Source of the DNA: a virus | Length of the DNA: 64,000 nucleotides | Reading direction: 5' to 3' (one strand) | IMG/VR virus record: IMGVR_UViG_3300008262_000149 | Location: 6,309 to 70,308 of that record | Part shown: positions 1 through 64,000 of the stretch, in pieces | How the letters are laid out: every line of letters starts with the position of its first letter | Position numbering within the stretch: position 1 is the stretch's first letter | Position numbers and translations under genes: made by a program | The notes under the pieces: generated by a model | Seen by the model: only the letters and a program-made list of their open reading frames with translations | Told to the model about the DNA's origin: nothing | The model's database searches: none

Positions 1-41
1 TTTTAGTTTAAACTTTCCTTCACGCATTACAACATTTGAAC

Positions 42-872
42 TCATGATTTAAGTTGCTCTATAAACAATTTTTCTACTTCCGGAAGATACGATTTTTTGA
101 TGAGATTGATGTATCTCTTCAGTTCGTTTTTTTCTTGCTCATAATCATAAGCACTTACCCTACTCCAAAAAGCATTTTCTGTCGTTGGGATATTAACTTT
201 GAGTGTGTTTATTTCTAATAGACCTTCACCAACAGAAACTTCAAACTCTTCTTCTACGTGCTGGACGATGACAGAATTTCTTGTAGTATCGATAGAAACA
301 ACTGTTGCCCGTGCTTCAGTAGATGACTGAGATATAATATCACCAGCATCAAAAGCAGCGACATTGGCCGATAAGACTAACTCTAAAATTTTATTAGTAC
401 TTACTGTCCAGTCTTCTTTCACTCTTTCATAGCCAGCAATTTGATTGTTAGCACCAAGGCGTGGTTTCCAATATTTTTTGATTGAAGCTTCAAGAGATTC
501 ATAAGTGGCTTCTGTGATTAAGCTTTCGTCTGCAGCCCAATCGTTTCTATAAAATAAAGTTTTTTCTCTAGCTGATGCCAGTGTTCCATACTTTCCAATA
601 ATGTATTTTTCAAAATCGTCTGCGCTCAAATAATAATCATGGTATGGATCTATAACGCTATTTGAAAGATAGATCATCCAGTCATATTGTGATGAGTCGT
701 AGTATGTGTAAGAAAGAAAATCAGGCCGAATCAAATCGTCTTGAATCACATAATCAAAATTTGAATAGATGTCTCTCTTCGCTTCGTCTGTAAAGTCAAC
801 ACGTGCTAAAATGTTTTTAGCAGGAGCACCATTATAATCTACAAGAGGAAATCTCGAAAAATATCTAGACAT
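42..872 (-). CDS. hypothetical virion/baseplate-associated protein
   Basis: 276-aa ORF; its start ATG overlaps the stop of the upstream gp48-like gene (TAATG), suggesting co-translation with the baseplate block; no recognisable motif. Confidence 0.3.
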   Translation of the reverse strand: MSRYFSRFPLVDYNGAPAKNILARVDFTDEAKRDIYSNFDYVIQDDLIRPDFLSYTYYDSSQYDWMIYLSNSVIDPYHDYYLSADDFEKYIIGKYGTLASAREKTLFYRNDWAADESLITEATYESLEASIKKYWKPRLGANNQIAGYERVKEDWTVSTNKILELVLSANVAAFDAGDIISQSSTEARATVVSIDTTRNSVIVQHVEEEFEVSVGEGLLEINTLKVNIPTTENAFWSRVSAYDYEQEKNELKRYINLIKKSYLPEVEKLFIEQLKS

Positions 873-2119
873 TATTGGTTAGCCTTATCTGCTGCTGCGC
901 TGGCTGTGTTTATTAATTTGGTTCCATAATCTACTGCTTCGCTAATTGCACCGGTCAATCCTGGAAACTTTTCACTTGCCGCGCCTTTTAACTCTTCATA
1001 GATTTTGGTTGCTTGGTCATTGCGTTCACCAACTTTTGTTCCATAATCATATGCAGTTTGAATTTCTGTTTCCATAAAGTCAATTGAAATTTGAATAAAC
1101 GTTGGCTGTTTAGTTCCTCTAAAGAATGCTGGCAACCCCTGTGGAGAATAGTTTACAGAAATATTTTGAATCAAGCATGGTTTGAATACAATAAGATCTT
1201 CTCCATTTTTCTTCCATGGATACAATTCAAGATCGACCAGAGGCGGATATTGAAGAGCAGCTGTGCCAAGATTGCTAAAAGCAGGAAGTGAATACTTTTT
1301 CAGTTCATAGATAATTTGCTGAAGTTGTCGACTCTCAAGAGCATTTCTTGGCGAAAATGTCCACTGAAAACTGTGTGTTCTCATTTGAACACCGGAGAAA
1401 ATTGCTTGCAAGTGAGGATTCGGAACTGCTCCGCCAAACTGACCAAGTAGATCTCCGTACTGGCCAGCCATTTGAACACCTTGTGCATACGCCAGCGCAG
1501 CGAGTTGATTCTTAGCTCTGTCTCCTCCACCTTCACCGCCTCTAAAGATATCAGTACCGATGTCAGCCAATCCGCCAGCTAAAACACCAGTCCCCTTTGG
1601 ATCAATATTATTTGCAAACTGTTCTTTTAGTTCTCGAGGAACCGGAAGAATAAAATTCTTAAGCGCTTTACGAACCGCAACGGTTTGTGGACTTGGTCTA
1701 GAGTATTCTGTAAACTTCATAAGCATATAATATTCGCCAACATCTGGCGGAAATTGAAGGAGACCTTCGTTTGCTTGAACTTTACTATTAATCGATCGTT
1801 GCGCATCAACCACAGTTTCAGCACCGCGGTTCAGGATATTATCCACGCAGTCTCTTGAAGAAACTCTATTCTGTTCTGCCGTAGATGTTCCAAAGAATCT
1901 ATCGGCCTGACCAACAGAGAACGCGTCTCCAAATCTTGCAGAAAGCTCGCCGGCGATATTATCAGAAAGACCAACTTTTTTAAGGCCTTTTGCAAATGCA
2001 TCTTCTACAGCATTTTCTAGTTTCTGCTCTACTTTATTCACAACACTATCAACTAGCCGGTTAGCAATACCACCTAGGTCTTTTTTGAAGTTGTTAATAT
2101 TGAGTTTGATAAGGGCCAT
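872..2119 (-). CDS. baseplate tail-tube junction protein, T4 gp48/gp54-like (gp19 tail-tube family)
   Basis: 415 aa; C-terminal part shows a gp19-family-like pattern (HSFQWTFSP...SLPAF...LP); expressed divergently from a TATAAATA late promoter. Confidence 0.4.
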   Translation of the reverse strand: MALIKLNINNFKKDLGGIANRLVDSVVNKVEQKLENAVEDAFAKGLKKVGLSDNIAGELSARFGDAFSVGQADRFFGTSTAEQNRVSSRDCVDNILNRGAETVVDAQRSINSKVQANEGLLQFPPDVGEYYMLMKFTEYSRPSPQTVAVRKALKNFILPVPRELKEQFANNIDPKGTGVLAGGLADIGTDIFRGGEGGGDRAKNQLAALAYAQGVQMAGQYGDLLGQFGGAVPNPHLQAIFSGVQMRTHSFQWTFSPRNALESRQLQQIIYELKKYSLPAFSNLGTAALQYPPLVDLELYPWKKNGEDLIVFKPCLIQNISVNYSPQGLPAFFRGTKQPTFIQISIDFMETEIQTAYDYGTKVGERNDQATKIYEELKGAASEKFPGLTGAISEAVDYGTKLINTASAAADKANQ

Positions 2120-2147
2120 CAGCTTCTCTTTTTAAAAGTTCTCTCTT

Positions 2148-2159
2148 TATTTATAAATA
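2148..2159. promoter_or_regulatory. bidirectional T4-type late promoter (TATTTATAAATA reads TATAAATA on both strands)
   Basis: The palindromic TATTTATAAATA lies between divergent genes 872..2119(-) and 2165..2605(+). The plus-strand TATAAATA ends only 5 nt before the gp4-like ATG. Confidence 0.4.
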
Positions 2160-2164
2160 GAATC

Positions 2165-2605
2165 ATGGCATACAAAGGCTTTTTCAAACCATTGAACCCT
2201 TCAAAGTATAGAGGCGATCCCACGAACATTGTTTACCGTTCGAGATGGGAACTCGTTTACATGTCTCGATTAGATAAAGATCCAAACATAGTCGAATGGG
2301 CAAGTGAGGAACACGTAATTCCTTATCGCTCTCCTATCGACAATCGAATACACAGATACTTTGTCGACTTTTATATTAAAAAGAAAATGCCAAACGGCAA
2401 GACGAAGTGTGCACTGATCGAAATCAAGCCAAAGCATCAGACTGTCCCACCGAAGGTAATAAATAAACCAAACAAGCGTTATATCAACGAAGTGATGACG
2501 TGGGGCGTAAACGAAGCCAAATGGAAAGCAGCCACAGAATTCTGTAAAGACCGTGGCTGGGATTTCGAGATACTAACAGAAGATCATTTAGGGCTGAAAT
2601 TCTAG
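2165..2605 (+). CDS. gp4: head completion protein, T4 gp4-like
   Basis: 146 aa; KYRGDPTNIVYRSRWE...WASEEHVIPYRSPID...KWKAATEFCKDRGW pattern typical of gp4-family head completion proteins in T4-like marine phages. Confidence 0.5.
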   Translation: MAYKGFFKPLNPSKYRGDPTNIVYRSRWELVYMSRLDKDPNIVEWASEEHVIPYRSPIDNRIHRYFVDFYIKKKMPNGKTKCALIEIKPKHQTVPPKVINKPNKRYINEVMTWGVNEAKWKAATEFCKDRGWDFEILTEDHLGLKF

Positions 2606-3204
2606 TGGCAACTATATTTGATACAATCATTACTCAAGGCGTTCGTTCCGGACAGATTCCGGCGCGTACACAGGGAGCACGCGATTGGTTTCGTGAAACG
2701 GCCGGTAAGATGAGAACTGTCAACGAACGTACAATGATGAAGGGCGATCAAAGCCGATTGACAAATCGCCCGATCGTTGGCTCGATGTACATGTTCAATT
2801 ATGATCCAAAGTGGAAAGAGGAACTACCGTACTATGACAGGTTTCCTCTGGTCTTTCCATTTCGTAAAGTTCCTGGTGGATTCTATGGAATCAACCTTCA
2901 CTATCTTCCACCACAGCTCAGAGCAAAGTTAATGGATGCTCTGTATGATTATGCCAACAACACTCGTTATGACGAGTCAACCAAGATCAAATTAAACTAT
3001 CAGCTTCTCACGAGCATTGCAAAGATGCGATTCTTTGCTCCTTGTGTAAAGCACTATCTAGATGAGCATGTACGTTCACGTTTCATGTATGTGTATCCTT
3101 CTGAGTGGGACATTGCTCTCTTCTTACCAACAGAACGTTTTGCCAAGAAGTCAAAGACTCAGGTATGGAACGATTCAAAGAGAATGCTAGGGATTAGAAA
3201 GTAA
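2605..3204 (+). CDS. gp2-like DNA end-protector protein (putative)
   Basis: GTG start overlapping the previous stop (TAGTG); motif FNYDPKWKEELPYYDRFPLVFP...GGFYGINLHYLPP is reminiscent of the T4 gp2 C-terminal region; adjacent to the gp4 homolog as in T4 (genes 2-4). Confidence 0.3.
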   Translation: MATIFDTIITQGVRSGQIPARTQGARDWFRETAGKMRTVNERTMMKGDQSRLTNRPIVGSMYMFNYDPKWKEELPYYDRFPLVFPFRKVPGGFYGINLHYLPPQLRAKLMDALYDYANNTRYDESTKIKLNYQLLTSIAKMRFFAPCVKHYLDEHVRSRFMYVYPSEWDIALFLPTERFAKKSKTQVWNDSKRMLGIRK

Positions 3205-4178
3205 TGTCTGAGGCACCACAGAACGAAGAAACAAAAGCTACAGCCGAGTTTAGAACTGATCCGTTTGTCCTAGAAGACGAGATCCTCGTTACTGGCGGAA
3301 GAAAAAGCTTCAACATCGCCAATTTTAGATCAGAACTGAATAAAAACGAAGTTTTGCCGTCACACAGTTATCTGGTGACATTTGCTCCGTTCAGACTGGG
3401 GTCTGAAGCAAATGCTCCACTATCAGAATTTGTAAGGTATAATTCTAATAAGTTAATTTTCCGTTGTGAATCTGTTATACTTCCGACCATACAAGTTTTA
3501 GAAGAAGAAAACATTAGACGATATGGATATGGCCCAGTAGAAAAAGTTCCGTATGGAATGCAGTTTAACGATTTGACTCTTACTTGGCTAGTCGATAAAA
3601 GATCCGAACTAATTGACTTCTTCCATCAGTGGATGAATACAATTGTATTGTATGAAACTTCCGGAATTAGCAGTTTAAAAAATGTAAGTGATCGCCCAGG
3701 ATTAAACAACTACCTTGGCTATGAAGTAGGATACAAGGACGAATATACTTGTCCTAACGTACGTATTAGAGTTTATGATCGTGAGTTAAATACGGTTACT
3801 GAGTATATTCTTTATGATGTGTTTCCAATGAATATTCAATCTCAAAATTTGGCTTGGACACAAGAAAACGAAGTACAAAAGCTTACTGTGACATTTGCAT
3901 TTACTAATATGACGACACTTACTCCGCGAGCACTAAACGGAAAACTAGAAACAGTCCTTGAAGCACAAGCTGCAGCCGACGCAGCTGCATCAGCTGCAGA
4001 AAAACAAAAGCAAAAGAAAAACAAAAAAGACTATAGTCGCCGTGTTGGATTGAATCCTCAAAATTCTATAGGAGCAACTTCACCAGACGCTATAAACAAC
4101 CGAGCACAAAAATCTACAGGCGCAAGCAATTTAACCGGAACAATAACTACTAAAAATCTTAGTGGAACTGAAATTTAA
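3204..4178 (+). CDS. baseplate tail-tube cap protein, T4 gp54/gp48-like (gp19 family)
   Basis: 324 aa; N-terminal SHSYLVTFAPF...LIFRCESVILPT resembles the gp19/gp54/gp48 tail-tube fold signature; TAATG stop/start coupling. Confidence 0.5.
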   Translation: MSEAPQNEETKATAEFRTDPFVLEDEILVTGGRKSFNIANFRSELNKNEVLPSHSYLVTFAPFRLGSEANAPLSEFVRYNSNKLIFRCESVILPTIQVLEEENIRRYGYGPVEKVPYGMQFNDLTLTWLVDKRSELIDFFHQWMNTIVLYETSGISSLKNVSDRPGLNNYLGYEVGYKDEYTCPNVRIRVYDRELNTVTEYILYDVFPMNIQSQNLAWTQENEVQKLTVTFAFTNMTTLTPRALNGKLETVLEAQAAADAAASAAEKQKQKKNKKDYSRRVGLNPQNSIGATSPDAINNRAQKSTGASNLTGTITTKNLSGTEI

Positions 4179-4197
4179 TTAATGGAGTATTTTTGAA

Positions 4198-4905
4198 ATG
4201 ACTTTGCCAAAAATTGATCAACCTCTTTTTGATGCTGTAATTCCTTCGACTCAGCAAAAAGTTATGTTTAGACCATTCCTAGTAAAGGAAGAGAAAATCT
4301 TGCTGGTTGCTCAGCAGAGTGGAAACGATTCTGAAATTATTAGGGCAATCAAGCAAATTCTTGGAAACTGTATTCAGAGTGAAGTGAATATCGATAATCT
4401 TGCTATCTTTGACTTAGAATATTTGTTCTTAAAGTTGAGATCGCGATCGGTGAATAACATCATCAAGCTATCTTATAAAGATACTGAAGACGAAAAGATT
4501 TATGATTTTGAATTAAATCTGGATGATGTAGAAGTAAGTATGCCAGATCAAGTAAATTCTAAGATTGAAATTAATGATGACGTAGGAATGATGATGCGGT
4601 ACCCTACTGCAGACATCACCGATAAAATGGGCAATATCACAAACGAGGTAGAGCTCATGACCTTCTTCATTGTCAATTGCATCGACGTGATCTACGACGC
4701 GGACAATGTATATCCAGCAACAGATTATTCAGAGAAAGAAATTTCTGAGTTCCTAGATAACTTGGACGTCTCGACGTTTGAAAAGATCAGAAAGTTCTTT
4801 GAAAGCATTCCAAGACTTCATCACACTATCAAGTATAAAAATTCCCTAGGGAATGATAGGGAGATTGAGTTAACAAATCTCAAGGATTTTTTTATGTGGG
4901 GCTGA
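4198..4905 (+). CDS. hypothetical baseplate/tail protein
   Basis: 235 aa; GGAG ribosome-binding site; sits in the coupled tail block. Confidence 0.3.
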   Translation: MTLPKIDQPLFDAVIPSTQQKVMFRPFLVKEEKILLVAQQSGNDSEIIRAIKQILGNCIQSEVNIDNLAIFDLEYLFLKLRSRSVNNIIKLSYKDTEDEKIYDFELNLDDVEVSMPDQVNSKIEINDDVGMMMRYPTADITDKMGNITNEVELMTFFIVNCIDVIYDADNVYPATDYSEKEISEFLDNLDVSTFEKIRKFFESIPRLHHTIKYKNSLGNDREIELTNLKDFFMWG

Positions 4906-5078
4906 GCCATACAAACCTAGCAAGATACTACTCGATGGTATTTTCTCTGGCTCAGCATCATAAATATTCTATTACAGAGATTGAAAATTTGATTCCTTAT
5001 GAAAGAGATCTTTATGTCGATATGCTCATGGAATTTTTAGATAAGCAGAGACAAGAAATAGAGAGTAGAAAGAAGTAA
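4896..5078 (+). CDS. small hypothetical protein in tail block
   Basis: 60 aa; overlaps neighbours at both ends. Confidence 0.25.
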   Translation: MGLSHTNLARYYSMVFSLAQHHKYSITEIENLIPYERDLYVDMLMEFLDKQRQEIESRKK

Positions 5079-6904
5079 TGGCAGGATTATTAGACGCCGT
5101 ACAAGGTGCTCTTACAGGCGGATCTAAAGCAGTAACTGGCCTGGCGTCGGGTGTTTCTGCTATGCTCTCTTCAAAAGATAAGATAAGCCAAGAAAACTCG
5201 AATGTAATTTATGCTAGTTTCGGATTGGCCGGTACCGCCGCCAAACAGCGGGTTTCCGGGTCTGGAACACTACCAGCGGCTCAGGCTAAAAGCACGTACA
5301 AAGCAAAAACGAATGATACTGAAAAGCTTCTGACCGATGTTGTGAAGTATTTAGTATCAATCAACGGTACTCTAAAGAAGCAAATTGACTTTGACAGAAG
5401 AGTATATGAAGAAAATGCTCTTGCTGCCAGAGAAGCAAAAGTTGAACAAAACAGTACGTTCGAAGAACTTGGAAAGCGATACGGTGCAGCAAACGATAAC
5501 CAAAAACCCGGTGGCGGCATCGTAGCCGGTATTCTAAGTGCGCTTGGCAGTCTTGGAAAATTAGGACTAGATGCATTACTCAAGGGGTTGGTCACAGCCT
5601 TTGAAGCGTTTTCTTCAGCCTGGAAATGGCTACGAGGAATTTCTTTCTTAAAGAATATAAAGAGTTTATTAGGACTTGCACGAGCACTTCCGATCGGACC
5701 AATTGCCGCTGCGCTGGCCGCGGCTGGTGCTATTGTGTGGGGTGTTGACAAGTTCATGAAAAATACTGCGATGGAACCGTTGCAGGCAAGAAAAGAATTG
5801 GAACAGATGTATGGCATGAAACCGGTTCTTGATGAATCTGGCAGATGGACTACAGGCTATACTCTTCCCGATGGCAAAACATATAAACCAAACGCGCTTC
5901 CTTCAAAATACCAAGATATTTTAAATGCGTATGGTCCTGGCGATAAAAGAAACGCCGCTGCTGTTGAAGCAACAAAAAGAATACAAGCAGATCCTGGGGC
6001 CTATGAACCATCTAAGATGGCTGAAGAGTTAAAGGGAGGACAACAAGTTGCTGCACCTACTCCATCAGGAACTCAATCAGCCTCTACAGCTGGCCAGTCG
6101 CCATACGATGTCGTATTGGGTTATGGCAAATTTGGAAAACCAGAAGACTACTTCAATGGTAGAAAGCTATCACAACTTACTGTTGCCGAGGCATTATGGT
6201 TCGGAAGAAACGTTTTAATTCCTAATTCTGGAAGTATGAATTCTAGTGCCATGGGCGCTTATCAAATTGTGTCAAAAACACTACAAGGTCTGGTTGATCA
6301 AGGCGTAGTTAAATTAACTGATACTTTTAATGCGGCAACACAAGATAAAGCTGCTAAGGCGATTTATGATCAAGCCAATAAAGCAGGTACTCTAAATAAG
6401 CAATGGGCTTACTATATTCCGTCATATGGAGGTACAGGACAAAGATCCGATCCTCGTTCTTTTGAAGAAGCAAGAATGGATATCCTGAAAAAGGAAGGAA
6501 CTCTTAAAGGAACTAATAGTGTTCCAATGAGTCCAGCTGCTTCATCTGATAGTCCATTACAACAAGCTGCTGATACTGCTGCAGATGCTGCCGATAAAAT
6601 GTTAACAAGCGTCGCCGAGTTTATTGGAACTCTTGGCGGGAAAATCTTAGGCCCAGGGAAAGTAAGAAATCTTACTACAACCGGACCAGATTTTGCAAAA
6701 CTCATTTCTGAAGAGTCTAGTAAAATTCAAAATCAAATTGCGATGGGTGAGAAAAAGACTAACACCGCAGCTGCCAATATACCGCCGGCTGCTCGTGCTT
6801 TAAAGTCTATTTCTCCAAACGGATCTATTTCTGTTGTTGATCCAAACTATCCTGGTACTGGCGGGATTGAAAAATATCTCGGGCACTATAGACTGGCATC
6901 ATAA
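5078..6904 (+). CDS. tail tape-measure / baseplate hub-like protein
   Basis: 608 aa; Gly/Ala-rich with a hydrophobic AAALAAAGAIVWG segment; a central region has a weak lytic-transglycosylase-like SSAMGAYQIV motif; its C-terminal module is duplicated in 7671..8447. Confidence 0.4.
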   Translation: MAGLLDAVQGALTGGSKAVTGLASGVSAMLSSKDKISQENSNVIYASFGLAGTAAKQRVSGSGTLPAAQAKSTYKAKTNDTEKLLTDVVKYLVSINGTLKKQIDFDRRVYEENALAAREAKVEQNSTFEELGKRYGAANDNQKPGGGIVAGILSALGSLGKLGLDALLKGLVTAFEAFSSAWKWLRGISFLKNIKSLLGLARALPIGPIAAALAAAGAIVWGVDKFMKNTAMEPLQARKELEQMYGMKPVLDESGRWTTGYTLPDGKTYKPNALPSKYQDILNAYGPGDKRNAAAVEATKRIQADPGAYEPSKMAEELKGGQQVAAPTPSGTQSASTAGQSPYDVVLGYGKFGKPEDYFNGRKLSQLTVAEALWFGRNVLIPNSGSMNSSAMGAYQIVSKTLQGLVDQGVVKLTDTFNAATQDKAAKAIYDQANKAGTLNKQWAYYIPSYGGTGQRSDPRSFEEARMDILKKEGTLKGTNSVPMSPAASSDSPLQQAADTAADAADKMLTSVAEFIGTLGGKILGPGKVRNLTTTGPDFAKLISEESSKIQNQIAMGEKKTNTAAANIPPAARALKSISPNGSISVVDPNYPGTGGIEKYLGHYRLAS

Positions 6905-7674
6905 TGGCATTAAAGGTTCTTATCACTGCCATCGACACAACCAACACGGCTAAATCTTTTGGCATCGTTGGTTCTGTTTTACTTAATGAAAGTGATATTA
7001 AAAGAGCTGCAAAACCAATTGCAGCCAACGACGATGCAGTTTCTTATCAAAAAACAGAATTAAACTCTAAAAAACTAGTTGCCGTTATAGATCAACTTTC
7101 TATAATGGACAACTTGTTTAAACAAAAGCTAACTAATCAAAAAATTGCATATCAAAATAATAAATTGAATGAGCAAGAAGATAGAATAGAGCGACAAAGC
7201 CGATTAGAAAAACTCAAAGACGCAGAAAAAGTTCACGGCTCAGAAGAAGGCGGACTTGGATTTCTGGCGCTTGCAGGTATTGGTTTGTTGGCATATGATC
7301 CTATTATGAACGCAATTAAAGGTGTTGTAGATTTTACTGTTGAAGCCGGGACGTTCATTTCAGACACTGTAAAAGAGATTACCTCGTTTTTTAATGGTTT
7401 TTTGCCAGACGAACCAGAAGAAGAATCAATAGAAACCACGGCGCTTCCAACAGCATTACCTGCCGGAACTCTCAGAGGTCAAGCGGAAGCCGGTGTTACG
7501 AACCCTCCACCACCTCCACCGGCTCCCGTTGATGCAAAACCGATTCCGCCGCCTGCTAAACCAGCCGGATCGCTGAGAGGCCAAGCTGAAGCGGATGATT
7601 ATGCGGGAAATCAGCACCAAGTGCCCAGTCTGGACAACAGGAATCAGCGGCAAAGTCGCCTTCAAGTAAAGTGA
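6904..7674 (+). CDS. hypothetical tail/baseplate protein with Pro-rich linker and duplicated GxLRGQAEA motif
   Basis: 256 aa; TAATG coupling upstream and GTGA coupling downstream. Confidence 0.35.
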   Translation: MALKVLITAIDTTNTAKSFGIVGSVLLNESDIKRAAKPIAANDDAVSYQKTELNSKKLVAVIDQLSIMDNLFKQKLTNQKIAYQNNKLNEQEDRIERQSRLEKLKDAEKVHGSEEGGLGFLALAGIGLLAYDPIMNAIKGVVDFTVEAGTFISDTVKEITSFFNGFLPDEPEEESIETTALPTALPAGTLRGQAEAGVTNPPPPPPAPVDAKPIPPPAKPAGSLRGQAEADDYAGNQHQVPSLDNRNQRQSRLQVK

Positions 7675-8447
7675 TTAAAGTTAGCCATCCTTCTACTGGA
7701 GAAGGATGGGGTATTGCTGGCGCCAACGATCAAAGAGGGCGTCCTGTAGTATTCACTAAAGAAGGCGCTGAAGCTTTTTATAAGATGATGATAGATTCGA
7801 ATGGCGTGGTAAAGCCGAGCGACGTTACGAGCAGTAAAAGAACGCGTGCGTATCAAGAAGAAATGAAAAAGCAGGGTTATAATCCTGCGACAAGATCACT
7901 TCATTTAAGTGGCCTTGCTATGGACATTCATGGTGAATCAAACGCTTGGATAAAAAAGCACGGTGCTAAGTATGGGTGGGTAGAAAACAAATATAAAGGC
8001 ACTCATGGTGGCCACTTTCAGTTCGGCGGAAAGGGTCTTTCTCCTGAACAAGGAGAAGTTACTGCTAGGCAATCGGTGGCTGAAAGAGTTGTGAATAAAG
8101 GCGGCGAGGTTGTCGATAAAACTCTTACAAACATGGCAGAATTTATTGGTACTATTGGCGGAAAGGTTGTCGGACCTGGGGTTGCTCGCGATCTTACAAC
8201 CGCCGCTCCTGATTTTGCAAAACTCATTTCAAATGAAGCGGCTGTACAAACTGCAGAAATTGCTAAAATAAAAAGCGATGCAAACAAACCTGCACCGCGT
8301 TTGACAGTATCTCCACCGAATATCAGCGCGGCTGGTTCGACTGCTGTACAAAATGCACCTACAATGATTGACAGAAATAGTGTGCAATACTATCTAAGCC
8401 GTTTTGGATATAAAGAAACAAACGCACCAATTAAAGTAGCTAGATAA
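7671..8447 (+). CDS. tail-associated peptidoglycan peptidase (peptidase M15 / VanY-like domain)
   Basis: GTG start; motif SLHLSGLAMDIHGE ... HGGHFQF matches the Zn-binding H-x6-D...H of M15 L-Ala-D-Glu peptidases. The C-terminal AEFIGTIGGKVVGPG...PDFAKLIS module is shared with 5078..6904. Confidence 0.55.
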   Translation: MIKVSHPSTGEGWGIAGANDQRGRPVVFTKEGAEAFYKMMIDSNGVVKPSDVTSSKRTRAYQEEMKKQGYNPATRSLHLSGLAMDIHGESNAWIKKHGAKYGWVENKYKGTHGGHFQFGGKGLSPEQGEVTARQSVAERVVNKGGEVVDKTLTNMAEFIGTIGGKVVGPGVARDLTTAAPDFAKLISNEAAVQTAEIAKIKSDANKPAPRLTVSPPNISAAGSTAVQNAPTMIDRNSVQYYLSRFGYKETNAPIKVAR

Positions 8448-8478
8448 AAAGAAAGGGGACCCGAGAGCCCCCTTTCCC
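8448..8478. terminator. bidirectional intrinsic terminator between convergent genes
   Basis: AAAGGGG-ACCCGAGAG-CCCCCTTT hairpin flanked by an A-run and a T-run. Confidence 0.45.
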
Positions 8479-8483
8479 ACCAA

Positions 8484-9386
8484 TCAATCTTCTTCAGCAA
8501 GCCGCTTGAAGAAAGCTAGATCCTCGTCATCATCATCGACGGCTGCCGAAGCAACTGGAGCAACTGGAGCAGCTGCCGCCTGGAAGGCTGGAGCCGGAGC
8601 CTTGTACTCTTCCTCGTCAAGTTCAACACCACGGACCTTTGCCGGAGCATTTAGGGCCAGAACAGTATTCAGACGTGCCTTGAGTTCATCATACGACTTA
8701 AAGTGCTTTGGATCCACGAGCTCCTGAAGGGAATGCTCCTGTTTCCAAACTGCTTCAAGCTTATCGTCATCATCGAACAGTGGTGCGGGAGAGTCGAATT
8801 CAGACTTATCGTAATTGGGGTAACCCTCAACCTTACGAATCTTAAGCTTGAAGTTTGCACCCGTCCAAAGATCGAAAGGATTTGTTGGCTTCTCGTCCTC
8901 GAACGCAGGGTTCATGAGGTCGTTCAGCTTATCGAAGATCTTCTTGCCATACTTGTACAAGAAAACCTTACCTTCGTTCTCAGGATTTGCAGGGTCCTTG
9001 ACAACATAGATGTTGCTGTAGTAAGCGAGACGACGCTTCTGCTTACGTGCAACTTCCTTGTCGGAGTCAAGTCCTGAATTCCAGAGTGAACTGTTGAGTT
9101 CGCCTACGGGATCGTCCTTACCAAGAGTCGTGAGCGACTTCTCGATGTACCATAGGCCAGTCGGACCCTGAAAACCATGGTCCCAAATCTTGACAAATGG
9201 AAGATCTTCACCTTCAGGTGCGGGGAGAAAGCGAATCACTGCATAGCCGTTGCCTGCCTTATCGGTGGCACACTTCCAGAGCTTGTCGTCTCCGGTACGG
9301 TCGTATGTGGTGTTCTGCTTGGCGAGTTCCTTGGTGAGCTTCTCAAAAGAAGAGGTCGAGGAACGCTTGAGATCAGCAAATGACAT
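8484..9386 (-). CDS. gp32: single-stranded DNA binding protein gp32
   Basis: AGNGYAVIRFLP matches the T4 gp32 core motif AGNGQAVIRFLP; acidic C-terminal tail; AAGGAG ribosome-binding site. Confidence 0.9.
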   Translation of the reverse strand: MSFADLKRSSTSSFEKLTKELAKQNTTYDRTGDDKLWKCATDKAGNGYAVIRFLPAPEGEDLPFVKIWDHGFQGPTGLWYIEKSLTTLGKDDPVGELNSSLWNSGLDSDKEVARKQKRRLAYYSNIYVVKDPANPENEGKVFLYKYGKKIFDKLNDLMNPAFEDEKPTNPFDLWTGANFKLKIRKVEGYPNYDKSEFDSPAPLFDDDDKLEAVWKQEHSLQELVDPKHFKSYDELKARLNTVLALNAPAKVRGVELDEEEYKAPAPAFQAAAAPVAPVASAAVDDDDEDLAFFKRLAEED

Positions 9387-9421
9387 AATAATTCTCCTTG
9401 TATGTCGTTGTGTACGGTGTA

Positions 9422-10303
9422 TTAGTCGTTGTGTTTAATCGAGAGGTACTTTGCTCCACCATCCCAAGGCATGAACGGAATATCAGTATATTCAATTGTA
9501 CTGGATTCCTCGAATTGGGGAACAAATACATCTCGAATGTATTTATCATTATCGATGCCAAAAATTTCGTTGGAATATGCAATAAGCCAGTTCTTTGTTC
9601 CACCGATTTTTGTCATGATTTCATCACGAAGTTCGATTGGCATTTCGGTAAATGACCAAGTACCAATCATAAGATCCGCATCATGCAGATCATTCACATC
9701 AGATGTGTGCACGATGTTGGTATAACCCAACTGATCATGATACCACTTCTGAATTGCACCGACCTCAGGGAAATCGTAGATAATGTACTTACCCTTGAAG
9801 CCGAGCTTGTAGACGATATCAGCCATGTCGCCGATACCACCGCCAAGTTCTACAATCGTATCCAGCTTAGACAGTGATTCCGGATCCCATCCATTAATCA
9901 ATAGATGAGCCAGGTGCTGCACACGATTCATTGTTGTTGTAAAGTCTTCGAACAGGTTATAGATACCACGATCCTGTTCGGTGATTCCGATTTCCGGATC
10001 CTCGAGAGCATAGCGAACCTTGGCATTCTCCTTCCACTGCAGAACTACAGCGAAGTAATCAAGGAACCGTGCTCGAGTCATAAAAGGAACTGACATCACC
10101 GATGCCCAAACCTTGAAGCGTTCCTTCGGAAGCTTTTCAAAGTCCTCGGCAAAGACTTCTCGCATTGTGTTCCAGTAGTTGCCGTCGTTGACCTGCTTTG
10201 CAGACATCATCTTTTCGAATGTTTCACGAGAAGATGCCAGAGGAGCTGGGGCAGTCATTGCCGGATCGGCCGGCTTTGTAGTGTAACGAAAATAATCAGT
10301 CAT
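9422..10303 (-). CDS. class I SAM-dependent methyltransferase (likely small-molecule or sugar O-methyltransferase)
   Basis: Motif I VELGGGIGDMADI; no DPPY/NPPY, so unlikely to be a DNA N6-methyltransferase; start ATG overlaps the gp59 stop (TGATG). Confidence 0.55.
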   Translation of the reverse strand: MTDYFRYTTKPADPAMTAPAPLASSRETFEKMMSAKQVNDGNYWNTMREVFAEDFEKLPKERFKVWASVMSVPFMTRARFLDYFAVVLQWKENAKVRYALEDPEIGITEQDRGIYNLFEDFTTTMNRVQHLAHLLINGWDPESLSKLDTIVELGGGIGDMADIVYKLGFKGKYIIYDFPEVGAIQKWYHDQLGYTNIVHTSDVNDLHDADLMIGTWSFTEMPIELRDEIMTKIGGTKNWLIAYSNEIFGIDNDKYIRDVFVPQFEESSTIEYTDIPFMPWDGGAKYLSIKHND

Positions 10304-10893
10304 CAATCACCCGCAAATTTGTCTTTCAATATCTTGCGACACTTAAACATGTCATAATGAAAGAATGGTTTGTACTTACATAACTTTTTATATATGCTCG
10401 GCCAAAGAATACTATCATCAATCTTCTTATTCCAGTGTCCAAAGAAACCAAGAATATCGTTTAGGATAATAATAGTCTCGATCGAGATCTCTCTACGTAA
10501 GTATTGCTTTAGTAGATATGGATGTTGTCCATTCTTTACAATAACATTATCGTCAAAATTTGTACACAGTTTATTTAAGTCTTGCTCAAAAATATAAGTC
10601 AAAGACTGTTGCCTCTTCAGCCAATCTGCGTATACCTGTTCGGACTTATCATCGAACAGATCGCCGATCCACTTTAGATCACCATCAACAAAGTTGGCAA
10701 CCAGGTACTGCAGTGGATTCTTATGCTTGGAGAGTCTATAGAACTGGTACTTGTCCTTGCGCGTCTCAAAACTCGATGCACTGGCAGTCACCTTACCATT
10801 GTATTTTACGTAGTCATAGTTGTCTGTGGTGAAGTGGCTTTTGACAGCAAGGAAAGTCTTGTAGGACTCAAATGGCGTCATTCTTCGATCCAC
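10303..10893 (-). CDS. gp59: gp59 helicase loader protein
   Basis: N-terminal YKTFLAVKSHFTTDNYDYVKYNGKV matches the T4 gp59 pattern YKLYLMIKQHMNGKYDVIKYN; position next to gene 32 as in T4. Confidence 0.7.
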   Translation of the reverse strand: MDRRMTPFESYKTFLAVKSHFTTDNYDYVKYNGKVTASASSFETRKDKYQFYRLSKHKNPLQYLVANFVDGDLKWIGDLFDDKSEQVYADWLKRQQSLTYIFEQDLNKLCTNFDDNVIVKNGQHPYLLKQYLRREISIETIIILNDILGFFGHWNKKIDDSILWPSIYKKLCKYKPFFHYDMFKCRKILKDKFAGD

Positions 10894-11063
10894 TCATCAT
10901 TTTCATCAGTATAGCCAAACTTTCGAAGAAGCTCAAATCCACCTACATCATCTCCTTCAAGAGTTCTATAGAGTGCGTATGCCAACTGGTCAGTCTGATC
11001 GCCGAGTTTAGAGACAAACTGTAGAGATGTCTCTACCATTCTCATGTATGGATCATCTTTCAT
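10878..11063 (-). CDS. small hypothetical protein (gp33-like position)
   Basis: 61 aa acidic; positional analogy to T4 gene 33 only. Confidence 0.2.
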   Translation of the reverse strand: MKDDPYMRMVETSLQFVSKLGDQTDQLAYALYRTLEGDDVGGFELLRKFGYTDENDEWIEE

Positions 11064-11311
11064 ACTGGCAACCTCGCAGACTTAGGAAGGTAGTTGAGAT
11101 CTTCGGCAGCTGCCTGAATCTTCGAACGGATCTTAATATTATTCTTGATGATAGAAGCAGCTGCTTCGATCTCAATGTTATTCTTTTCACAAAGGTGGAC
11201 GACGGCATCCATATAGTCTAGATTATACTTTGCCACCAATCTTTCAATTTCCCTAATAAACTTATCGTTTGACATAGTCTTTTGCAGAATAACGTCGTCC
11301 ACCATAATCAA
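11060..11311 (-). CDS. DsbA-like dsDNA-binding / late transcription accessory protein (putative)
   Basis: 83 aa; NIKIRSKIQAAAEDLN resembles the T4 DsbA region; positional analogy (59-33-dsbA). Confidence 0.3.
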   Translation of the reverse strand: MIMVDDVILQKTMSNDKFIREIERLVAKYNLDYMDAVVHLCEKNNIEIEAAASIIKNNIKIRSKIQAAAEDLNYLPKSARLPV

Positions 11312-11890
11312 TTATCCTCGATAAAAAATGTGAGCACCAATTTTAGCAGTGCGATCAAAAACTCTACCCCATGACGGACTTACATAGTCGGCATGATAGA
11401 ACTTTGCACCTCTTGTTACGTCTCCGTAATTTCCTAGGTACACATGTTCAGCGATTTCTTTGGCCTTGCGATACGCGGCCCAATCGCCAATTCGCTTTCC
11501 TCCCTCACACTTCCATGAAAACTGGCATACGCCTCTGGCCTTTTGATTAATGACCGCACATGGTGTTTTTGGGAATCGCTTGTCTTTTACGCGGTTCAAC
11601 ACGACGTTGTTCACCGCAATTCTACCTTTATAGGGTTCATGGCCTGCTTCAAAATATGTATTCTCGGCCATGCATTGGATTTGTTGTTTATCGTAAGCAC
11701 TGAGGTAAACAGGCTTCTTTACGATCTTTTCCTTTTCTATTACTTGAACTTCGGGAACCTTAATCACCTTGACCTCTGGTTCTTTCTGAGGAGTTGCAAG
11801 AGCTACACCAGTAACTGCAATAACACCTAGAAAAAAACCTTCGCCCCAACGTAGATAAGGAAAGTCCTTTCTGTTTTCGAATAGTTTCAT
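11312..11890 (-). CDS. SleB-like cell wall hydrolase with N-terminal membrane anchor (candidate endolysin)
   Basis: 192 aa; Hydrolase_2/SleB-like motifs (CMAENTYFEA...AVNNVVLNRV...CQFSWKCEG); hydrophobic N-terminal helix. Confidence 0.65.
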   Translation of the reverse strand: MKLFENRKDFPYLRWGEGFFLGVIAVTGVALATPQKEPEVKVIKVPEVQVIEKEKIVKKPVYLSAYDKQQIQCMAENTYFEAGHEPYKGRIAVNNVVLNRVKDKRFPKTPCAVINQKARGVCQFSWKCEGGKRIGDWAAYRKAKEIAEHVYLGNYGDVTRGAKFYHADYVSPSWGRVFDRTAKIGAHIFYRG

Positions 11891-12104
11891 TGTATCCTCT
11901 AATCTTAAATGATCCTGGCAACCAGAGACTGCTTCGAAGGCATCTCAGCCTAACAGTTTGTCCGTCGCTATGAGAAGATACAAAATGAAATAACGAAGGT
12001 ATCTTCCATCCATTTCCCTCTTACTGGAAATGCAAAATCATTATGGTTTCGTCGGTAGTATCTTAAAGATACTGCTTTCTAGCCCTAAGACTTGAAGCTT
12101 TTGT

Positions 12105-12452
12105 AAGAGTCAATGGAGGTGTCAACCTCCGTCGCGATATAATATTTATACCATTAAGTTGCCGGATTCTGTTTCGAGGCTCCGGCGGGCCCAATGCTAG
12201 CCTCAAGCGGCTAGAGCAAAGGCAACGTCATTATCGTTTGCGTTTACGTTTAGTGGCAACTTTGCCAAGCAATCAGTCTCGAACCGCCTTATTCTGCGTG
12301 CATCGATTCCCAGTAACACCCCCATCAACTACACTGCCCGTAACGTCCGCGGTCTATATCTTGTCAATTCAAGACCACAGTGTAGATGGTGGAGGTGGGG
12401 GGATTCGAACCCCCGTCTACTCCGCTTTTATTGTTGATTGTCAACAACTGAT
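12105..12452 (-). ncRNA. ssrA: circularly permuted (two-piece) tmRNA gene, ssrA
   Basis: Minus strand reads acceptor piece ...GGGGGTTCGAATCCCCC-CACCTCC-A-CCA (T-arm 12414-12398, 3' acceptor strand 12397-12391, discriminator A, encoded CCA 12389-12387). A 63-nt intervening hairpin follows. The coding piece starts GGGGGTG (12323-12317, G3:U70 pair) UUACUGGGAAUCGAUG, similar to the E. coli tmRNA 5' end. Tag frame GCA AAC GAT AAT GAC GTT GCC TTT GCT CTA GCC GCT TGA (12241-12203) encodes ANDNDVAFALAA, with the stop codon in the loop of helix CUAGCC-GCUUGA-GGCUAG. The 3' boundary is approximate. Confidence 0.7.
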
Positions 12453-12458
12453 AATCTA

Positions 12459-12487
12459 TATATACATCAATTTGTTTTTAATGTACA
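12459..12487 (-). promoter_or_regulatory. early promoter (TGTACA-N17-TATATA) upstream of the tmRNA precursor
   Basis: Member of the repeated AACTGTGTACA-N17-TAnnnT family; predicted start about 12450. Confidence 0.45.
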
Positions 12488-12490
12488 CAG

Positions 12491-12928
12491 TTATTTGCAC
12501 CAAGATTGCTTTGCATCACCAAAATATTCACGAGCAAAGCCATTTGCAATCAGTTGAGCACGAAGACTCTTGCCATCAAGCATCATATCGCCAAGAATAC
12601 GGCCGCCATATTTGTCCCAATCGTACACGACATATTGGACTTTCTTTGCCTTTGCTACTAGATCCTTTGTAAAGGCGCTAGCCGCCTGTCCCTTTGCGTC
12701 TTCTGCTGGACATTGGGCACGATGGCCTTTTTCTGGAGTATCCACGCCATAGATGCGAACTGAAATCACAGGCTTAATTGGAGCAGGAACCCATGGCGCT
12801 TCAACCTGCACAGTGTCACCATCAGCAATCTTAATTACCTTGGCGTCATATGTAACACCAACTGGAGTCTTTTGTGCAGTAACTGGAACAGCTAGCGCAA
12901 AAAACGCCAGGGCAATAAACTTCTTCAT
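12491..12928 (-). CDS. secreted thermonuclease (staphylococcal nuclease-like)
   Basis: Signal peptide MKKFIALAFFALAVPVTA; motifs IADGDTVQV and VRIYGVDTPEKG; AAGGA ribosome-binding site before MKKF. Confidence 0.65.
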   Translation of the reverse strand: MKKFIALAFFALAVPVTAQKTPVGVTYDAKVIKIADGDTVQVEAPWVPAPIKPVISVRIYGVDTPEKGHRAQCPAEDAKGQAASAFTKDLVAKAKKVQYVVYDWDKYGGRILGDMMLDGKSLRAQLIANGFAREYFGDAKQSWCK

Positions 12929-12936
12929 GGATATCC

Positions 12937-13263
12937 TTAATTGCAGCGAGTCTGCCAGTAGATATAACGCTCGCCACGATACCATTCAGTTACCTGTTCA
13001 CGAACGCAATAACGGCGATCGTAGCGGTTATCAGGCGGATAGTAGCGATTGTCGTATTCTCGATCATGACGATCTTCAGAAGCAATGGCACCTACAACGA
13101 TTCCACCGATAATTGCTCCACAGAGCCATCCACAACCACCACGGTCTCTACGACGTTCATGCTGACTATAGTCTCTGTCTCTACTGCGATCGCGATGATC
13201 AGCAAGAGCTGGAGTGGTGATTAGCATGCTAGCTACGAGGGCTGATGCAATAAGCTTCTTCAT
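12937..13263 (-). CDS. secreted glycine-zipper protein (17 kDa surface antigen-like), RDR-rich
   Basis: Signal peptide MKKLIASALVASMLITTPALA; motif GGCGWLCGAIIGGIVVGAIA. Confidence 0.4.
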   Translation of the reverse strand: MKKLIASALVASMLITTPALADHRDRSRDRDYSQHERRRDRGGCGWLCGAIIGGIVVGAIASEDRHDREYDNRYYPPDNRYDRRYCVREQVTEWYRGERYIYWQTRCN

Positions 13264-13264
13264 A

Positions 13265-13447
13265 TTAGAACCTTTCATCAATTTCGGCAAACATCACGCG
13301 TTTTCGTGGATCACCTGGCGTGATACACCGGGTGAGTCTAAGAGCTTCATTATAATTCTTCGTATGAAACTTCACCGGAAAGAGAATCTCTTCATCCTCG
13401 GTTTCCAGAAGCATGCCTACGAAGTAAGTACCATTTTCTTCTTGCAT
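13265..13447 (-). CDS. hypothetical protein
   Basis: 60-aa ORF. Confidence 0.25.
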   Translation of the reverse strand: MQEENGTYFVGMLLETEDEEILFPVKFHTKNYNEALRLTRCITPGDPRKRVMFAEIDERF

Positions 13448-13451
13448 GCAA

Positions 13452-13817
13452 TTATTTATTCGCAGTAGATTTTACCTTTACATAACTAATCGTGTCGTAA
13501 CCCTTGTATTCTCCAGCCCATTGACTGCGAGGACGTTCTTTGAAACCAATCTTATCGAAATTATCTTCGAAAAACTTAGCAGCGATCCCACTAAGCTCAT
13601 ATTCGTTTTCAGCCTGTAGCTGAAATGAGTCTGAGCGCCATTCCTTATTAAAGGTGACCTTATAAGTCTTAAGCCTCTTCGCTCTCTTGGCCTCGTTCTT
13701 GATCATCTCCTTGGTACTGCCCTTACGGTTATTCAGGATCTGATTGAACCGATGTTCAGCAACAGATGCAAGAGGTCCCCAGGATTCTGGGGACCGGTTC
13801 TTAATATCAAACAGCAT
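13452..13817 (-). CDS. hypothetical protein
   Basis: GGAG ribosome-binding site; start ATG overlaps the C-terminal codons of the upstream DUF932 gene. Confidence 0.4.
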   Translation of the reverse strand: MLFDIKNRSPESWGPLASVAEHRFNQILNNRKGSTKEMIKNEAKRAKRLKTYKVTFNKEWRSDSFQLQAENEYELSGIAAKFFEDNFDKIGFKERPRSQWAGEYKGYDTISYVKVKSTANK

Positions 13818-14754
13818 CGGCAAACTCCACTGCAGTCTCGAGAGCCTTAGTCTTGAGGTTCTTGTTAGCACCGTACCAAGCCGAGGCAAGACGCGTATCA
13901 GCGCTGCGACCGATCATGTGGTCGGTCATGAAGGTAACGGCGTTGAACGCCTGCCACCAGCTGCCTTCAGCAAACTCAGCGCCGGGCTGCTGATCCATGA
14001 TCTCGAGAGCAATTTCAGCGTTCTTGCTGAGTTCCTTCTTAGAACCAGAAACCGGGAAAATGCGAGTGAAGTAGTCAACAATCGACTCGTCGTTATAACG
14101 CTTTGAACCGAGGTAAGCAGCCATTTCCTTGTACTTGGCAAGCTTTTCCTTGGCAACACCAAGAGTTTCCTTGACCAGCTCAGCATCAAACTCACGACGG
14201 TGGCTGACCTTGACGATCTTGCTCGACTGAGTATTTAGCGACAGAGTCAGAGTGTTGTTGCAAACCACACGGATCGGGGTGAAGCGAACGTCGATCGACC
14301 AGCCATACTTGTGCGGATTCGTGAAGAGGAGGTAGGATTCAACGGTATCACCATTGAACAGCTCGAAGCTTTCCTTGACCTTCGCAAGGGCCCAGACAAG
14401 CTGGCCGTCGCGAAGCGAACCAGCAGTGTGCATTTCCATTTCACCGGCAGCAACGAAGTCGTTGAAGAACTCGAAAGCCTTTTCATTCTGGTTCGGAATC
14501 CAGTCATTCGTGATCACGTCGAGAACCTTATTGTCGACGTCACGAACCAGAGCCGAGCGGCCGATGTCGACCTGCTTACCACCGATTTCGGCAAAGGCAG
14601 GAATCGGAGTGACGGTCCAGTCAAGACCAGCAGCCTTGAGCATCTGATCCGGAGTCACATCGGCCGGAACCTGAGTGCCGAGGCCATGCCACGGGGTTTC
14701 ACCAGCATAAGCCATCGAAGCCTTGCCATCGAGGAATTCAATCATATGTGCCAT
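13807..14754 (-). CDS. DUF932 (phage/plasmid-related TIGR03299-like) protein
   Basis: N-terminus MAHMIEF...MAYAGETPWHGLG is typical of the DUF932 family. Confidence 0.5.
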   Translation of the reverse strand: MAHMIEFLDGKASMAYAGETPWHGLGTQVPADVTPDQMLKAAGLDWTVTPIPAFAEIGGKQVDIGRSALVRDVDNKVLDVITNDWIPNQNEKAFEFFNDFVAAGEMEMHTAGSLRDGQLVWALAKVKESFELFNGDTVESYLLFTNPHKYGWSIDVRFTPIRVVCNNTLTLSLNTQSSKIVKVSHRREFDAELVKETLGVAKEKLAKYKEMAAYLGSKRYNDESIVDYFTRIFPVSGSKKELSKNAEIALEIMDQQPGAEFAEGSWWQAFNAVTFMTDHMIGRSADTRLASAWYGANKNLKTKALETAVEFADAV

Positions 14755-14779
14755 AATATAGTTTCCTTTTCAATTCAGA

Positions 14780-14947
14780 TTACATGGATTCAGCAAGATC
14801 TGCCGCCGAGTAACGACGGTCAAAATCGATTAGCCAGTCGCGTTCAGCAGACGGAGGACCAAAGAGGATCGCACCGGTTTCAGACTGATCGATGTTGTTA
14901 GCAGCCAGCCAGTTGCGATATTCGTTGAGAAGTTCGTTGGTAGTCAT
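14780..14947 (-). CDS. small hypothetical protein
   Basis: MTTNELLNEYRNWLAANNIDQ...; GGAGATTATCATG ribosome-binding site; early promoter upstream. Confidence 0.3.
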   Translation of the reverse strand: MTTNELLNEYRNWLAANNIDQSETGAILFGPPSAERDWLIDFDRRYSAADLAESM

Positions 14948-14971
14948 GATAATCTCCGTTTTGATATTCTC

Positions 14972-15000
14972 AGTATAGTCTATTTTCGAAATAATGTACA
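14972..15000 (-). promoter_or_regulatory. early promoter TGTACA-N17-TATACT
   Basis: repeated promoter family. Confidence 0.45.
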
Positions 15001-15008
15001 CAACTTTT

Positions 15009-15110
15009 TTAAAAAAATTATGCGGGGAGAGTTTGCTGAACTTCCCACATGGTGCAGATGAGGAACACAAAGGCACCGAAAGCGAGCGAGTAAAGAATGT
15101 CAGTCCGAGT
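15009..15110 (-). CDS. small membrane peptide
   Basis: About 33 aa, MTRTDILYSLAFGAFVFLICTMWEVQQTLPA; shares its 31-nt leader (GTGAATAATAACGAATGGAGATGAACATGAC) with the gene at 58399..58698. Confidence 0.3.
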
Positions 15111-15136
15111 CATGTTCATCTCCATTCGTTATTATT

Positions 15137-15165
15137 CACTCTACGATATTTTCGAAATTATGTAC
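15137..15165 (-). promoter_or_regulatory. early promoter TGTACA-N17-TAGAGT
   Basis: repeated promoter family. Confidence 0.45.
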
Positions 15166-15364
15166 ACAGTTATTTTCAAAAAAACGCATTAATATGCATT
15201 TAGGCCATGAGAAAATTCAAAACCGATCTCTTCAAGAGCTTCTGGACTTGCTGTCTCAAAGAACTCTTCAGGATAACCGATGCAGTCCTCGGCTGGTGCA
15301 GCGAATACCCTGTGTCCGATCTGGACAATCACAAGACCGCTAGCAACGCTGTACTCTACGTGGT

Positions 15365-15568
15365 TCATGCCTTCTCCATATATTCAACCATGCGTTCGAT
15401 GATCTTCTCAAAGTCATCATCCGGATGCAATGCATCATCTACACAAATATCATTGTAGAGGTCGGTCATAGTATCACGGATCTCTACGCCATAAGCGCCA
15501 CAGATGGCTTCATAGATATAGGCGTGAGGATCATCCTGAGCAAGGATATATTCATACAACCGAGTCAT
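15365..15568 (-). CDS. hypothetical acidic protein
   Basis: 67 aa. Confidence 0.3.
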   Translation of the reverse strand: MTRLYEYILAQDDPHAYIYEAICGAYGVEIRDTMTDLYNDICVDDALHPDDDFEKIIERMVEYMEKA

Positions 15569-15750
15569 TACACTTCCTCCACAAAACCATGCGCCGCAGC
15601 ATGATATTCCACGAGCTCTCGAGCTTCAGGAACACGAGAAATAATATCCTCCATCATACTCTCGAGGTATCCGAGTTTAAACGCAATATTAGCCGATTCA
15701 GAAGCTCCAAGTTCCTTAGCAATGTGATCGATAAGCTTTGCAATATACAT
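15568..15750 (-). CDS. hypothetical protein
   Basis: 60 aa; ATGA overlap with the downstream gene. Confidence 0.3.
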   Translation of the reverse strand: MYIAKLIDHIAKELGASESANIAFKLGYLESMMEDIISRVPEARELVEYHAAAHGFVEEV

Positions 15751-15780
15751 TCTTACATCTCCATCATAAGTTCATGAGCA

Positions 15781-16044
15781 TCATGCTCGGCAGCAGCATT
15801 GTAGTTGGTGCAGTCGCGGAAGATCACCGGTGATCTTCATCATCTCAAGCGCAGTTTCGGCGAGACGAACAATCGAATGCTTCGTCGGCGACTTTTCGTT
15901 GTAGTACTCGATGTAGATCCAGTCGATCAGGTCACCGGCGGCATTCCAGTCCTTCATGATCTTGACGACCTCACCGCGGATGGTACCAGCGGCCGATTCG
16001 TAGCGGACGCGATCGCCGATGAGGATGGTCTTAGGAGCAGTCAT
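15781..16044 (-). CDS. hypothetical protein
   Basis: Start MTAPKTILIGDRVRYE with AAGGA ribosome-binding site; early promoter upstream. Confidence 0.35.
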   Translation of the reverse strand: MTAPKTILIGDRVRYESAAGTIRGEVVKIMKDWNAAGDLIDWIYIEYYNEKSPTKHSIVRLAETALEMMKITGDLPRLHQLQCCCRA

Positions 16045-16075
16045 GATCAATTCCTTTTTCACTGTTGATATAATC

Positions 16076-16104
16076 ATTCTACAGTATTTTGGATATTATG
16101 TACA
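16076..16104 (-). promoter_or_regulatory. early promoter TGTACA-N17-TAGAAT
   Basis: repeated promoter family. Confidence 0.45.
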
Positions 16105-16120
16105 CAGTTATTTTGAAAAA

Positions 16121-16306
16121 TTAGAGATAATTTTCGGTTTTAAATTGGAGGAGAATTTCGGGAGTGGTGAAAGTGATGGTGATAGTAGGAAGATTGTTGT
16201 TAGGATTGTTGGTATAGTTGATGTTGGTGATGTGGGGATAGTAAGGAGTGAGAGTGGTGAAAATGTTGTGGTTATAGTCGAAATCGAAGGTGATAGTGTT
16301 GGACAT
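16121..16306 (-). CDS. hypothetical protein
   Basis: Strong ribosome-binding site TAAGGAGAAAAAACATG. Confidence 0.4.
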   Translation of the reverse strand: MSNTITFDFDYNHNIFTTLTPYYPHITNINYTNNPNNNLPTITITFTTPEILLQFKTENYL

Positions 16307-16332
16307 GTTTTTTCTCCTTAGCTTACTTTACC

Positions 16333-16361
16333 ACCCTACATAGTTTTCAAAATTTTGTACA
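16333..16361 (-). promoter_or_regulatory. early promoter TGTACA-N17-TAGGGT
   Basis: repeated promoter family. Confidence 0.45.
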
Positions 16362-16362
16362 T

Positions 16363-16398
16363 AAAAAAACGCACTCCAGAAATCCAGAGTGCGTTTTA
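16363..16398. terminator. bidirectional intrinsic terminator
   Basis: AAAAAAACGCACTC-CAGAAATCCA-GAGTGCGTTTT hairpin with flanking A-run and T-run. Confidence 0.5.
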
Positions 16399-16419
16399 GT
16401 TTTCAATGTAAAGAATGAC

Positions 16420-16965
16420 TTAGTATGCTGTGTCGAAAAAGAACGTCTGGAACAATCTACCGTCTTCGAAAGTAGATCCAAAATAATCTACAGATGCGTG
16501 GAACAGATTGCCACGGTAGAGAATGATCCTGTTATAGACGTTGCCAATCCGATCTATCTCTTCCCACTTGGTATAGTCATATGCCTCGTAGTCTGAGTCT
16601 ACCTTTTCTCGGTTTCCTGTGGCCTTGTGACGATATAAGGCTGTACCACCACTTGCTGGTGCATTCGGCGTAAGATAGCATACACCAGCCCATGTATTGA
16701 AGCTATCAGCATGGATCCAGGTTCTATCCTGCGCCGTACACAACTGGAACGCACCGGTGTACCCAGACTCTTCATGCCAATTTGTCACTGGTCCTGCAGC
16801 TGCAACCAAATGACTAATGGCATTTTTGATAGAGTCGTTCAGCATCGGAGCCGTTCTTACACCAGGATAGTTTCCTTTGAAGTTAAAAGGAAGGTTCAAA
16901 GCCATGGCTCGAACGGCATCAGGATCGTCGTAGAAGTTTTCGGCAATGACTAGATTGAGTTTCAT
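16420..16965 (-). CDS. 2OG-Fe(II) oxygenase-like protein
   Basis: HxD (TWIHAD) and distal His (NLFHAS) arrangement. Confidence 0.35.
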   Translation of the reverse strand: MKLNLVIAENFYDDPDAVRAMALNLPFNFKGNYPGVRTAPMLNDSIKNAISHLVAAAGPVTNWHEESGYTGAFQLCTAQDRTWIHADSFNTWAGVCYLTPNAPASGGTALYRHKATGNREKVDSDYEAYDYTKWEEIDRIGNVYNRIILYRGNLFHASVDYFGSTFEDGRLFQTFFFDTAY

Positions 16966-17708
16966 GCATACAACCTATGATACGATTTAACAAGGTCTGC
17001 AGCTTTTTCGATGTAGTTCGATGGCCGCTCGACAAAGACCTGAGCATCTATTTCATCGTCAACACCGATCATGATTACGATATCCTTGGCTGAGATACCA
17101 GTCATTTCCCAGAGCATATATGCGTACAGACTTGCCTGTAGGAAGTATCCTTCAATCCAATCCTTCCTCTTACGCTTGGTTGATGTCTTATAGTCAATAA
17201 TCGAAAGCCGTCCATCGTAGTTAGCAATCAAATCGCATGTACCAGCAATCTTAAGATGATGACTAAAGAGTGTGCATTCAGTAGCACGGATCATATCAAC
17301 CTTTTCGTCAAGGACCATTTTGAGTTGACGAAACATAAACATGTTGTACGGCATAGAGGTATCAACCTCCTCGCCAAGAATGTACTTTTCACACATTGTA
17401 TGGATGTTAGTACCGCGTGAAGCAGCTCGAGCCGAAACTCGAGCTGCTTCTTCCTCCCCAACTCTTTTTTTCCATTCGTTGAGTGCAGTCTTATCAGTCA
17501 TCTTACCAAGTACGGTAGTTACTGATGGATAGCGTTCTCCTGTCGGAGTCTCATAAAGCCGAGTTTCACCATCAATACGATTAAGTTGAGCGAACTCAAT
17601 CAGATCGTGTTGAAAGTCTTTACGGTTGTAGTCCAAGCTTCTGGCGAGCAATGATGTATTCCTTACAATTATCACCATGCCAGCGTTTGAAATTGCTGGC
17701 ATCGACAT
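16962..17708 (-). CDS. PD-(D/E)xK nuclease (Cas4/RecB-like exonuclease fold)
   Basis: ETPTGERYPSVTTVL ... SIIDYKTS motif; exact start uncertain because it overlaps the homing endonuclease gene. Confidence 0.45.
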   Translation of the reverse strand: MSMPAISNAGMVIIVRNTSLLARSLDYNRKDFQHDLIEFAQLNRIDGETRLYETPTGERYPSVTTVLGKMTDKTALNEWKKRVGEEEAARVSARAASRGTNIHTMCEKYILGEEVDTSMPYNMFMFRQLKMVLDEKVDMIRATECTLFSHHLKIAGTCDLIANYDGRLSIIDYKTSTKRKRKDWIEGYFLQASLYAYMLWEMTGISAKDIVIMIGVDDEIDAQVFVERPSNYIEKAADLVKSYHRLYA

Positions 17709-18225
17709 TTTTACCACAGTGAGAACATGTTTTCTTAGTTCTATTTTTAGCACGTTCTCTTATTAATGTCAAGGTAGAATTTTTATGATTTTTACCGTAC
17801 ATAGGATTTTTTTCACCTGACACGTCTGCATGATTTTTTGATATATTAGACTTGTGCTTCTCAGAAAACTTCACACCCTTTTTAGCCATACTGACCTTTG
17901 TTCCTATAATCTTTTTCATTTTATCCTGATTAGGAAGACCAGAAAAAACAAAACCACCTTGGCCGCCTTTGGCTATATTATAGCACAGCGGATCTTTTAG
18001 GGCTTCTGTTGTTAATAGATTTTTTTCTTCAAAAATCATCTGCTCTTTCGTTTCATGAACAGATAATACTTCTTTTTTAAAATTTTCTAATCCGTACTTT
18101 TTAATAGCATTTTTAATTGCTAAACCAGAACCCATGTAGTTATCATTAAGATCTTGTGTTCCATGCATGCCAATATAGTATCTATTGTTAATTAGATTAG
18201 TAATTTTATAAATGATGTAGAACAT
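17620..18225 (-). CDS. GIY-YIG homing endonuclease (Seg-like)
   Basis: FYIIYKITN...YYIGMHG GIY-YIG motif; AGGAGG ribosome-binding site; TATAAATA late promoter 18 nt upstream. Confidence 0.8.
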   Translation of the reverse strand: MFYIIYKITNLINNRYYIGMHGTQDLNDNYMGSGLAIKNAIKKYGLENFKKEVLSVHETKEQMIFEEKNLLTTEALKDPLCYNIAKGGQGGFVFSGLPNQDKMKKIIGTKVSMAKKGVKFSEKHKSNISKNHADVSGEKNPMYGKNHKNSTLTLIRERAKNRTKKTCSHCGKNVDASNFKRWHGDNCKEYIIARQKLGLQP

Positions 18226-18242
18226 TTTTTCCTCCTACATTC

Positions 18243-18250
18243 TATTTATA
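18243..18250 (-). promoter_or_regulatory. T4-type late promoter TATAAATA
   Basis: Plus-strand tatttata, so TATAAATA on the minus strand, upstream of the homing endonuclease gene. Confidence 0.4.
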
Positions 18251-18269
18251 AATTGCATGAACTAGATAC

Positions 18270-19028
18270 TTAGGACATTCCTAATTTATGTCTAGCAACA
18301 ATATATCTTTTAACAATAGAACTTCTTACAATATCTTCTATCTGAAAATCAACAAATTCAAATTCAGGGATGTTTTGCAGAATTTTCATGAAGTTAATAA
18401 GACCAGAATATTCTTTTCTTCTTTCAGAAGAAAGATCGTCTTGCCTAAAATCACCGCAAAAAATAATTCTACAGTTCTTACCAATTCGGGTCATGACGCT
18501 ATGCAATTCTTGATCTGTCATATTTTGACATTCATCGACAATCACATAACAGTTGTTCAATGTAGTACCACGAACAAATGAGGTACTCATAAACTCCACT
18601 GCGTTCTTCTGCTTCAGAATATCGTAGGCATCTCCACGTTCGAACAACTCGTTGCAGATAGCGTAGTAAGGTGCTTCATAGACCTTCATCTTCTCTTTCT
18701 GAGATCCTGGCAGGAATCCCATGTCACGAGTCGGAACAACAGAACGAATCACATAGATCTTTTCTTGATCACTCGTACCAGACATCAAATCATTAATTGC
18801 CAGGTACATAGAAAGAAAAGTCTTGCCGGTACCTGCCATGCCGTGAAGCATCAGATGCTTACCACGTTGAAAGGCTTCGAATGTTTTCTTTTGATTGTCT
18901 GTAAGTGGATGAACTCGTTTCAAATTAAAATTAGGAGAACTAAACGTAGGTTTATTACTCAGTAGTTCGTGTTCTCCGTTTTGTCTTAGAATACGCTTCT
19001 GTCTCTTGGTAAGTCTTGCCTCAGTCAC
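18270..19028 (-). CDS. phoH: PhoH-like ATPase
   Basis: Walker A LHGMAGTGKTFL and PhoH-family architecture; GTG start. Confidence 0.85.
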   Translation of the reverse strand: MTEARLTKRQKRILRQNGEHELLSNKPTFSSPNFNLKRVHPLTDNQKKTFEAFQRGKHLMLHGMAGTGKTFLSMYLAINDLMSGTSDQEKIYVIRSVVPTRDMGFLPGSQKEKMKVYEAPYYAICNELFERGDAYDILKQKNAVEFMSTSFVRGTTLNNCYVIVDECQNMTDQELHSVMTRIGKNCRIIFCGDFRQDDLSSERRKEYSGLINFMKILQNIPEFEFVDFQIEDIVRSSIVKRYIVARHKLGMS

Positions 19029-19037
19029 GAATCATCC

Positions 19038-19337
19038 TTATTTTTTGTTTTTGGCTTTGTTAATGGCTTCGCGGGTTTTAGTAGCTTTGATACCCTTGTC
19101 TCCATACTGTTGACCAAGTGGAGAAGTTGGATTTGCGTTGCCAATCCTATTTAACAGGTCTTTAAATCCACCATCATTCTTGTGGGTGACACCGGCAATA
19201 CCAGAGATAAGAGCTGGAGCGCCGATGACCAATTCGGCATGTGGATTGTTCTTGAGATATTCTTCTCGACCAGACATTGAAAGGAACTCTTCCCAGGTTT
19301 CCCCGGTTTCTTTGTCCCTAAACTCATAGATTGGCAT
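19038..19337 (-). CDS. hypothetical protein with degenerate FmdB-like N-terminus
   Basis: MPIYEFRDKETGETWEEF resembles the FmdB zinc ribbon but lacks the cysteines. Confidence 0.35.
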   Translation of the reverse strand: MPIYEFRDKETGETWEEFLSMSGREEYLKNNPHAELVIGAPALISGIAGVTHKNDGGFKDLLNRIGNANPTSPLGQQYGDKGIKATKTREAINKAKNKK

Positions 19338-19339
19338 TA

Positions 19340-19504
19340 ATAATCTTCTTCGATTAGATCAAAAATTGCGTTTTTATTACGAGAGCGAAGTGCTGAACGA
19401 ATTCGCTTCTCTTTCAGTTTAGAGCCATGATCTTCGTAATGATCTTCGAAGTGATCATCATCATAGCCATAGTACTTGTTATTACGCTTGATTGACTTGC
19501 TCAT
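19340..19504 (-). CDS. small hypothetical protein
   Basis: About 54 aa; coordinates worked out by hand. Confidence 0.2.
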
Positions 19505-19913
19505 TGATTAGCCCTGGAAATGCTAGGTTAACGACTTTGGTGGAAATGGTACGAGGCAGCTTCTTGTCCTTGACTTTAATAAGAAGTTCGGCATCACGCT
19601 TGTCAATGGATTCAAGAAGATTAATAAACAACGTTTCTCGTTTCAGGCGAGTAAGTTCTGGCTTGTTACCAAGAAGATAGATGTAGAGGGTACGAGCTTC
19701 TTGATGAAGACGTCCTTCAACATCAAGGTACTCACATGGCTTGTACGGAGGAGCTCCTTCTGGAATTTCCCATACAACACCGGGTGTAAGTGCCAGTTCA
19801 AGGATATAACGAAGCGTTGTAGAATCGTTGTCGCGAAGATACTGAGCTCGATCCTCCACGCTTTCGATCTTAGATGCTGTGTCGATGATTTGTGCAATTG
19901 TTAGTCTTGGCAT
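19482..19913 (-). CDS. hypothetical protein
   Basis: Start ATG directly follows the rnh stop. Confidence 0.4.
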   Translation of the reverse strand: MPRLTIAQIIDTASKIESVEDRAQYLRDNDSTTLRYILELALTPGVVWEIPEGAPPYKPCEYLDVEGRLHQEARTLYIYLLGNKPELTRLKRETLFINLLESIDKRDAELLIKVKDKKLPRTISTKVVNLAFPGLINEQVNQA

Positions 19914-19914
19914 A

Positions 19915-20766
19915 TTAAAACTCATTAATGCTTTCAAGGAGGTTCTTAAGGCGCTTTTCAATGAAGTAGTTGAAGAGCTTACCGCGTCCCTTGCCAGCCT
20001 GAGCCTCATACTCAGTGACAATTTCTGAACGCAGCTTTTCGGGAATGAAGTTCAAATCAACGAGCTGCTGATTGCGAAGATAACCACGCAGCATGTTCTC
20101 GTCACAGAACTCGCGAGGGTCCATATTAATCCAGCTATCCAGCTTCTTCTGACTGAGTGGCTTCTGCCGACCGCCGATTACAAACGTATTGTCGGCAGAC
20201 AGGAAGTTAGGAATACCGTCACCGGTATCACCGCGCATGATGTGTTCCTTGACGAACCGATCAGGATCGTTAGTGGTGCGCCACTTCTTCTGAACCGGAT
20301 CGTACTGCTTGACATTCATGTACTTCTGCAACTGAACGAAGTCCTTGTCACCAGACATGATTAGGATCTTTTCAGAGGTATTTCCGAATGCATCAACAAG
20401 AGTACCAATGATGTCATCGGCTTCGGCACCATCAACCTGAATCACACGATAGGGGAAGTATTCCTTGAGTTCCTCACGAACCTTGCCCAGAGTGTCAAAG
20501 ATCTGAGCCCAGTTGAGTTCAGACTTCTCGCGGTTCTTACGGCGGTTGGCCTTGTAGTACGGAAAGATTTGCTTGCGCCAGTTATTACCAGCATCACACG
20601 CAATGATCATCTCACCGTATTCATTCTTGAACTTCTGGTTGTACGAACGAATCGAGTTGAGGATCATATGACGAAGAAGATCTTCTTCGAGTTCTGTATT
20701 TGTATGGTTTCCAAGTTGAACCATTAGGTTGGAAATCATCACCTGCGACAAATCAACAATAATCAT
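19915..20766 (-). CDS. rnh: RNase H (5'-3' exonuclease, FEN family)
   Basis: Matches T4 RNase H along its length (LILNSI, GDKDF, NVKQ, C-terminal LESINEF versus T4 LTNSINEF). Confidence 0.85.
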   Translation of the reverse strand: MIIVDLSQVMISNLMVQLGNHTNTELEEDLLRHMILNSIRSYNQKFKNEYGEMIIACDAGNNWRKQIFPYYKANRRKNREKSELNWAQIFDTLGKVREELKEYFPYRVIQVDGAEADDIIGTLVDAFGNTSEKILIMSGDKDFVQLQKYMNVKQYDPVQKKWRTTNDPDRFVKEHIMRGDTGDGIPNFLSADNTFVIGGRQKPLSQKKLDSWINMDPREFCDENMLRGYLRNQQLVDLNFIPEKLRSEIVTEYEAQAGKGRGKLFNYFIEKRLKNLLESINEF

Positions 20767-20772
20767 GATAAA

Positions 20773-21147
20773 TTACTCTTCATCCTTTGGGAATTTATAA
20801 GTGTACGAAACGCTATTGTCTTCATTATAATTAAAATCAAAAATAGTATCAACCATCTCATGGAAAGAATGCGGAAGTTTGTATTGACGACTTACCATGG
20901 ACTTGATTGATTCCATGATCATGGCGACGTCTTTAATGTACTCATCTGAGTTGATGTCAAGACCATAAGAACCGAACAGATGAATGAGATCCGGAATAAG
21001 ATCCATCATCACACCTTCTACGTGTTCTTTTCGGTTCTGAGTGACCTGACCGACGATCTCTTCTAGAGACTGAGGAGGGGAATCTTTTTTGAATCCAGGA
21101 AAAAGAACAACGTTGTCTGTCACTTGACTACCCTTAGCAGAATGCAT
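20773..21147 (-). CDS. hypothetical protein
   Basis: 124 aa. Confidence 0.3.
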   Translation of the reverse strand: MHSAKGSQVTDNVVLFPGFKKDSPPQSLEEIVGQVTQNRKEHVEGVMMDLIPDLIHLFGSYGLDINSDEYIKDVAMIMESIKSMVSRQYKLPHSFHEMVDTIFDFNYNEDNSVSYTYKFPKDEE

Positions 21148-22202
21148 TCTTGGTTGAGTCGGCCATTAGGCTTGCTTTCCGCGGTCTTTATATTTGACAT
21201 AAACGACCTCAGACCAACCTTGCCGGCTGACAAGAGTGCCGTCAGGGATTCTCCGGGCTTTCGTAGAGTCTTCGATGTACTGGATTCTACATCCCATCCA
21301 GTAAGAGTCGTTCCCTTGACTTGAATACCCGCAGGTCCCACTGCTAGGTACTGAGTCAGCTTGCGATACTTGGTGTTGTACACCCATAGCTGTTGACATC
21401 CAATAATTTCGGCCGGATGAACCGACACAATCTTCAGAGAAGGTTCTTCCTTCTGGAACTTCAGGTTCTTCACCAGATCGACGGCCGGCTTGACCTTTTT
21501 CTCTCGTGGCTTACGGACCTTTACCGCCTTCTTGTTATTTATATATCGATCGATCAAAAGTACAAACTCTTCCCAGTACTTTTTGAGGCGAGCACGAGAC
21601 TTCTTCATGGCAGGAGTATCATACTCATCCGGCTCATGATCATTCGCATGTTTCGAGTAGTACTCACGGATTGCGTTTGCTGCCTGAGGTGACACTTCTT
21701 TGGCAACAAGCCAATCATACACATTGAAGTCAGGAACGGTGTCAATGGCTTCTTCGCAGGCAGTAATCAGATTGTGAATCTTAGACTGTACACGATCCTG
21801 GATGCTCACAGCCGGCTTTGGCGATTCGTCTACTTCCTCACGAATCGCCGATGCCAACCGGACCAGCTCCTTGACGCTATTGTCAAAGTAGTCGAGATTC
21901 TTCTGCGGCAGCTCGTTTCCGTTCATGATGATACGAGCAACATTGCCAAGAGTCTTTGAGATCTTGTACTTTGGAAGCCGACGCAGAGCAGACACATCAC
22001 TCTTGGTATACGTCTTCTTGACATACGTGAAGAACCAGTCTCGCGACTGGTCATCATCACTCATATAGTTGTACCAGTTCAGAGCATCACCAAGGTTGGT
22101 TACCTGAATCGGTTCAGGACCGTAAGCCCTTTCATCCAAGGTCTTGATAGCCGACCGAGACATCTGCTTCGGCTTCGGCTTGGTCTTAATCTTGATAGCC
22201 AT
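21120..22202 (-). CDS. hypothetical protein
   Basis: 360 aa, no motif recognised. Confidence 0.4.
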   Translation of the reverse strand: MAIKIKTKPKPKQMSRSAIKTLDERAYGPEPIQVTNLGDALNWYNYMSDDDQSRDWFFTYVKKTYTKSDVSALRRLPKYKISKTLGNVARIIMNGNELPQKNLDYFDNSVKELVRLASAIREEVDESPKPAVSIQDRVQSKIHNLITACEEAIDTVPDFNVYDWLVAKEVSPQAANAIREYYSKHANDHEPDEYDTPAMKKSRARLKKYWEEFVLLIDRYINNKKAVKVRKPREKKVKPAVDLVKNLKFQKEEPSLKIVSVHPAEIIGCQQLWVYNTKYRKLTQYLAVGPAGIQVKGTTLTGWDVESSTSKTLRKPGESLTALLSAGKVGLRSFMSNIKTAESKPNGRLNQECILLRVVK

Positions 22203-22325
22203 CGGTATCCACCTTCTTTACACGACGAAACGATCCCTTGCCTTTCTTGGCAGGGATCGCTTTAGGCTTATTCACCCGGCCGACTGCCCGAGCAATAGGA
22301 TTTCGAGATTTGAGTTTCTGTTTCA
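22202..22325 (-). CDS. small basic hypothetical protein
   Basis: About 41 aa; directly downstream of an early promoter. Confidence 0.2.
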
Positions 22326-22333
22326 TAATATTC

Positions 22334-22362
22334 AGTATATTACGTAACATAAAAAATGTACA
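22334..22362 (-). promoter_or_regulatory. early promoter TGTACA-N17-TATACT
   Basis: repeated promoter family. Confidence 0.45.
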
Positions 22363-22365
22363 CAA

Positions 22366-22950
22366 CTATTTTTGTCTGATGTACTTTGCGATCATGTGCA
22401 TGATTGCCTGATGGACATCTTCAGTGGCCTCATACTCATCGCAATCAACATGAATAGAAATGTCGGCCAGTCGTGCACACCAGTTATCTGGCGACATACC
22501 AGTCAGAGCAATGGTTTTCATTTTCTTTAGCCGTGCCATTTCAATCGCTTTAACAACATTAGGCGAGTTGCCGCTCGACGAGATTGCAACCAACACGTCG
22601 CCTTCCTGGCCAAATGACTCAAGCTGAAATGAATAAACATCGTCATAGGAGATATCATTTGAGATTGCCGTCATGAGAGGGATGTTAGCTGCCAGCGAAA
22701 TGACTCTTGGAACTACACCGCCCTTACGGCAACCCTTGGTATAGTCACATGCCCAGTGTTGTGCAATCGCTGCTGATGCACCGTTACCAATAGTATAGAT
22801 GTTTCTTCTGTGATTTGATAAGCTGGTCAAAAAGAGAAGTTCTGCTGCTCTCTTGAACTGAACAACATCAATACTATCAAAGGCCTTGAGTACTTTTTCT
22901 CTGTGCTCAGTAAGGATATCAGTCGCGGTAAACAACTTTTGCTCCTTCAT
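22366..22950 (-). CDS. SIS-domain sugar-phosphate isomerase (GmhA / sedoheptulose-7-phosphate isomerase-like)
   Basis: IGNGASAAIAQHWACDY plus a distal SIS motif. Confidence 0.7.
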   Translation of the reverse strand: MKEQKLFTATDILTEHREKVLKAFDSIDVVQFKRAAELLFLTSLSNHRRNIYTIGNGASAAIAQHWACDYTKGCRKGGVVPRVISLAANIPLMTAISNDISYDDVYSFQLESFGQEGDVLVAISSSGNSPNVVKAIEMARLKKMKTIALTGMSPDNWCARLADISIHVDCDEYEATEDVHQAIMHMIAKYIRQK

Positions 22951-23869
22951 GTGAAATTCCTATGTCTAGACACGTGCGGTCTGAAAACTCTTTTCGAATT
23001 GCATTCTTTGATTCTGTGAGAGCTAGCATATATCCACCGCCACCAGCTCCGAGTAGTTTGGCACCAAGTGCACCTACGGCTTGACACCGTTCGTACATAC
23101 TATCTATCTCATCATTCGAGATCTCATCAGACATTTGTTTCTTGAGTATCCATGCCGAGTTGAGCAACCGACCATACTCATTTGGATTCACCGGTTGCGT
23201 GGCCTGCATCTCTGCCATATGGGCCAACTCACGAATCACAAAGGTCTTGGCTTCAAAGTTAATCGTATCAAGAATCTTGGCCGCGTGGTGCTCTATGTTC
23301 GTAGGAACCAGAATAAGCCAATTTTCAAGTGCATTCGAATCCAAGCGTTTTACGTCTACACGACCATTGCCAAGTTCATTCGAATAACGAATGTAGTTCA
23401 TGCCACCGAATGCAGAAGCAAACTGATCTTGCATACCGATCTTCCAACCACAGAGGTCAATCTCGATATGACACGCAGTCTTGGCAATACCATATGGATT
23501 CATATACTCATAGCCAAGATATGCACTCAGAGCTTTGACAAGAGCACAAGTAAAGGCAGACGATCCACCAAGACCATTACCGATCGTGGGGATGTCTGCG
23601 AATGATGTGATTTCAATGTTGGACTTGATACCAAAGAACTTCAATGCGTTACGGACGATTTCATTCTGAATTTCGTCTACGTGCTCTACGCACTCTTGCT
23701 TTGAATAGGAGACTTTGATATGATTATGAGGTGTGTGCATGACAGCTACGTAGACATACTTATCGATAGCAGTCGAGATTGTAGCTCCACCCCATTGGGC
23801 GAAGTGGGCGGGGATATCACTACCCCCGCCAAAGAACGAGACTCTAAGCGGCGCTTTTGCCAAGATCAC
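22919..23869 (-). CDS. GHMP-family sugar kinase (HddA-like heptose-7-phosphate kinase)
   Basis: PLRVSFFGGGSD and IPTIGNGLGGSSAFTCALVKA GHMP motifs. Confidence 0.7.
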   Translation of the reverse strand: MILAKAPLRVSFFGGGSDIPAHFAQWGGATISTAIDKYVYVAVMHTPHNHIKVSYSKQECVEHVDEIQNEIVRNALKFFGIKSNIEITSFADIPTIGNGLGGSSAFTCALVKALSAYLGYEYMNPYGIAKTACHIEIDLCGWKIGMQDQFASAFGGMNYIRYSNELGNGRVDVKRLDSNALENWLILVPTNIEHHAAKILDTINFEAKTFVIRELAHMAEMQATQPVNPNEYGRLLNSAWILKKQMSDEISNDEIDSMYERCQAVGALGAKLLGAGGGGYMLALTESKNAIRKEFSDRTCLDIGISHEGAKVVYRD

Positions 23870-24752
23870 GGTGTTGTTCCTTCAATGATGCAATCAGTCC
23901 TTTCCACTTCGGCATGATCGACTCCCAAGAGAATCGAGTATCGGCGTATGCCTTGATGAACGTGAGAAGGTTTGTCAGGTCGCCATCATATTGTACAGTC
24001 AGCCCGGCTGAAGTATCAGTAAGAGCAGAGAAGTTAGGGTGAACAGCCAAACAACCAGCAGACATAGCCTCGATAAGAGATCTGCATGACGTTTCAGGCC
24101 AGATACAAGGGTACGCAAAGATGTGAGCCTTTTGATAGGCGGCACGAACTGTCTCCTGATCCGCCCAACCGTGGTAGTTAATTTGTGGATGGTCTCTCAT
24201 CTTCTGGAAGAGAGGTTCATACTGTGCATCTCGGCCTTCCCAATTCTTACCATAGATACCGAACGAACTAAACACGTCGAGTTCAATATTAGGATACTTT
24301 TCAGCTAGAGCGCAAAATACAGGAACCAGAATCTCCAGTCCACGATGAGGTGTGGACGTATAAATGAGGCGTATTTTGTCCTTTGGCTTTTCAACGAGAG
24401 GAATTGGTTCGACACCTGTTTCAATAACGCACGATTGGTGGCTATATGGAACTCCAAGATAGTCACGATATTGCTGATACTGCCAGTTGCTGCTAAAGAC
24501 CAACTTGTGGAAGCGAGCTCGAGAAGCTGGGTCTTTAAGGTGTTCAGCTTCTGGATCGAGAGCAAGATCATGTAGGTGGTAGATTCTAATTCGCTCAGGA
24601 TCCAACTCGCGGACGCGAGCAGTGATAATTTGGATTCCATCGAGCTCATCACGAGTAAGTCGGTGGAAGAGATTTCGAGTGGTGAGTTCTGTTCCACCGT
24701 TCGACTCCTTGTTGAGCTCATTCAATTCAATTAGGTCTTGATTATTCATCAT
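23844..24752 (-). CDS. glycosyltransferase family 1 (GT4-like)
   Basis: C-terminal ETSCRSLIEAMSAGCLAV motif; start ATGATGAATAA overlaps the HAD gene stop. Confidence 0.6.
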   Translation of the reverse strand: MMNNQDLIELNELNKESNGGTELTTRNLFHRLTRDELDGIQIITARVRELDPERIRIYHLHDLALDPEAEHLKDPASRARFHKLVFSSNWQYQQYRDYLGVPYSHQSCVIETGVEPIPLVEKPKDKIRLIYTSTPHRGLEILVPVFCALAEKYPNIELDVFSSFGIYGKNWEGRDAQYEPLFQKMRDHPQINYHGWADQETVRAAYQKAHIFAYPCIWPETSCRSLIEAMSAGCLAVHPNFSALTDTSAGLTVQYDGDLTNLLTFIKAYADTRFSWESIMPKWKGLIASLKEQHRDLGKSAA

Positions 24753-25089
24753 TGTATCCAGTAAGTTCAAAATCGCGGTCTGCATGGAAAAAGAATTCTC
24801 TGTCATTAAAAGCCTTGTCATCGACCCAAACATCGTATGATGGCTTTCCTAGACGGATTTCGTGGAACTTGCAGCCCCAATCGTTGAGTTGTTTGTGGGT
24901 GAGTTCGGTCCAGTCAATTCCCGATCCTGAACCACGGGCCGTCCAATAAATGATCGTTGCGCCCTGATCGTATAGTTTATTTATATGATCAATGCGATGC
25001 TTCATAGGAACAGACTGATCATAATGATGAACACCATCAATTAATGGAGTGTAACAGATAGTCTGATCAATATCTACTATGAAGATCAT
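24742..25089 (-). CDS. HAD-superfamily phosphatase (GmhB-like)
   Basis: DxD motif IVDIDQTIC at the N-terminus. Confidence 0.5.
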   Translation of the reverse strand: MIFIVDIDQTICYTPLIDGVHHYDQSVPMKHRIDHINKLYDQGATIIYWTARGSGSGIDWTELTHKQLNDWGCKFHEIRLGKPSYDVWVDDKAFNDREFFFHADRDFELTGYNDE

Positions 25090-25367
25090 GCTGTGAATCC
25101 AATAACCGAGTCGTAACGAAACGATCTCCAACCTTCGTTCTCAAGGTCCCACACGGCTTGTACATTTGGATTCGAATGCACTGGCTTCAATGTATCTTCT
25201 TTATGGGGAAGAAGATCTGGCTTGAGTGTGCAGCGCATCTTGCGCTCCGTACCATCCTTCTTTATAAAGAGAACCTCTACTGTTCCGTTATGAAGGGCTT
25301 CCTTTAGGAATTCATTCTGCCAGGAAGTGCTGTTCTGGTCGGTTGTAGTATTCAACGAGTCTGTCAT
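25086..25367 (-). CDS. hypothetical protein
   Basis: Start uncertain. Confidence 0.25.
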   Translation of the reverse strand: MTDSLNTTTDQNSTSWQNEFLKEALHNGTVEVLFIKKDGTERKMRCTLKPDLLPHKEDTLKPVHSNPNVQAVWDLENEGWRSFRYDSVIGFTA

Positions 25368-25563
25368 AACCACCCACTCTTTCTTCATCAATAATAATAA
25401 AAGGAACTGTTTTCACGTCTGGAAAGATGCTAATAAATTCTTCACGAGTTAGATCGACACCGATCTTCATTTCTTCGTAAGTCTGGCCTTTCAAAGAAAA
25501 CAAGTTCTTTGCCTGAACACAATATGGACAATTATCTTTTGTGTAGATAACAACCTTATTCAT
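25312..25563 (-). CDS. glutaredoxin (NrdC-like)
   Basis: CPYC active site in MNKVVIYTKDNCPYCVQAK. Confidence 0.75.
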   Translation of the reverse strand: MNKVVIYTKDNCPYCVQAKNLFSLKGQTYEEMKIGVDLTREEFISIFPDVKTVPFIIIDEERVGGYDRLVEYYNRPEQHFLAE

Positions 25564-25822
25564 CTGAACTCTTTCCTCTGTAAATATTTGCTGTTGAACG
25601 AGGATCGCCATAAACTTCGTTGGCACGCTTCCTCACCCAAGCCATGTTCTTAGCAGGACCAGGAACAGTTACCCAGGGGTTCAGTCCCTTCTTCCAAGCA
25701 GCAAGCTTGTTCACAGCCTTTTGAAGTGGCGTACGATCAGCACGAACTTCCTTTACACCATTTACAATCGAACGGCGCTGACCCCTCGAAGTCAATGTCT
25801 TACGTAATCTCTTTTTACCCAT
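25556..25822 (-). CDS. basic hypothetical protein
   Basis: 88 aa. Confidence 0.3.
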   Translation of the reverse strand: MGKKRLRKTLTSRGQRRSIVNGVKEVRADRTPLQKAVNKLAAWKKGLNPWVTVPGPAKNMAWVRKRANEVYGDPRSTANIYRGKSSDE

Positions 25823-25831
25823 TATATAACC

Positions 25832-25924
25832 TCACTTATTCTTGCGCGCAGCACGTGCTTTACGCTTTGTCGATCCGATTTTACGACGTCCCTTACGAGG
25901 ACGATTCTTTGAAGGATGTGGCAT
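25832..25924 (-). CDS. small highly basic peptide (ribosomal-protein-like composition)
   Basis: About 30 aa, MPHPSKNRPRKGRRKIGSTKRKARAARKNK; GAGGTG ribosome-binding site. Confidence 0.25.
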   Translation of the reverse strand: MPHPSKNRPRKGRRKIGSTKRKARAARKNK

Positions 25925-25931
25925 ATTCACC

Positions 25932-26288
25932 TCAGCTATTTAGTAATGATAAAGCGATAATTATTAGAACGGCCCAACCGAAAAGACCAAGAGATGCATT
26001 CTTGGAATTTCTGCGCCTGGGCATTTTTGCTTTTGGCGGCTTTTTGGTTTTTGTTACCGGATTCAGGAGGGTGGTTTTTCTCCACCCGCCTGCATTTGTA
26101 GTGACATAGTGTTTTGTGCGGCCATTACTGCCGCTACCAAAAGATGTACTGGTTGTAAGTCTTTGAGTCTTAGATCCTGTACTTCTAGAAGAAGTTTGCC
26201 GCGTAGTGCCTTTATTGGTAATGGTTCTAGTGCTTGTGGTTCTAGAACCCTTTCCGGTCGACCGCGTAGTTCTTTTCGTATATCCCAT
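25932..26288 (-). CDS. Ser/Thr/Arg-rich low-complexity protein with C-terminal membrane anchor
   Basis: 118 aa. Confidence 0.35.
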   Translation of the reverse strand: MGYTKRTTRSTGKGSRTTSTRTITNKGTTRQTSSRSTGSKTQRLTTSTSFGSGSNGRTKHYVTTNAGGWRKTTLLNPVTKTKKPPKAKMPRRRNSKNASLGLFGWAVLIIIALSLLNS

Positions 26289-26294
26289 TATATA

Positions 26295-26720
26295 TCACGT
26301 TTTCTGAATTAAAGACAACTCTTTTTCTCTGTCAATATACTTATACTCTACTTTTGTAGGACCCCAGGACTCAATTGCAGCAAACACATCATCAATATTG
26401 AGTGCGCTACAAGTATAGACGTCCAGTTGAGCAAGTGCTGGTTCACACTCATCCCAAACATGAAGAGCAATATGACTGGTTTCAATAATAGTGACTGCGG
26501 TCAAACCGCGGTTGCCAACCATATCTGAATAAACTGAATATGGACCCATGAGGATCTTCATATCAATTGCTTCGACGAGCTTTCGCATCCACACATCAAT
26601 GGCTGTAGTGCATTGCGGAGGATTATCTAATTCTGCTCTTACGATTAAGTGCTTGTGTTCTAGTACCTTACCCACCTCATAAAGTCTCCTGTTCGGGGTT
26701 AAAGAGTAGAGCCTTGACAT
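26295..26720 (-). CDS. speH: S-adenosylmethionine decarboxylase proenzyme (SpeH/SpeD class 1b)
   Basis: GPYSVYSDMVGNRGLTAVTIIETSHIALHVWDE motif. Confidence 0.7.
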   Translation of the reverse strand: MSRLYSLTPNRRLYEVGKVLEHKHLIVRAELDNPPQCTTAIDVWMRKLVEAIDMKILMGPYSVYSDMVGNRGLTAVTIIETSHIALHVWDECEPALAQLDVYTCSALNIDDVFAAIESWGPTKVEYKYIDREKELSLIQKT

Positions 26721-26925
26721 GACTCGCTTGAATCTTACAACTTACCCAGTTATTGTAAAATTTTGGATCTAGTATTGCATCATGATCAAAAATATACTTT
26801 GTTTCAAAGTAATTGCACTCACCACGAGATTTACATAAACGAAGAATAGTTCGTTTGAAGTTCTCTTTGCCAAGCTTTTCTATGTCTGCCTTTAAGGCTA
26901 TTCCATAACAAGCGGAAAGATTTAT

Positions 26926-27063
26926 TTATTCGTCTTCATCTTCATCATCAAGAAGTTCTTCTGGGAGATCCTCACCGCAGTAAGGACAGAAGAGAGGAGA
27001 AAGTGTGCAGTCTGATACTAATTTAAATTCCTCCTCGCAGGAGGGGCAAGTTGTCCAATCCAT
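26926..27063 (-). CDS. small zinc-ribbon protein with acidic tail
   Basis: CPSC...CPYC pairs; AAGGAAAA ribosome-binding site. Confidence 0.35.
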
Positions 27064-27078
27064 TAAATGTGTTTTCCT

Positions 27079-27086
27079 TATAAATA
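27079..27086 (+). promoter_or_regulatory. T4-type late promoter TATAAATA
   Basis: 57 nt upstream of the plus-strand GIY-YIG gene. Confidence 0.4.
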
Positions 27087-27142
27087 AGTGTGGTTCGCGG
27101 TCTCGTACACCCAACCACTCTAATGCCATTGGGAGCACCAGC

Positions 27143-27688
27143 ATGAATATTTACTATATATATGCCTATTTAAGATCTTCAAATAATACTCCCTATTATA
27201 TAGGGAAAGGTAAAGATGATAGAGCTTATGCAAAACATAAAGGCATCTCTACTCCAAAAGATCGTTCTAAAATTGTTATATTAGAATCTAATTTAACTGA
27301 AGTTGGAGCATTTGCTTTAGAGCGCCGTTATATCAAATGGTATGGTCGTAAAGATCTAAAAACAGGAATATTATTAAACAAAACAGATGGTGGAGAAGGA
27401 TCTTCTGGTTTAATTCATTCAAAGGAAACCAAAGCAAAAATATCACAATTAAAAACCGGTTCTAAAACTAAACCCCGCAGTGAAGAATTTAAAAAATTAT
27501 TAAGTGAAAAATATAAAGGCAAACCTCTTTCAGAAGAAACAAGAAGAAAGATGAGCGAAGCCGCTAAGAGACGTAAAACTCAACCAAGATCTGGTTGTAA
27601 ACATTCAGAAGAAACTAAAGCAAAAATAGCTATAGCTAAAATGGGAAATCAATGCGCTAGAAAATATCCTAAAGCTGAAAGCCTTTGA
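27143..27688 (+). CDS. GIY-YIG homing endonuclease with NUMOD3-like repeats
   Basis: IYYIYAY...PYYIGKGK plus repeated [11 protein letters not shown] / SEETKAKIA; GGGAG ribosome-binding site; lone plus-strand gene convergent with nrdB. Confidence 0.8.
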
Positions 27689-28760
27689 AGGTGTTTTCGT
27701 CTACGTCTTTCTTGACTCCGCCAATTACATAACTAGTAATCTCTGTTTCCTGTGGAGCAACCTGAACCTCTGCACCGGAGATCCACTTCTGCGTCCATGG
27801 CAGTGGATTTGCACCCGGCTTACCGCTTAGTCCAATTGCACCCATGCGCTTCGCGGCGATATGATCTACATAGTCACAAAGTAGCTGTTCGTTCAGTCCG
27901 ATCATAGATCCATTCTTAAAAAGATAATGTGCCCACTTCTTTTCTTGTTCGACAACTTTGTAAAACATGTCAATGCACTCATGTTGTGTCTCTTGCCGAA
28001 TTTGTTCAAAGTCCGGATCCTCCTTTGGGAGAATTTTGAGCAGTTGCTGAGTTGAGGCAAGATGAACATTCTCATCCCGTGCAATGAGCTTGATGATTTT
28101 CGCATTGCCCTCCATTTTCTTAACCTCCGCAAAAGCCCAGCTACATGCAAACGAGACATAGAATCTTACCCCTTCAAGAGCATTGACAGCGTTGAGGCAC
28201 ATCCATAGTGCCTTCTTGTGATCATAGTAGTCGAATACGGTCTTGCCAGTGTCAGCTGATACAGGCTTCGTGTTTAGCTTGATAAGGTCATCGTAATACT
28301 TAGAAATGTCCTTAGCGCAGTCTACGATCTCAGGGATCTCCAGCATTTCATCAAAGACTCTGGAAGGATCAGAATAGACGTTACGAATGATATGAGTATA
28401 GGAACGGGAATGAATGGTTTCAAAAAACGTCCAAGTCTGGATCCAGGTTTCCAGCTCAGGAAGCGAACATATAGGTAGAAAAGCTGCAGATGGAGCACGG
28501 CCCTGGACAGAGTCAAGGAGGATCTGGCGTTTGAGATTAGACGTGAATATGTGCTTCTCATGCTCGTTCAATCCTTTGAAGTCCTTGCCGTCTCGCGAAA
28601 GGTCAACCTCTTCCGGTCTCCAGAAGAAACCCAGTTGCTTCTCGGTCAGCTTTTCAAACGTACTGTAGCGTTGCTTATCATAACGAGCAATATTCACCGG
28701 CTTCCCGAAGAAGCAGGTCTGTTCAGTAGCATCAAACTTTTCGTTTGAAAAAACGGTCAT
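27669..28760 (-). CDS. nrdB: ribonucleotide reductase class Ia beta subunit
   Basis: Typical R2 motifs ([13 protein letters not shown], iron-ligand spacing). Confidence 0.9.
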
Positions 28761-29302
28761 TCAACTCTCCAAATACTTGTATTCAGTTTCAGGTCTTTCG
28801 GCCAATCGCCTTCTGTGTATGATTTATCATGGAATCGAAGTTCATTCGTCGGCATGATAGTCAACCTACCATTGTCCAGCTGAATGAACATGAATTCTTT
28901 CGATTGAGATGGGTCTTGAGTGAATCCATCATACATTGGAATCACTGTAAAGAGATAACGGCCAAAGAGGCCGTTGCTTCGAATCTCTGCTCTTTGGCTG
29001 TGCAGATAATTATATATCACGACAGAGAACTGATCGCCGTAACAATCCCAGATCTGTGTGTCGTGAAGTCGCCATTGTTGTTCTGGTACTTGATTGAACG
29101 CAAGTGCATGAGGTGGAACGCCACGATAGACGGCTCCACACTCTAGCATAATATGACATCCCCACGAATGTCCAGCCTTGGCATGAAGAGCAAACCAGAT
29201 GCAGGGCTCGTATGTAAATGGCTTAGCATTCTTACGAATGAAAGACGAATCCACCCAACAGTAGATATGGTGAGGAAGATTTCCCGAGCCGGTGTATAGC
29301 AT
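28757..29302 (-). CDS. hypothetical protein
   Basis: 181 aa between nrdB and nrdA. Confidence 0.4.
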   Translation of the reverse strand: MLYTGSGNLPHHIYCWVDSSFIRKNAKPFTYEPCIWFALHAKAGHSWGCHIMLECGAVYRGVPPHALAFNQVPEQQWRLHDTQIWDCYGDQFSVVIYNYLHSQRAEIRSNGLFGRYLFTVIPMYDGFTQDPSQSKEFMFIQLDNGRLTIMPTNELRFHDKSYTEGDWPKDLKLNTSIWRVE

Positions 29303-29303
29303 C

Positions 29304-29486
29304 CTAGTCCTTTTCTTCTAACCACTCGATTTGGTTTTGTGCAACAGTTCGTGTTTCGATAACACCGGTCTCGGTGTCCTCAATTGTGAGGGTAACGGCA
29401 GTGCTGTTTTCACGTGTTGCATGCTCATGCACGAACCAGGTCTTACCGGAATCTTCCCACTTATCATTATCAATTCGAATGTACAT
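29304..29486 (-). CDS. hypothetical protein
   Basis: 60 aa. Confidence 0.3.
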   Translation of the reverse strand: MYIRIDNDKWEDSGKTWFVHEHATRENSTAVTLTIEDTETGVIETRTVAQNQIEWLEEKD

Positions 29487-29487
29487 A

Positions 29488-29628
29488 ATTATCTACCTTG
29501 TCCACGATATGGTTTAAACGATCTTTTCTTATGCTTATTCATTGTTGAGAACTTTGGTCGTCTTGTATCGATTGATGTACCAGTTACAATTTTAACGTGT
29601 GCTTGCTTTGACGTAACAGACTTTGCCA
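29488..29628 (-). CDS. small basic peptide
   Basis: 46 aa MAKSVTSKQAHVKIV...KKRSFKPYRGQGR; AGGAG ribosome-binding site. Confidence 0.3.
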
Positions 29629-29641
29629 TTGAATACTCCTG

Positions 29642-31915
29642 TTAGATTTTACAAGAGTCACAATCCTCATCATCTAGTTGCCCTTGTGCTAGTGGTTTTG
29701 GTTCTTCAATCTCACCAGCACCGTCAAAGGTGTTGAAATAGTACAGAGTCTTTCCGCCGTACTTATAATGCATAAGAAGGTGTTTGATCATCTCAGACAT
29801 CGGAATCTTCTCGTCCTCATAGTGGCGAGGATTGTAAGAAGTATTGACCGAGATTGCCTGGTCGATGAACTTCTGCAGGACCGCAGTGATCTGCAGGTAA
29901 CCTTCAGGCGACTTTTGATCCCATAGTAGTTCGTATTTATTCTTCAGCTTTCTGAGCTCAGGAACAACCTGCTTCAGAACACCATCCTTCGACTGCTTGA
30001 TCGAGATCAGAGCACGAGGCGGTTCGATACCGTTGGTCGAGTTTGAGATCTGTGCAGAGGTCTCAGCCGGCATCAAAGCCATCAGTGTCGAGTTACGAAT
30101 GCCATGAGTATAAGCTCTGGAAGAGAGCTCATCCCAATTCATCTTGTATACCGGCTTGACCAGCTCATCGACATCCTTCTTGTAGGTATCGATCGGCATC
30201 AATCCGGCATTGTACTTTGTTTCGATGCTCTTCGGACATGCGCCTGCTTCTTCGGCAAGATCTACCGAGGCCTTAATAAGATAATAACTCCATGCTTCAG
30301 CGTACTCATGAACGAGATCCAGATTAGGAGCGGAATAAGTGGAGTCATTACGAGCAAGCCAATAAGCAAAATTGATGATACCAATACCGAGAGGGCGGCG
30401 ATTGTAAGTACCCACTTCAGCGGCTCTAACAGGATAAGACTGATAGTCGAGTAGAGCATCAAGAGCGCGGACTGCCAGAGTGCAAGGTCGCTCGAAATCT
30501 CCTGGCTTTCTAATTTTGCCCCAGTTGATTGCTGCCAGTGTGCAAAGGCTGATTTCACCTTGTTCATCGTGAATATCCTTTAATGGAGTGGTTGGAAGAG
30601 TAATCTCACAACAGAGGTTACTCATCTTGATAGGTGCTGCTGTGACATCAAACGAACCATGATCGTTAGCATGGTCGACGTTCATCAGATAGATTCGTCC
30701 GGTGTCCTTTCGTTCCTGCATGAAGGCTGAGAAGAGATCAATCGCAGGGACGGTCTTTTTTCTGATCTTGGTTGAGCGTTCGTACTTTTCATAGAGTTCT
30801 CTAAACGTGTCAACGCTCGTGTAAAACGCTTCATAGAGATCCGGTACATCACCAGGTGAGAAGAGGGTGATATTACCTCCAGATAGAAGTCTCTCATACA
30901 TTACCTTATTAAACTGGACACCATAGTCCAAATGACGAATACGGTTGTCCTCGGTGCCCTTGTTATTCTTTAGGACAAGAAGATCCTCCACTTCGAGATG
31001 CCAAAGGGGGTAATAGAGTGTCGCTGCTCCACCACGGACACCACCTTGGCTACAAGACTTAACAGCAGATTGAAAATGCTTCCAGAAAGGAATAACGCCA
31101 GTGTGACTAGCATCACCATTGCGTATAGGAGATCCAATAGCCCTAATACGGCCGCCGCCGATACCAATTCCAGCTTTCTGGCTAACGTACTTGACGATCG
31201 CTGAGGATGTTGCATTTATCGAGTCCAGCGAGTCATCTGTTTCGATAAGTACGCAAGAACTGAACTGACGCTGTGGGGTGCGAACGCCTGCCATGATAGG
31301 AGTAGGAAGGCTAATGTCAAAAGTACTAATTGCATCGTACAGGTCCTTTACCCATTTGATTCGATCTTTGGTATAGTTTTGGAAAAGAGTCATGGCAATC
31401 AACATGAATGCCATCTGAGGCGTTTCGTAGATATCTCCCGTAACGCGGTTCTTGACTAGATACTTGCCGCGGAACTGTTCCATAGCAGCATATGTCAGAA
31501 GATTGTCGCGGTCGTGATCGATATAGTTTCCCAGCAACTTCCACTCATCTTGAGAGTACTGCTTACCCAGCGACGCATCATAGTATCCTAGCAGTTTGAT
31601 ACGAATGTAGTGGTTCATCAGATGCGATGGTTCATACTGGCCATACACTTCCTTACGAAGGTTATAGTTGATCAGACGACCGGCAACATACTGATAGTTC
31701 GGTGCTTCTTCTGTAATGAGTTCAGCAGCAGCCTTAATCAGAGTCTCCTGAATGTCAGTCGACTTGATCTTGTCATAGAACTGAATGTGAGTCTTGATTT
31801 CGAGATCAGATACAGAAACGCCGGATAAACCTTCACAGGCATACATTGCAACTTTGTGGAACTTATTAATATCGAGTGGTTCGCGCGTTCCATCACGCTT
31901 CGTTACTGTGATCAT
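29642..31915 (-). CDS. nrdA: ribonucleotide reductase class Ia alpha subunit
   Basis: ATP-cone N-terminus, NLCCEITLPT active site, C-terminal CDSCKI. Confidence 0.92.
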   Translation of the reverse strand: MITVTKRDGTREPLDINKFHKVAMYACEGLSGVSVSDLEIKTHIQFYDKIKSTDIQETLIKAAAELITEEAPNYQYVAGRLINYNLRKEVYGQYEPSHLMNHYIRIKLLGYYDASLGKQYSQDEWKLLGNYIDHDRDNLLTYAAMEQFRGKYLVKNRVTGDIYETPQMAFMLIAMTLFQNYTKDRIKWVKDLYDAISTFDISLPTPIMAGVRTPQRQFSSCVLIETDDSLDSINATSSAIVKYVSQKAGIGIGGGRIRAIGSPIRNGDASHTGVIPFWKHFQSAVKSCSQGGVRGGAATLYYPLWHLEVEDLLVLKNNKGTEDNRIRHLDYGVQFNKVMYERLLSGGNITLFSPGDVPDLYEAFYTSVDTFRELYEKYERSTKIRKKTVPAIDLFSAFMQERKDTGRIYLMNVDHANDHGSFDVTAAPIKMSNLCCEITLPTTPLKDIHDEQGEISLCTLAAINWGKIRKPGDFERPCTLAVRALDALLDYQSYPVRAAEVGTYNRRPLGIGIINFAYWLARNDSTYSAPNLDLVHEYAEAWSYYLIKASVDLAEEAGACPKSIETKYNAGLMPIDTYKKDVDELVKPVYKMNWDELSSRAYTHGIRNSTLMALMPAETSAQISNSTNGIEPPRALISIKQSKDGVLKQVVPELRKLKNKYELLWDQKSPEGYLQITAVLQKFIDQAISVNTSYNPRHYEDEKIPMSEMIKHLLMHYKYGGKTLYYFNTFDGAGEIEEPKPLAQGQLDDEDCDSCKI

Positions 31916-32066
31916 CTGATTTCCCTAGTGCTACGGTTCCGTCATCATAGACACGCCATTCAAGAACGGTGTTCTCGTCCCATCCCATGGCTTCCATCAT
32001 TTCCTGTGGTAAGTCTATATATAACTCGCCATCAGCCGTTTCTTTGACAATTGAACTATAATTCAT
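31893..32066 (-). CDS. AbrB/MazE-like small DNA-binding protein (putative)
   Basis: 57 aa; DGELYIDLPQEMMEAMGWDENTVLEWRV resembles a looped-hinge-helix fold. Confidence 0.3.
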   Translation of the reverse strand: MNYSSIVKETADGELYIDLPQEMMEAMGWDENTVLEWRVYDDGTVALGKSDDHSNEA

Positions 32067-32767
32067 GGAAGTTTCTTTTCGAACACTGCCTGTTCAGCAA
32101 GATCATCAAGTGCCTTCTTTACGTCTGGGAAGTGATGGCAGATGATCTCCCAGCACTGTTCGGCAACGATACGATGTTCCTTCTGAGTAGCCTTGTCCAT
32201 ACGAAGCTGGCAGTAGTGTACCCACGAACGAAGAGAGCCAGACATGATCATGACAGATTCGGTACAACCTTCCGGAAGTACTGCGCGAGCCTGTTCCTTT
32301 GCAATACCACGTTCAGTTGCCCATGCATACGCCATCTTGGCAGCATTGACAACCGACTGCTGCATTACCTGCCATTCCTCGGCCAGTCGGTTTTCGTCGG
32401 GGCCCAGTTCCACCGAGTTCTGCCGGTTCTTAGCATCTTGAAGTCTTGCTTCTCGTCTAACAAAGCCAAGATCCTTCGTTGGGTCGGCGTAACGTTGAGA
32501 GTATTCTTGGAATGCGAAAGAACGATGTCTAAGAATTTGACGAGCGATATCTCGGGTTGTTTTGATTTCCATTGAGACATGGACCATCTCCAAAGGTGAC
32601 CAATGCTGGTTCTTGATGAGATACTGCACTAGTTTCGGTGCAGTCTTGGTGTTATTCTGGTTCGAGGGATTTGATACTCTAGCTGCCCAAGCAACGAGTT
32701 CGTTAGCAGTTGCGCAATCGGTATATGCGGATGGCTTTGTGATGCCAATTAGATTCACTTCACTCAT
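32063..32767 (-). CDS. thyX: FAD-dependent thymidylate synthase ThyX
   Basis: RHRSFAFQEYSQRY ThyX signature. Confidence 0.85.
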   Translation of the reverse strand: MSEVNLIGITKPSAYTDCATANELVAWAARVSNPSNQNNTKTAPKLVQYLIKNQHWSPLEMVHVSMEIKTTRDIARQILRHRSFAFQEYSQRYADPTKDLGFVRREARLQDAKNRQNSVELGPDENRLAEEWQVMQQSVVNAAKMAYAWATERGIAKEQARAVLPEGCTESVMIMSGSLRSWVHYCQLRMDKATQKEHRIVAEQCWEIICHHFPDVKKALDDLAEQAVFEKKLP

Positions 32768-32943
32768 TGTTCGAACAATGCCTTCATTTTAACGCGTGTG
32801 GCTTGTGTAGCCTTCAACAAGATCGCTGCGTCATATACCTTATCGATATCTCTGTCAGCTACACCCTGGATGATATCTTGCCAGTAAATCCCAGCAACGG
32901 CATCTACAGCTTCATCTACTGTTATGTCTAAATCATCACTCAT
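32764..32943 (-). CDS. hypothetical protein
   Basis: 59 aa. Confidence 0.25.
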   Translation of the reverse strand: MSDDLDITVDEAVDAVAGIYWQDIIQGVADRDIDKVYDAAILLKATQATRVKMKALFEQ

Positions 32944-33128
32944 GAGATCCAGTACTCCTTGCCCATGCCCATCAATTCACGATGCTTGATCAACTCTCTC
33001 ATGATTTCATCATAACTGTATGACATTGTCACGGACGTCCAAACGCTATCGTTGTTAACGTCTTTATAGAATCTCAGTTCAAACTGACCGTAGTAGTTCA
33101 CTACGATTGCATATCCGCGCGAATCCAT
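32940..33128 (-). CDS. hypothetical protein
   Basis: 62 aa. Confidence 0.3.
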   Translation of the reverse strand: MDSRGYAIVVNYYGQFELRFYKDVNNDSVWTSVTMSYSYDEIMRELIKHRELMGMGKEYWIS

Positions 33129-33322
33129 TAGATGTGCTCCAGTGCTTCTAGTTTATCCTTGTACTCGGCGATACGGCCGAGCTCGAGTTCAATTGCGCCC
33201 ATAAAGTCGGTATGTTCGTGAATAGCTATAGGGTTATTCATCATGACACGAATGTTCATTGCATGCATCTCAATACCAGCTTGTAACTTCTTGCGAAGGG
33301 CAATTTTAATATCATCTTTCAT
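33128..33322 (-). CDS. hypothetical protein
   Basis: 64 aa. Confidence 0.3.
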   Translation of the reverse strand: MKDDIKIALRKKLQAGIEMHAMNIRVMMNNPIAIHEHTDFMGAIELELGRIAEYKDKLEALEHI

Positions 33323-33466
33323 TATTTGAATCCTTATTACAAATTTCGTCGCTTACTGTTGTCTTAAATATATTCGGAATCAACCCGTGTATTAATAGTA
33401 TAACGCCCCATCTCCACGACCTAAAGAGATGTTGAAAGTAACCGATGTTGTTATCTTTCAGATGAG

Positions 33467-33613
33467 ACATTAACTGTTACTCATGTCTTCATATCGCCAA
33501 AGCATTTCTTGGATATATTCAATCTCTGCATCATAATTGTCATATGTCCAATCAGGCAGTTTCTCTTTTAACATCTCAAGAAACTTCATAGCATCTTCAT
33601 ATGTTGTGGTCAT
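33467..33613 (-). CDS. small hypothetical protein
   Basis: 48 aa; start overlaps the upstream stop (ATGA). Confidence 0.2.
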
Positions 33614-33747
33614 GAGCGCTTCTTTCTACTGGTGCGAGCCTTGGACAAAATACGAGCAAGACTCGCTTCTCGACGATCAAGTTCTTCCTGCTGACGATCA
33701 GCAAGAGCATTGCGTGCAGCAATCTCCATGTTCTCTGGCAAGCGCAT
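33610..33747 (-). CDS. small hypothetical protein
   Basis: 45 aa; AGGAG ribosome-binding site. Confidence 0.25.
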   Translation of the reverse strand: MRLPENMEIAARNALADRQQEELDRREASLARILSKARTSRKKRS

Positions 33748-33788
33748 CACTCTGCTCCTACGGTAGCTAGGGTCATTAGATTGTCCTT

Positions 33789-33884
33789 TCAGTCACGATC
33801 CAAGAGCCAGCGCTCAAGGTCGGCATCGTCGATGTCGTCGAGTTCATCCCGCGCGCGGTCTTCGAGCCAGTCGTCTTCATCCAT
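33789..33884 (-). CDS. small acidic peptide in GC-rich island
   Basis: 31 aa MDEDDWLEDRARDELDDIDDADLERWLLDRD; AAGGA ribosome-binding site. Confidence 0.25.
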   Translation of the reverse strand: MDEDDWLEDRARDELDDIDDADLERWLLDRD

Positions 33885-33959
33885 CACTCTGTCCTTTCTG
33901 CGCAAGGATCGCAGCCGCCGCAGCAGCGGCACCGCGCGCGGCGGATGATGTTAACCACA

Positions 33960-34268
33960 TCACTTCGCCTCCAGTGCTGCGAGGGCTTGAAGGCATTCGT
34001 TCGATAAGTTGTTTGCGGTTTCCCAATGTCGCGACGGTAACAGGCCCATCTCAACCACGTTCTCCCAGGCCTGCTGCGATCTACGCAAAGCCTCCTTCGC
34101 CGTCCTGATGCTTTCGACACTGGGCCGGGTGTTCCATACGGCGATTGCTTCGGCTTCGGTGTCCGCGCTTGGCCAAGAGCATTGGCTGCAAGATACCCGC
34201 CAGCCAGTAGGAACGCGGTGAGCAATTCCTCCCCCATTACAAAACGGACACGGCTTCAATTCAGTCAT
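33960..34268 (-). CDS. Lar-family restriction alleviation protein (zinc ribbon)
   Basis: MTELKPCPFCNGGG...VSCSQC matches the N-terminus of Lar_restr_allev proteins; local GC content is much higher than the surroundings. Confidence 0.55.
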   Translation of the reverse strand: MTELKPCPFCNGGGIAHRVPTGWRVSCSQCSWPSADTEAEAIAVWNTRPSVESIRTAKEALRRSQQAWENVVEMGLLPSRHWETANNLSNECLQALAALEAK

Positions 34269-34297
34269 GGCGCTTCAGTTTCCTTCATCATATATTC

Positions 34298-34326
34298 TTT
34301 ATATCAAAAAGAGGAAAAAATGTACA
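34298..34326 (-). promoter_or_regulatory. early promoter TGTACA-N17-TATAAA
   Basis: repeated promoter family; drives the Lar-like gene. Confidence 0.45.
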
Positions 34327-34330
34327 TACA

Positions 34331-34696
34331 TTAAACGAAATCCTCTAAAGTAGCAGAGGTCATGCCAATATGGTAAGGCTTCTTTCTACGAACCATGTTC
34401 TCGATCATATTACGTGTACCGCGAGACTCGCCGTCCCAAATAATAATAGCAGCGTCGGCATACTCTGCCATGGCCCGATTTCGCTGCGGACCGGCTGAGT
34501 TTCCGTGGCGCATCCAGTCGGCCGGCATTTCCTTAACAGGAACATCATTTGCCCGGGCCCACTGTTCACCAAGACGATCTACTCCGATTGCTGTACCACT
34601 TACAACCTCTGTGATATCGTAACCAGAGCTTTTAATAGTTCTTACAACGAGAGCGTAGTCGTCGATAGTACGTGAACCTGCAATGATAACCTTCAC
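34331..34696 (-). CDS. DUF2493 (YspA-type SLOG family) protein
   Basis: MKVIIAGSR...EVVSGTAIGVDRLGEQWARANDVPVKEMPADW...AGPQRNRAM matches the DUF2493 consensus. Confidence 0.55.
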   Translation of the reverse strand: MKVIIAGSRTIDDYALVVRTIKSSGYDITEVVSGTAIGVDRLGEQWARANDVPVKEMPADWMRHGNSAGPQRNRAMAEYADAAIIIWDGESRGTRNMIENMVRRKKPYHIGMTSATLEDFV

Positions 34697-34962
34697 TGTT
34701 CTACCTCAAAAGTCTTTACCTTCTGGAAACGTGCAATCTTTACATAACCATCAGCCTTAATATCGTTTACTCGCGCAAGGGCATCGTAATACTCAACATA
34801 CTGACCGTCATTATACCACCAGAAGTGATCCCAGAATGCCCATGGTCGCGGAACCCGTTGATATTCAACAAGCCACTGATTATTCACACGGAAAATTCGA
34901 AGCTTTCGAATAGCAATAAATTCGTATTCAACACCGTATTCGTTATCTACTAACTCAGTCAT
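34693..34962 (-). CDS. hypothetical protein
   Basis: 89 aa. Confidence 0.3.
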   Translation of the reverse strand: MTELVDNEYGVEYEFIAIRKLRIFRVNNQWLVEYQRVPRPWAFWDHFWWYNDGQYVEYYDALARVNDIKADGYVKIARFQKVKTFEVEQ

Positions 34963-35242
34963 ATCCGTTTCCTAAATAGTCAAACATTTTTGGATCATAA
35001 TACAGCTTTGCCGTGCCGCAGGATTCGATGTCATCGATATCGCGTGATGCCACTCTTACGTATTTCGAAAAGTAATCAATGCCACGAAGCTCGATAATAA
35101 GAGTCGTGGCAGCTGCCACCATGTTAGCGTTGTATACCACCCAGGTCACATCTTCTTCTGGCAGCCGCAAGATCGCATCAACGGTCTTTCCGCCATAATG
35201 CGAAATGTAGCTTTGCAGTTGGTCCTGTGTAAGTGCATTCAT
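34955..35242 (-). CDS. hypothetical protein
   Basis: 95 aa. Confidence 0.3.
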   Translation of the reverse strand: MNALTQDQLQSYISHYGGKTVDAILRLPEEDVTWVVYNANMVAAATTLIIELRGIDYFSKYVRVASRDIDDIESCGTAKLYYDPKMFDYLGNGYD

Positions 35243-36203
35243 CGATAATTTCCTTCACCTGTTCCTGTGTATATCCAGCAAGGACCATATCATTGATGTC
35301 CTTCTGTTCAATGGATGTTGGCCAGATACACACACGATATCCAGCATCAATAGCCTTTTCGATTCGTTTGACTATGTCTTTATTTCTGGGTTCGTTATCG
35401 TATACTACAATAAATCGCTCTTTTTGTACATCTAAAAATTGTAGTGGTGTGATAAGATCACCACCTGCCGATGCAATCCCATTTGGCAAAAAGAGTGAGT
35501 CAATCGGCCCTTCCACCACATATATATCATGGGACGGATCCATTGTATCGAGGCCAAAGATCTTCGGCTTCTCATCATCAAGAATGATAGTGATGTACCT
35601 GACCCCTGTTTTCTTGAACGAACGGCCTTGAAACCCAAAGAGCTTCTTGTTCTCATCAAGAAACGGAATGATCAACCGCGGTTCGTCATTCTTCAGAGAT
35701 TCCTCATCAAACTTATCAGGAAGCATGGTGTTCACCCACTCCTTAAAGTTTCTTACAAGAAATAGTTTGTGATGTGCCTCTGAAGGAATTAACCGGCGAG
35801 ATACGTATTGTTTGACTGGATGATCAGGTTTGAGTTGAGAGACCTTCTTCAAATCCTTCAGGCCGGTTGTCTTCACAAAGACCGGCGGCTTCATCTTCTC
35901 GACGAACTCTTGCGTCTCGTTCCTATGACCCTGCTCGAGCATCCGTTCCTTGAGATACTCAATATACAGAGTCGGGTCAAGAGTCTTAATGAACCATGGA
36001 AGACCCATTGATGCACTACAGTTATGACAAAAGAACTTTAACGCCCCTTTGCGCATATAGATATAACCACGAGTTTTACGAGGATCTTTTTGTGAGTCAC
36101 CACAAATTGGGCAACGGAACTTATAAGTGTTTGCGTTAACTCTTGCGAATCTCTCGAGTCTGGATGAAAGAAGATTAACGTATTTGTGTTCTAACCAAAG
36201 CAT
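35178..36203 (-). CDS. gp61: DNA primase gp61
   Basis: Zinc ribbon CPICGDSQKD...CHNC and TOPRIM YVVEGPIDSLFL. Confidence 0.85.
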   Translation of the reverse strand: MLWLEHKYVNLLSSRLERFARVNANTYKFRCPICGDSQKDPRKTRGYIYMRKGALKFFCHNCSASMGLPWFIKTLDPTLYIEYLKERMLEQGHRNETQEFVEKMKPPVFVKTTGLKDLKKVSQLKPDHPVKQYVSRRLIPSEAHHKLFLVRNFKEWVNTMLPDKFDEESLKNDEPRLIIPFLDENKKLFGFQGRSFKKTGVRYITIILDDEKPKIFGLDTMDPSHDIYVVEGPIDSLFLPNGIASAGGDLITPLQFLDVQKERFIVVYDNEPRNKDIVKRIEKAIDAGYRVCIWPTSIEQKDINDMVLAGYTQEQVKEIIDECTYTGPTAKLHFALWRKDR

Positions 36204-36232
36204 TAGTATACCTACTGTCGACTGATAGTATC

Positions 36233-36261
36233 ATTATACACAGTCTACGAAATAAGTACAC
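36233..36261 (-). promoter_or_regulatory. promoter with perfect -10 TATAAT upstream of gene 61
   Basis: GTGTAC-N17-TATAAT. Confidence 0.45.
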
Positions 36262-36276
36262 AAAAAAATGTAGTAA

Positions 36277-36750
36277 TTAGAAGAATTTATCCCACGGGAT
36301 AATTGCAAGAATACTACCAACGACAGCGGATCCGCCGATCACAATCCATTGCCACTTTTCCATTGTAGTGATTCTTTCGCTTAGAACCGTGTGTTGCTGT
36401 TGTTGATCGGCTCTCATAGCTTTAATTTCTAGCATGAGTTCATCATATTGATCATCAATTTTTTCTTTAATTTCGCGCTCGCCATCAAGAATTCTTTCAT
36501 AGATGCCTTCGATTTTTTCATCTGATTCCACTCTTCGCGCTTCCACTAAATCTGAGAGTTGTTTACTAACAGCTTCCTGAGAAGACAGTTTAGCCTCGTG
36601 TACAACCAGTAAATTAGACACATTGCTTGAAATATCTGTAAGCTTATCAATAGTTTTATCCAAACGGTCGACAAGCGCGCCGACGACGGCCATATTTTTT
36701 TGAAGATATGACACGTCGTCGGATAATTTTTCAATACGCGGAGTATCCAT
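36277..36750 (-). CDS. coiled-coil protein with C-terminal transmembrane anchor (lysis-associated?)
   Basis: 157 aa. Confidence 0.35.
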   Translation of the reverse strand: MDTPRIEKLSDDVSYLQKNMAVVGALVDRLDKTIDKLTDISSNVSNLLVVHEAKLSSQEAVSKQLSDLVEARRVESDEKIEGIYERILDGEREIKEKIDDQYDELMLEIKAMRADQQQQHTVLSERITTMEKWQWIVIGGSAVVGSILAIIPWDKFF

Positions 36751-37181
36751 CAGAAAGGACCGTAATCTTCGTCTGATTTGCGATACTTATCAACAGCTGC
36801 CATCATTTTGATTTCATTATCAGTGTTGATAGTATTGGCTTCTGCAATTTCTTTGTAGTTGGTTTTACCCATCTCTTGCACTTTAATATTTGGGTTGAAT
36901 TCAGATACCTTCATACCCATCATAGTAGCAAAAGCACCGACAAAAGCGCCGACAATCATTGAGAAAGCAGGACCGATGATCTTGAAGATTTCATTATTAT
37001 CAACCTGGCTATTATCGAAAAATAGTCCGGCTACCATTGCAATAGCGACAGTAAACATAATGAAAGAAAGAGTAACAGCTGCCATTTTCATGACCATAAG
37101 CTGTGTACGGCCCTTCTCAATCTCTAGTTCACCAAGTGTGTCAATCTCTTTTGCAACAGAGAAGAATTTAAATAAACTCAT
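36750..37181 (-). CDS. two-transmembrane membrane protein (holin candidate)
   Basis: 143 aa with two hydrophobic helices; neighbours the spanins. Confidence 0.3.
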   Translation of the reverse strand: MSLFKFFSVAKEIDTLGELEIEKGRTQLMVMKMAAVTLSFIMFTVAIAMVAGLFFDNSQVDNNEIFKIIGPAFSMIVGAFVGAFATMMGMKVSEFNPNIKVQEMGKTNYKEIAEANTINTDNEIKMMAAVDKYRKSDEDYGPF

Positions 37182-37465
37182 GATTTCTTTTTCCTGCCTG
37201 CTCTTGATTTACCCTTAGCAGCATCAACAACATCGCCAGCCTGATTGATCACTTCTTTTACTGCTTCATTTACGTCGACTAATTCTTCTTTAACTCTCTT
37301 CACACGTTTTTTTGCTTTATTGATTACTTCATTCGCTTCTTTAATATTCTTTTCAGCAATCTCTTTTGCAACACGCAAATCTTCTGCTGTAACTTTATTA
37401 TCTTTATTTATATCAAAAATACTGAACCACTTTTTAATTTTTCCCCACATGTTTATCTCCATCAC
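37178..37465 (-). CDS. EF-hand-like small protein
   Basis: DINKDNKVTAEDL fits a 12-residue Ca-binding loop. Confidence 0.35.
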   Translation of the reverse strand: MMEINMWGKIKKWFSIFDINKDNKVTAEDLRVAKEIAEKNIKEANEVINKAKKRVKRVKEELVDVNEAVKEVINQAGDVVDAAKGKSRAGRKKKS

Positions 37466-37683
37466 TTTTTAAGAGTTGTGGCCAGTCTTCTGGCTACAGA
37501 TAGTGGAAGTCCATCTTTTCCAGTGTTCAATAGACCTAGTGCAGCAATGAGTGCTAGCATCGTTTTAGAATCATCTTTTCCGCTAACACGATTCAAAGAA
37601 TTGGCAATGACGTTCGCAAGATTCTCTCTTGACGGTGCGTCATCTGTTTCTTCTGGCTTGTCAAAGTCTTTGAACTTCTTCAT
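37462..37683 (-). CDS. hypothetical protein
   Basis: 73 aa. Confidence 0.3.
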   Translation of the reverse strand: MKKFKDFDKPEETDDAPSRENLANVIANSLNRVSGKDDSKTMLALIAALGLLNTGKDGLPLSVARRLATTLKK

Positions 37684-38189
37684 TTCTTTTTCTTTGCTTC
37701 TTCTTCAATTGCAGCCTTGTTGTCAATTATCCATTGTTGGAGCTGTCTGAGCTGCTCTGCGTTGGCTTGACAGTTGGCGTAGTTTGAGATGATGGTGAGG
37801 AGGGCCGTATTGTCTTTAATTCCTGAGGAGGTCGCATCAGAAGCTCTGGCGGGGTCGGCATCACTGGCACTGGCACTAACGTCGTGCGTGTACACCCAAC
37901 CGTTAGACAGATTGTACTGGCCAGGAACGTTGTTTTTACCAAGGTCGCGATAGACATATTCTTTTTCCCTAATTACTTCAACTCGATCAATATACTCAGT
38001 TACTACGTTGTTTGAAATCTCAGCATTCTTCTTTTCTAGTGCTGCAATCTTTGCATTTGCTTTTGCCGAGAATCTAGCCAACTCTGCCTCAGCATGGGCG
38101 GATCCTTTCATGTATCCATAAAAGAAAACTCCGGCAATGAGTGCTAATCCTGCTAGCAACTTATATGGAAAAGGAATCATACTCAACAT
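37680..38189 (-). CDS. i-spanin (Rz-like type II inner membrane protein with periplasmic coiled coil)
   Basis: N-terminal transmembrane helix MLSMIPFPYKLLAGLALIAGVFFYGY followed by a coiled-coil region. Confidence 0.5.
   Translation of the reverse strand: MLSMIPFPYKLLAGLALIAGVFFYGYMKGSAHAEAELARFSAKANAKIAALEKKNAEISNNVVTEYIDRVEVIREKEYVYRDLGKNNVPGQYNLSNGWVYTHDVSASASDADPARASDATSSGIKDNTALLTIISNYANCQANAEQLRQLQQWIIDNKAAIEEEAKKKK
37727..37957 (-). CDS. o-spanin (Rz1-like lipoprotein) embedded in the +1 frame of the i-spanin gene
   Basis: Signal sequence ending LTVGC (relaxed lipobox) followed by a Pro-rich mature part VPVPVMPTPPELLMRPP; fully nested in a different frame. Confidence 0.45.
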   Translation of the reverse strand: MSIATLVKTTFLASTICLTVGCTRTTLVPVPVMPTPPELLMRPPQELKTIRPSSPSSQTTPTVKPTQSSSDSSNNG

Positions 38190-38190
38190 A

Positions 38191-38694
38191 TTATTTTCTC
38201 ATAAACCTACTGAAAGTCATGATGTTCTTTTTCTTTTTCTTTACACCCGGTTCACCCTGTGGACCGACACCAAGACCAGCAACATTACCAGCACCGGCAG
38301 CATTCACTGCAACTTCTTCACGCTGCATGATACGATCTATTGCGTTAAGTCTACCTTGTTTACGATTCTTAGCCTTATGACTTGGAATCTTATTTACAAC
38401 AAAACCGCCTTTCCAGTGATAATTAGACTTGGCAACATCGTCTGTTTTTTTCAAATAAGATTTTAGAGTATCAGTAGAGAGTTCATCAAGTTGTGCCTCT
38501 TCACGAACAGACTTGTATAGATGTGAATCTTTGTATTCTCTAGTCACGATGTTCTTTGGTGCTTTATAAGTTCCACCTGCAGAGGAAATGTGCACATGAC
38601 TATCAGTCACCTTCACAACCTTTCCTGTGTGCGGAGTATTGTTAAACTTTTTTGTCTTTAAATAGACTGTTTCACCTTTTTTGAAATCTGACAT
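38191..38694 (-). CDS. hypothetical protein
   Basis: 167 aa. Confidence 0.35.
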   Translation of the reverse strand: MSDFKKGETVYLKTKKFNNTPHTGKVVKVTDSHVHISSAGGTYKAPKNIVTREYKDSHLYKSVREEAQLDELSTDTLKSYLKKTDDVAKSNYHWKGGFVVNKIPSHKAKNRKQGRLNAIDRIMQREEVAVNAAGAGNVAGLGVGPQGEPGVKKKKKNIMTFSRFMRK

Positions 38695-39083
38695 TAGATC
38701 TTCCTTAGAATCTGTACTATATTCTGATCCATGTGAACATCAGAACTGATTATAGTTTTATTCTGAACACCAATGCCATGAATAATCTCTGGCATCTGGC
38801 CTAATAAAACAATGAACGGCTTCAACATGTGATGATAGCCGTCCAACTTAAAAAAAAGCATTCGAGTTGCTGCAGAACCAAAGACATTGTAAAGAATAAT
38901 CAAATGATTCAGCACCAGTCTTTCTTTCAGTTCACCGGCTTCTTCATATCGATTAAACAATCTTTTGATATACTTGAATCGAGCTAGATCCTCATAGAAC
39001 TCAAGTGTATCAAAACATTGCGGATTATCATAATGTTTCGCTGCATATAACAAAAAGTTTGTTTCATCAAGTTTATCAATCAT
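38694..39083 (-). CDS. hypothetical protein
   Basis: 129 aa. Confidence 0.35.
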   Translation of the reverse strand: MIDKLDETNFLLYAAKHYDNPQCFDTLEFYEDLARFKYIKRLFNRYEEAGELKERLVLNHLIILYNVFGSAATRMLFFKLDGYHHMLKPFIVLLGQMPEIIHGIGVQNKTIISSDVHMDQNIVQILRKI

Positions 39084-39334
39084 TATGCAATTCTTACTTT
39101 AACGTCCCCTGCAGCAGTGTAGTATAATTGTCCAAGCGCGACACCGCCGGTATTAGCAGCGGTGTCGTCAGCATAAGGACCTTGTACAATAGCTTTGCGT
39201 AATGTTGATAATGTAGTATGTTTTGTCGTGTTAGCGGAGACGTCCTCGACAATGAAGAGATCTCCGCTAGCAATCGACGTATTAGCCGTGCCAATTGGAT
39301 CTAATTCTGGAATCTTTTTAGCACGATCAGTCAT
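39083..39334 (-). CDS. hypothetical protein (structural-like composition)
   Basis: 83 aa. Confidence 0.3.
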   Translation of the reverse strand: MTDRAKKIPELDPIGTANTSIASGDLFIVEDVSANTTKHTTLSTLRKAIVQGPYADDTAANTGGVALGQLYYTAAGDVKVRIA

Positions 39335-39343
39335 ATGTTATCC

Positions 39344-39898
39344 TTAAACAATCGAACCCATAGCAACCAGTGTTTCATAAGAAACACGACCAACTCTACC
39401 ACCGACTGTTGCGGCAACATTAGCAGTTGAACCGCCTGTTGCACCACCAGTTGAGTTCGCAAAGGTGCCATACACAGTGGCATTAGTAAAACCTTTGCCG
39501 GTGTTGGTAATTGTAAGAGATGTAATACCGCCGGTTGTGTTTGTTGCAACGGTTGCAGTAGCATTTACAGTGTTTGTACCAGCAGCAGTAAATGTAAGAA
39601 TATCACCGTTTGCATAACCAGTACCACCAGCATTAATAGTTACTGCAGTAACTGGTCCTGTGCCAGTAGTTTTTAAGTTCCAACCGGCGTGTGCTACCTT
39701 TTTAAAATCCGAAGACGTATTAGCAGCTTCAACTACATCAACACCAAACTGCCCGGTAATTTCATTTGTTGCAAATGCACCGACAGTTGTATTACCATAT
39801 AGGTTTGTTTGGTTTGTAGTATTCGCAGTCTTATTTAGCTGAGAAACAGCCCATAGGACTGAATTTGCAGCGTCATCTGTATTGCCCCATTGAGCCAT
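39344..39898 (-). CDS. Thr/Asn/Gly-rich beta-rich protein (possible virion fibre/decoration protein)
   Basis: Composition only. Confidence 0.3.
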   Translation of the reverse strand: MAQWGNTDDAANSVLWAVSQLNKTANTTNQTNLYGNTTVGAFATNEITGQFGVDVVEAANTSSDFKKVAHAGWNLKTTGTGPVTAVTINAGGTGYANGDILTFTAAGTNTVNATATVATNTTGGITSLTITNTGKGFTNATVYGTFANSTGGATGGSTANVAATVGGRVGRVSYETLVAMGSIV

Positions 39899-40046
39899 TG
39901 TAGTTCCTCCTGAAAAACTTTAATTTATTTATTCTTCTTCTGTTGTTAGCAAATCGTCAAGGTATCTAGATTGCTTTTGATGAAAGAGATCCATATATCT
40001 TCTGTTTCTCTTTTCATCATAGGTTTCTTCTTGTTCTTCTTCCATC

Positions 40047-41498
40047 TCAATGCCTATATTTTACGATCTCACCGGTGTCCTTCGCAGCCTTAGGAACCGG
40101 AGCAGATACAGCCTTGACAAAGTCTGCGTGTGACTTATGAGCCTGCTTTTGGAAAGCAGCCTTATCTAGCGAGGTCTTACGAGCAGCCATGTGATCTTCG
40201 AAGCGGCTGATGTGGTTCGGATGGATGTCATGTTCCTTGCCGTCCATGAAACGAACCTTCTTGTTGATCGACTTGGCTTTACGAAGTTGCATGCCGAGAG
40301 CTACCATATCCTCGTCGGCTTTACCCTGACGTGCTTTCCATGCAGCCGAACCTTCCTTTGGTGGACGGCCACGACCTTCTTCAAGTTCTACTTCTTCGTG
40401 CATGTGTTCTTTGTTCTTGTGTCTATAAGCACGTACTGCATCATCGGCACCGCGTTCTGATGCTTTACCAGGACCTGATGTATAGCCCTTATGATAGGCT
40501 GCGGCTTCACCAGCAGCATGCTCAGGAGTTTTATAAGCAACACTGGCTAGATAAGACGTCTTGCCTTGTGGGTTTTTTAGGTGAGGACGATAGCCCTTGT
40601 CATGAAACTTAGACTTTTCAGAGGTTGCCATATAATCGCCAACCTTTAAATTGGCTTCAGCAATATCAATCTCTTCAAACATGTCATTGTTCAGAGAGTC
40701 GATGAACTCTTGTTCTTCCTTGGTCAGCTTATTTGCAGCTATTTCAATGCCCTTTTGGCGGCGGAGAGTTTTATTTAGATTCTTAGTTGGGTTCTCGCCC
40801 GTCTTGATCTTTAAACCAGCAGTAATGGCTTCTTGACCAACACTACCAGCGGCCTTCTTGATATAGCTTCCCAGTGTTGACTTCGAAAGTTCGTCGATCT
40901 GCTCTGCTTCTTCCTTGGCAACCACTTTGTTCAGTGGGTGCTTCATGGCTTTAACATCAGCTTTATCTTTTGAGCTATATGTGCCGACTATTTTACCAGC
41001 ACGCTCAACTCTCCACTTTTTACCAGATTCGCCTTGGCGTTGTGACATTAGCTCATCTTCAAGACCTGGATCAACTGCTTCAGAAGCCGCTTTAAAATCA
41101 GCGTCGGTAGGTGCACCCTTTGATCCAGGCTTGCGCATGCGCTCGCCAGATCCTGCCTTGATGCGCTTACGCTTGGCATGGATATTATCCCACAGTCCAC
41201 GCTTTTCTTCCTTCACTTCTTTCTTAGCTGGCTTCTTTTCTTTAGCCATCATATCACGAATTTTTTGAGCTGTCTTCTTATTAGCTTCAGTTGGCTCATC
41301 AGCAGTAGGCATATAGCCTTCTTTCTTTGTGCCATCTTCGTCTTCATCATCTTCTTCTTCTTTTTCACACTTTTCGCATTCACATTCTTTGTCGTGTTTT
41401 GCCTCGTCTAGAATACCACGAACGGTATTCAGAAGGTCGGCAGAAAACTGATCTTCGAGTTTCTTTGTAAACATTATGGGGTATCCTTTAGTCTGCAT
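40047..41498 (-). CDS. highly charged Lys/Glu/His-rich protein of unknown function
   Basis: 483 aa; CECEKCEK motif. Confidence 0.4.
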   Translation of the reverse strand: MQTKGYPIMFTKKLEDQFSADLLNTVRGILDEAKHDKECECEKCEKEEEDDEDEDGTKKEGYMPTADEPTEANKKTAQKIRDMMAKEKKPAKKEVKEEKRGLWDNIHAKRKRIKAGSGERMRKPGSKGAPTDADFKAASEAVDPGLEDELMSQRQGESGKKWRVERAGKIVGTYSSKDKADVKAMKHPLNKVVAKEEAEQIDELSKSTLGSYIKKAAGSVGQEAITAGLKIKTGENPTKNLNKTLRRQKGIEIAANKLTKEEQEFIDSLNNDMFEEIDIAEANLKVGDYMATSEKSKFHDKGYRPHLKNPQGKTSYLASVAYKTPEHAAGEAAAYHKGYTSGPGKASERGADDAVRAYRHKNKEHMHEEVELEEGRGRPPKEGSAAWKARQGKADEDMVALGMQLRKAKSINKKVRFMDGKEHDIHPNHISRFEDHMAARKTSLDKAAFQKQAHKSHADFVKAVSAPVPKAAKDTGEIVKYRH

Positions 41499-42078
41499 CT
41501 ATGATTTTAATTTTGCGTTCTGCCGCACGAGACCTTTTAATAAGGTATCTTTTCAAGTTATCTATATCTTTATCACCCTGAGGACCAGGAATAGGATCTG
41601 GTGTGTATCCCTTTGGTGGATTATGAAATCTTTTGTCATCAGCCGGATGGTAATCATGATCCGGATTAAGTTCTTTTTCATGCTCGCCTGACGCAGCATG
41701 TAATGCATTCATAGCAGCTTTTACAATAGCTTCGTGTTCTTTCTCAAGCTTCATTCCAGCAGCATGTCTCATTACGATCTCGCCGTGCATGGTAGCACGG
41801 GCAATATGAGCCGCTGTGGCTTTGCCGGTGTGGTGCACATCCTTGACAATATCAAATAGTTTGTCTAGATTCTCAGCTGCGGTTTGAGCATCAGAAGCAT
41901 TTGTATCCTTTGGAAGATCAGCATAAAGCTTTTGAGCTTCTGGAGATACTTCAAACGCTTTTGTAGTATAAGACCCGACAGCGATCTGATCGTTCTGATC
42001 AGACTCGATAGCACCCATAGCAATATGCTTTGATTCAAAGATATCGCGAATCTTAGACTCTAATGATCTATATTTCAT
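41488..42078 (-). CDS. hypothetical His-rich protein
   Basis: 196 aa. Confidence 0.35.
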   Translation of the reverse strand: MKYRSLESKIRDIFESKHIAMGAIESDQNDQIAVGSYTTKAFEVSPEAQKLYADLPKDTNASDAQTAAENLDKLFDIVKDVHHTGKATAAHIARATMHGEIVMRHAAGMKLEKEHEAIVKAAMNALHAASGEHEKELNPDHDYHPADDKRFHNPPKGYTPDPIPGPQGDKDIDNLKRYLIKRSRAAERKIKIIDAD

Positions 42079-42386
42079 CTACATCTCCATCTACGTAGAG
42101 ACATTGCTTTCCGCGTAGGACGTCCCTTTTCATCCTTCATTGGTCCTGGCATACCGCTCATACGAGCACAGAAAGACTTGCGTCTCTTGGCATCCTTTGA
42201 ACCAGGTTTTACTTTACCTGTCACAGCGGTTTGCAACTTTGAACCAGGATTCTTTGCACGGAAGGCCTTGACGCCCTTCTCAGTCATTCCAGCACCCTTT
42301 TCGGTTGCAATGAAATGCCCCTTAGAATCTTCACCTCGAGCTTCTGAAACAAATTGCTTAAAGCGTATCATCTGGCTTCCCATCAT
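42075..42386 (-). CDS. basic hypothetical protein
   Basis: 103 aa. Confidence 0.3.
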   Translation of the reverse strand: MMGSQMIRFKQFVSEARGEDSKGHFIATEKGAGMTEKGVKAFRAKNPGSKLQTAVTGKVKPGSKDAKRRKSFCARMSGMPGPMKDEKGRPTRKAMSLRRWRCR

Positions 42387-43875
42387 TTACATTTCCGGAT
42401 CCGATGATCTTTTTGTTTCTTTTTTGCTTGCGCACAACGGTCTTACCATCGGCGGTACGAACGATTACACCTTTAACGTCAGCAGTGCGAACTTCTTCCA
42501 TTGCATCAACAACATCTGGATGAAGTTCGAAAGCAGGCTTCATCTTGATTCCGCATGCTTCGGCCGAGAGAGTCACGCCGATACCAGCAGTCCAAGCCAT
42601 GTTGAATGTTTCATTGAGATCGGCTTTCTCTTGGCCAGGTGTTTCTTTCTTGTACTTCTTGACAAGAGAATCAGTTCCAATCTCTCTTTCAGATGGAGAG
42701 TCTTCGTTTATCTTAGCATGCTTCTCAGCAGACTTTTTGAAGTCCATTCCAAAATACTTCTTCTTGCCCCACTTATTCGAAGCAACCCATGCCGTCTGCT
42801 TCTTTGGATCACTTGATCCATAGTGCGGCTTTACATATGGCTTCATCTCGCCTTCATCAATAATTTTCTTTTGAAGTTCTTGATGGCGCTTTTTTACATT
42901 CGATTCCGCAGGTTTACGATCTACAATCTCTTTGCTTTTAGTTTGTTCAAGAAGTTGCTTGAACGCGTTGTCAAGTTCTTCGTTGACAATTCTCTCTTCA
43001 CGAAGATCTGCATCAAGAGTCCATGCTCTACCTTTAGCGATATAGCTATTGACTCGATTGAATGCAAACTGATCTCGTGTTTGACGTGCGTCTTCTTGAT
43101 ACAACGAAGCGCCGCGCTCGTACACCTCCTTGAGAGTCGAGAACGGGATGCCAGTTTTTTCAGCTTTTTTGATAAGTGTTTCTGTGATCTGATCGGTGCC
43201 AATTGTGGCATTCAGCATTCTACGTAGAGTGATACCTAGCGGATTACTTTCTTTTTCAAATCGAGTAATCGCATTTTCAATGATATCGACAAGCTCGAGT
43301 GTTGACTTGTCATTTAGATCAGAGAACAGACCAGAAAATTCTTCAGCAGCAATCGTGGTATGGAGGCTCTTCATTGGCTCTCCACTGTGATAAGACTTGA
43401 GTCTTTCGAACTCTGCTTTTCTTAGTTTTGGTAGAAGTCTTGCTGCGAGTCTCTTGATGAGTTTGGTCTTTTTGGCAACAGCAGTGTCTACCTGAATCTT
43501 TTCAGATGTTGTCAGTTCGGCGTAAGGAACATCCTTGCGGGCCGAGAATCTAGATTTCAAGAGTGCACGTGCCTTGGCTTCTGCACGTCTTTGTAGCTTC
43601 TGAGGACCGGCAAGACGAGCTTGCGAGATCTCTTTTGCTCTCTGAATCTTTGGTTGAATGCGCTTCAGCTGGCGACCTCTTTGCTGACGCTGTGCAAGCG
43701 TCAAGGCTTTACGCTCCTGAAGGGATGCGGCTAGGACGGCAAAGTCCTCGTTTGTACGGCGCTTGTCGTCTAGCTGAGGATTAACGTCGACGCCATCTAG
43801 TGGTTTACCAGTTGCAGACTTGCCCGTAGGCTTCTTAGTATTCTTTTCTGGTACCGGTTTCTTCTTATCTTCCAT
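42358..43875 (-). CDS. large basic Lys/Arg-rich protein (internal-protein-like composition)
   Basis: AAGGGA ribosome-binding site before MEDKKKP. Confidence 0.4.
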   Translation of the reverse strand: MEDKKKPVPEKNTKKPTGKSATGKPLDGVDVNPQLDDKRRTNEDFAVLAASLQERKALTLAQRQQRGRQLKRIQPKIQRAKEISQARLAGPQKLQRRAEAKARALLKSRFSARKDVPYAELTTSEKIQVDTAVAKKTKLIKRLAARLLPKLRKAEFERLKSYHSGEPMKSLHTTIAAEEFSGLFSDLNDKSTLELVDIIENAITRFEKESNPLGITLRRMLNATIGTDQITETLIKKAEKTGIPFSTLKEVYERGASLYQEDARQTRDQFAFNRVNSYIAKGRAWTLDADLREERIVNEELDNAFKQLLEQTKSKEIVDRKPAESNVKKRHQELQKKIIDEGEMKPYVKPHYGSSDPKKQTAWVASNKWGKKKYFGMDFKKSAEKHAKINEDSPSEREIGTDSLVKKYKKETPGQEKADLNETFNMAWTAGIGVTLSAEACGIKMKPAFELHPDVVDAMEEVRTADVKGVIVRTADGKTVVRKQKRNKKIIGSGNVNDGKPDDTL

Positions 43876-43945
43876 CAGAGTTTCCCTTGGGCTTATCTGT
43901 AAACAAACGGGATTGCCGTAGCCTAACCGCATTGTTATTTATGCG

Positions 43946-45265
43946 TTATGTGATTTCTTGGAAAGTAATAGCACCAAGAGCATCATCACCGTTCGCTGCA
44001 CCAGTTGCAACAAGAGAAAATACAACACCTTTATTATTAGCAGCAAAAGAGTTGCGCTCTAGCTGATATTGGAATAAAGAAGAGCCTGCAAGATTAATTG
44101 CAGTACCGCCGGCCCCAGCAGAAATATTAATATAACCAACCTGTGCATCTCTACCGCCGGTAATGGCAGTGGCTGTGATATCATACTCAACTGATGATTC
44201 GGCGGTATTTACATCAACCCAACTGGCCCCGGTAAGTGTACCGCCAACAACAAGTTTGTATCGATAGCGTGTATTGTTTGAAACACCAAAGAATTCAATG
44301 TCTGTTGGAATTACGATAGCATCTGAATACGCGTCTTTTAATCGAATTGAGATGATTGGAACAAATGTACCTGCTGTTGGTATATCTTTTGGTGTTGTGA
44401 TAGGAATACCAATTGATCGCGATCTACCCTTTATTTCATATCCGCCTTCTGAGATCACAGTAGCACAAACAATCTTGAGTGTTGAACTGCTTGCTGTAGT
44501 ACCAAGATTTTCAATCTCAGCACGGACTGGCAAACATGCTGTTGCCATATATGTCGAATCAATAATATTGGCGTGATGGAATGAATGACAGTGAACAAAC
44601 TTGCCATTAATAACGAAACCGCAGCGAACCGTACCAAGTCCTAACCATTCAATATCGATAAACTGAATTTGAGCTTTTGTTAGATCCAGAGTAAGTTTTG
44701 ACGGACCATTACCATCTAGTTTATCGTATAACCAATTTTGTTGATATACACGGGTTTCAGATACACCGGTACCAGGCGATGTAGATCTTTCTACCCAACA
44801 AATACCAGCATCAGTTTGTTCTAAAAAGATTCCGTTGGTAGTGCTGAAATAACCATATCTCTGACGCAGGTTTGTTTTGTGCGGAGACATTACATATGTT
44901 TGGAGAATCTGCAGAGATTTGCCTGGCTGATATGCAAACACACGGGCTGATTCTCTATAAAGGAATGAACCAGATGCCGTGTCAAGTGTGCATTCAATCA
45001 ATCCGGCGTTTGCATTGTGTGTTGATACGGCCCCGGTTGCAGAGTTTGATTGATTGATTCTACCATTATCTCTGTACCTGTGCGATGAATCAAACAAAGT
45101 CAGTGGTTGTGCTGATCTGGCTCTACCGAAAGCATCGACTGCCATGCCAGTCGGATTCGATCCGTCAATAGGATTACCATAGATATCAGCAGTCATATTC
45201 AGTTCATAGAGATGAACGTTATGAGGCTGTTTAAATTCGTAGCTGTCAGTGCGCCATTGTGCCAT
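43946..45265 (-). CDS. hypothetical 439-aa protein
   Basis: No similarity to gp23 recognised. Confidence 0.4.
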   Translation of the reverse strand: MAQWRTDSYEFKQPHNVHLYELNMTADIYGNPIDGSNPTGMAVDAFGRARSAQPLTLFDSSHRYRDNGRINQSNSATGAVSTHNANAGLIECTLDTASGSFLYRESARVFAYQPGKSLQILQTYVMSPHKTNLRQRYGYFSTTNGIFLEQTDAGICWVERSTSPGTGVSETRVYQQNWLYDKLDGNGPSKLTLDLTKAQIQFIDIEWLGLGTVRCGFVINGKFVHCHSFHHANIIDSTYMATACLPVRAEIENLGTTASSSTLKIVCATVISEGGYEIKGRSRSIGIPITTPKDIPTAGTFVPIISIRLKDAYSDAIVIPTDIEFFGVSNNTRYRYKLVVGGTLTGASWVDVNTAESSVEYDITATAITGGRDAQVGYINISAGAGGTAINLAGSSLFQYQLERNSFAANNKGVVFSLVATGAANGDDALGAITFQEIT

Positions 45266-45268
45266 TAG

Positions 45269-45880
45269 TTAATCCAGTTCTTGAATCTCGCAATAAAGGA
45301 CTCGTAAGGGCATGGGCATGCCCTTACGAACGTCATGATAGAGTTCATCCTTGTGCGCTTTACTCATCCCGGCCGGAGCCATCTTATGAAACGACTCCTT
45401 GTCTCCGGCTGAAGCGTGCTTGCGCATTGCCGTACCAGAAGCAGCAGCAATTCCTTCACCTGTGTCTGAACGCTCGCCGCCGACAGACTTGACCTTGATG
45501 CTCTTGAAGTTATAGTGTCCATGCCTCCCTTCAGTTCCATTATACTTGTGGAGCAAGTTATGAAACTCATGGACACGATCTGAGCCGACATGCATAGTTA
45601 CGTGTGTGTAACCAGCCTTATGCAGCTTAGACATCTGATGAAGCAACGTAGGATGATCTTTACCCATAGCCTCTACCTTCGCGCCCTTCACGGCACGAGA
45701 CAGATGCTTGACCTTCTGTTCTGGAGTCAGAGGATTCTTCTTGGCATCATGAGAACCGGTTGTCAAGATCTTATGATCTGCACCTTCCTTCTTAGCGGCA
45801 TCCATCACATGCTTTACGACCATTTCGTGGCCAGCATGCACAGGATTGAATCTTCCTTGAGTGATATGGATTGCCTTCAC
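45269..45880 (-). CDS. cytidylyltransferase-family nucleotidyltransferase (HxGH motif)
   Basis: GRFNPVHAGH fits the GxFxxxHxGH motif of NMNAT / heptose-1-P adenylyltransferase / CoaD; His-rich. Confidence 0.5.
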   Translation of the reverse strand: MKAIHITQGRFNPVHAGHEMVVKHVMDAAKKEGADHKILTTGSHDAKKNPLTPEQKVKHLSRAVKGAKVEAMGKDHPTLLHQMSKLHKAGYTHVTMHVGSDRVHEFHNLLHKYNGTEGRHGHYNFKSIKVKSVGGERSDTGEGIAAASGTAMRKHASAGDKESFHKMAPAGMSKAHKDELYHDVRKGMPMPLRVLYCEIQELD

Positions 45881-47046
45881 AGCGATTTGTCCTTGTTGAA
45901 GTTAGCAGCCGAGAACTCAGCACGATCAACAATCTTAGTAGGACGATTATGTCTTACCACCACAAATCCTTCAGGCTTAGATTTCTTTCCACTGATACTA
46001 TGATCAAACTCAGCACGACTCGAGAGTGTATTAGATAACACATCCTTTGCCTTCTGAAGATGGTTGTGCATCTGCAAAATGCGTTCGAAGTGACCACGAT
46101 TGCGTTGGACATGAGCAATATCTTGCTCCATTGCCGCAGTCTTTGATGCCTTCGAGGCAGCAGTCTTTACAGAGTCGATCTTCTTCTGATGCGACTTAGC
46201 AAGATGCGCCATAAACTCATTTACATTCGGCTTAGTACCGGTACGAACCGTATGGTTGATATATGTCTTGAGAGGAATACGGTGGCTCTCGATGGCCGCA
46301 TGAGTTTCAGGACCGGTCTTTGCATGCAACTTAGCAGCAGCTGCCATGTGCTTGACAAACTTAGCCTGGTGTTGTGGCTTATAATCAATGCCAGACATGT
46401 CATGTTCTGTAGAGATAAGATGCACATCCTTGTGCAGTCCAAACTCATCAAGGTTTGGTGCATACTCGGCCTTCATGTCTTCGAGGTTCTTACCGTTATA
46501 CTTGGTATGAACAGCAACACCGATCTTTGAACGAAGTGCTGCTTTGCCATGATGCGAGTTCTTATCAGCAGAGTACGTAATGGTATTTGGTGTAAAGTGA
46601 ATCTTATTGCCCGATTCGTGCACATCATTTTGTGTGTGCATGATATCACCTTGGAACACACCCTTACGGGGAGTTACCTTCGGCAGATGATCCAAGGCAG
46701 CTTTCAGTTTCTCTACAAGACCAGGAGCATGACCATGATTGCGTTCAATGTCCTCATGCGTGTAGTTGATCTTTGGATTCTTGTTGAACGCAGACTTGGA
46801 TGCAACAAAGAACTTACCAGTTTCAGGATGACGACCAAACACAACAGAAGGCGAACCGTCATACTTCATGGTTACCTTCGTGGCATTCTCTTTACCAGTT
46901 AGTTTATCATGCACATCCTTGAGATTATGATAAGCGTGTGAGAACCCTTCGGCGCCAGCATTAATCACATGATCTTCTGCATGCTCAAGATGCTTGAGCT
47001 TTTCTTCACTTACTTCTTCGGTCAAGAAATTTTTAAATGCTGTCAT
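45877..47046 (-). CDS. ATP-dependent ligase-like nucleotidyltransferase (KxDG)
   Basis: Motif I TMKYDGSPSVVFG, motif IV/V PEGFVVVRHNRPTKIV; unusually long (about 300 aa) His-rich spacing between the motifs. Confidence 0.45.
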   Translation of the reverse strand: MTAFKNFLTEEVSEEKLKHLEHAEDHVINAGAEGFSHAYHNLKDVHDKLTGKENATKVTMKYDGSPSVVFGRHPETGKFFVASKSAFNKNPKINYTHEDIERNHGHAPGLVEKLKAALDHLPKVTPRKGVFQGDIMHTQNDVHESGNKIHFTPNTITYSADKNSHHGKAALRSKIGVAVHTKYNGKNLEDMKAEYAPNLDEFGLHKDVHLISTEHDMSGIDYKPQHQAKFVKHMAAAAKLHAKTGPETHAAIESHRIPLKTYINHTVRTGTKPNVNEFMAHLAKSHQKKIDSVKTAASKASKTAAMEQDIAHVQRNRGHFERILQMHNHLQKAKDVLSNTLSSRAEFDHSISGKKSKPEGFVVVRHNRPTKIVDRAEFSAANFNKDKSL

Positions 47047-47648
47047 TTTACCGTCTTTATCGATCCATCAGGGTTTACAAAATATGCTTCAAACTTAATG
47101 TTTGGATATTCTTTTTGCAGCGAAAGAAATGCATGAAGATTGCTAGGAGCATCATCAAACAATCTCAGCTTAACGTAGTTCTTTGTATTTATATACTTGC
47201 GGAAGATGATCTTCTTAGCTTCTGCCGAAGAGTCGATCTTCAAGTTACCAGCGCGCTCAACGTGAATCTGATCAATCGGAAGACCATGATCACGAAACGT
47301 CTGAAGGAAGAGATCCTTGTTATCAAAGTCAGCCCGTGCAGTGCAGATGATTACCCGGCTGTGAGGATTCTTCTTCGAGTTGGCAAAGATCGCTTTCGCC
47401 TTTGCAACCATACGAGAGATTGGAGTCGAGGTCTTGCGAAATACCTCTGCGCTCGCAAACTCTCCGAAGTCGTAGGTCTCGCCTTCCTTACGCTTGTAGG
47501 TGTTAAACTCCTGGTTATCCAACATTCGAACAACCTTGCCATCCTTTACGACAGCAACCTTTGCCTTCGTATGGAAGAGTGTCTCATCGATATCGAATAT
47601 CGTGAGCGTACCAGAACCAACAAACTCTCTAAACCTTTTCTTGATCAT
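47043..47648 (-). CDS. HAD-family phosphatase (polynucleotide 3'-phosphatase-like)
   Basis: DxDxT motif IFDIDETLFH; likely leaderless mRNA from the adjacent promoter. Confidence 0.55.
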   Translation of the reverse strand: MIKKRFREFVGSGTLTIFDIDETLFHTKAKVAVVKDGKVVRMLDNQEFNTYKRKEGETYDFGEFASAEVFRKTSTPISRMVAKAKAIFANSKKNPHSRVIICTARADFDNKDLFLQTFRDHGLPIDQIHVERAGNLKIDSSAEAKKIIFRKYINTKNYVKLRLFDDAPSNLHAFLSLQKEYPNIKFEAYFVNPDGSIKTVK

Positions 47649-47653
47649 GGTTT

Positions 47654-47682
47654 ACCCTACAACGTTTTTGAAAAAATGTACA
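47654..47682 (-). promoter_or_regulatory. early promoter TGTACA-N17-TAGGGT, 5 nt before the ATG (leaderless mRNA predicted)
   Basis: repeated promoter family. Confidence 0.45.
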
Positions 47683-48432
47683 CTATAAAAAACATGCCAG
47701 GTTCAATTTTTTTTCGATAATATTGACTGTTTTCCCATCAACCGGAGCGATATTAAATGGAGATTTAGAATTTGTTGGAATACTAAACTGCATCTCAAAA
47801 GTGAATTGATAATTGCCACCACCTTTATATTGGACGCGCGCTCTGTATGTAGCATTTGCAGCGGTTCCAAACCGTGGAATGCCTTTTAACTTTAAGGGGT
47901 TCTTAGATCCCATTAAATAGAACCCGTGGGTTCCAACATTTACATAATATGTTTTTTTCTTTATATAATACTCTTCAATTTTTGATGCTGGAATAGAGCC
48001 TTTAATATCTTTAAAGAGAACTTTATCACGCTCATACATTTCTCTATTTGACATATTACCAAAAAAAGCTTTCCATTCATCATCTTTGTCGCGTTTTGCC
48101 GGTTTGTCTTTCCAGTTTTCTTTAATAATATCAAATATGCCGACTTCTTCTGCTAATTCTTTAATAAAGAGTTTTTCATCTTCAGTAGATTTGATGTCTC
48201 CAAATTTCCACGGATTAATTTTATCTTTTGAATCGTATTTAATTACTAGAGACCCAGCAGAAGCTGCAGATATCTTAAGTTCACAACCAGCTTTTTGATT
48301 GCCTTTCATAATCATCAAATCTGGTTGGTCATGACCTGCTCCAGCAGGCCTAAAGTCTTTAGGAACAATCCCATATTTTTTTAATAAATTTGATGCATTG
48401 ATTTCGTATTGAAATCCTTGTTGGGCTGCCAT
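47683..48432 (-). CDS. PD-(D/E)xK-like nuclease (putative)
   Basis: DQPDLMIMKGNQKAGCELK fits a PD...ExK pattern. Confidence 0.35.
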   Translation of the reverse strand: MAAQQGFQYEINASNLLKKYGIVPKDFRPAGAGHDQPDLMIMKGNQKAGCELKISAASAGSLVIKYDSKDKINPWKFGDIKSTEDEKLFIKELAEEVGIFDIIKENWKDKPAKRDKDDEWKAFFGNMSNREMYERDKVLFKDIKGSIPASKIEEYYIKKKTYYVNVGTHGFYLMGSKNPLKLKGIPRFGTAANATYRARVQYKGGGNYQFTFEMQFSIPTNSKSPFNIAPVDGKTVNIIEKKLNLACFL

Positions 48433-48517
48433 AAAAAACTCCTTTGGTCTATTTATGAGACAAAAGAAAACCGGCCCGAGTATTGCTACTGGGCCGGCCG
48501 TGTTATTCTTATTTATA

Positions 48518-49072
48518 CTAAGCAGCTATAAACCACTCTGGAATCGGACGTTTTGTCCAGACCATCCTGAAGCGATCTTGCTTGGTCCGATAAAACTTGC
48601 GGTATGAACCTACGATGTCACGATAGTCCATACACTCTGGGTTCGACTTCATAGCCAGCGGTTGTGGAGTCTTGTAACCGATCGGGATGTTTAGCGGAGG
48701 ACTCTTGAGAACCTCACGAAGCAACTTATCGGTTCCATGGACCTTGCCATAACGGTACGTATACTCGTCACACAGAGCTACAAAGTGGACATAGTGCCAG
48801 TTGTAGTTGTTGTTGCTCTCAGCGGTCCAGACCGTGCAAGGATGATGCATGTGCACAGCGCGGTACAAAACATCCTCACGGCTATCTGGCAGGGTCCATG
48901 CCTTGGACATGGTCTTGCCAGACTTTGATGGCACACGAGTTTCTACGCCGTCAAGCATACGATGAACCGTCGAGAGCATCTGAGCCGACTCGACGATCAT
49001 CTTCACCACATGCTTATCACACTGCAGCTGAGCAGCTTTGATTGGACATGTATCGAGAATAAACAGATTCAT
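48518..49072 (-). CDS. hypothetical protein
   Basis: 184 aa; AAGGTG ribosome-binding site. Confidence 0.4.
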   Translation of the reverse strand: MNLFILDTCPIKAAQLQCDKHVVKMIVESAQMLSTVHRMLDGVETRVPSKSGKTMSKAWTLPDSREDVLYRAVHMHHPCTVWTAESNNNYNWHYVHFVALCDEYTYRYGKVHGTDKLLREVLKSPPLNIPIGYKTPQPLAMKSNPECMDYRDIVGSYRKFYRTKQDRFRMVWTKRPIPEWFIAA

Positions 49073-49328
49073 TATTCACCTTGTGTACAAATTTAAATTT
49101 CTGCTCGTCGTTCCATCCCTGAAGATATTCATTATCCTCATCGAAGAGTCGAAGATACTCTGCGTCATCGATCTCGCGAGTAGAAGTAATCATCTCATCG
49201 ATATGCAACTGAGAAAACTCGCCGGCTTCGTTCATCGATACGGTATCTTTAGCATGCTCTGGGCTATCGCACTCGACTACGTAGCGCATACGAAACATGC
49301 TGATAGCTTCAACAAGATACTTAGCCAT
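49017..49328 (-). CDS. hypothetical acidic protein
   Basis: AGGAAATTACAAATG ribosome-binding site. Confidence 0.3.
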   Translation of the reverse strand: MAKYLVEAISMFRMRYVVECDSPEHAKDTVSMNEAGEFSQLHIDEMITSTREIDDAEYLRLFDEDNEYLQGWNDEQKFKFVHKVNNESVYSRYMSNQSCSAAV

Positions 49329-49542
49329 TTGTAATTTCCTGAAACTCGGTTTCACCGAGACACGTGGCATAATTCCACTGTCTGTCACAAACATGGCACG
49401 ATACCATTCCAGAAGTTACATTCCGATCCGGATTGAGATTGACACCGTGTTTGTCGTAGACAGGAGGATAGTATGTACACGTAGTCATACCTATGCCGAC
49501 ATTAAACCGGCATTCACCTTCACACCTAGGATCAGGGTTCAA
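49321..49542 (-). CDS. Cys-rich small protein
   Basis: 73 aa. Confidence 0.3.
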   Translation of the reverse strand: MNPDPRCEGECRFNVGIGMTTCTYYPPVYDKHGVNLNPDRNVTSGMVSCHVCDRQWNYATCLGETEFQEITNG

Positions 49543-49771
49543 GGCCCATATCCTCCAGTTGATCTGGGGTTGCGTACCACTTCAGAATGAGCTCAAGAGC
49601 ATCAATATGCTTCTGAATGAGTTCATCGTCTTGCTCAGGATCACCCCATGCAAAGACATTATTGCCAGCACCGAGATCGTCCTTCAGGTTTTCCCATGTT
49701 TCGCGAAGTTGACCAACAACAATGTTATCAACGGTTTCCCAGTTTAGTTCTACAGTAATTTTTCTAGACAT
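49532..49771 (-). CDS. hypothetical acidic protein
   Basis: 79 aa. Confidence 0.3.
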   Translation of the reverse strand: MSRKITVELNWETVDNIVVGQLRETWENLKDDLGAGNNVFAWGDPEQDDELIQKHIDALELILKWYATPDQLEDMGLEP

Positions 49772-49859
49772 ATCAAATATCCTTCAAACGATTCTTAGCT
49801 TCTTCCAACTGCTTTTCGAGATCACTGATAACAGACTTCAGATCATCCTTCTCTTTGTT

Positions 49860-50405
49860 TTAAAAGGGTGTAAACTTCTTAATTAGATTGCGAACGACAA
49901 CATCAAAACCGTCTTTGAGGTCTTCAATTGCAATATCTTTACCATCAACATTCAGCTCGTAACCGGCTTCATTACGACTACGGTATCCAGTGAGAGTGTT
50001 ACCATTATAGATGAAAGAAAACCAATCATCATTCGATTGAATGTCAGCGTTACCAGAGACCCAAGCGTTACCAGAGACCCAAGCGTTACCAGAGACCCAA
50101 GCGTTACCAGAGACCAAAGCGTCACCAGAGACCTCAGCGTCACCATAGACCCAAGCGTTACCAGAGACCCTAGCGTTACCAGAGACCAAAGCGTCACCAT
50201 AGACCCAAGCGTTACCAGAGACCCTAGCGTTACCAGAGACCAAAGCGTCACCAGAGACCCAAGCGTTACCAGAGACCCTAGCGTTACCAGAGACCAAAGC
50301 GTCACCAGAGACCCTAGCGTTACCAGAGACCAAAGCGTTACCAGAGACCTCAGCGTTACCAGAGACCTCAGCGTTATCCAAAATATTTTTCATATCAAAC
50401 TCCAT
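49860..50405 (-). CDS. hexapeptide-repeat (left-handed beta-helix-like) protein with C-terminal globular domain
   Basis: About 20 tandem copies of the 6-residue unit xVSGNA. Confidence 0.55.
   Translation of the reverse strand: MEFDMKNILDNAEVSGNAEVSGNALVSGNARVSGDALVSGNARVSGNAWVSGDALVSGNARVSGNAWVYGDALVSGNARVSGNAWVYGDAEVSGDALVSGNAWVSGNAWVSGNAWVSGNADIQSNDDWFSFIYNGNTLTGYRSRNEAGYELNVDGKDIAIEDLKDGFDVVVRNLIKKFTPF
50037..50390. repeat. in-frame tandem DNA repeat (18-nt unit gcgttaccagagacccaa and variants)
   Basis: Directly visible in the sequence. Confidence 0.8.
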
Positions 50406-50455
50406 TCGTTATATTTTCAATATAACTCATTTTCACAATAAAGTAAACAGAAAAA

Positions 50456-50755
50456 TCACCACTCCGGCCCAAAAGTTTTATCAGTGCGTTCGTAAACTTG
50501 AAACCAATCACATCCATATGCTGGACAGATATGGATTCTCTCAGGAAGGTTATTCTTATCCTTCTCTCCACCTTCACCACAGATGAAGTAGATCTCACCG
50601 AGCTTTTCAGCCATTACCTCGTGCTTGAGGATAACACTTAGCTTGCGTAGGTTCTTCAATTCGCCTTCGAAGGCTTCTACCTCAAGATTCATCGGCGGTA
50701 TCCTCTGGTTTTCCATAGTGAAAGCCCCTTTCATCTTGATAACCTTCTGGCGCAA
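50456..50755 (-). CDS. hypothetical protein
   Basis: 99 aa. Confidence 0.3.
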   Translation of the reverse strand: MRQKVIKMKGAFTMENQRIPPMNLEVEAFEGELKNLRKLSVILKHEVMAEKLGEIYFICGEGGEKDKNNLPERIHICPAYGCDWFQVYERTDKTFGPEW

Positions 50756-50824
50756 AGAATGCCAATAAACTCAGTACTACGAATGAAAGAGCACTGGCTA
50801 GTAGCCATATAGCAATCCACGACA

Positions 50825-51226
50825 TCACACCACCTTTTTATAACGATTGACAGTGCCGTCAGGTTCAACTACCATGACCTCATCTAGATCTTTGTTGTAG
50901 GCCATAATTCGTTGTTCTCCTTCAGCAATTACACGATCCCTCATGCGAAGGGCACGAAGCACAGCATTGGCAATACCAAACTTATTACGATTGGTTTCAA
51001 TAGCATGCTCTACAGCATCAGCACATTCCTGATAGACAACATCGGGAATGTCCCAACTCACATCAATATATGACTTATCAGTAATACCACGACCTACTCT
51101 GCGTAGATAATCCTGGCCTCCATCAACAGCAATGTTTCCACACTTGCACTCTACATAGCTATGACGATGCGCTGAAAAAATAAAGTCGTCACACTTGTTG
51201 CAAATCACAGCATTCTGTACAATCAT
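50825..51226 (-). CDS. zinc-ribbon protein
   Basis: CNKC...CKC pairs. Confidence 0.35.
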   Translation of the reverse strand: MIVQNAVICNKCDDFIFSAHRHSYVECKCGNIAVDGGQDYLRRVGRGITDKSYIDVSWDIPDVVYQECADAVEHAIETNRNKFGIANAVLRALRMRDRVIAEGEQRIMAYNKDLDEVMVVEPDGTVNRYKKVV

Positions 51227-51465
51227 GCCACTAACCTTTCATGAACCATTCGAATATGCTTGCACTTGCCATGGAAGTTGAAGCCGGTGCAATTGCAGAC
51301 CCATCCACGGTCAGTCATGGTAGTGTGGTAGGTCTTGCCTTGAGAATTTGTGTACGGCCACGAAAAGCCGACAAGATGATGATCCTCGCTGAAGTTGATA
51401 CCATCAAGCTTCAGAGGAGTCTTGAACGGATTGACGCCATAGGTCTCCATCAGACGAACACCCAT
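51223..51465 (-). CDS. SWIM zinc-finger protein
   Basis: CNCTGFNFHGKCKH. Confidence 0.4.
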   Translation of the reverse strand: MGVRLMETYGVNPFKTPLKLDGINFSEDHHLVGFSWPYTNSQGKTYHTTMTDRGWVCNCTGFNFHGKCKHIRMVHERLVA

Positions 51466-51617
51466 CCGCCAATTGGACTGTATGTCATAACGGTTTCATC
51501 AAACTCGTTATAGACAGTCGATTCGAAACCAGCCTTCTCGGCAGCTTCCATTGCGTCATAAAGACTCGGGCCTTCATAGACCGAGTAGCCGAAGTTGTTG
51601 AGATATGTCTTAACCAT
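51450..51617 (-). CDS. small hypothetical protein (leaderless mRNA predicted)
   Basis: 55 aa; TAGGGT -10 element 5 nt before the ATG. Confidence 0.3.
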   Translation of the reverse strand: MVKTYLNNFGYSVYEGPSLYDAMEAAEKAGFESTVYNEFDETVMTYSPIGGWVFV

Positions 51618-51622
51618 GATTC

Positions 51623-51651
51623 ACCCTACTATCATTTCGAATTAATGTACA
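51623..51651 (-). promoter_or_regulatory. early promoter TGTACA-N17-TAGGGT
   Basis: repeated promoter family. Confidence 0.45.
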
Positions 51652-51793
51652 CTGAAAAGTAGCGCGATCACGCATAAAAATATGAATCCAATCATAGCAA
51701 ACCGGAAAATATACTTGGCGGACTTGAACCCGATCCAAAGAAAGAGGCCCAAGACCGCCAAGAGCGGCACTGATAAAAGAAGGAGAAGAAGAG

Positions 51794-52213
51794 TTAACAC
51801 CGCCTCTTACCAGTTGCCGGGTCGGCAGCATCAGACTTGGAAAGGACAACAAGTCCGCCCTTGTTATAGGCTTGGCCGACAATATAATTGCTACTCACCT
51901 CGAGCTTTGCACGCTCGTAGGCAAGATCCTTTGTGAAGTGCGGGCCAATCTCATTCTGAGACTGATACTTCTGGCGATGATCTGAGACCTTATAGTCTGG
52001 CATCTGAGTACCACGAAGCTTGGGCTTGTAGTTACCCTTGCGATACTGAATATACTCATCAAAGGTCTTGGCCTTGATACCAAGTCGCTTGCACTGTCGC
52101 TTATGGTCAAGCCAGTCCATAGCCATCTTGGTATGCGCTGCAGTCGTAACCTTTTTGCCACGCTTGCCAGTACGAGTAGTAGTGTAAGCAGGACCTAAAA
52201 GATGCATTGTCAT
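51794..52213 (-). CDS. hypothetical basic protein
   Basis: 139 aa. Confidence 0.35.
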   Translation of the reverse strand: MTMHLLGPAYTTTRTGKRGKKVTTAAHTKMAMDWLDHKRQCKRLGIKAKTFDEYIQYRKGNYKPKLRGTQMPDYKVSDHRQKYQSQNEIGPHFTKDLAYERAKLEVSSNYIVGQAYNKGGLVVLSKSDAADPATGKRRC

Positions 52214-52232
52214 AATGTAACCTCCAGATCCT

Positions 52233-52261
52233 GCTATACACCGTCATTCAATTAATGTACA
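52233..52261 (-). promoter_or_regulatory. early promoter TGTACA-N17-TATAGC
   Basis: repeated promoter family. Confidence 0.35.
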
Positions 52262-52268
52262 TCGCTAA

Positions 52269-53087
52269 TTACTTACCGACGTTCACGATACCCTTGAAGT
52301 CATAAGGAACAACAACGGTCTGAACCTTGCCGGCCTTCACGCCTTCGGCGATATCCTGCAGGGCCATAGCAGCCATGTACTCGGTAGCACCGCGGTTAGC
52401 ATTCAGAGCAGCAATACGCTGTGCTTCCAGCTTAGCAGTCTGGACTTCAACTTCCTTACGCTTCTGTTCGTTCTGAGCCTGAACCAGCGCATTAGCCGAT
52501 GCTACGATGTTACCAGCCGGTTTGATCTGACGGACAAGAACCTGCGACAGCGTAATGGATCCATCAAGCTTTTCAGCAGCCAGCTGGCTAACGATTTCCT
52601 GACGGATCAGCTGTTCCATCTCTGCACGATTGTCAGCCATCTTCAGCGACTCGTACTTACGAGCAACCTTATAAGCAGCATTACGACCAAGCTGACGAAT
52701 GTAGTTGTACATCAGCAGAGTGTCGCCTTCCTCGGTGTCAGCGTGGAAGCCACGGTTCTTCTCGATGAAGAGCTCGGCAACCGAGGTTGGATTGATCGAG
52801 TAGATCACAGCCATGTCGAAGTCGGCAACGGTCGAGTTATCCGAAGCCAGAGGAGTCAAATCAGTAATATCAACCTGAACATCCTTGGTTGGGAAAGTCA
52901 TAACATCACCGAAGATCGTCTGGTTCACAGAACCAGGCATCAGTTCCGTGGTTTCGATGGTCTTGTCGAATGCACGACGAACACCGACCTCACCGGTCTC
53001 AACTCGAGTACAAGCAGCAGTCGTAGCCAGCAGACCAGCGAGCACAGCAACCTTAGCATAACGATTCATTATATTCATTCCTTTCAA
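52269..53087 (-). CDS. SPFH/band-7 (stomatin/prohibitin-like) lipoprotein
   Basis: Signal peptide with LLATTAAC, then a band-7 domain and a coiled-coil. Confidence 0.5.
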   Translation of the reverse strand: MKGMNIMNRYAKVAVLAGLLATTAACTRVETGEVGVRRAFDKTIETTELMPGSVNQTIFGDVMTFPTKDVQVDITDLTPLASDNSTVADFDMAVIYSINPTSVAELFIEKNRGFHADTEEGDTLLMYNYIRQLGRNAAYKVARKYESLKMADNRAEMEQLIRQEIVSQLAAEKLDGSITLSQVLVRQIKPAGNIVASANALVQAQNEQKRKEVEVQTAKLEAQRIAALNANRGATEYMAAMALQDIAEGVKAGKVQTVVVPYDFKGIVNVGK

Positions 53088-53263
53088 TTAAAGTAAGATA
53101 ACAATAGATGCAACAATCAAGATTGCCAAGGTGGCACAAGCTAAACTATACCCCAGCACCTTGGCAAGCTGGAGCTTTTCTCGACCACTTGCAGCAATGA
53201 ATCCCTGGATACCCAGAAACACCATTGCAAAGATGGCCAGAAATGCAATAATCATTTTACTCA

Positions 53264-53890
53264 TTAGTTAGGTCCACTTCCATTTCCCCAGGCATCAACT
53301 GGACCTTCATATCCAGTCTCTGCCCAACGCTTAGCAATACGAGCATCTACTTCTTCAAACGACAGAGGTTCGTAGTTGGTATGCTCGACCGAGACACACA
53401 GGTAACGAGGATCAGGCATCTCTGTATCCTCGGCATATCCATGCTTCCACCAGCCCATCACCTCGTTCGCATGCAGGTGACCATGAACGTTCACCTTGAA
53501 ACGATGTGTGATACAATCTGGGTGCAGAGGAATATGACTCAGGATGAACTGGTCGGTGAACACACGAACACCATACAGCGATTCGAAACCAACCTCGTAG
53601 TAGTCCTTATCACGAAAGATATCGTGGTTGCCACGAACCAGACGCTTCTTGCCGTTCAGTCGCTTCACCAGATGAAGGTACTTACGGTTGATAACAACAT
53701 CACCTAGGTGGTAAACAACATCGTTCGGCTTGACCTTCGCGTTCCAGCGCTCGATCATAGTCTCATCCATCTCTTCGTTAGAGGTGAATGGACGCAGAGG
53801 ACTACCATCTGGCAGCTTGAACTTTTCCCACGAATTGGTATGTCCGAAGTGTGTATCGGAGATAACAAAACGATTCACAGAATTAGTCAT
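53264..53890 (-). CDS. calcineurin-like metallophosphoesterase
   Basis: ISDTHFGH, GDVV, GNHD motifs. Confidence 0.6.
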   Translation of the reverse strand: MTNSVNRFVISDTHFGHTNSWEKFKLPDGSPLRPFTSNEEMDETMIERWNAKVKPNDVVYHLGDVVINRKYLHLVKRLNGKKRLVRGNHDIFRDKDYYEVGFESLYGVRVFTDQFILSHIPLHPDCITHRFKVNVHGHLHANEVMGWWKHGYAEDTEMPDPRYLCVSVEHTNYEPLSFEEVDARIAKRWAETGYEGPVDAWGNGSGPN

Positions 53891-54119
53891 CGTAACATTC
53901 TTCCAGTTTATCATTTGCAAACATAACCAGCACATGCGCCAGATCCAGCGCCTGCTCCTTGGTCAGCTGGGTATACCAGTAGCCAAAGTCGTAGCGATCT
54001 TTTTCGGATTCTGGTCTTGGAAAGGTGAGTTGGACGCAGCGGCCGTCGGGCCCGCCGAAGAAGCCGACCATCGACATCTTGCCAGTGCGGCATTGAACAG
54101 ATTTAAATTGAGTGCTCAT
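53883..54119 (-). CDS. hypothetical protein
   Basis: 78 aa. Confidence 0.3.
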   Translation of the reverse strand: MSTQFKSVQCRTGKMSMVGFFGGPDGRCVQLTFPRPESEKDRYDFGYWYTQLTKEQALDLAHVLVMFANDKLEECYDD

Positions 54120-54145
54120 ATGTTTTTCCCATTCCGTATAATCTA

Positions 54146-54174
54146 TATCTACACCGGAATGGGAAAAATGTACA
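54146..54174 (-). promoter_or_regulatory. early promoter TGTACA-N17-TAGATA
   Basis: repeated promoter family; flanked by a direct repeat GGAATGGGAAAAA. Confidence 0.35.
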
Positions 54175-54407
54175 CAAAAAAATTACTGTTGAAGCAACAT
54201 TTCGATCAATGGCTTCAGTTCATCAGCGTATTGTTGGCCAACGCTTGTGCTCAGGATTAGAACAGCAGCGCCGATTAGAGCAACCTTGATTGCTATAGAC
54301 TTGTATTTTGACATTTCTTCTTACCTGCCTTGGATTTGGGTTTACAAACGTCAGGGTGAAACATAGTGTCTCTCAGGTGTAATATTTATAAAACCATAAA
54401 TAGGAGC

Positions 54408-55439
54408 ATGACGACATGCATACTTATTCCTGCCCACAACGAGGAAGTTGTGTTGCAGAGCACGCTCAATTCTCTCTATGAAGTGGGATTCGATCCCACC
54501 ATTATTTATTGTGTCGACGACTTCTCTACAGACAAAACCTACGATATTTGTATTGAAAATAAAATAAATGTCTGTAGGACTCCAACCGGACTAGGAAAGG
54601 CCGGCGCACAGCAGTACGCCATTCAGCATTTCGAGCTGTGTGATAAATACAAATATGTAATCATGATAGATGCTGACACAAAAATAGATCAAAACTTTAA
54701 AGATGTTTTAACGTTGAATCTGCTACACTACAATGACGTAGATCTTTTTATTGGACAGGTTACGAGTTCTAAAGCAAATCATATCTACTCTGCGTATCGA
54801 ACTGTAGAATACACGTTCTCGCACGAGGTGGTTAAAAAGGGACAGGCAGCTTTCGGAGTTGTTTATGTTGCGCCTGGGTGCGTTTCAATATATTCAACCG
54901 ACATATTAAGACATTTGGAATTTGATTCTTCGGTGCTTACAGAAGATATGGATCTCACGTTACAGGTTCATAAGTTAGGCGGAAAGATCAAATACCTACA
55001 TGATGTGAAGGTGATTACGCAGGATCCGAGTACGTTCAAAGACTACCATAAACAGATGATGAGATGGTACGGTGGATTCTGGCAGGTCATTATGAAATAC
55101 GCCAACAGAAATAACAGGTTTAAGGGCGTTGATTTTTATCTGCTTTATTTGATATTAGATTCTTTGGTACTGAATAGACTCATCATGCTTTCTGCGAGCT
55201 TCATAGTACTTGGTCTAAAATCTATCTTATTGGTCTTGTTTATTGATATGTGCATATTTGCTCTCGCTGCAGTATATGCTTCATACAAAAATGATCGCAA
55301 TGATTTAATATATAAAGTTCCAGTTCTATATCTTTTGTCGTTTTTTAATACGTATGCTTACATAAAAAGTTTCTTTGACGTTATAGTGCTTCGAAAGAAA
55401 AAGAATAACTGGAACAAAGTTAAAAGATACGGAGAATGA
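54408..55439 (+). CDS. processive family-2 glycosyltransferase (PgaC/NodC/HAS-like) with C-terminal transmembrane helices
   Basis: CILIPAHNEE, DAD (IMIDADT) and Q-x-x-RW (KQMMRW) motifs; hydrophobic C-terminus. Confidence 0.6.
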   Translation: MTTCILIPAHNEEVVLQSTLNSLYEVGFDPTIIYCVDDFSTDKTYDICIENKINVCRTPTGLGKAGAQQYAIQHFELCDKYKYVIMIDADTKIDQNFKDVLTLNLLHYNDVDLFIGQVTSSKANHIYSAYRTVEYTFSHEVVKKGQAAFGVVYVAPGCVSIYSTDILRHLEFDSSVLTEDMDLTLQVHKLGGKIKYLHDVKVITQDPSTFKDYHKQMMRWYGGFWQVIMKYANRNNRFKGVDFYLLYLILDSLVLNRLIMLSASFIVLGLKSILLVLFIDMCIFALAAVYASYKNDRNDLIYKVPVLYLLSFFNTYAYIKSFFDVIVLRKKKNNWNKVKRYGE

Positions 55440-55440
55440 A

Positions 55441-55869
55441 ATGAAAAAGTATATACTGGGAAGCTTACTTGCTCTCGTCGTTCCTGCCACTGCACATGCT
55501 GAAGACAAAAACTTTCCAGGAAGCGCATGGGTAAACGTAACAGGTCCACATGTTTCTGGAGAAGAAAAAGGAAACTGGGTTCTATCCGGAAGAATAGAAC
55601 AAGACGCCGTTCTTACCGAGGTTGCAGACTGGAAACTCGCCGCAACAACCGGTATTGGATTTAGCACCGATACAAAAGGTTTTGAATGGAACAACAAAAT
55701 CGTTCCATCGGTAGGAGTGAAAGCAACTCGAGAAGCTTTTGGCGGTGTGATGAACGTGACCGTTCAGTATGCCTACGAGAGACGCTTTGGCAAACTATAC
55801 AAAACCGACGATCGCTCAGATGGCGGCGTGCAGGTTGTGGTTAACTACTGGACAGGTTGGGGAAGATGA
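55441..55869 (+). CDS. secreted beta-rich protein (signal peptide)
   Basis: Signal peptide MKKYILGSLLALVVPATAHA. Confidence 0.4.
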   Translation: MKKYILGSLLALVVPATAHAEDKNFPGSAWVNVTGPHVSGEEKGNWVLSGRIEQDAVLTEVADWKLAATTGIGFSTDTKGFEWNNKIVPSVGVKATREAFGGVMNVTVQYAYERRFGKLYKTDDRSDGGVQVVVNYWTGWGR

Positions 55870-56270
55870 TTTACAATCCATCAAATGGAGTTATTGCATT
55901 CATCATGAGATGGCCCATACTCGGCGGTTTGATCGCCGGAATCGGAGCTATCAATACAGAAGGATGGCTAGCAGCCGTGCTTGCCTTTGTGGCAGGAAGC
56001 GTCGCCGGTGCCTTCGGTCTCAGCAAACTTTTCAAAGATCAAATATGTGATTGCGAAAAGGATGGTTATTTTAAGCCTGAAGGTTCTAAGCTAGAATGGA
56101 TCGTTGAATACAATCCAGAGTCAGGTGCAGAAAGACCGTGGGACGTATATACGATGTTTGCAGGTATTGAAGCTACAAAGCAACACTATGCGTCGTATGC
56201 TACAGAAGAGAATGCTCTCAAGAAGATCGAGGTTCTAAAGGAAATGGCTTCCAAGGTTACAAAAAAGTAA
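55857..56270 (+). CDS. membrane protein
   Basis: Two hydrophobic segments. Confidence 0.35.
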   Translation: MGKMIYNPSNGVIAFIMRWPILGGLIAGIGAINTEGWLAAVLAFVAGSVAGAFGLSKLFKDQICDCEKDGYFKPEGSKLEWIVEYNPESGAERPWDVYTMFAGIEATKQHYASYATEENALKKIEVLKEMASKVTKK

Positions 56271-56742
56271 CCTTGGAAAACCCTTCAGTTTCAGTTGGTT
56301 CTTCGTAAGAAGCAATCATACGGTCAATGGCATCCTGTGGAATAGTTTTACCCAAACGTTCTGAGCGTTCAGACAGTCGCCGTTCTAATTCCTCAGGTTC
56401 AGGTGTAGGGAACACTACACACTCAAACTCGTAACCATACTTCTTGAGCTTATCAATGAACTGCTTGCGCGACTTTGCCGACATATTAGTACGATCAACA
56501 TAAAGATCATATCCGTTCTGAGCTGCAATCAGCATACGAGCTACCATAGCCATGTCTGCAAAGCGGATCGTCTCCTTAAAGATCTGATCATAGGTAAAGC
56601 CGTAGTCATCGGCCAAACCATTGATGATGTTATCAGTAGAGACGATCCATGCACCCTTAGGCCGGTTTTCGATAAGCCACGTGGACTTACCTGAACCAGG
56701 AACACCAACGAGAATTGTACACTTAGGCATATTATACTCCAA
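56257..56742 (-). CDS. pnk: polynucleotide 5'-kinase (Pnk kinase domain only)
   Basis: P-loop ILVGVPGSGKSTW and layout like the T4 PseT N-terminal domain; no phosphatase domain. Confidence 0.6.
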   Translation of the reverse strand: MEYNMPKCTILVGVPGSGKSTWLIENRPKGAWIVSTDNIINGLADDYGFTYDQIFKETIRFADMAMVARMLIAAQNGYDLYVDRTNMSAKSRKQFIDKLKKYGYEFECVVFPTPEPEELERRLSERSERLGKTIPQDAIDRMIASYEEPTETEGFSKVTFL

Positions 56743-56882
56743 GAGACGACTTATTGTGCCATTGCTTCATGAAAGCACGATATTTTGTCATGTTTGGTTT
56801 TTGACTACGATTCCCACAAATCCATCTCCAACCAAACAAAGCGGTTTGTACACAAACATAATAGTAATGCCTGCGGAACCAT

Positions 56883-58097
56883 TTAGTCATTGTAAGTTAC
56901 TCCAGGAAACCAAGCATCACGAATCGCTTCGTACTTTACAGTCTTGGTCAAGTTGTTACGAATAACATTCTTAACTGCTTCGACAATCTTGTGATCGTCA
57001 GTCTCATCCCAGCACTTAAAAATCGTAGCACGAGTGTACTGATTGAACGCAGGTGCGATTTCGAGAGCAAAGGTCTTACGATCAACATTCTCTTCACGGA
57101 TATGCTCGAGCATATTGCTAATCAGTTGAGCCTGACCATACACTTCGATATTGAACAAGTGCTCAAAACGACCAAGCTCAAAACGATCCTCAGCAGGTAG
57201 ATGAGCCTTAATGTCATCCAGTGCTTCATCCAGAATCAGTTCGACAATGTTGCGATCCTGTAGGATAGCTTCCTTCGCCCTGTGAATCTGCAGGTACCAA
57301 TGGCACTTCAGCTTAAGCATGTGCCCATCATAAAAACGAACTACGAAACCTTCGAGGTCTTCCAGATCACGAACGTACTCGACGAAAGCCTTCATATCAG
57401 TCTGTGGTTCGAAGGTACGAACAACTGGAATACCCGCAAGTTCAGCAAATGAAGAAATATAGAAATAATCCATATATTCACCAGTCTTCATGTTTCGCAT
57501 TGCAGTCAAGATAAGAGTATCTTCCTTGTAATCCAAAACAATGCGCTGCTTGCGTGAACACCATTCAAAGATCGGAGTAAGACCTAACAAGATAGCATTG
57601 TTCGCCAATGCTTCGTATTGGGGATTGTTCTTAACGAACTTTTCAACAGGCTTTGCCACATCAGTAGCGCCCATCTTCGTACCCCAGATCATCTGATCGA
57701 TCACAACGAATGGCGCAATCATCGAGCCATCGAGCTTTTCGAGGATAGCATGTGGACGCGACAGATCAACAACATGGTCCTGAGTCTCTTCACGCTCATT
57801 CACGTTGAAGAACTTGTGGAAAGGACGACGAAGGATCTCACCAGTCTCAGTGTCGAAGATGATACCGCGGCACTCACGACGAAGGCGAGCGTGAAGGTTT
57901 TCTACTTCATAATGGTCGTGGTTTGCACGTAGATCATCAGACGCAAGCACATCAGGAAACGTATCAGCCATCATCACGTTGTAGTTGATGACGGTGTAGC
58001 CTTCCTTCTCGGCAACCACGAACTCGTCGCGGCCTTCGATAGCAGGCAGCACATCAGAGATGTTGGTGATATATGGAAATTCGTAGTTCATAATCAA
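56883..58097 (-). CDS. rnlA: RNA ligase 1 (RnlA-like)
   Basis: Motif I EKLDGSM (T4 KEDGSL), FEW, EGFVV. Confidence 0.7.
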   Translation of the reverse strand: MIMNYEFPYITNISDVLPAIEGRDEFVVAEKEGYTVINYNVMMADTFPDVLASDDLRANHDHYEVENLHARLRRECRGIIFDTETGEILRRPFHKFFNVNEREETQDHVVDLSRPHAILEKLDGSMIAPFVVIDQMIWGTKMGATDVAKPVEKFVKNNPQYEALANNAILLGLTPIFEWCSRKQRIVLDYKEDTLILTAMRNMKTGEYMDYFYISSFAELAGIPVVRTFEPQTDMKAFVEYVRDLEDLEGFVVRFYDGHMLKLKCHWYLQIHRAKEAILQDRNIVELILDEALDDIKAHLPAEDRFELGRFEHLFNIEVYGQAQLISNMLEHIREENVDRKTFALEIAPAFNQYTRATIFKCWDETDDHKIVEAVKNVIRNNLTKTVKYEAIRDAWFPGVTYND

Positions 58098-58099
58098 GT

Positions 58100-58186
58100 C
58101 CTAAAAAAGTCAGATGGCGAGGATCGATCCACACTGCAGTCACTAGCAATTTACGAAAGATCACTCGTGATCCACACCATCTGATA
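58100..58186 (-). promoter_or_regulatory. long hairpin plus U-tract immediately upstream of the rnlA start (possible attenuator/terminator)
   Basis: Inverted repeat CAGATGG...CCATCTG followed by TTTTTT on the minus strand, 8 nt before the ATG. Confidence 0.3.
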
Positions 58187-58191
58187 GTTTA

Positions 58192-58220
58192 GTTTTATAC
58201 TATATTCGATAATATGTACA
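58192..58220 (-). promoter_or_regulatory. early-promoter-like element TGTACA-N17-TAAAAC (weak -10)
   Basis: repeated promoter family. Confidence 0.3.
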
Positions 58221-58227
58221 CAGTTAT

Positions 58228-58401
58228 TTTAGTAGAAGTAAAACTCTCTGAGTTCGTCTGTCATTTCGACATAGACAGGAATCGTTCGGTATCCACGATT
58301 TTCCCAGTAATCAGTATTGCCTTCAGTCTCAAAGGTCTCACCAAAAAACTTGAACCCGAACTTACCGTCGCCAACGACAGCGTATGCAATCTGCTGCATT
58401 A
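58228..58401 (-). CDS. small hypothetical protein
   Basis: About 57 aa; coordinates worked out by hand. Confidence 0.25.
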
Positions 58402-58698
58402 CAAAACCTTTCCATCCAGAGTGAAGTATCCGCGACCGAGCTCGTCCTTTTCGAACACCAAAATTCCGTCGTTCTTCAGGATCTGAAGAGGAGCTTCACC
58501 GTGAGGGTTGTAGGCTCCACCAAGGCGGCTAAAATACTCTTCAACCGAGTAGTGCTTGATCAGGGTCTTAAGGAACTTAGCCTTGGTAACAGGACCGCGG
58601 TGCTTGAACCGAGCAACGAACTTACGTTCACCGGCTTCGGTGTTATAGTGAAGGTAGCCACCGTGGTATTCGAAGTTGGTCTTAGTAAAAGCGGTCAT
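58399..58698 (-). CDS. hypothetical protein
   Basis: Start MTAFTKT with GGAG-N6-ATG; shares its leader with 15009..15110. Confidence 0.4.
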   Translation of the reverse strand: MTAFTKTNFEYHGGYLHYNTEAGERKFVARFKHRGPVTKAKFLKTLIKHYSVEEYFSRLGGAYNPHGEAPLQILKNDGILVFEKDELGRGYFTLDGKVL

Positions 58699-58722
58699 GT
58701 TCATCTCCATTCGTTATTATTC

Positions 58723-58751
58723 ACCCTACATCACTTTTCAAAATATGTACA
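58723..58751 (-). promoter_or_regulatory. early promoter TGTACA-N17-TAGGGT
   Basis: repeated promoter family. Confidence 0.45.
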
Positions 58752-58779
58752 CAGTTATTTTTTAAAAAGATGAAAAAAA

Positions 58780-59007
58780 TTAGAGTTTGGAGAGATATCG
58801 AGACATCCAGTTAGTGAAGGAGCGGCGGATTTTTCCGTTGCGGATGACATCGTCGATTCCGTAGCCGACGATATGGTTGTTGTAGAAGATAGGACCGTGG
58901 TTACGAGTAGGGGTTTGGAGAATGTAATCGGCCATGGTTTGGATATCGGGGAATTCGGGCGAGTGGTTGTTTTGGCCGAGGTTATCGAAATATTGGATGG
59001 TGTACAT
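58780..59007 (-). CDS. hypothetical protein
   Basis: GAGGAGAAAACACATG ribosome-binding site. Confidence 0.4.
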   Translation of the reverse strand: MYTIQYFDNLGQNNHSPEFPDIQTMADYILQTPTRNHGPIFYNNHIVGYGIDDVIRNGKIRRSFTNWMSRYLSKL

Positions 59008-59031
59008 GTGTTTTCTCCTCAATAGAAAACC

Positions 59032-59060
59032 AACCTACACCTTTTTCGAAATAATGTACA
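59032..59060 (-). promoter_or_regulatory. early promoter TGTACA-N17-TAGGTT
   Basis: repeated promoter family. Confidence 0.4.
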
Positions 59061-59061
59061 T

Positions 59062-59090
59062 AAAAAAAGGGACGGCCCGAAAGCCGCCCC
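59062..59090 (-). terminator. intrinsic terminator (GC hairpin plus U7)
   Basis: GGGGCGGCTTTCGGGCCGTCCC followed by TTTTTTT on the minus strand. Confidence 0.6.
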
Positions 59091-59230
59091 AAATGCGTGT
59101 AGCAGGAGGAACCCCACCTGTAATCCTGCTTATTCCAGTCGTCAATTAAGACACTTGCCTCTTTCACGGATGAAACCGCAAATCCACGCACCACATAGTG
59201 TACTAGTATTTATACAAGTTCGTCTGCTTC

Positions 59231-59479
59231 TTAGTAACTTTTTTCACATTTTTGTAGAAAAAATGAAGGAGTCCATCCATCAAAGCCACCACCAAAATTC
59301 AAGTGGCGGCAAAGAGTCTTTGCTTCTTCTTTAGTCATATCACTCTTCATAATCTGGCGTGTTCCAGTTTCTACAACTTCATAAGTCATATGTACATATC
59401 CAGACACTGTTCCAGGGTTAGTAACAGAGGGAGTGGGTGCCCAATCACCAGTCATTTGTACTTTATAGTTTACCATCAT
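59231..59479 (-). CDS. hypothetical protein
   Basis: 82 aa. Confidence 0.35.
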   Translation of the reverse strand: MMVNYKVQMTGDWAPTPSVTNPGTVSGYVHMTYEVVETGTRQIMKSDMTKEEAKTLCRHLNFGGGFDGWTPSFFLQKCEKSY

Positions 59480-59572
59480 TTTTTCCTATTCTTTACATCG
59501 AGAAAAAGTTGAAAGACTATCATAGAAAGTATACCAAGCCCAATAGCTAATAATGTTCGTATGATATCAATC
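59474..59572 (-). CDS. small membrane peptide
   Basis: About 32 aa, hydrophobic. Confidence 0.2.
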
Positions 59573-59593
59573 ATTTAATTTTTACCTTTAACT

Positions 59594-59944
59594 TTAACTG
59601 TAATGAACAAATGTCATCAGCTTCCATTTGTGATCCATATAATGACCAAACGACGGGAAGTAGTTCATGAACTGCTCCACACACTTATCTTTATATTCGC
59701 CGAGCATGGTTAAATCAATGTCTGAGTGAGTATCTTCATAATCGCCCCAGCGAAGGTCTCCTGAGTCAAAAAGGATCTTACCAAAGATCATATAAGAACC
59801 AGACATGCCATCTAGGATGAGAGCCATATCCTTGTTGTCCTTTGTCTCATCATAAACCTCATCCCAAGCTTCTGAGAACTCTTCTGAGAACTCATCGATC
59901 TTTACACCATACACAGTGTAGTAGTGTGTGTTAATTCCCATCAC
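59594..59944 (-). CDS. hypothetical acidic protein
   Basis: ATGA coupling with the gp41 stop. Confidence 0.35.
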   Translation of the reverse strand: MMGINTHYYTVYGVKIDEFSEEFSEAWDEVYDETKDNKDMALILDGMSGSYMIFGKILFDSGDLRWGDYEDTHSDIDLTMLGEYKDKCVEQFMNYFPSFGHYMDHKWKLMTFVHYS

Positions 59945-61353
59945 TTGAATCCTTGAAATTTATTACGATTGAACTTGTTTACCGGCTTAGACTCTTCATT
60001 CATTCTACTACCAGAACTTGACGTATCAAAGACTGGCGTATCATCAACAATATCATCCTGTGCAGACTCCTCTGTGTTGTACAACTTCATCTTCGAGTAG
60101 TCAACACCGATGACGAACCGTTTATGATGAGCAGGATCTCCATAACGATTCTTCAACTGCTTGACCATAATCTGACCGAGTTGCTGTAGTTCCTCGCTCG
60201 AGATCAAGGCAAACATAAAGTCGGCTGTGGCCGGTAGACCAAACGACTCAGAGGTATCCTCAAGGCCAACGTCAGATGACGAATAACCGGTACGAGTTGT
60301 CTGAGTAGCCGATACGATCGGAACGTTGCACTCGACTGCCAGCCCACGAAGTTCTTCGGCAATCGCCTTAATCATCGTATAGGAGTTGACATTCGACCCG
60401 GCACGAATACGACTGGACATACAGATGTTCAGGTAGTCGATATAGATGATGTCAGGTACAAAGTTCTTTTTGATCTTAAGTTCGTTGATCAGGTGGCGGA
60501 AGTTAGCCGAACCAGCACACGCGGTCGGGTATTCCTTTACAATCAACTTGCCCTTAGCGCGCTTCTTCACACGGGCCATGAGAGTATCATAGGTTGTCTT
60601 TGGAAGCTCACGAAGATCAGCAGTCGACATACCAAGCAAGTTAGTATCGATACGCTCTGCAATCTTCTCCTCAGACATTTCCATAGTGATGTATAGGACG
60701 TTGAAGCCAGACATGAGATTCTGTGCAGCACAATGACACATGAACAGAGACTTACCCACACCAGTGCCGGCAAGCGCAATGTTCAGGGTCTTGCGTGGCA
60801 AACCGCCATTCGTAATCTTGTTGAAGAAATCCAGGTCAAACGGAATCTTCACCTCGGTACGATGATAGAACTCATAACGAGCATCCGAGTCGTCAAGGAA
60901 GTCGTGGCCGATGCTCGAGTCGAACGAGACAGCCAACGCGTCAGACAGAAGCTGAGGGATGGCACCAACCGAGATGCCATCCTTCCTCTTGTTATCATCA
61001 ACAAGCCTGATCGACTCCATGAGGGCATTGTAAAGAGCTTTGTCCTTACAAAACTTCTCGGTGGTATCGATCAACCAATCGATCTCACGATCTTCGCTCT
61101 TGGTCAGACCACTGATAGTAGCCTCGGCGGCCTTAAACTCTTCGTCCTTGAGCCCACTCTTGTTATTGAGATCAATAGTAAGAGCCTCCTTCGTAGGAAA
61201 CTTACTATATTTGCCAACGTACTCTTCAATCAGTTCATAAACAGTACGATCAACATTATCAGTGAAATACTCAGACTTGAGAAACGGAATTACCTTACGT
61301 GCATACTCTTCATTATGAATCAGATTTCCAAAGATAATGTTCTCAATTTTCAT
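59941..61353 (-). CDS. gp41: replicative DNA helicase gp41 (DnaB-like)
   Basis: Walker A LAGTGVGKS, DnaB-family motifs. Confidence 0.9.
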   Translation of the reverse strand: MKIENIIFGNLIHNEEYARKVIPFLKSEYFTDNVDRTVYELIEEYVGKYSKFPTKEALTIDLNNKSGLKDEEFKAAEATISGLTKSEDREIDWLIDTTEKFCKDKALYNALMESIRLVDDNKRKDGISVGAIPQLLSDALAVSFDSSIGHDFLDDSDARYEFYHRTEVKIPFDLDFFNKITNGGLPRKTLNIALAGTGVGKSLFMCHCAAQNLMSGFNVLYITMEMSEEKIAERIDTNLLGMSTADLRELPKTTYDTLMARVKKRAKGKLIVKEYPTACAGSANFRHLINELKIKKNFVPDIIYIDYLNICMSSRIRAGSNVNSYTMIKAIAEELRGLAVECNVPIVSATQTTRTGYSSSDVGLEDTSESFGLPATADFMFALISSEELQQLGQIMVKQLKNRYGDPAHHKRFVIGVDYSKMKLYNTEESAQDDIVDDTPVFDTSSSGSRMNEESKPVNKFNRNKFQGFK

Positions 61354-62420
61354 TCATCTTCCTCGAGTTCTAGATCTTCAATAGTGTCTTCACTCTGCAT
61401 GATAGAACCAGCAGCAACCGCGTACTTCTTCTCAATAAATTCATTGAACTTTGGGCAAGTAAGGATCGGATGCCAGAAGTTGAAGTCATAGGTATCAGCC
61501 ATGCGGTAGTTCTTGTCAAGGATCTCACCAGTCGACATATCAACCTTCTGGAACCAACCAGCCTTTGGCTTGATCACGTGACCAGACTCAAGAGCCATGT
61601 CCATCAGACCCGACCACTTGCTGATGCCCTTGTCCCACGATACTTCGATAGGGATCTTGCTCTTCTCCTTGACGAACCGGCTCTTCTCAACGTTGATGAT
61701 GAAGTTATAACCAGTCACATCCTTGCCGTCCTTCTCCTGCTGACGGCCGATGATGAAGATGTTATCAGCAGAGTAGTAGATGCCAGTACCACCAGACACA
61801 ACGGCCTTCGAGTACATTTCCTGAGTCTGATAAGTGTGGTTGACTACGACCAGAGGAATGTCCTTCAGATTCAGGTGAGGCGTAACCATACGGAACAGAG
61901 ACTTGAGTTGCTTCGCACGAGTCATGTCCGCTGCCGAGTTCTGCTTGAGAGCATCCTCGACTTCCTTCTTCGAGGCAAGGTTACCAACTGAGTCGATTAC
62001 GATGATGACATGATCACCGCGCTTGATCTCTTCAAGCTGCTGCATGATATCAAACTTCAACTGTTCTACATCAGTGATGGGCGTGTGCAGAACACGTGAC
62101 GTGTCGATACCGAACGAGTTAAAGTATGCCTGAGGAGTACCAAACTCCGAGTCATAGAAGAGCATGACAGCATCTGCATACTTGTCCATGTATGCCTTTG
62201 CCATCAGTAGACTAAACGAAGTCTTAAAGTGCTTCGATGGGCCGGCCCAGATCGTAAGACCCGGAACAAATCCACCATTAATCTTGCCGCTCAGAGCAAT
62301 ATTGATTGCCGGAACAGTAGTAGCCACCATATCCTTGGCGTTAAAGAACTTGGAATCGGCTAGAATATCCGAGTCCTTGATTGTAGTATTTTTACGAAGT
62401 TTATTCAGCAGATCCGACAT
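61350..62420 (-). CDS. uvsX: UvsX recombinase (RecA-like)
   Basis: Near-collinear match to T4 UvsX (MSDLL..., GPSKHFKT, VVNHTYQTQEMYSK, SGLMDMALE). Confidence 0.92.
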   Translation of the reverse strand: MSDLLNKLRKNTTIKDSDILADSKFFNAKDMVATTVPAINIALSGKINGGFVPGLTIWAGPSKHFKTSFSLLMAKAYMDKYADAVMLFYDSEFGTPQAYFNSFGIDTSRVLHTPITDVEQLKFDIMQQLEEIKRGDHVIIVIDSVGNLASKKEVEDALKQNSAADMTRAKQLKSLFRMVTPHLNLKDIPLVVVNHTYQTQEMYSKAVVSGGTGIYYSADNIFIIGRQQEKDGKDVTGYNFIINVEKSRFVKEKSKIPIEVSWDKGISKWSGLMDMALESGHVIKPKAGWFQKVDMSTGEILDKNYRMADTYDFNFWHPILTCPKFNEFIEKKYAVAAGSIMQSEDTIEDLELEEDE

Positions 62421-62468
62421 ATGTCCTCCTTGTATTCTCAGTATAGCACGTAATAATAATATTGTACA

Positions 62469-62717
62469 TCAAGAATTTAGAACACCGAGCAACTTTTTCT
62501 TGAATGCTTCAATCTTTTCTGCTCTGTTTGGCCAATGGATATATGCATTCTGGTCTGCATCTTTTACCAGGTTATTTAAAAGCGGAAGTACCATTTTATA
62601 GATCGTCTCAGCCTTTTGTTGACCTTCTTGTGTGGCTGCTTCTGCCTGTACAAATACGTCCTCGCTGACAGTCGTAAAGCCGAAGTCGAAGTCGTCGTCA
62701 AAATCTGTAATACTCAT
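62469..62717 (-). CDS. hypothetical acidic protein
   Basis: ATGA overlap with the DNA polymerase stop. Confidence 0.35.
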   Translation of the reverse strand: MSITDFDDDFDFGFTTVSEDVFVQAEAATQEGQQKAETIYKMVLPLLNNLVKDADQNAYIHWPNRAEKIEAFKKKLLGVLNS

Positions 62718-64000
62718 ACAAAGAAATCCTCCAATGTTGCACGCTTCTCTACGTGCCAACCGATAGTGTTGATGATAGATTCGATAGGTTTGATGTATGC
62801 CTTGTCAAACTGAATCTCACGGTCGATGAACGCACCGAGGCCGAACTCCTTTGGAAGAGTTGACGGACAAGAGATGACATGCTCCTTGGTCGGGTTCGGC
62901 TTCTTGAGATAAGCGAACTTGATCTTTTCACCGGATCCGATGCTCTCATATTTATTCTGGAGCTTGAGATCTTTGATGATTTTGTTGTAGACCACAGCAC
63001 CACGAACATGGATTGGGCAACCAGACTGGAACTGACCAGCGATGTAATACTTTTCCATGTCCTTGACAGACGAGGTGAAAGCAATCTCCTCGAACGGCAG
63101 CGTATTGAATCGTGCACGGAAGTCTGCAACATAACGATGGAGCGATGCTTCATCCTCGTTCATGATGATCTCGAGAGACCTCTTAATACCATCACGACAC
63201 GACGGAGGAGTCGAAGAACGAACTGCTTCGATGCCCATCATCTTGAGCTTTGGCTTATCATACTGAACACCCTCTGAGTTCCAGACATTAAGGATATACA
63301 TCTTCTTTGCCTTCCAGATGCCCTTGTTTGCGATATTCTCTCGCTTCATCTGCATCTTCTGAGCATAGGCGTTCATATAGTCGGCTAGCTCTTGATAAGC
63401 ACGATCGATAAACGGCTCGATCTTTTTCTTGCATGCATCATCAAGGAACTTCACGATCGTCAGATCATCAGCACCATTTGGATACATCATGTGTACCAGA
63501 TAGTCAAGCGTGATGTAGATCGAGTCGGTGTCAGATGCAATCACGTAGTCCATGTTCTCGGTCTTAAAGAGACGGTTGAGATACTCGTTCATCTTCTTCT
63601 CAATCCAACGGATCGAGAGCTGGCCAGACATCGTGATAGCCTCGGCGTGGTTAATGTCAAACCAACGGAAGTACTGATTGCCGAGAGCACCATAAGCCGA
63701 GTTGAGCTGGATCTTCTTGGCCATCTGCATGTTATCAAGGCGTGCAATCTCCTTGAGGAGTTTCTTATCCTTGGTCTTCTCATATTCCTTCTTTGCCTCG
63801 ATCATCTGCTTCTTGTACATCGTACGATCGTTGTACATACGATCCATCAGGCTCGGGAGGAATCCTCGTTTCTCCTTCGAATACATACAAAGGTTGGCGG
63901 CGAGAGCGCAGTTCGTCTTACGAAGATATTCACTGAACTTCTCTGCACCGCCAACAAGTAGGTCGTCGATCGTCACCTTATCATTCAAGCGAGTCACAAA
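62714..64000 (-). CDS. gp43: DNA polymerase gp43 (family B), C-terminal portion; gene continues beyond the window end
   Basis: Motif KIQLNSAYGALG and motif C VIASDTDSIY. Confidence 0.9.
   Translation of the reverse strand, partial: FVTRLNDKVTIDDLLVGGAEKFSEYLRKTNCALAANLCMYSKEKRGFLPSLMDRMYNDRTMYKKQMIEAKKEYEKTKDKKLLKEIARLDNMQMAKKIQLNSAYGALGNQYFRWFDINHAEAITMSGQLSIRWIEKKMNEYLNRLFKTENMDYVIASDTDSIYITLDYLVHMMYPNGADDLTIVKFLDDACKKKIEPFIDRAYQELADYMNAYAQKMQMKRENIANKGIWKAKKMYILNVWNSEGVQYDKPKLKMMGIEAVRSSTPPSCRDGIKRSLEIIMNEDEASLHRYVADFRARFNTLPFEEIAFTSSVKDMEKYYIAGQFQSGCPIHVRGAVVYNKIIKDLKLQNKYESIGSGEKIKFAYLKKPNPTKEHVISCPSTLPKEFGLGAFIDREIQFDKAYIKPIESIINTIGWHVEKRATLEDFFV

Follow-up and report, generated by a model that had tools for sequence, protein, structure and literature searches.

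A segment of about 520 bp in the genome of an uncultured T4-like phage (43.5% GC) was very probably captured from the early or accessory region of an unrelated, GC-richer phage (56-60% GC). It carries one intact gene, which encodes a Lar-type zinc-ribbon protein, together with about 210 bp of decaying donor genes, and the intact gene is likely to be expressed early from a sigma-70-type promoter as a dispensable accessory. This island lies at 33751..34268 on the minus strand of the 64-kb stretch of DNA that was analysed (the window). It is recognised by its composition, by nucleotide matches to contigs of GC-richer phages and by syntenic relatives in which no Lar was found near the SLOG gene. 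Judging from weak hints, the host of the T4-like recipient may be an alphaproteobacterium. The island is unusually traceable, yet it is essentially ordinary phage mosaicism.

Composition of the island

Over its 518 bp (34268..33751, minus strand), the island has a GC content of 57.9%, compared with 43.5% for the window overall. It is the sole GC peak above the mean plus 3 SD within the 64 kb (z ~3.7), and the sliding-window maxima all fall inside it (61% at 300 bp, 59.2% at 490 bp and 59.2% at 500 bp). The first-pass annotation, made from the sequence alone, had placed GC-rich DNA at 33780-34270, and the sliding-window check confirmed a unique peak there (58.5% vs. 43.5%). GC content is 56.9% in the Lar head, 57.0% in the C-terminal module of the same protein and 59.3% in the debris downstream of the Lar ORF (33959..33751). 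When ranked with the 108 genes of the window, a crude ORF set with a mean of 43.3% and an SD of 4.5, the island ORF comes first, with elevated GC at each of the three codon positions (54%, 55% and 61%). The neighbouring SLOG gene, with 48.6% GC, lies inside the interval 33789-34696 of the first-pass annotation but outside the island.

Such a peak could in principle stem from an assembly chimera or be a native fluctuation due to amino-acid content, a reading to which we assign a negligible probability. The window is of metagenomic origin, and neither nucleotide searches (near and distant) nor a protein search with the island gave a match in 50,697 deposited phage genomes, which would suit such a reading. 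However, an identical Lar-type protein and the same junctions are found on at least 23 contigs from JGI, ENA and NCBI assemblies. The reading is also contradicted by the rise at all three codon positions, by homologous DNA in GC-richer phages and by relatives in which no Lar was found at the site. The contig junctions, syntenic relatives and donor matches effectively refute both variants of this reading.

Donor matches and horizontal acquisition

Two parts of the island could be matched to non-T4 phage contigs at the nucleotide level. Positions 34101..33958 are 91.7% identical over 144 nt to L009:8210-8353, which falls in the 3' end of a gene on a 56% GC contig encoding a VapE primase, a PDDEXK protein, an Enc34 ssDNA-binding protein, an SNF2 protein and a Cro-like protein. 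This contig and L004, a contig of the phage studied here, come from the same JGI metagenome sample. Positions 33900..33771 are 92.3% identical over 130 nt to L091:899-1028 on a contig of 60% GC. The donor order (module gene, gene A, zinc-finger gene, MT.. gene) is kept in collapsed form in the window, and none of the donor contigs carries the whole arrangement. For the Lar head, no donor could be matched at the nucleotide level; its closest counterpart, 54% identical in amino acids, is encoded on a contig of 59% GC that also has an ERF recombinase gene.

Because of the two 92% matches to GC-richer contigs and the relatives in which no Lar was found near SLOG, horizontal acquisition of the island from a GC-richer phage is strongly supported. 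The first-pass annotation had suggested acquisition from a high-GC host or prophage. The GC-richer source holds, but the donor evidence points to another phage rather than to a host chromosome. From composition and phyletic pattern, we infer that the transfer was directed into the T4-like phage. Gene flow between very different types of phage can thus be followed here in good resolution: either end of the capture leads back, at 92% nucleotide identity, to contigs of GC-richer phages, of which one shares its metagenome sample with a contig of the present phage. The neighbouring donor genes are caught at successive stages of deletion, and a sister lineage represents the cleaned-up end state.

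The insertion site

Upstream of the island lies a YAcAr/DUF2493 SLOG gene (34696..34331, minus strand), which scores 53.1 bits against PF10686 YAcAr (gathering threshold 28.2) and matches PHROG 289 at E 2e-28. It is conserved backbone: its relatives are 58-84% identical in amino acids and occur in the syntenic order primase ... SLOG ... ThyX. About 14 syntenic T4-like relatives were examined over the 4 kb flanking SLOG, and none showed a Lar there. ThyX begins directly on the SLOG stop (TTTAATG) in four of them, and the junction between the two genes otherwise holds up to about 900 bp of unrelated content (range 0 to ~900 bp), compared with 1.56 kb in the window.

A conserved pairing of SLOG with Lar was considered and rejected. 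When a Lar-head HMM was run over 80 other SLOG-bearing viral loci, a Lar domain was found within 4 kb at only one, in phage L060, where the Lar-domain gene directly follows SLOG. The adjacency thus looks incidental, with SLOG as backbone and the island in a hypervariable SLOG–ThyX junction. The earlier assignment of the upstream gene to the DUF2493/YAcAr SLOG family was correct, but its role as a partner of Lar was not borne out.

The Lar-type protein

The Lar ORF (34268..33960, minus strand) is intact and encodes 102 aa beginning MTELKPCPFCNGGG. Its comparison with PF14354 Lar_restr_allev, which had been proposed as a check of the first-pass annotation, gave 42.3 bits (gathering threshold 28.6; E 8.7e-11), and it also matches PHROG 599 at E 1.1e-8. 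The PF14354 match covers aa 2-48 (34125..34265, minus strand) and model positions 1-57 of 58. This head follows the family pattern of a CPFC ... CxxC zinc ribbon and a subsequent DTEAEAIxAWNTR helix: Cys7, Cys10, Cys27 and Cys30 as well as DTEAEAIAVWNTR in the helix align with Lar family members. A typical Lar is a single domain of about 55-65 aa, whereas residues 57-102 of the present protein form a separate module. The ORF thus does encode a Lar-type zinc ribbon as annotated, but the likeness is confined to the head. More specific models were not reached: NCBIfam TIGR03655 (anti_R_Lar subfamily) gave 25.1 bits (cut-off 39.6) and the RalR equivalog NF007260 gave 16.6 bits (cut-off 113).

In the AF2 model of the complete protein (pLDDT 87.7), a beta-hairpin and a helix (strands 15-19 and 22-26, helix 38-46) are followed by a helical hairpin. 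The whole protein has no sequence relative in the PDB, and Foldseek returned no significant structural neighbour there (nothing at E < 0.7); its best partial matches were RNA-polymerase zinc ribbons (1.9 Å over 29 residues). A naive choice of the longest ORF would have selected a frame of 117 aa (33884..34237, minus strand), which we discarded: the family matches speak for the Lar frame, and the longer one is taken to be an artefact of high GC.

The C-terminal module

Together with the stop/start overlap GTGATG, the module (aa 57-102) occupies 33958..34101 on the minus strand, the segment that matches L009. It is a hairpin of two helices that belongs to no Pfam family, and a profile of it found no sequence relative in the PDB. 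Its consensus is EALRRSxEGWxNAVExGLLPxQHxxTAxxLxDEC, with W, N and E invariant and G, P and H nearly so. Various small proteins encoded by GC-rich phages carry the module too, mostly at the C-terminus and behind interchangeable heads. Among these are P0002-P0009, small early-region proteins of GC-rich phages whose heads begin MIEELRTLAEKATPGPW...; they share the module with the window protein, at 58-68% amino acid identity overall. The L009 gene has the same stop/start overlap with its next gene as the window, but the head is a Lar zinc ribbon in the window and of the ATPGPW type in P0002-P0009. The latter may resemble Ead/Ea22-like proteins, a likeness that Pfam did not confirm: it places P0003-P0009 in no family at E <= 1, Ead_Ea22 included.

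Two other proteins, P0026 and P0038, independently join a Lar head (51.5 and 36.9 bits, respectively) to the same module, and the fusion is therefore probably not an accident of capture. A scan of bacterial genomes for the module yielded just three loci, two in a Hyphomicrobiales MAG and one in Sphingomonas sp. Leaf10, too few to name a host from them. It is a speculative and on balance unlikely idea that the hairpin serves as the constant tail of modular phage proteins with swapped heads (Lar, ATPGPW-type and others), provides docking or oligomerisation for anti-defence effectors, and passed from a GC-rich phage to a co-occurring T4-like phage, possibly in a common alphaproteobacterial host.

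Decaying donor genes

Downstream of the Lar ORF, a 27-codon ORF (33877..33960, minus strand; MWLTSSAARGAAAAAAAILAQKGQSDG) is probably the collapsed remnant of the donor's next gene, gene A, which has 103 aa in L009 and 84 aa in L091. The overlap between its start and the preceding stop is precisely that of L009, and it ends in ..QKGQSDG, similar to ..IVKGQSDAE in L091. A gap-tolerant alignment scored 66.2, compared with 48.2±4.7 for shuffles (z ~3.8), which is suggestive only.

The next ORF (33789..33884, minus strand), within the L091 match, encodes 31 aa, 16 of which are D or E (52%; net charge -12). It corresponds to the 3' end of a donor gene of 72 aa that consists of a CxxCxGxG zinc finger and an acidic tail, with P0020 as a full-length relative; the two CxxCxGxG motifs of P0020 score below the Pfam DnaJ-type cut-off (17 vs. 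32.7 bits). These motifs are missing from the window, where homology begins only at ..RKDRVMDEDDW. Only two clusters of related proteins were found among 5.8 billion, and the segment is absent from the sister lineage L001/L002. The mini-ORF, annotated earlier as a highly acidic peptide, does exist, but it is no independent gene: most likely it is a dispensable remnant, truncated here and deleted in one lineage. Since it has kept a complete ribosome-binding site and an ATG, the peptide might still be made.

Next comes a 9-codon stub (ATGACC...TGA; 33747..33776, minus strand), which corresponds to the start of the donor's following gene; the intergenic sequence and the ATGACC are shared with L091:1011-1028 and L009:8639-8658. 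Directly after the island lies a 46-aa ORF (33610..33750, minus strand), which is translationally coupled to the Lar ORF in L001 and L002. A search of the island for RNA elements, for example a RalA-like antitoxin, gave only a sub-threshold isrG match.

In L001/L002, the Lar ORF is 96% identical, the 213-bp debris is lacking, and Lar is joined to the next gene by an ATGA stop/start overlap. The window and L001 Lar ORFs differ by 8 synonymous and 6 non-synonymous codons, all but one in the module half. The dip in identity to 91% within the module might be due to diversifying selection or to gene conversion that occurred repeatedly. In the gap between SLOG and Lar, the sequence from 34307 downward is 100% identical to L001, but identity is no more than ~70-86% in the neighbouring SLOG gene; a sharp recombination breakpoint lies at the promoter. 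As the cause of the loss of the debris, a simple repeat-mediated deletion was rejected: GGAG..A(A/G)GTGATG is present at both ends of the 213-bp indel, but the L001 junction GGAGAAGGAATGATG exactly matches neither copy.

A candidate promoter

The region's only AT-rich gap (34269..34330, minus strand; 30.6% GC) separates the SLOG stop from the start of Lar and keeps the ancestral TTTAATG stop/start junction seen in relatives. It contains a candidate sigma-70-like extended -10 promoter at 34326..34298 (minus strand), recognised by consensus match only, with a -35 box TGTACA (34326..34321), a 17-nt spacer, TG at 34306..34305 and a -10 box TATAAA (34303..34298). In L001, the -35 position is a perfect TTGACA. 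It is plausible that this site drives the Lar ORF. The built-in promoter scan missed it because that scan needs a T at -10 position 6; the number of sites the scan reports is about equal to that in shuffles.

The first-pass annotation had counted this site among several phage early promoters. A good sigma-70-type extended -10 site is indeed located directly upstream, but the window contains no recurrent promoter family: pattern searches and a relaxed scan detected no repeated early-promoter or promoter-plus-stem-loop (PeSL) motif in the 64 kb, and the 30-nt promoter sequence has no second copy there at <= 3 mismatches. Only one other intergenic site of this kind is present (TGTACA-N17-TATACT at 62468..62440), and the sole nearby hairpin is a 6-bp stem within the SLOG 3' end. 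In relatives without the island, the promoter sequence was not found.

Possible function and alternative explanations

We propose that RNA polymerase with the sigma-70 of the host would transcribe the Lar ORF early, from the AT-rich extended -10 promoter. The zinc-ribbon head would be the effector and the helical hairpin a dimerisation or docking element, and the protein may be a dispensable accessory that serves host takeover or counters defence. In functional terms, a Lar relieves restriction, or increases modification, by a type IA R-M system; Lar itself relieves restriction by EcoKI through an unknown mechanism (PMC3177214). In phage Bas63, a Lar-like gene is essential under certain conditions (PMC11482910). 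For the present protein, anti-restriction activity is suggested by domain-level homology only. Its likeliest activity, which we put forward tentatively, is to interfere, as Lar does, with a type I restriction-modification enzyme of the host. The anti-restriction function asserted in the first-pass annotation cannot be maintained as stated, since it goes no further than Pfam membership, with the NCBIfam cut-offs for Lar and RalR missed and an extra domain present. Because Lar plus a new module recurs independently, the protein is nevertheless a reasonable candidate for anti-defence screening.

Rather than modulating type I restriction-modification, the ORF might act like RalR, the same protein as Lar of the Rac prophage, which is reported to act in a type I TA system as a toxin with non-specific DNase activity (PMC4041452). 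In that case it would serve host takeover as a small DNase or toxin, or else belong to a TA pair. We consider this quite improbable. The RalR equivalog model is indeed matched, but weakly and far below its cut-off, RalR has no extra C-terminal domain, and the region yielded no antisense or sRNA family. The setting, a virulent-type phage with a candidate early promoter upstream and no evident antitoxin, also argues against it. It is unlikely, though less so, that the entire segment, with the Lar ORF in it, is selectively neutral passenger DNA heading for deletion. The visible decay of the neighbouring donor genes, the turnover of content at this hyperplastic junction and the 8:6 ratio of synonymous to non-synonymous codon differences from L001 would all fit. 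However, the ORF is intact with its four cysteines and family motifs, has its own candidate promoter and is retained in two lineages, in one of which the flanking debris was cleanly removed with an ATGA overlap left, and the Lar-plus-module architecture is recurrent in nature.

A functional two-gene anti-restriction cassette, in which Lar and an acidic, possibly DNA-mimicking peptide are linked to SLOG, seems about as improbable as a RalR-like toxin. In its favour are the Lar domain match and the acidity of the peptide. Such acidity is known from anti-restriction proteins like Ocr and ArdA. The ribosome-binding site and ATG of the peptide match the start region of the donor gene at 16 of 17 nt, and in phage L060, too, SLOG is directly followed by a Lar-domain gene. 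Yet the peptide is the last 31 codons of the 72-aa donor gene, whose zinc-finger half is gone, it has few relatives, and L001/L002 keep Lar without it. SLOG, for its part, is backbone in relatives where no Lar was found nearby, and L060 is the exception among 80 loci. Two over-readings are corrected: the acidic mini-ORF as a gene, and SLOG and Lar as functional partners.

Relation to known systems

With Lar/RalR of the E. coli Rac prophage, the protein shares the N-terminal four-cysteine zinc ribbon of about 50 aa and the DTEAEA..WNTR helix, and the gene shares the character of a small phage-borne accessory in an early region. It differs by its location, since the genome is T4-like and of virulent type and Lar/RalR belongs to a lambdoid prophage, and by its length of 102 aa with the additional helical-hairpin domain. 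The mechanism of the founding Lar is itself disputed between modification enhancement and a DNase.

In hyperplastic regions of T4-like phages, ORFan cassettes are shuffled as modules via PeSL elements (PMC2839356, PMC4122927). The island resembles them as a small, presumably non-essential gene with its own sigma-70-like early promoter (a candidate here), flanked by conserved core genes in a place where relatives differ in content, and in the sharp recombination breakpoint at the promoter. In contrast to these cassettes, no repeated promoter-plus-stem-loop motif accompanies it in the window, and its cargo is no database orphan but traceable to another phage type at 92% nucleotide identity.

That hyperplastic regions of T4-like phages take up morons or ORFan cassettes is well known. 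Morons are extra genes with their own promoter between conserved genes, a concept that comes from temperate lambdoid phages. The island shares with them a deviant GC content, a candidate promoter of its own, a position between translationally coupled backbone genes and its absence from close relatives. Unlike in the classical case, the recipient is T4-like and the insert came with decaying flanking donor genes.

Composition and coding content of the GC-rich island

Positions 33780-34270 have a GC content of 58.5%, compared to 43.5% for the whole window. The sliding-window maxima (300, 490 and 500 bp) all fall within the island, which is the sole peak above mean + 3 SD in the 64 kb. Upstream the rise is abrupt, from 30.6% in the 62-bp gap 34330..34269 to 56.9% in the head of the Lar ORF (34268..33960, 102 aa); the C-terminal module of this ORF has 57.0% and the stretch 33959..33751 has 59.3%. 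All three codon positions of the Lar ORF are GC-elevated (54%, 55% and 61%). The Lar protein scores 42.3 bits against Pfam Lar_restr_allev (threshold 28.6), with the match confined to residues 2-48, and the ORF upstream (34696..34331) encodes a YAcAr/DUF2493 protein of the SLOG family (53.1 bits, cut-off 28.2). The GC peak and the Lar and SLOG matches thus confirm what the first-pass annotation had described, a GC-rich island with a Lar-type zinc-ribbon gene and a DUF2493 gene upstream. An assembly artefact could be excluded as the source of the island, since the identical Lar protein is encoded on at least 23 contigs in JGI, ENA and NCBI assemblies.

All genes discussed here (primase, SLOG, Lar ORF and remnant ORFs) are on the minus strand, and the window contains only one Lar-domain ORF. 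A naive longest-ORF picker prefers a 117-aa ORF in an alternative frame that overlaps the Lar ORF (33884-34237 (-)); this frame is most probably an artefact of the elevated GC. Elsewhere, a 241-bp gap at 15778-16018 has 56% GC, no ORF of at least 40 aa, no tRNA and no Rfam match at the gathering threshold.

A Lar head joined to a second module

Two classes of relatives emerged from a search of 5.8 billion proteins. Lar-type proteins align to the first ~50 residues only; members of the second group (P0002-P0010), which start with MIEELRTLAEKATPGPW... and have no family in Pfam, align only to the last ~50 residues, with 58-87% identity. An exhaustive HMMER search of 1.84 billion sequences with residues 51-102 as query yielded 33 representative homologues of this module (E <= 1e-3). 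It usually forms the C-terminal end of its carrier proteins, which are ~60-330 aa long and whose N-terminal parts are unrelated. Within the module W, N, E and A never vary, and G, P, H and L hardly do; no Pfam family covers it and no relative was found in the PDB. At least two of the homologues, P0026 and P0038, independently carry a Lar head above the Pfam threshold (51.5 and 36.9 bits); the Lar-plus-module combination is therefore an architecture that recurs naturally. As an architecture it is a variant not described before; the phenomenon as a whole is of a kind already known. AlphaFold2 (pLDDT 87.7) models the head as a beta-hairpin plus helix and the module as a hairpin of two helices (51-73 and 79-101). 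Foldseek returned no significant match to the model, only partial resemblance to zinc ribbons and to helical hairpins of a generic type.

Origin of the island DNA

In the whole window, only two segments match donor-type contigs. The first, 34101..33958, aligns to L009:8210-8353 with 91.7% identity across 144 nt; it spans the module, its stop codon and, overlapping the stop, the ATG of the gene that follows. L009, a contig of a non-T4 phage with 56% GC, has genes for a VapE-type primase, a PDDEXK nuclease, an Enc34-type ssDNA-binding protein, an SNF2 helicase and a Cro-like repressor. JGI sample 3300057159 yielded both L009 and L004, the latter a contig of the window phage. The second segment, 33900..33771, aligns to L091:899-1028, on a contig of 60% GC, with 92.3% identity across 130 nt. 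In L091 this stretch takes in the final 40% of a 72-aa gene (P0020), the spacer behind it and the ATGACC with which the following gene starts. The P0020 product combines two CxxCxGxG zinc-finger motifs with an acidic tail (..RKDRAMDEDDWLEERERDELDDIDDADLERWLLDRD) behind them. L009 and L091 are akin, sharing flanking genes that encode ..AAWLRRIGKPQLADAI.. and ..ARMALEAAAKVA...IVKGQ... Of the proposed acquisition from a high-GC host or prophage, horizontal transfer is borne out by these matches to phage contigs and the host chromosome is not: the data support a phage as donor, and a patch consisting of one gene plus debris.

The order of the donor genes survives in collapsed form: the module gene comes first, followed by gene A, the end of the zinc-finger gene and a 9-codon stub of the gene after it (33776..33747 (-)). 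The conserved start overlap of the 27 codons at 33960..33877 (-), their ..KGQSD end and a gap-tolerant alignment (66.2 vs. 48.2±4.7 in shuffles) suggest, but do not prove, a collapsed gene A. The 31-aa acidic ORF (33884..33789 (-)), previously taken for a gene of the cassette, turned out to be the 31-codon tail of the donor zinc-finger gene matched in L091. In L091, the 17-nt translation-start sequence GAAAGGACAGAGCGATG occurs twice, at the start of the zinc-finger gene (778-794) and inside it, just before the acidic tail (901-917). This offers a route for loss of the zinc-finger half, which would likely have been deleted with the duplicated sequence as substrate.

Two contigs of a sister lineage, L001 and L002, encode a 96% identical Lar protein and lack the 213 bp carrying the debris, including the acidic ORF; here the Lar stop overlaps the start codon of the 46-aa gene that in the window follows the island (33610-33750 (-)). 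Retention of the intact ORF and loss of the debris argue that the Lar ORF would be the selected part and the acidic mini-ORF dispensable.

Insertion site and promoter candidate

The SLOG protein query recovered 80 related viral loci; in about 14 of them the backbone runs primase – small ORFs – SLOG – ThyX. In none of these syntenic relatives was Lar found within 4 kb of SLOG. SLOG is therefore a backbone gene, and its linkage to Lar is not supported. Among the 80 loci, the only other SLOG–Lar adjacency is at L060:4001-4932, on a distantly related contig whose SLOG protein has 59% aa identity; the 189-aa Lar-domain protein encoded directly after this SLOG gene (PF14354 at 42.9 bits) has a long coiled C-terminal extension.

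In L015, L016, L022 and L024, SLOG ends on the start codon of ThyX (TTTAATG), and in other relatives (among L011-L025) unrelated small ORFs take up 0.1-0.9 kb of the junction. The window (34330-32768) keeps TTTAATG and then carries 8-9 small ORFs in the 1.56 kb up to ThyX; the island makes up the first 0.5 kb. The junction is a hypervariable site and matches the pattern of the hyperplastic regions of T4-like phages (PMC2839356, PMC4122927); however, the repeated promoter–stem-loop (PeSL) motif that belongs to such regions was not found in the window. The variable region also encodes a 52-aa DUF6356 protein (33312-33470 (-); 29.9 bits, cut-off 24.4) and a 46-aa basic ORF of 51% GC without homologues in Pfam or PHROGs (33610-33750 (-)).

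Identity between window and L001 is ~62-86% from primase through SLOG and 95-99% over at least 4 kb downstream of 34307. This jump marks a sharp breakpoint where two T4-like lineages have recombined, located exactly at the junction of SLOG and promoter (~34307-34330; L001:9940-9950). Inside the near-identical block, module identity falls to 91%, with mixed differences: some L001 bases and some window bases agree with L009. The codon differences between window and L001 comprise 8 synonymous and 6 non-synonymous ones.

The AT-rich gap between SLOG and the Lar ORF contains TGTACA-N17-TATAAA with a TG at the extended −10 position (34326..34298 (-)), 30 nt upstream of the ATG. The built-in promoter scan missed it because it requires T at −10 position 6. 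In L001 the −35 box is a perfect TTGACA, arising from an 8-bp difference at the SLOG stop, and relatives without the island lack the promoter sequence. Judged by consensus alone, the site makes a good early sigma-70 promoter candidate, which may serve the island. The only other intergenic promoter-like site in the window with this unusual −35 box is TGTACA-N17-TG-n-TATACT (62440-62468 (-)).

Possible function of the Lar ORF

Lar of the Rac prophage alleviates restriction by EcoKI through an unknown mechanism (PMC3177214), and in phage Bas63 a Lar-like gene shows conditional essentiality that varies with the host (PMC11482910). From membership in this family we infer an anti-restriction role: the protein may be an early-expressed anti-defence accessory, most likely directed against a type I R-M enzyme, which we put forward tentatively as the single likeliest activity. 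It falls below the cut-off of the NCBIfam Lar model (25.1 vs. 39.6 bits). RalR, the same protein as Rac Lar, is a reported non-specific DNase toxin (PMC4041452); a RalR-like nuclease is very doubtful here, the NCBIfam RalR model giving 16.6 bits against a cut-off of 113. That the ORF has no function seems rather unlikely; its Lar-type zinc ribbon is intact and its second domain conserved.

Phage and host

The window is a portion of an uncultured T4-like phage genome. Its gp61-type primase (35178-36203 (-)) shares 45% identity with the primases from Methylophilales phage Melnitz and Synechococcus phage S-RIM8. The island region had no nucleotide match in 50,697 deposited phage genomes. The phage carries a permuted (two-piece) tmRNA of alphaproteobacterial type at 12157-12485 (-) (RF04321, 95.2 bits, cut-off 47; RF01849, 60.2 bits, cut-off 50), for which ARAGORN made no call. 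Among bacterial genomes, the module occurs only in a Hyphomicrobiales MAG and Sphingomonas sp. Leaf10. The tmRNA type and these carriers are weak pointers to an alphaproteobacterial host, which would fit a GC-richer co-infecting phage as donor. In L003 and L004, contigs of the same phage that extend past the ThyX and RNR genes, homing-endonuclease-type genes (NUMOD3; SegE GIY-YIG) lie among the ribonucleotide reductase genes (L003:16581-17126, L004:10775-11194), and AdoMet decarboxylase-like, WYL_2 and glutaredoxin genes are located still further along.

Follow-up and report, generated by a model that had tools for sequence, protein, structure and literature searches.

A three-gene plus-strand cassette of a divergent T4-like phage as a candidate minimal synthase-dependent exopolysaccharide system

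We report three intact, translationally coupled genes at positions 54408-56270 on the plus strand of the window (the whole 64,000-nucleotide stretch of viral DNA that was analysed), surrounded by early-type genes on the minus strand of a divergent T4-like phage. They encode a glycosyltransferase (GT) of family GT2, an exported beta-strand protein (ORF2) and a small membrane protein (ORF3). We read them as one operon that encodes a minimal synthase-dependent exopolysaccharide machine in the envelope of a Gram-negative host, and we put the probability of this reading at roughly 60%.

Synthase-dependent exopolysaccharide systems, such as those for cellulose, PNAG, alginate and Pel, are large and encoded by the host, and they play a central part in biofilms. 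To our knowledge, virus-encoded polymer synthases have so far come from algal giant viruses. If our reading is correct, lytic T4-like and jumbo-sized phages actively reshape the surface of a cell while killing it, which would matter for superinfection exclusion, for how progeny adsorb to debris, for aggregation, and for carbon export in natural waters and soils. The cassette would also be the smallest known gene set for polymer synthesis and passage across the Gram-negative envelope, one that includes a synthase without N-terminal helices and possibly a split outer-membrane barrel (2 x 6 strands). Additionally, it draws attention to an as yet uncharacterised operon family of Acidobacteriota and CPR bacteria, and its 1.86 kb lend themselves to direct expression in a surrogate host. 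Our literature searches found no publication on the Acidobacteriota/CPR operon and no prior description of phage PgaC, chitin-synthase or synthase-dependent modules.

Genomic setting and gene structure

An initial sequence-only reading had placed three plus-strand open reading frames (ORFs) at 54408-56270, and these coordinates proved exact when the ORFs were read. The GT gene (54408-55439, 343 aa) sits in a frame that opens upstream, at GTG 54366; since its homologues start in the form found at ATG 54408 (MxxC[IV]LIPAxNEE), 54408-55439 is the likely gene. A single nucleotide separates its TGA stop codon from the ATG of ORF2 (55441-55869, 142 aa), and the stop codon of ORF2 overlaps the start codon of ORF3 as ATGA. 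The ORF3 frame opens at TTG 55857, with ATG 55866 as the likely start of the gene (55866-56270, 134 aa).

The same reading called these the sole plus-strand genes in about 30 kb. From about 27.7 kb onwards to the end of the window, the cassette is indeed the single block of plus-strand coding sequence, but a plus-strand ORF with no assignment is also present at 47037-47720; a plus-strand NUMOD3 homing-endonuclease gene is found at 27005-27688. With 41.1% GC against 43.5% for the window, the cassette falls at the 20th percentile among windows of equal size, so its composition is not anomalous and gives no sign of recent horizontal acquisition. None of the three proteins matched the anti-phage defence families of PADLOC, and no near-identical DNA was found in cultured phages.

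Upstream lies a divergent intergenic control region (54315-54407), in which a near-late promoter had been placed at 54387. That placement needs correcting. On the minus strand, positions 54383-54390 read TATAAATA, a perfect T4-type late-promoter motif that faces a 43-aa gene (54314-54183) and is seen 12 times in the window where 1.96 are expected. The plus-strand CATAAATA is at 54395-54402, followed by GGAG (54403-54406) and the GT start codon. It is poorly supported as a late promoter for the cassette: it is not enriched in the window (4 observed, 2.5 expected), and it ends 5 nt ahead of the GT ATG, which is too near for a normal leader. The form (C/G)ATAAATA also stands 4-5 nt ahead of the ATG at loci L001 and L007. 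A sigma-70 promoter scan returned no plus-strand candidate upstream of the GT gene, and its promoter total was not above that for shuffled sequence. At the downstream end, a terminator scan and the sequence itself give a palindromic hairpin with a 13-bp stem (CTTCCAAGGTTAC AAAAAA GTAACCTTGGAAA, 56248-56279), which overlaps the ends of the convergent ORF3 (plus strand) and AAA_33 kinase (minus strand) genes and is probably a bidirectional terminator that closes the cassette.

Conservation in viruses and bacteria

The linkage of the three genes was examined in a viral set of 31 loci and in cellular loci from a genome scan with a two-repeat alignment (60 genomic loci; the ORF3 motif was counted on 62). 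An ORF2-like gene comes after the GT gene in 29 of the 31 viral loci, at a distance of at most 88 nt in 25 and with only a deacetylase gene between them in 4, and an ORF3-like gene is next in 25. The gene order is the same across T4-like and jumbo-sized viral contigs, and all three proteins are conserved, at 46-77% identity, in many independent contigs. A CE4 deacetylase with a signal peptide is encoded at 16 of the 31; searching the 64-kb window by tblastn with three phage deacetylases yielded none there.

A counterpart operon is found in Terriglobia/Acidobacteriota and CPR bacteria, soil bacteria among them, with the composition [CE4 deacetylase]-GT-(two-repeat beta protein)-(membrane protein). 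Its GT, of about 340 aa and from the same family, is present in 57 of the 60 two-repeat loci (200-336 bits) and stands directly upstream of the two-repeat gene in 55 of the 60 Acidobacteriota/CPR loci. Deacetylase-like ORFs accompany 41 of the 60 cellular loci, and the three that were checked are Polysacc_deac_1 proteins (1e-19 to 4e-22). In some cellular homologues, LysM domains are fused to ORF2-type repeats. With the linkage kept in 31 viral and 62 cellular loci, the view of the three genes as a functional cassette is strongly supported, and we are confident that they act together.

The glycosyltransferase

The GT is very probably a processive-type membrane synthase; its family and architecture are evident from the alignments and the model, and its activity would follow from them. 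A cytoplasmic GT-A domain (residues 1 to about 205) carries the nucleotide-binding D38 (54519-21), the metal-binding D88xD90 (DAD, 54669-77) and the catalytic-base motif T178-E179-D180 (TED, 54939-47). The QxxRW motif, Q216-M-M-R-W220 (55053-67), lies on the interface helix after the GT domain, within helix 210-232 of the model. Membrane helices span residues ~240-327 (55125-55388) and are predicted by the model and the hydropathy scan at 240-254, 257-267, 270-295 and 304-327; they are followed by a conserved C-terminal tail, W335NKVKR340 (W335-x4-R340, 55410-27). The DxD, the QxxRW and the C-terminal transmembrane helices attributed to this gene by the sequence-only reading are therefore all present. 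According to the hydropathy scan and the alignment to PgaC, there are no N-terminal membrane helices.

Across a set of 38 GT homologues (38-77% identity), the D, DxD, (T/A)ED and QxxRW motifs are invariant, including E179-D180 and the Q, R and W of QxxRW, and the C-terminal tail is conserved too. The GT matches Glycos_transf_2, Glyco_tranf_2_3 (8e-21), Glyco_trans_2_3 (7e-19) and Chitin_synth_2 (5e-8) in Pfam and PgaC_IcaA (6e-24) in NCBIfam. All 38 members score best against PgaC_IcaA (to 3e-30), followed by EpsU and NodC. Against the PgaC_IcaA equivalog TIGR03937 the GT scores 84.7 bits, where the cut-off is 422.3 and all 38 members fall far below it, and against NodC TIGR04242 it scores 42.2 bits, where the cut-off is 550; its score is likewise below the CelA cut-off.

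Alignment with characterised synthases runs through the catalytic motifs. Identity to Escherichia coli PgaC is 23% (E 1e-16), with TED and QxxRW aligned. In the TED region, L-T-E179-D180-M-D-L-T of the GT aligns with ITEDAET of BcsA, ITEDIDIS of PgaC and GDDRRLT of the Chlorella-virus hyaluronan synthase (CvHAS). A misaligned QxxRW had been named as grounds for abandoning the synthase assignment; QMMRW aligns with QRGRW of BcsA, QRLRW of PgaC and QQTRW of hyaluronan synthase (HAS). A GT profile run against the PDB found CvHAS (2.5e-13, profile positions 19-318), E. coli BcsA (3e-12) and chitin synthases (2e-6). The AlphaFold (AF2) model has a pLDDT of 90.8, and its best 13 Foldseek matches are all hyaluronan synthases (TMq 0.74-0.81), among them the Chlorella-virus enzyme 7sp7 (TMq 0.80, E 2e-16, membrane part included). 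The full-length matches are exclusively to membrane-embedded processive synthases (CvHAS, BcsA, chitin synthases and the PgaC/NodC profiles). Any polysaccharide channel in the modelled GT is putative, as the N-terminal helices of PgaC and HAS are absent. A tblastn search of 50,697 phage records returned generic GT2 matches of at most 27% identity, and the family is thus absent from that collection.

The exported beta-strand protein

The second gene had been described as encoding a secreted protein and the third a membrane protein, and both descriptions hold. ORF2 begins with a classical signal peptide (residues 1-20, 55441-55500) consisting of KK, a hydrophobic core and AHA|ED. The model of the mature protein has six antiparallel strands of 8-15 residues (27-34, 47-61, 64-77, 86-99, 102-115 and 126-138). 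One side has two tight turns, and the opposite side has longer loops. Hydropathy alternates in all six strands, which are thus amphipathic, and conservation is higher on the polar face than on the hydrophobic face (1.83 versus 2.26 bits). ORF2 comprises one repeat unit, which its bacterial homologues carry duplicated in tandem (12 strands). One viral locus, L029, encodes an ORF2-type protein with two repeats; the other viral copies have one.

The Sec signal peptide, the even number of long amphipathic antiparallel strands, and the short turns and longer loops at opposite sides are traits of outer-membrane beta-barrels. A single chain has six strands and is unable to close a barrel alone, and its C-terminal residue is not aromatic. 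As modelled, ORF2 looks like half of a 12-stranded outer-membrane pore; judged from the model, the synteny and the repeat architecture, we see an even chance that it serves as an outer-membrane channel. Foldseek gave no significant match for ORF2 in the PDB (best E 0.13). Pfam, PHROG and NCBIfam returned no family, with only a non-significant VPA0252 match at 0.022, and Pfam searches with 24 two-repeat relatives returned no outer-membrane protein family, with a single weak match to PorP_SprF (0.002).

The two-repeat homologues are not confined to organisms with an outer membrane. About 10 of the 60 genomic loci are from CPR/Patescibacteria, which are generally held to be without one, and the amphipathic pattern is unchanged in them. 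This fits a role outside the outer membrane, such as that of a polysaccharide-binding sheet, at least in those bacteria.

The small membrane protein

ORF3 has two hydrophobic segments in the hydropathy scan (residues 9-27 and 35-56). Its N terminus carries a conserved motif, MIYNPSNGVIAFIMRWP, and its C-terminal ~80 aa form a lineage-specific domain. An HMM built on its first 45 residues finds an equivalently placed gene in 25 of the 31 viral loci. Directly downstream of the beta-repeat gene, 55 of 62 cellular loci have a gene that starts with a related motif, as does the gene there in phage locus L029 (3e-9). The relationship between ORF3 and the bacterial gene in that position is significant through L029 only, the other viral copies giving 0.13-0.4. 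In Pfam, ORF3 matches DUF2963 below its cut-off. It shows no similarity to E. coli PgaD (E 0.26), the two being alike in size and two-helix topology alone. ORF3 is probably an accessory subunit of the synthase.

Proposed mechanism and alternative readings

In the mechanism that we propose, the GT would use a host UDP-sugar, most likely UDP-GlcNAc, with D38 and D88xD90 binding UDP and metal, D180 of TED acting as the base and W220 of QxxRW holding the acceptor. As it lengthens, the chain would be driven into the periplasm through or along the three to four C-terminal helices. ORF3 would serve the synthase as an accessory subunit in the inner membrane, functionally analogous to PgaD/IcaD; its N-terminal motif and helix may associate with a GT that is without the N-terminal helix pair of PgaC and HAS. 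ORF2 would be exported by Sec, and two copies could make up the 12-stranded unit that bacteria encode in one chain, serving as a polymer conduit or binding partner at or across the outer membrane. Roughly half of the related phages, and the majority of the bacterial loci, would complete the set with a signal-peptide CE4 deacetylase, as in Pga/Ica. A HexNAc-based product is slightly favoured, as the curated families that match best are the PNAG, chitooligosaccharide and hyaluronan synthases, and the CE4 partners and the LysM domains of some cellular homologues point the same way.

The alternative that survives best, although we consider it unlikely, is synthesis by the GT of a short oligosaccharide or of a glycan retained in the periplasm (a NodC-like chitooligosaccharide or an OPG-like glucan), with ORF2 as an extracytoplasmic glycan-binding or glycan-handling beta-sheet and no pore. 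The NodC profile matches all 38 GT members (to 1e-22), and the GT is small, as NodC is, with few membrane helices. The retention of the ORF2 pattern in CPR bacteria agrees with it, and the LysM and OmpA-like peptidoglycan-binding domains fused to partners would place the site of action in the periplasm or cell wall. However, the deacetylases of related loci have signal peptides, whereas NodB is cytoplasmic; no NodA or NodIJ-type partner is present; and a hydrophobic face that is the less conserved one would be odd for the core of a sandwich.

Less probable still is a non-processive transfer onto lipid, either polyprenyl phosphate, as by GtrB/ArnC, or a glycolipid, as by GT21, MGlcDAG synthases or HpnI, with the sugar later decorating LPS or the surface in seroconversion. 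Glycolipid synthases share the D, D, D, QxxRW motifs, ArnC/ArnD is a natural pairing of a GT2 with a CE4-like enzyme, and the GT has a weak Glyco_transf_21 match (2e-4, below cut-off). The PHROG family 'GtrB-like' O-antigen conversion also matches it (3e-6), over residues 3-97 only. The PDB matches to GtrB (5ekp, 1.7e-4), ArnC (6e-5) and DPMS (1.4e-5) are similarly limited to profile positions ~3-131, the N-terminal nucleotide-binding part, whereas HAS and BcsA align at full length, through TED, QxxRW and the membrane region. In Foldseek, the best polyprenyl-type enzyme, PcManGT, comes at rank 17 (TMq 0.68), behind the hyaluronan synthases, and GtrB, ArnC and DPMS are not among the top matches. 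All 31 viral loci lack a GtrA flippase and a GtrC/ArnT-type GT-C partner, and the HpnI profile matches only 2 of the 38 GT members. The GtrB-like alternative raised by the sequence-only reading is thus disfavoured.

Finally, the orientation opposite to the neighbouring genes and the lack of a close relative among cultured phages might suggest a passenger (moron) that is inert or decaying and plays no part in infection. This is very improbable given three intact, translationally coupled ORFs, their conservation at 46-77% protein identity in many independent contigs with invariant catalytic residues, and a gene order kept from T4-like to jumbo-sized ones.

Returning to the exopolysaccharide machine, its purpose is a matter of speculation. 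By analogy with the hyaluronan and chitin synthases of chloroviruses, the polymer might coat or glue the infected cell, which could mask receptors, exclude superinfection, cause aggregation or protect the virocell. In its fullest form, which we offer tentatively and would not yet bet on, large lytic phages carry a self-sufficient three-protein trans-envelope polysaccharide machine of ~1.9 kb, with a new type of barrel built from two identical six-stranded halves that bacteria encode as a fused 12-strand form. The same undescribed system would be widespread in Acidobacteriota/CPR, and a HexNAc polymer would wrap the infected cell as the bacterial-virus counterpart of chlorovirus hyaluronan or chitin.

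Comparison with known systems

The Acidobacteriota/CPR operon shares with the phage cassette its gene order, the beta-repeat family and an orthologous GT of equal length (35% full-length identity, L031) with a W..V.RY C-terminal tail. It differs in carrying two repeats per chain, where phages other than L029 have one, and in a downstream protein that is often ~660 aa with an M48-peptidase-like piece.

Among described systems, PgaABCD/IcaADBC (PNAG) has a GT2 synthase with the same D, DxD, TED and QxxRW motifs and provides the best curated profile for all 38 homologues. It also has a small two-helix inner-membrane partner (PgaD, 137 aa; ORF3, 134 aa) and an exported CE4 deacetylase, which the phage system has in related loci. 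However, PgaC has an extra N-terminal two-helix segment of ~75 residues, and a TPR and 16-strand porin stands where the phage has a 122-aa six-strand unit. PgaB carries a C-terminal glycoside-hydrolase domain, which the deacetylases of related loci are without, and this window has no deacetylase. The phage system also has no evident c-di-GMP module and is encoded by a lytic-type phage.

NodC/NodB offers a small GT2 with few C-terminal helices and, as in relatives of the cassette, pairing with a CE4 deacetylase. The differences are the signal peptides of the related-locus deacetylases, the absence of NodA/NodIJ genes and the presence of exported partners. Phage GtrABC is likewise a three-gene phage cassette of a GT2 and membrane proteins, and it alters the host surface. 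GtrB-type enzymes, in contrast, are without TED and QxxRW and match the nucleotide-binding part alone, and the present cassette has neither flippase (GtrA) nor GT-C (GtrC); temperate phages, and not T4-like ones, are the typical carriers of Gtr cassettes.

Of the solved structures, that of chlorovirus hyaluronan synthase is closest to the GT, and its sequence is also the best match at full length in the PDB. It is a virus-encoded processive GT2 whose activity leads the infected cell to extrude polysaccharide. Its identity to the GT is 16-17%, and it has two extra N-terminal membrane helices. The chlorovirus enzyme works alone, in a single eukaryotic plasma membrane, whereas the phage GT has a bacterial host and two dedicated partners, proteins that would suit an envelope of two membranes.

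Operon layout and control region

All three plus-strand ORFs predicted for the cassette are present (54366/54408-55439, 55441-55869 and 55857/55866-56270), and homologues set the starts of the synthase gene (GT) and of gene 3 at ATG 54408 and ATG 55866. A single nucleotide separates genes 1 and 2, and genes 2 and 3 share an ATGA overlap, so the three form a translationally coupled operon. Between the operon and the kinase gene that converges on it is a 13-bp palindromic hairpin (56248-56279). The sequence-only reading had called these the only plus-strand genes in about 30 kb; they are the sole plus-strand block, but only for ~26.7 kb upstream, because a NUMOD3 homing-endonuclease gene occupies the plus strand at 27005-27688. 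A 227-aa plus-strand ORF at 47037-47720, which has no Pfam match and overlaps minus-strand ORFs, could be a shadow ORF.

Across the whole window the T4 late-promoter octamer TATAAATA is found 12 times, compared with an expectation of 1.96 and with none of 100 shuffles reaching that count; 10 of the 12 copies are on the minus strand, where most window genes sit; judged from this motif, the enrichment indicates T4-type late transcription in the phage. The near-late promoter previously placed at 54387 had to be corrected. On the plus strand, CATAAATA occupies 54395-54402 and leaves only 5 nt to the ATG, less than a normal leader needs; the window shows no enrichment of CATAAATA. The perfect TATAAATA at 54383-54390 belongs to the minus strand and faces a conserved, divergent gene for a 43-aa single-helix membrane protein (54183-54314, minus strand), of which a 46%-identical counterpart has the same position beside GT in L001 (7777-7908), the closest viral relative. 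No sigma-70-like site was found upstream of the operon in a promoter scan. The sequence (C/G)ATAAATA directly 5' of the ATG is kept in the two closest relatives, and the cassette is oriented opposite to its early-type neighbours, as many T4 late genes are to early genes.

Phage and neighbouring genes

The phage is divergent and T4-like. Its gp41-type primase-helicase (59941-61353, minus strand) is 62% identical to that of Stenotrophomonas phage DLP6 and ~60% identical to cyanomyovirus ones, and the window also encodes a T4-type RNA ligase 1 and an AAA_33 kinase. None of 50,697 deposited phage records contained near-identical DNA. Nearly every gene between 8.5 kb and the end of the window is on the minus strand.

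The AAA_33/zeta-toxin-like kinase gene (56257-56742, minus strand, 7e-21) adjoins that of RNA ligase 1 (56883-58097, minus strand, 4e-33), an arrangement reminiscent, by analogy, of a PNK/Rnl RNA-repair pair. In L001, a 46%-identical kinase has the same relative position, with radical-SAM/SPASM and methyltransferase genes intervening before the cassette. On the other side, an SPFH/Band-7 protein (52269-53087, minus strand, Pfam 5e-14), whose hydrophobic, signal-like N-terminal segment ends in AAC and which is a possible lipoprotein, is encoded directly downstream of a 58-aa two-helix membrane protein (53088-53264, minus strand); a Metallophos_2 phosphoesterase gene (53264-53935) is beside this pair. 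With the cassette, these genes make a small envelope-directed gene cluster.

Further away, a 181-aa ORF (49860-50405, minus strand) looks like a repeat protein: it consists of ~20 6-residue units in tandem, with the pattern (N/D)A(x)VSG (GNAEVSG, GNARVSG, GDALVSG and similar); the repeats also open long frames in other reading frames. A 389-aa DUF6267 protein (5e-101) is encoded at 45877-47046 on the minus strand, and the weak hit that a tblastn with a GT gave there (E 0.003) is spurious.

A probable processive GT2 synthase

The motifs reported for GT are all present. Its Pfam families are Glyco_tranf_2_3, Glyco_trans_2_3, Glycos_transf_2 (GT2) and Chitin_synth_2. NCBIfam ranks PgaC/IcaA (6e-24), EpsU and NodC highest, each scoring far short of its equivalog cut-off, and this ranking is common to all 38 aligned relatives. 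Solved structures were compared using both the family profile and the single sequence. The profile matches Chlorella-virus hyaluronan synthase (2.5e-13) through TED, QxxRW and the membrane region, and Escherichia coli BcsA (3e-12) across a catalytic core that takes in both motifs. E. coli PgaC is 23% identical (1e-16) with both motifs in register; the phage N-terminus corresponds to PgaC residue 79, so the N-terminal membrane helices of PgaC are absent. The confident AlphaFold model (pLDDT 90.8, pTM 0.89) has hyaluronan synthases as its best 13 PDB matches (TMq 0.74-0.81), followed by BcsA and chitin synthases.

The alternative, a non-processive GtrB-like bactoprenol glucosyltransferase, draws on matches to GtrB, ArnC and DPMS, which are confined to the first ~100-130 profile positions; since these are partial and QxxRW aligns with HAS, BcsA and PgaC, the proposed processive synthase is retained over it. 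As a family assignment, the predicted membrane-embedded processive GT2 class stands on profiles and model. Residues invariant among relatives of 38-77% identity are D38, GGK63-64, D88xD90, G116-Q117, R131, P156-G157, E179-D180, Q205-D-P207, Q216xxR219-W220 and the C-terminal W335..R340. The family boundary is sharp, with 70 proteins at ≥214 bits and the next score at 63 bits, and source annotations of its members are generic names only.

The exported beta-repeat protein

Gene 2 has a typical signal peptide, and Pfam, PHROGs and NCBIfam gave no family match for it. Among 1.84 billion representative proteins, a profile search recovered 216 relatives, many of 250-300 aa with the domain twice in tandem. 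In others, of ~470-550 aa, the two copies are preceded by an N-terminal anchor, a LysM domain and a proline-rich linker.

AlphaFold models the protein (pLDDT 90.2) as six long antiparallel strands in an open sheet, with two tight turns at one edge and longer loops at the other; the loops hold the invariant D77 and the conserved W83-N-N85, itself invariant among close relatives. Family-averaged hydropathy alternates in each strand, and the polar face is more conserved than the hydrophobic one (1.83 versus 2.26 bits entropy). On alignment and model, this is the pattern of a putative channel lumen, not of a sandwich core. As six strands cannot close a barrel and the bacterial two-repeat form implies a 12-strand unit, we infer that the phage protein acts at least as a dimer. 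We give an outer-membrane pore roughly even odds.

CPR bacteria, generally considered to be without an outer membrane, have two-repeat homologues that keep the amphipathic pattern (hydrophobic face +1.07 versus +1.12, polar face -0.69 in both). Either the protein has a different hydrophobic setting in those bacteria, or it is a glycan-handling sheet and no membrane barrel. The long forms at five cellular loci (L034, L046, L075, L082 and L032) also have a coiled coil before the repeats. None of the long-form loci seen is from Acidobacteriota: they come from CPR, from unclassified bacteria or from an unbinned soil contig. The LysM-bearing form suggests a tethered variant for walls that have no outer membrane.

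Viral and cellular forms of the operon

The 31 viral loci comprise the window, 4 assembly contexts and 25 viral contigs from IMG/VR, of which several measure 200-360 kb. A gene-2 homologue is found 3' of GT in 29 (within 88 nt in 25, after an intervening deacetylase gene in 4), and the next gene has the gene-3 N-terminal segment in 25 of the 31. L001 is 64% identical in all three proteins and has the same opposite-strand arrangement. Sixteen of the 31 loci encode a CE4 polysaccharide deacetylase (PF01522) with a signal peptide, accompanied in some by a GH16 gene or by a gene-3 homologue that carries a fused OmpA-like peptidoglycan-binding domain; no deacetylase homologue was detected within the 64-kb window.

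With the two-repeat family as query and one genome per species, we collected 60 cellular loci, mostly from Acidobacteriota (Terriglobia, Vicinamibacterales, Blastocatellia), with ~10 from CPR/Patescibacteria. In 57 of them the flank encodes a ~340-aa member of the GT family that scores 200-336 bits with the phage-family profile; in 55 its gene is directly upstream on the same strand. The L031 enzyme shares 35% identity with the phage GT along the entire protein and has retained the W..V.RY tail at its C-terminus. Of the 60 loci, 41 have a deacetylase-like ORF, in most cases immediately 5' of GT, and the three checked were all Polysacc_deac_1 (1e-19 to 4e-22). The ORF directly after the repeat gene begins with M(P/Y)xPGxGSxSxxIHxLAKxP followed by a hydrophobic helix in 55/62 cellular loci. 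A model of this motif matches the gene-3 position of L029, a 169.6-kb IMG/VR contig, at 3e-9; other viral gene-3 positions ranked first without being significant. No other viral locus has a two-repeat gene 2 (293 aa in L029). With these two features L029 bridges the cellular and phage sets and is a candidate intermediate; its GT shares 34% identity with the window's.

Given the shared order of synthase, beta-repeat protein and gene-3 motif in cellular genomes, with L029 as bridge, sequence comparison identifies the cassette as the virus-borne version of an old operon, [deacetylase]-synthase-beta-repeat protein-membrane protein.

Next to the module, L047, a Terriglobia MAG (2217-10656), and the viral locus L005 (10760-11479) both have a gene for a GH16 glycoside hydrolase. 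In L047, a galactose-oxidase/glyoxal-oxidase-like protein follows the module, and the 664-aa gene-3 homologue includes an M48-peptidase-like segment. These may be product-tailoring enzymes.

Proposed mechanism and comparison with known systems

The three genes are co-inherited and coupled, and the exported CE4 deacetylase is an addition found in relatives. The synthase would polymerise a UDP-sugar and feed the chain outward, and gene 2 would be the conduit or receiver at the outer membrane. Gene 3 may supply membrane helices or regulation, as PgaD and IcaD do for their synthases; it resembles PgaD in size and topology but not in sequence. A HexNAc product is favoured because the closest curated families are PNAG, chitooligosaccharide and hyaluronan synthases, and because of the deacetylase partners and LysM fusions. 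Analogy with chloroviruses suggests that the purpose may be coating, masking or gluing the infected cell.

Literature searches across 8 million full texts found no description of a phage-encoded synthase-dependent polysaccharide module or of the acidobacterial operon, and the GT family was absent from the deposited phage genomes searched. Processive GT2 synthases and virus-encoded polymer synthases are already known kinds; what is new is the minimal three-protein make-up, an exported protein with one repeat, and the presence of the module in T4-like and jumbo phages.
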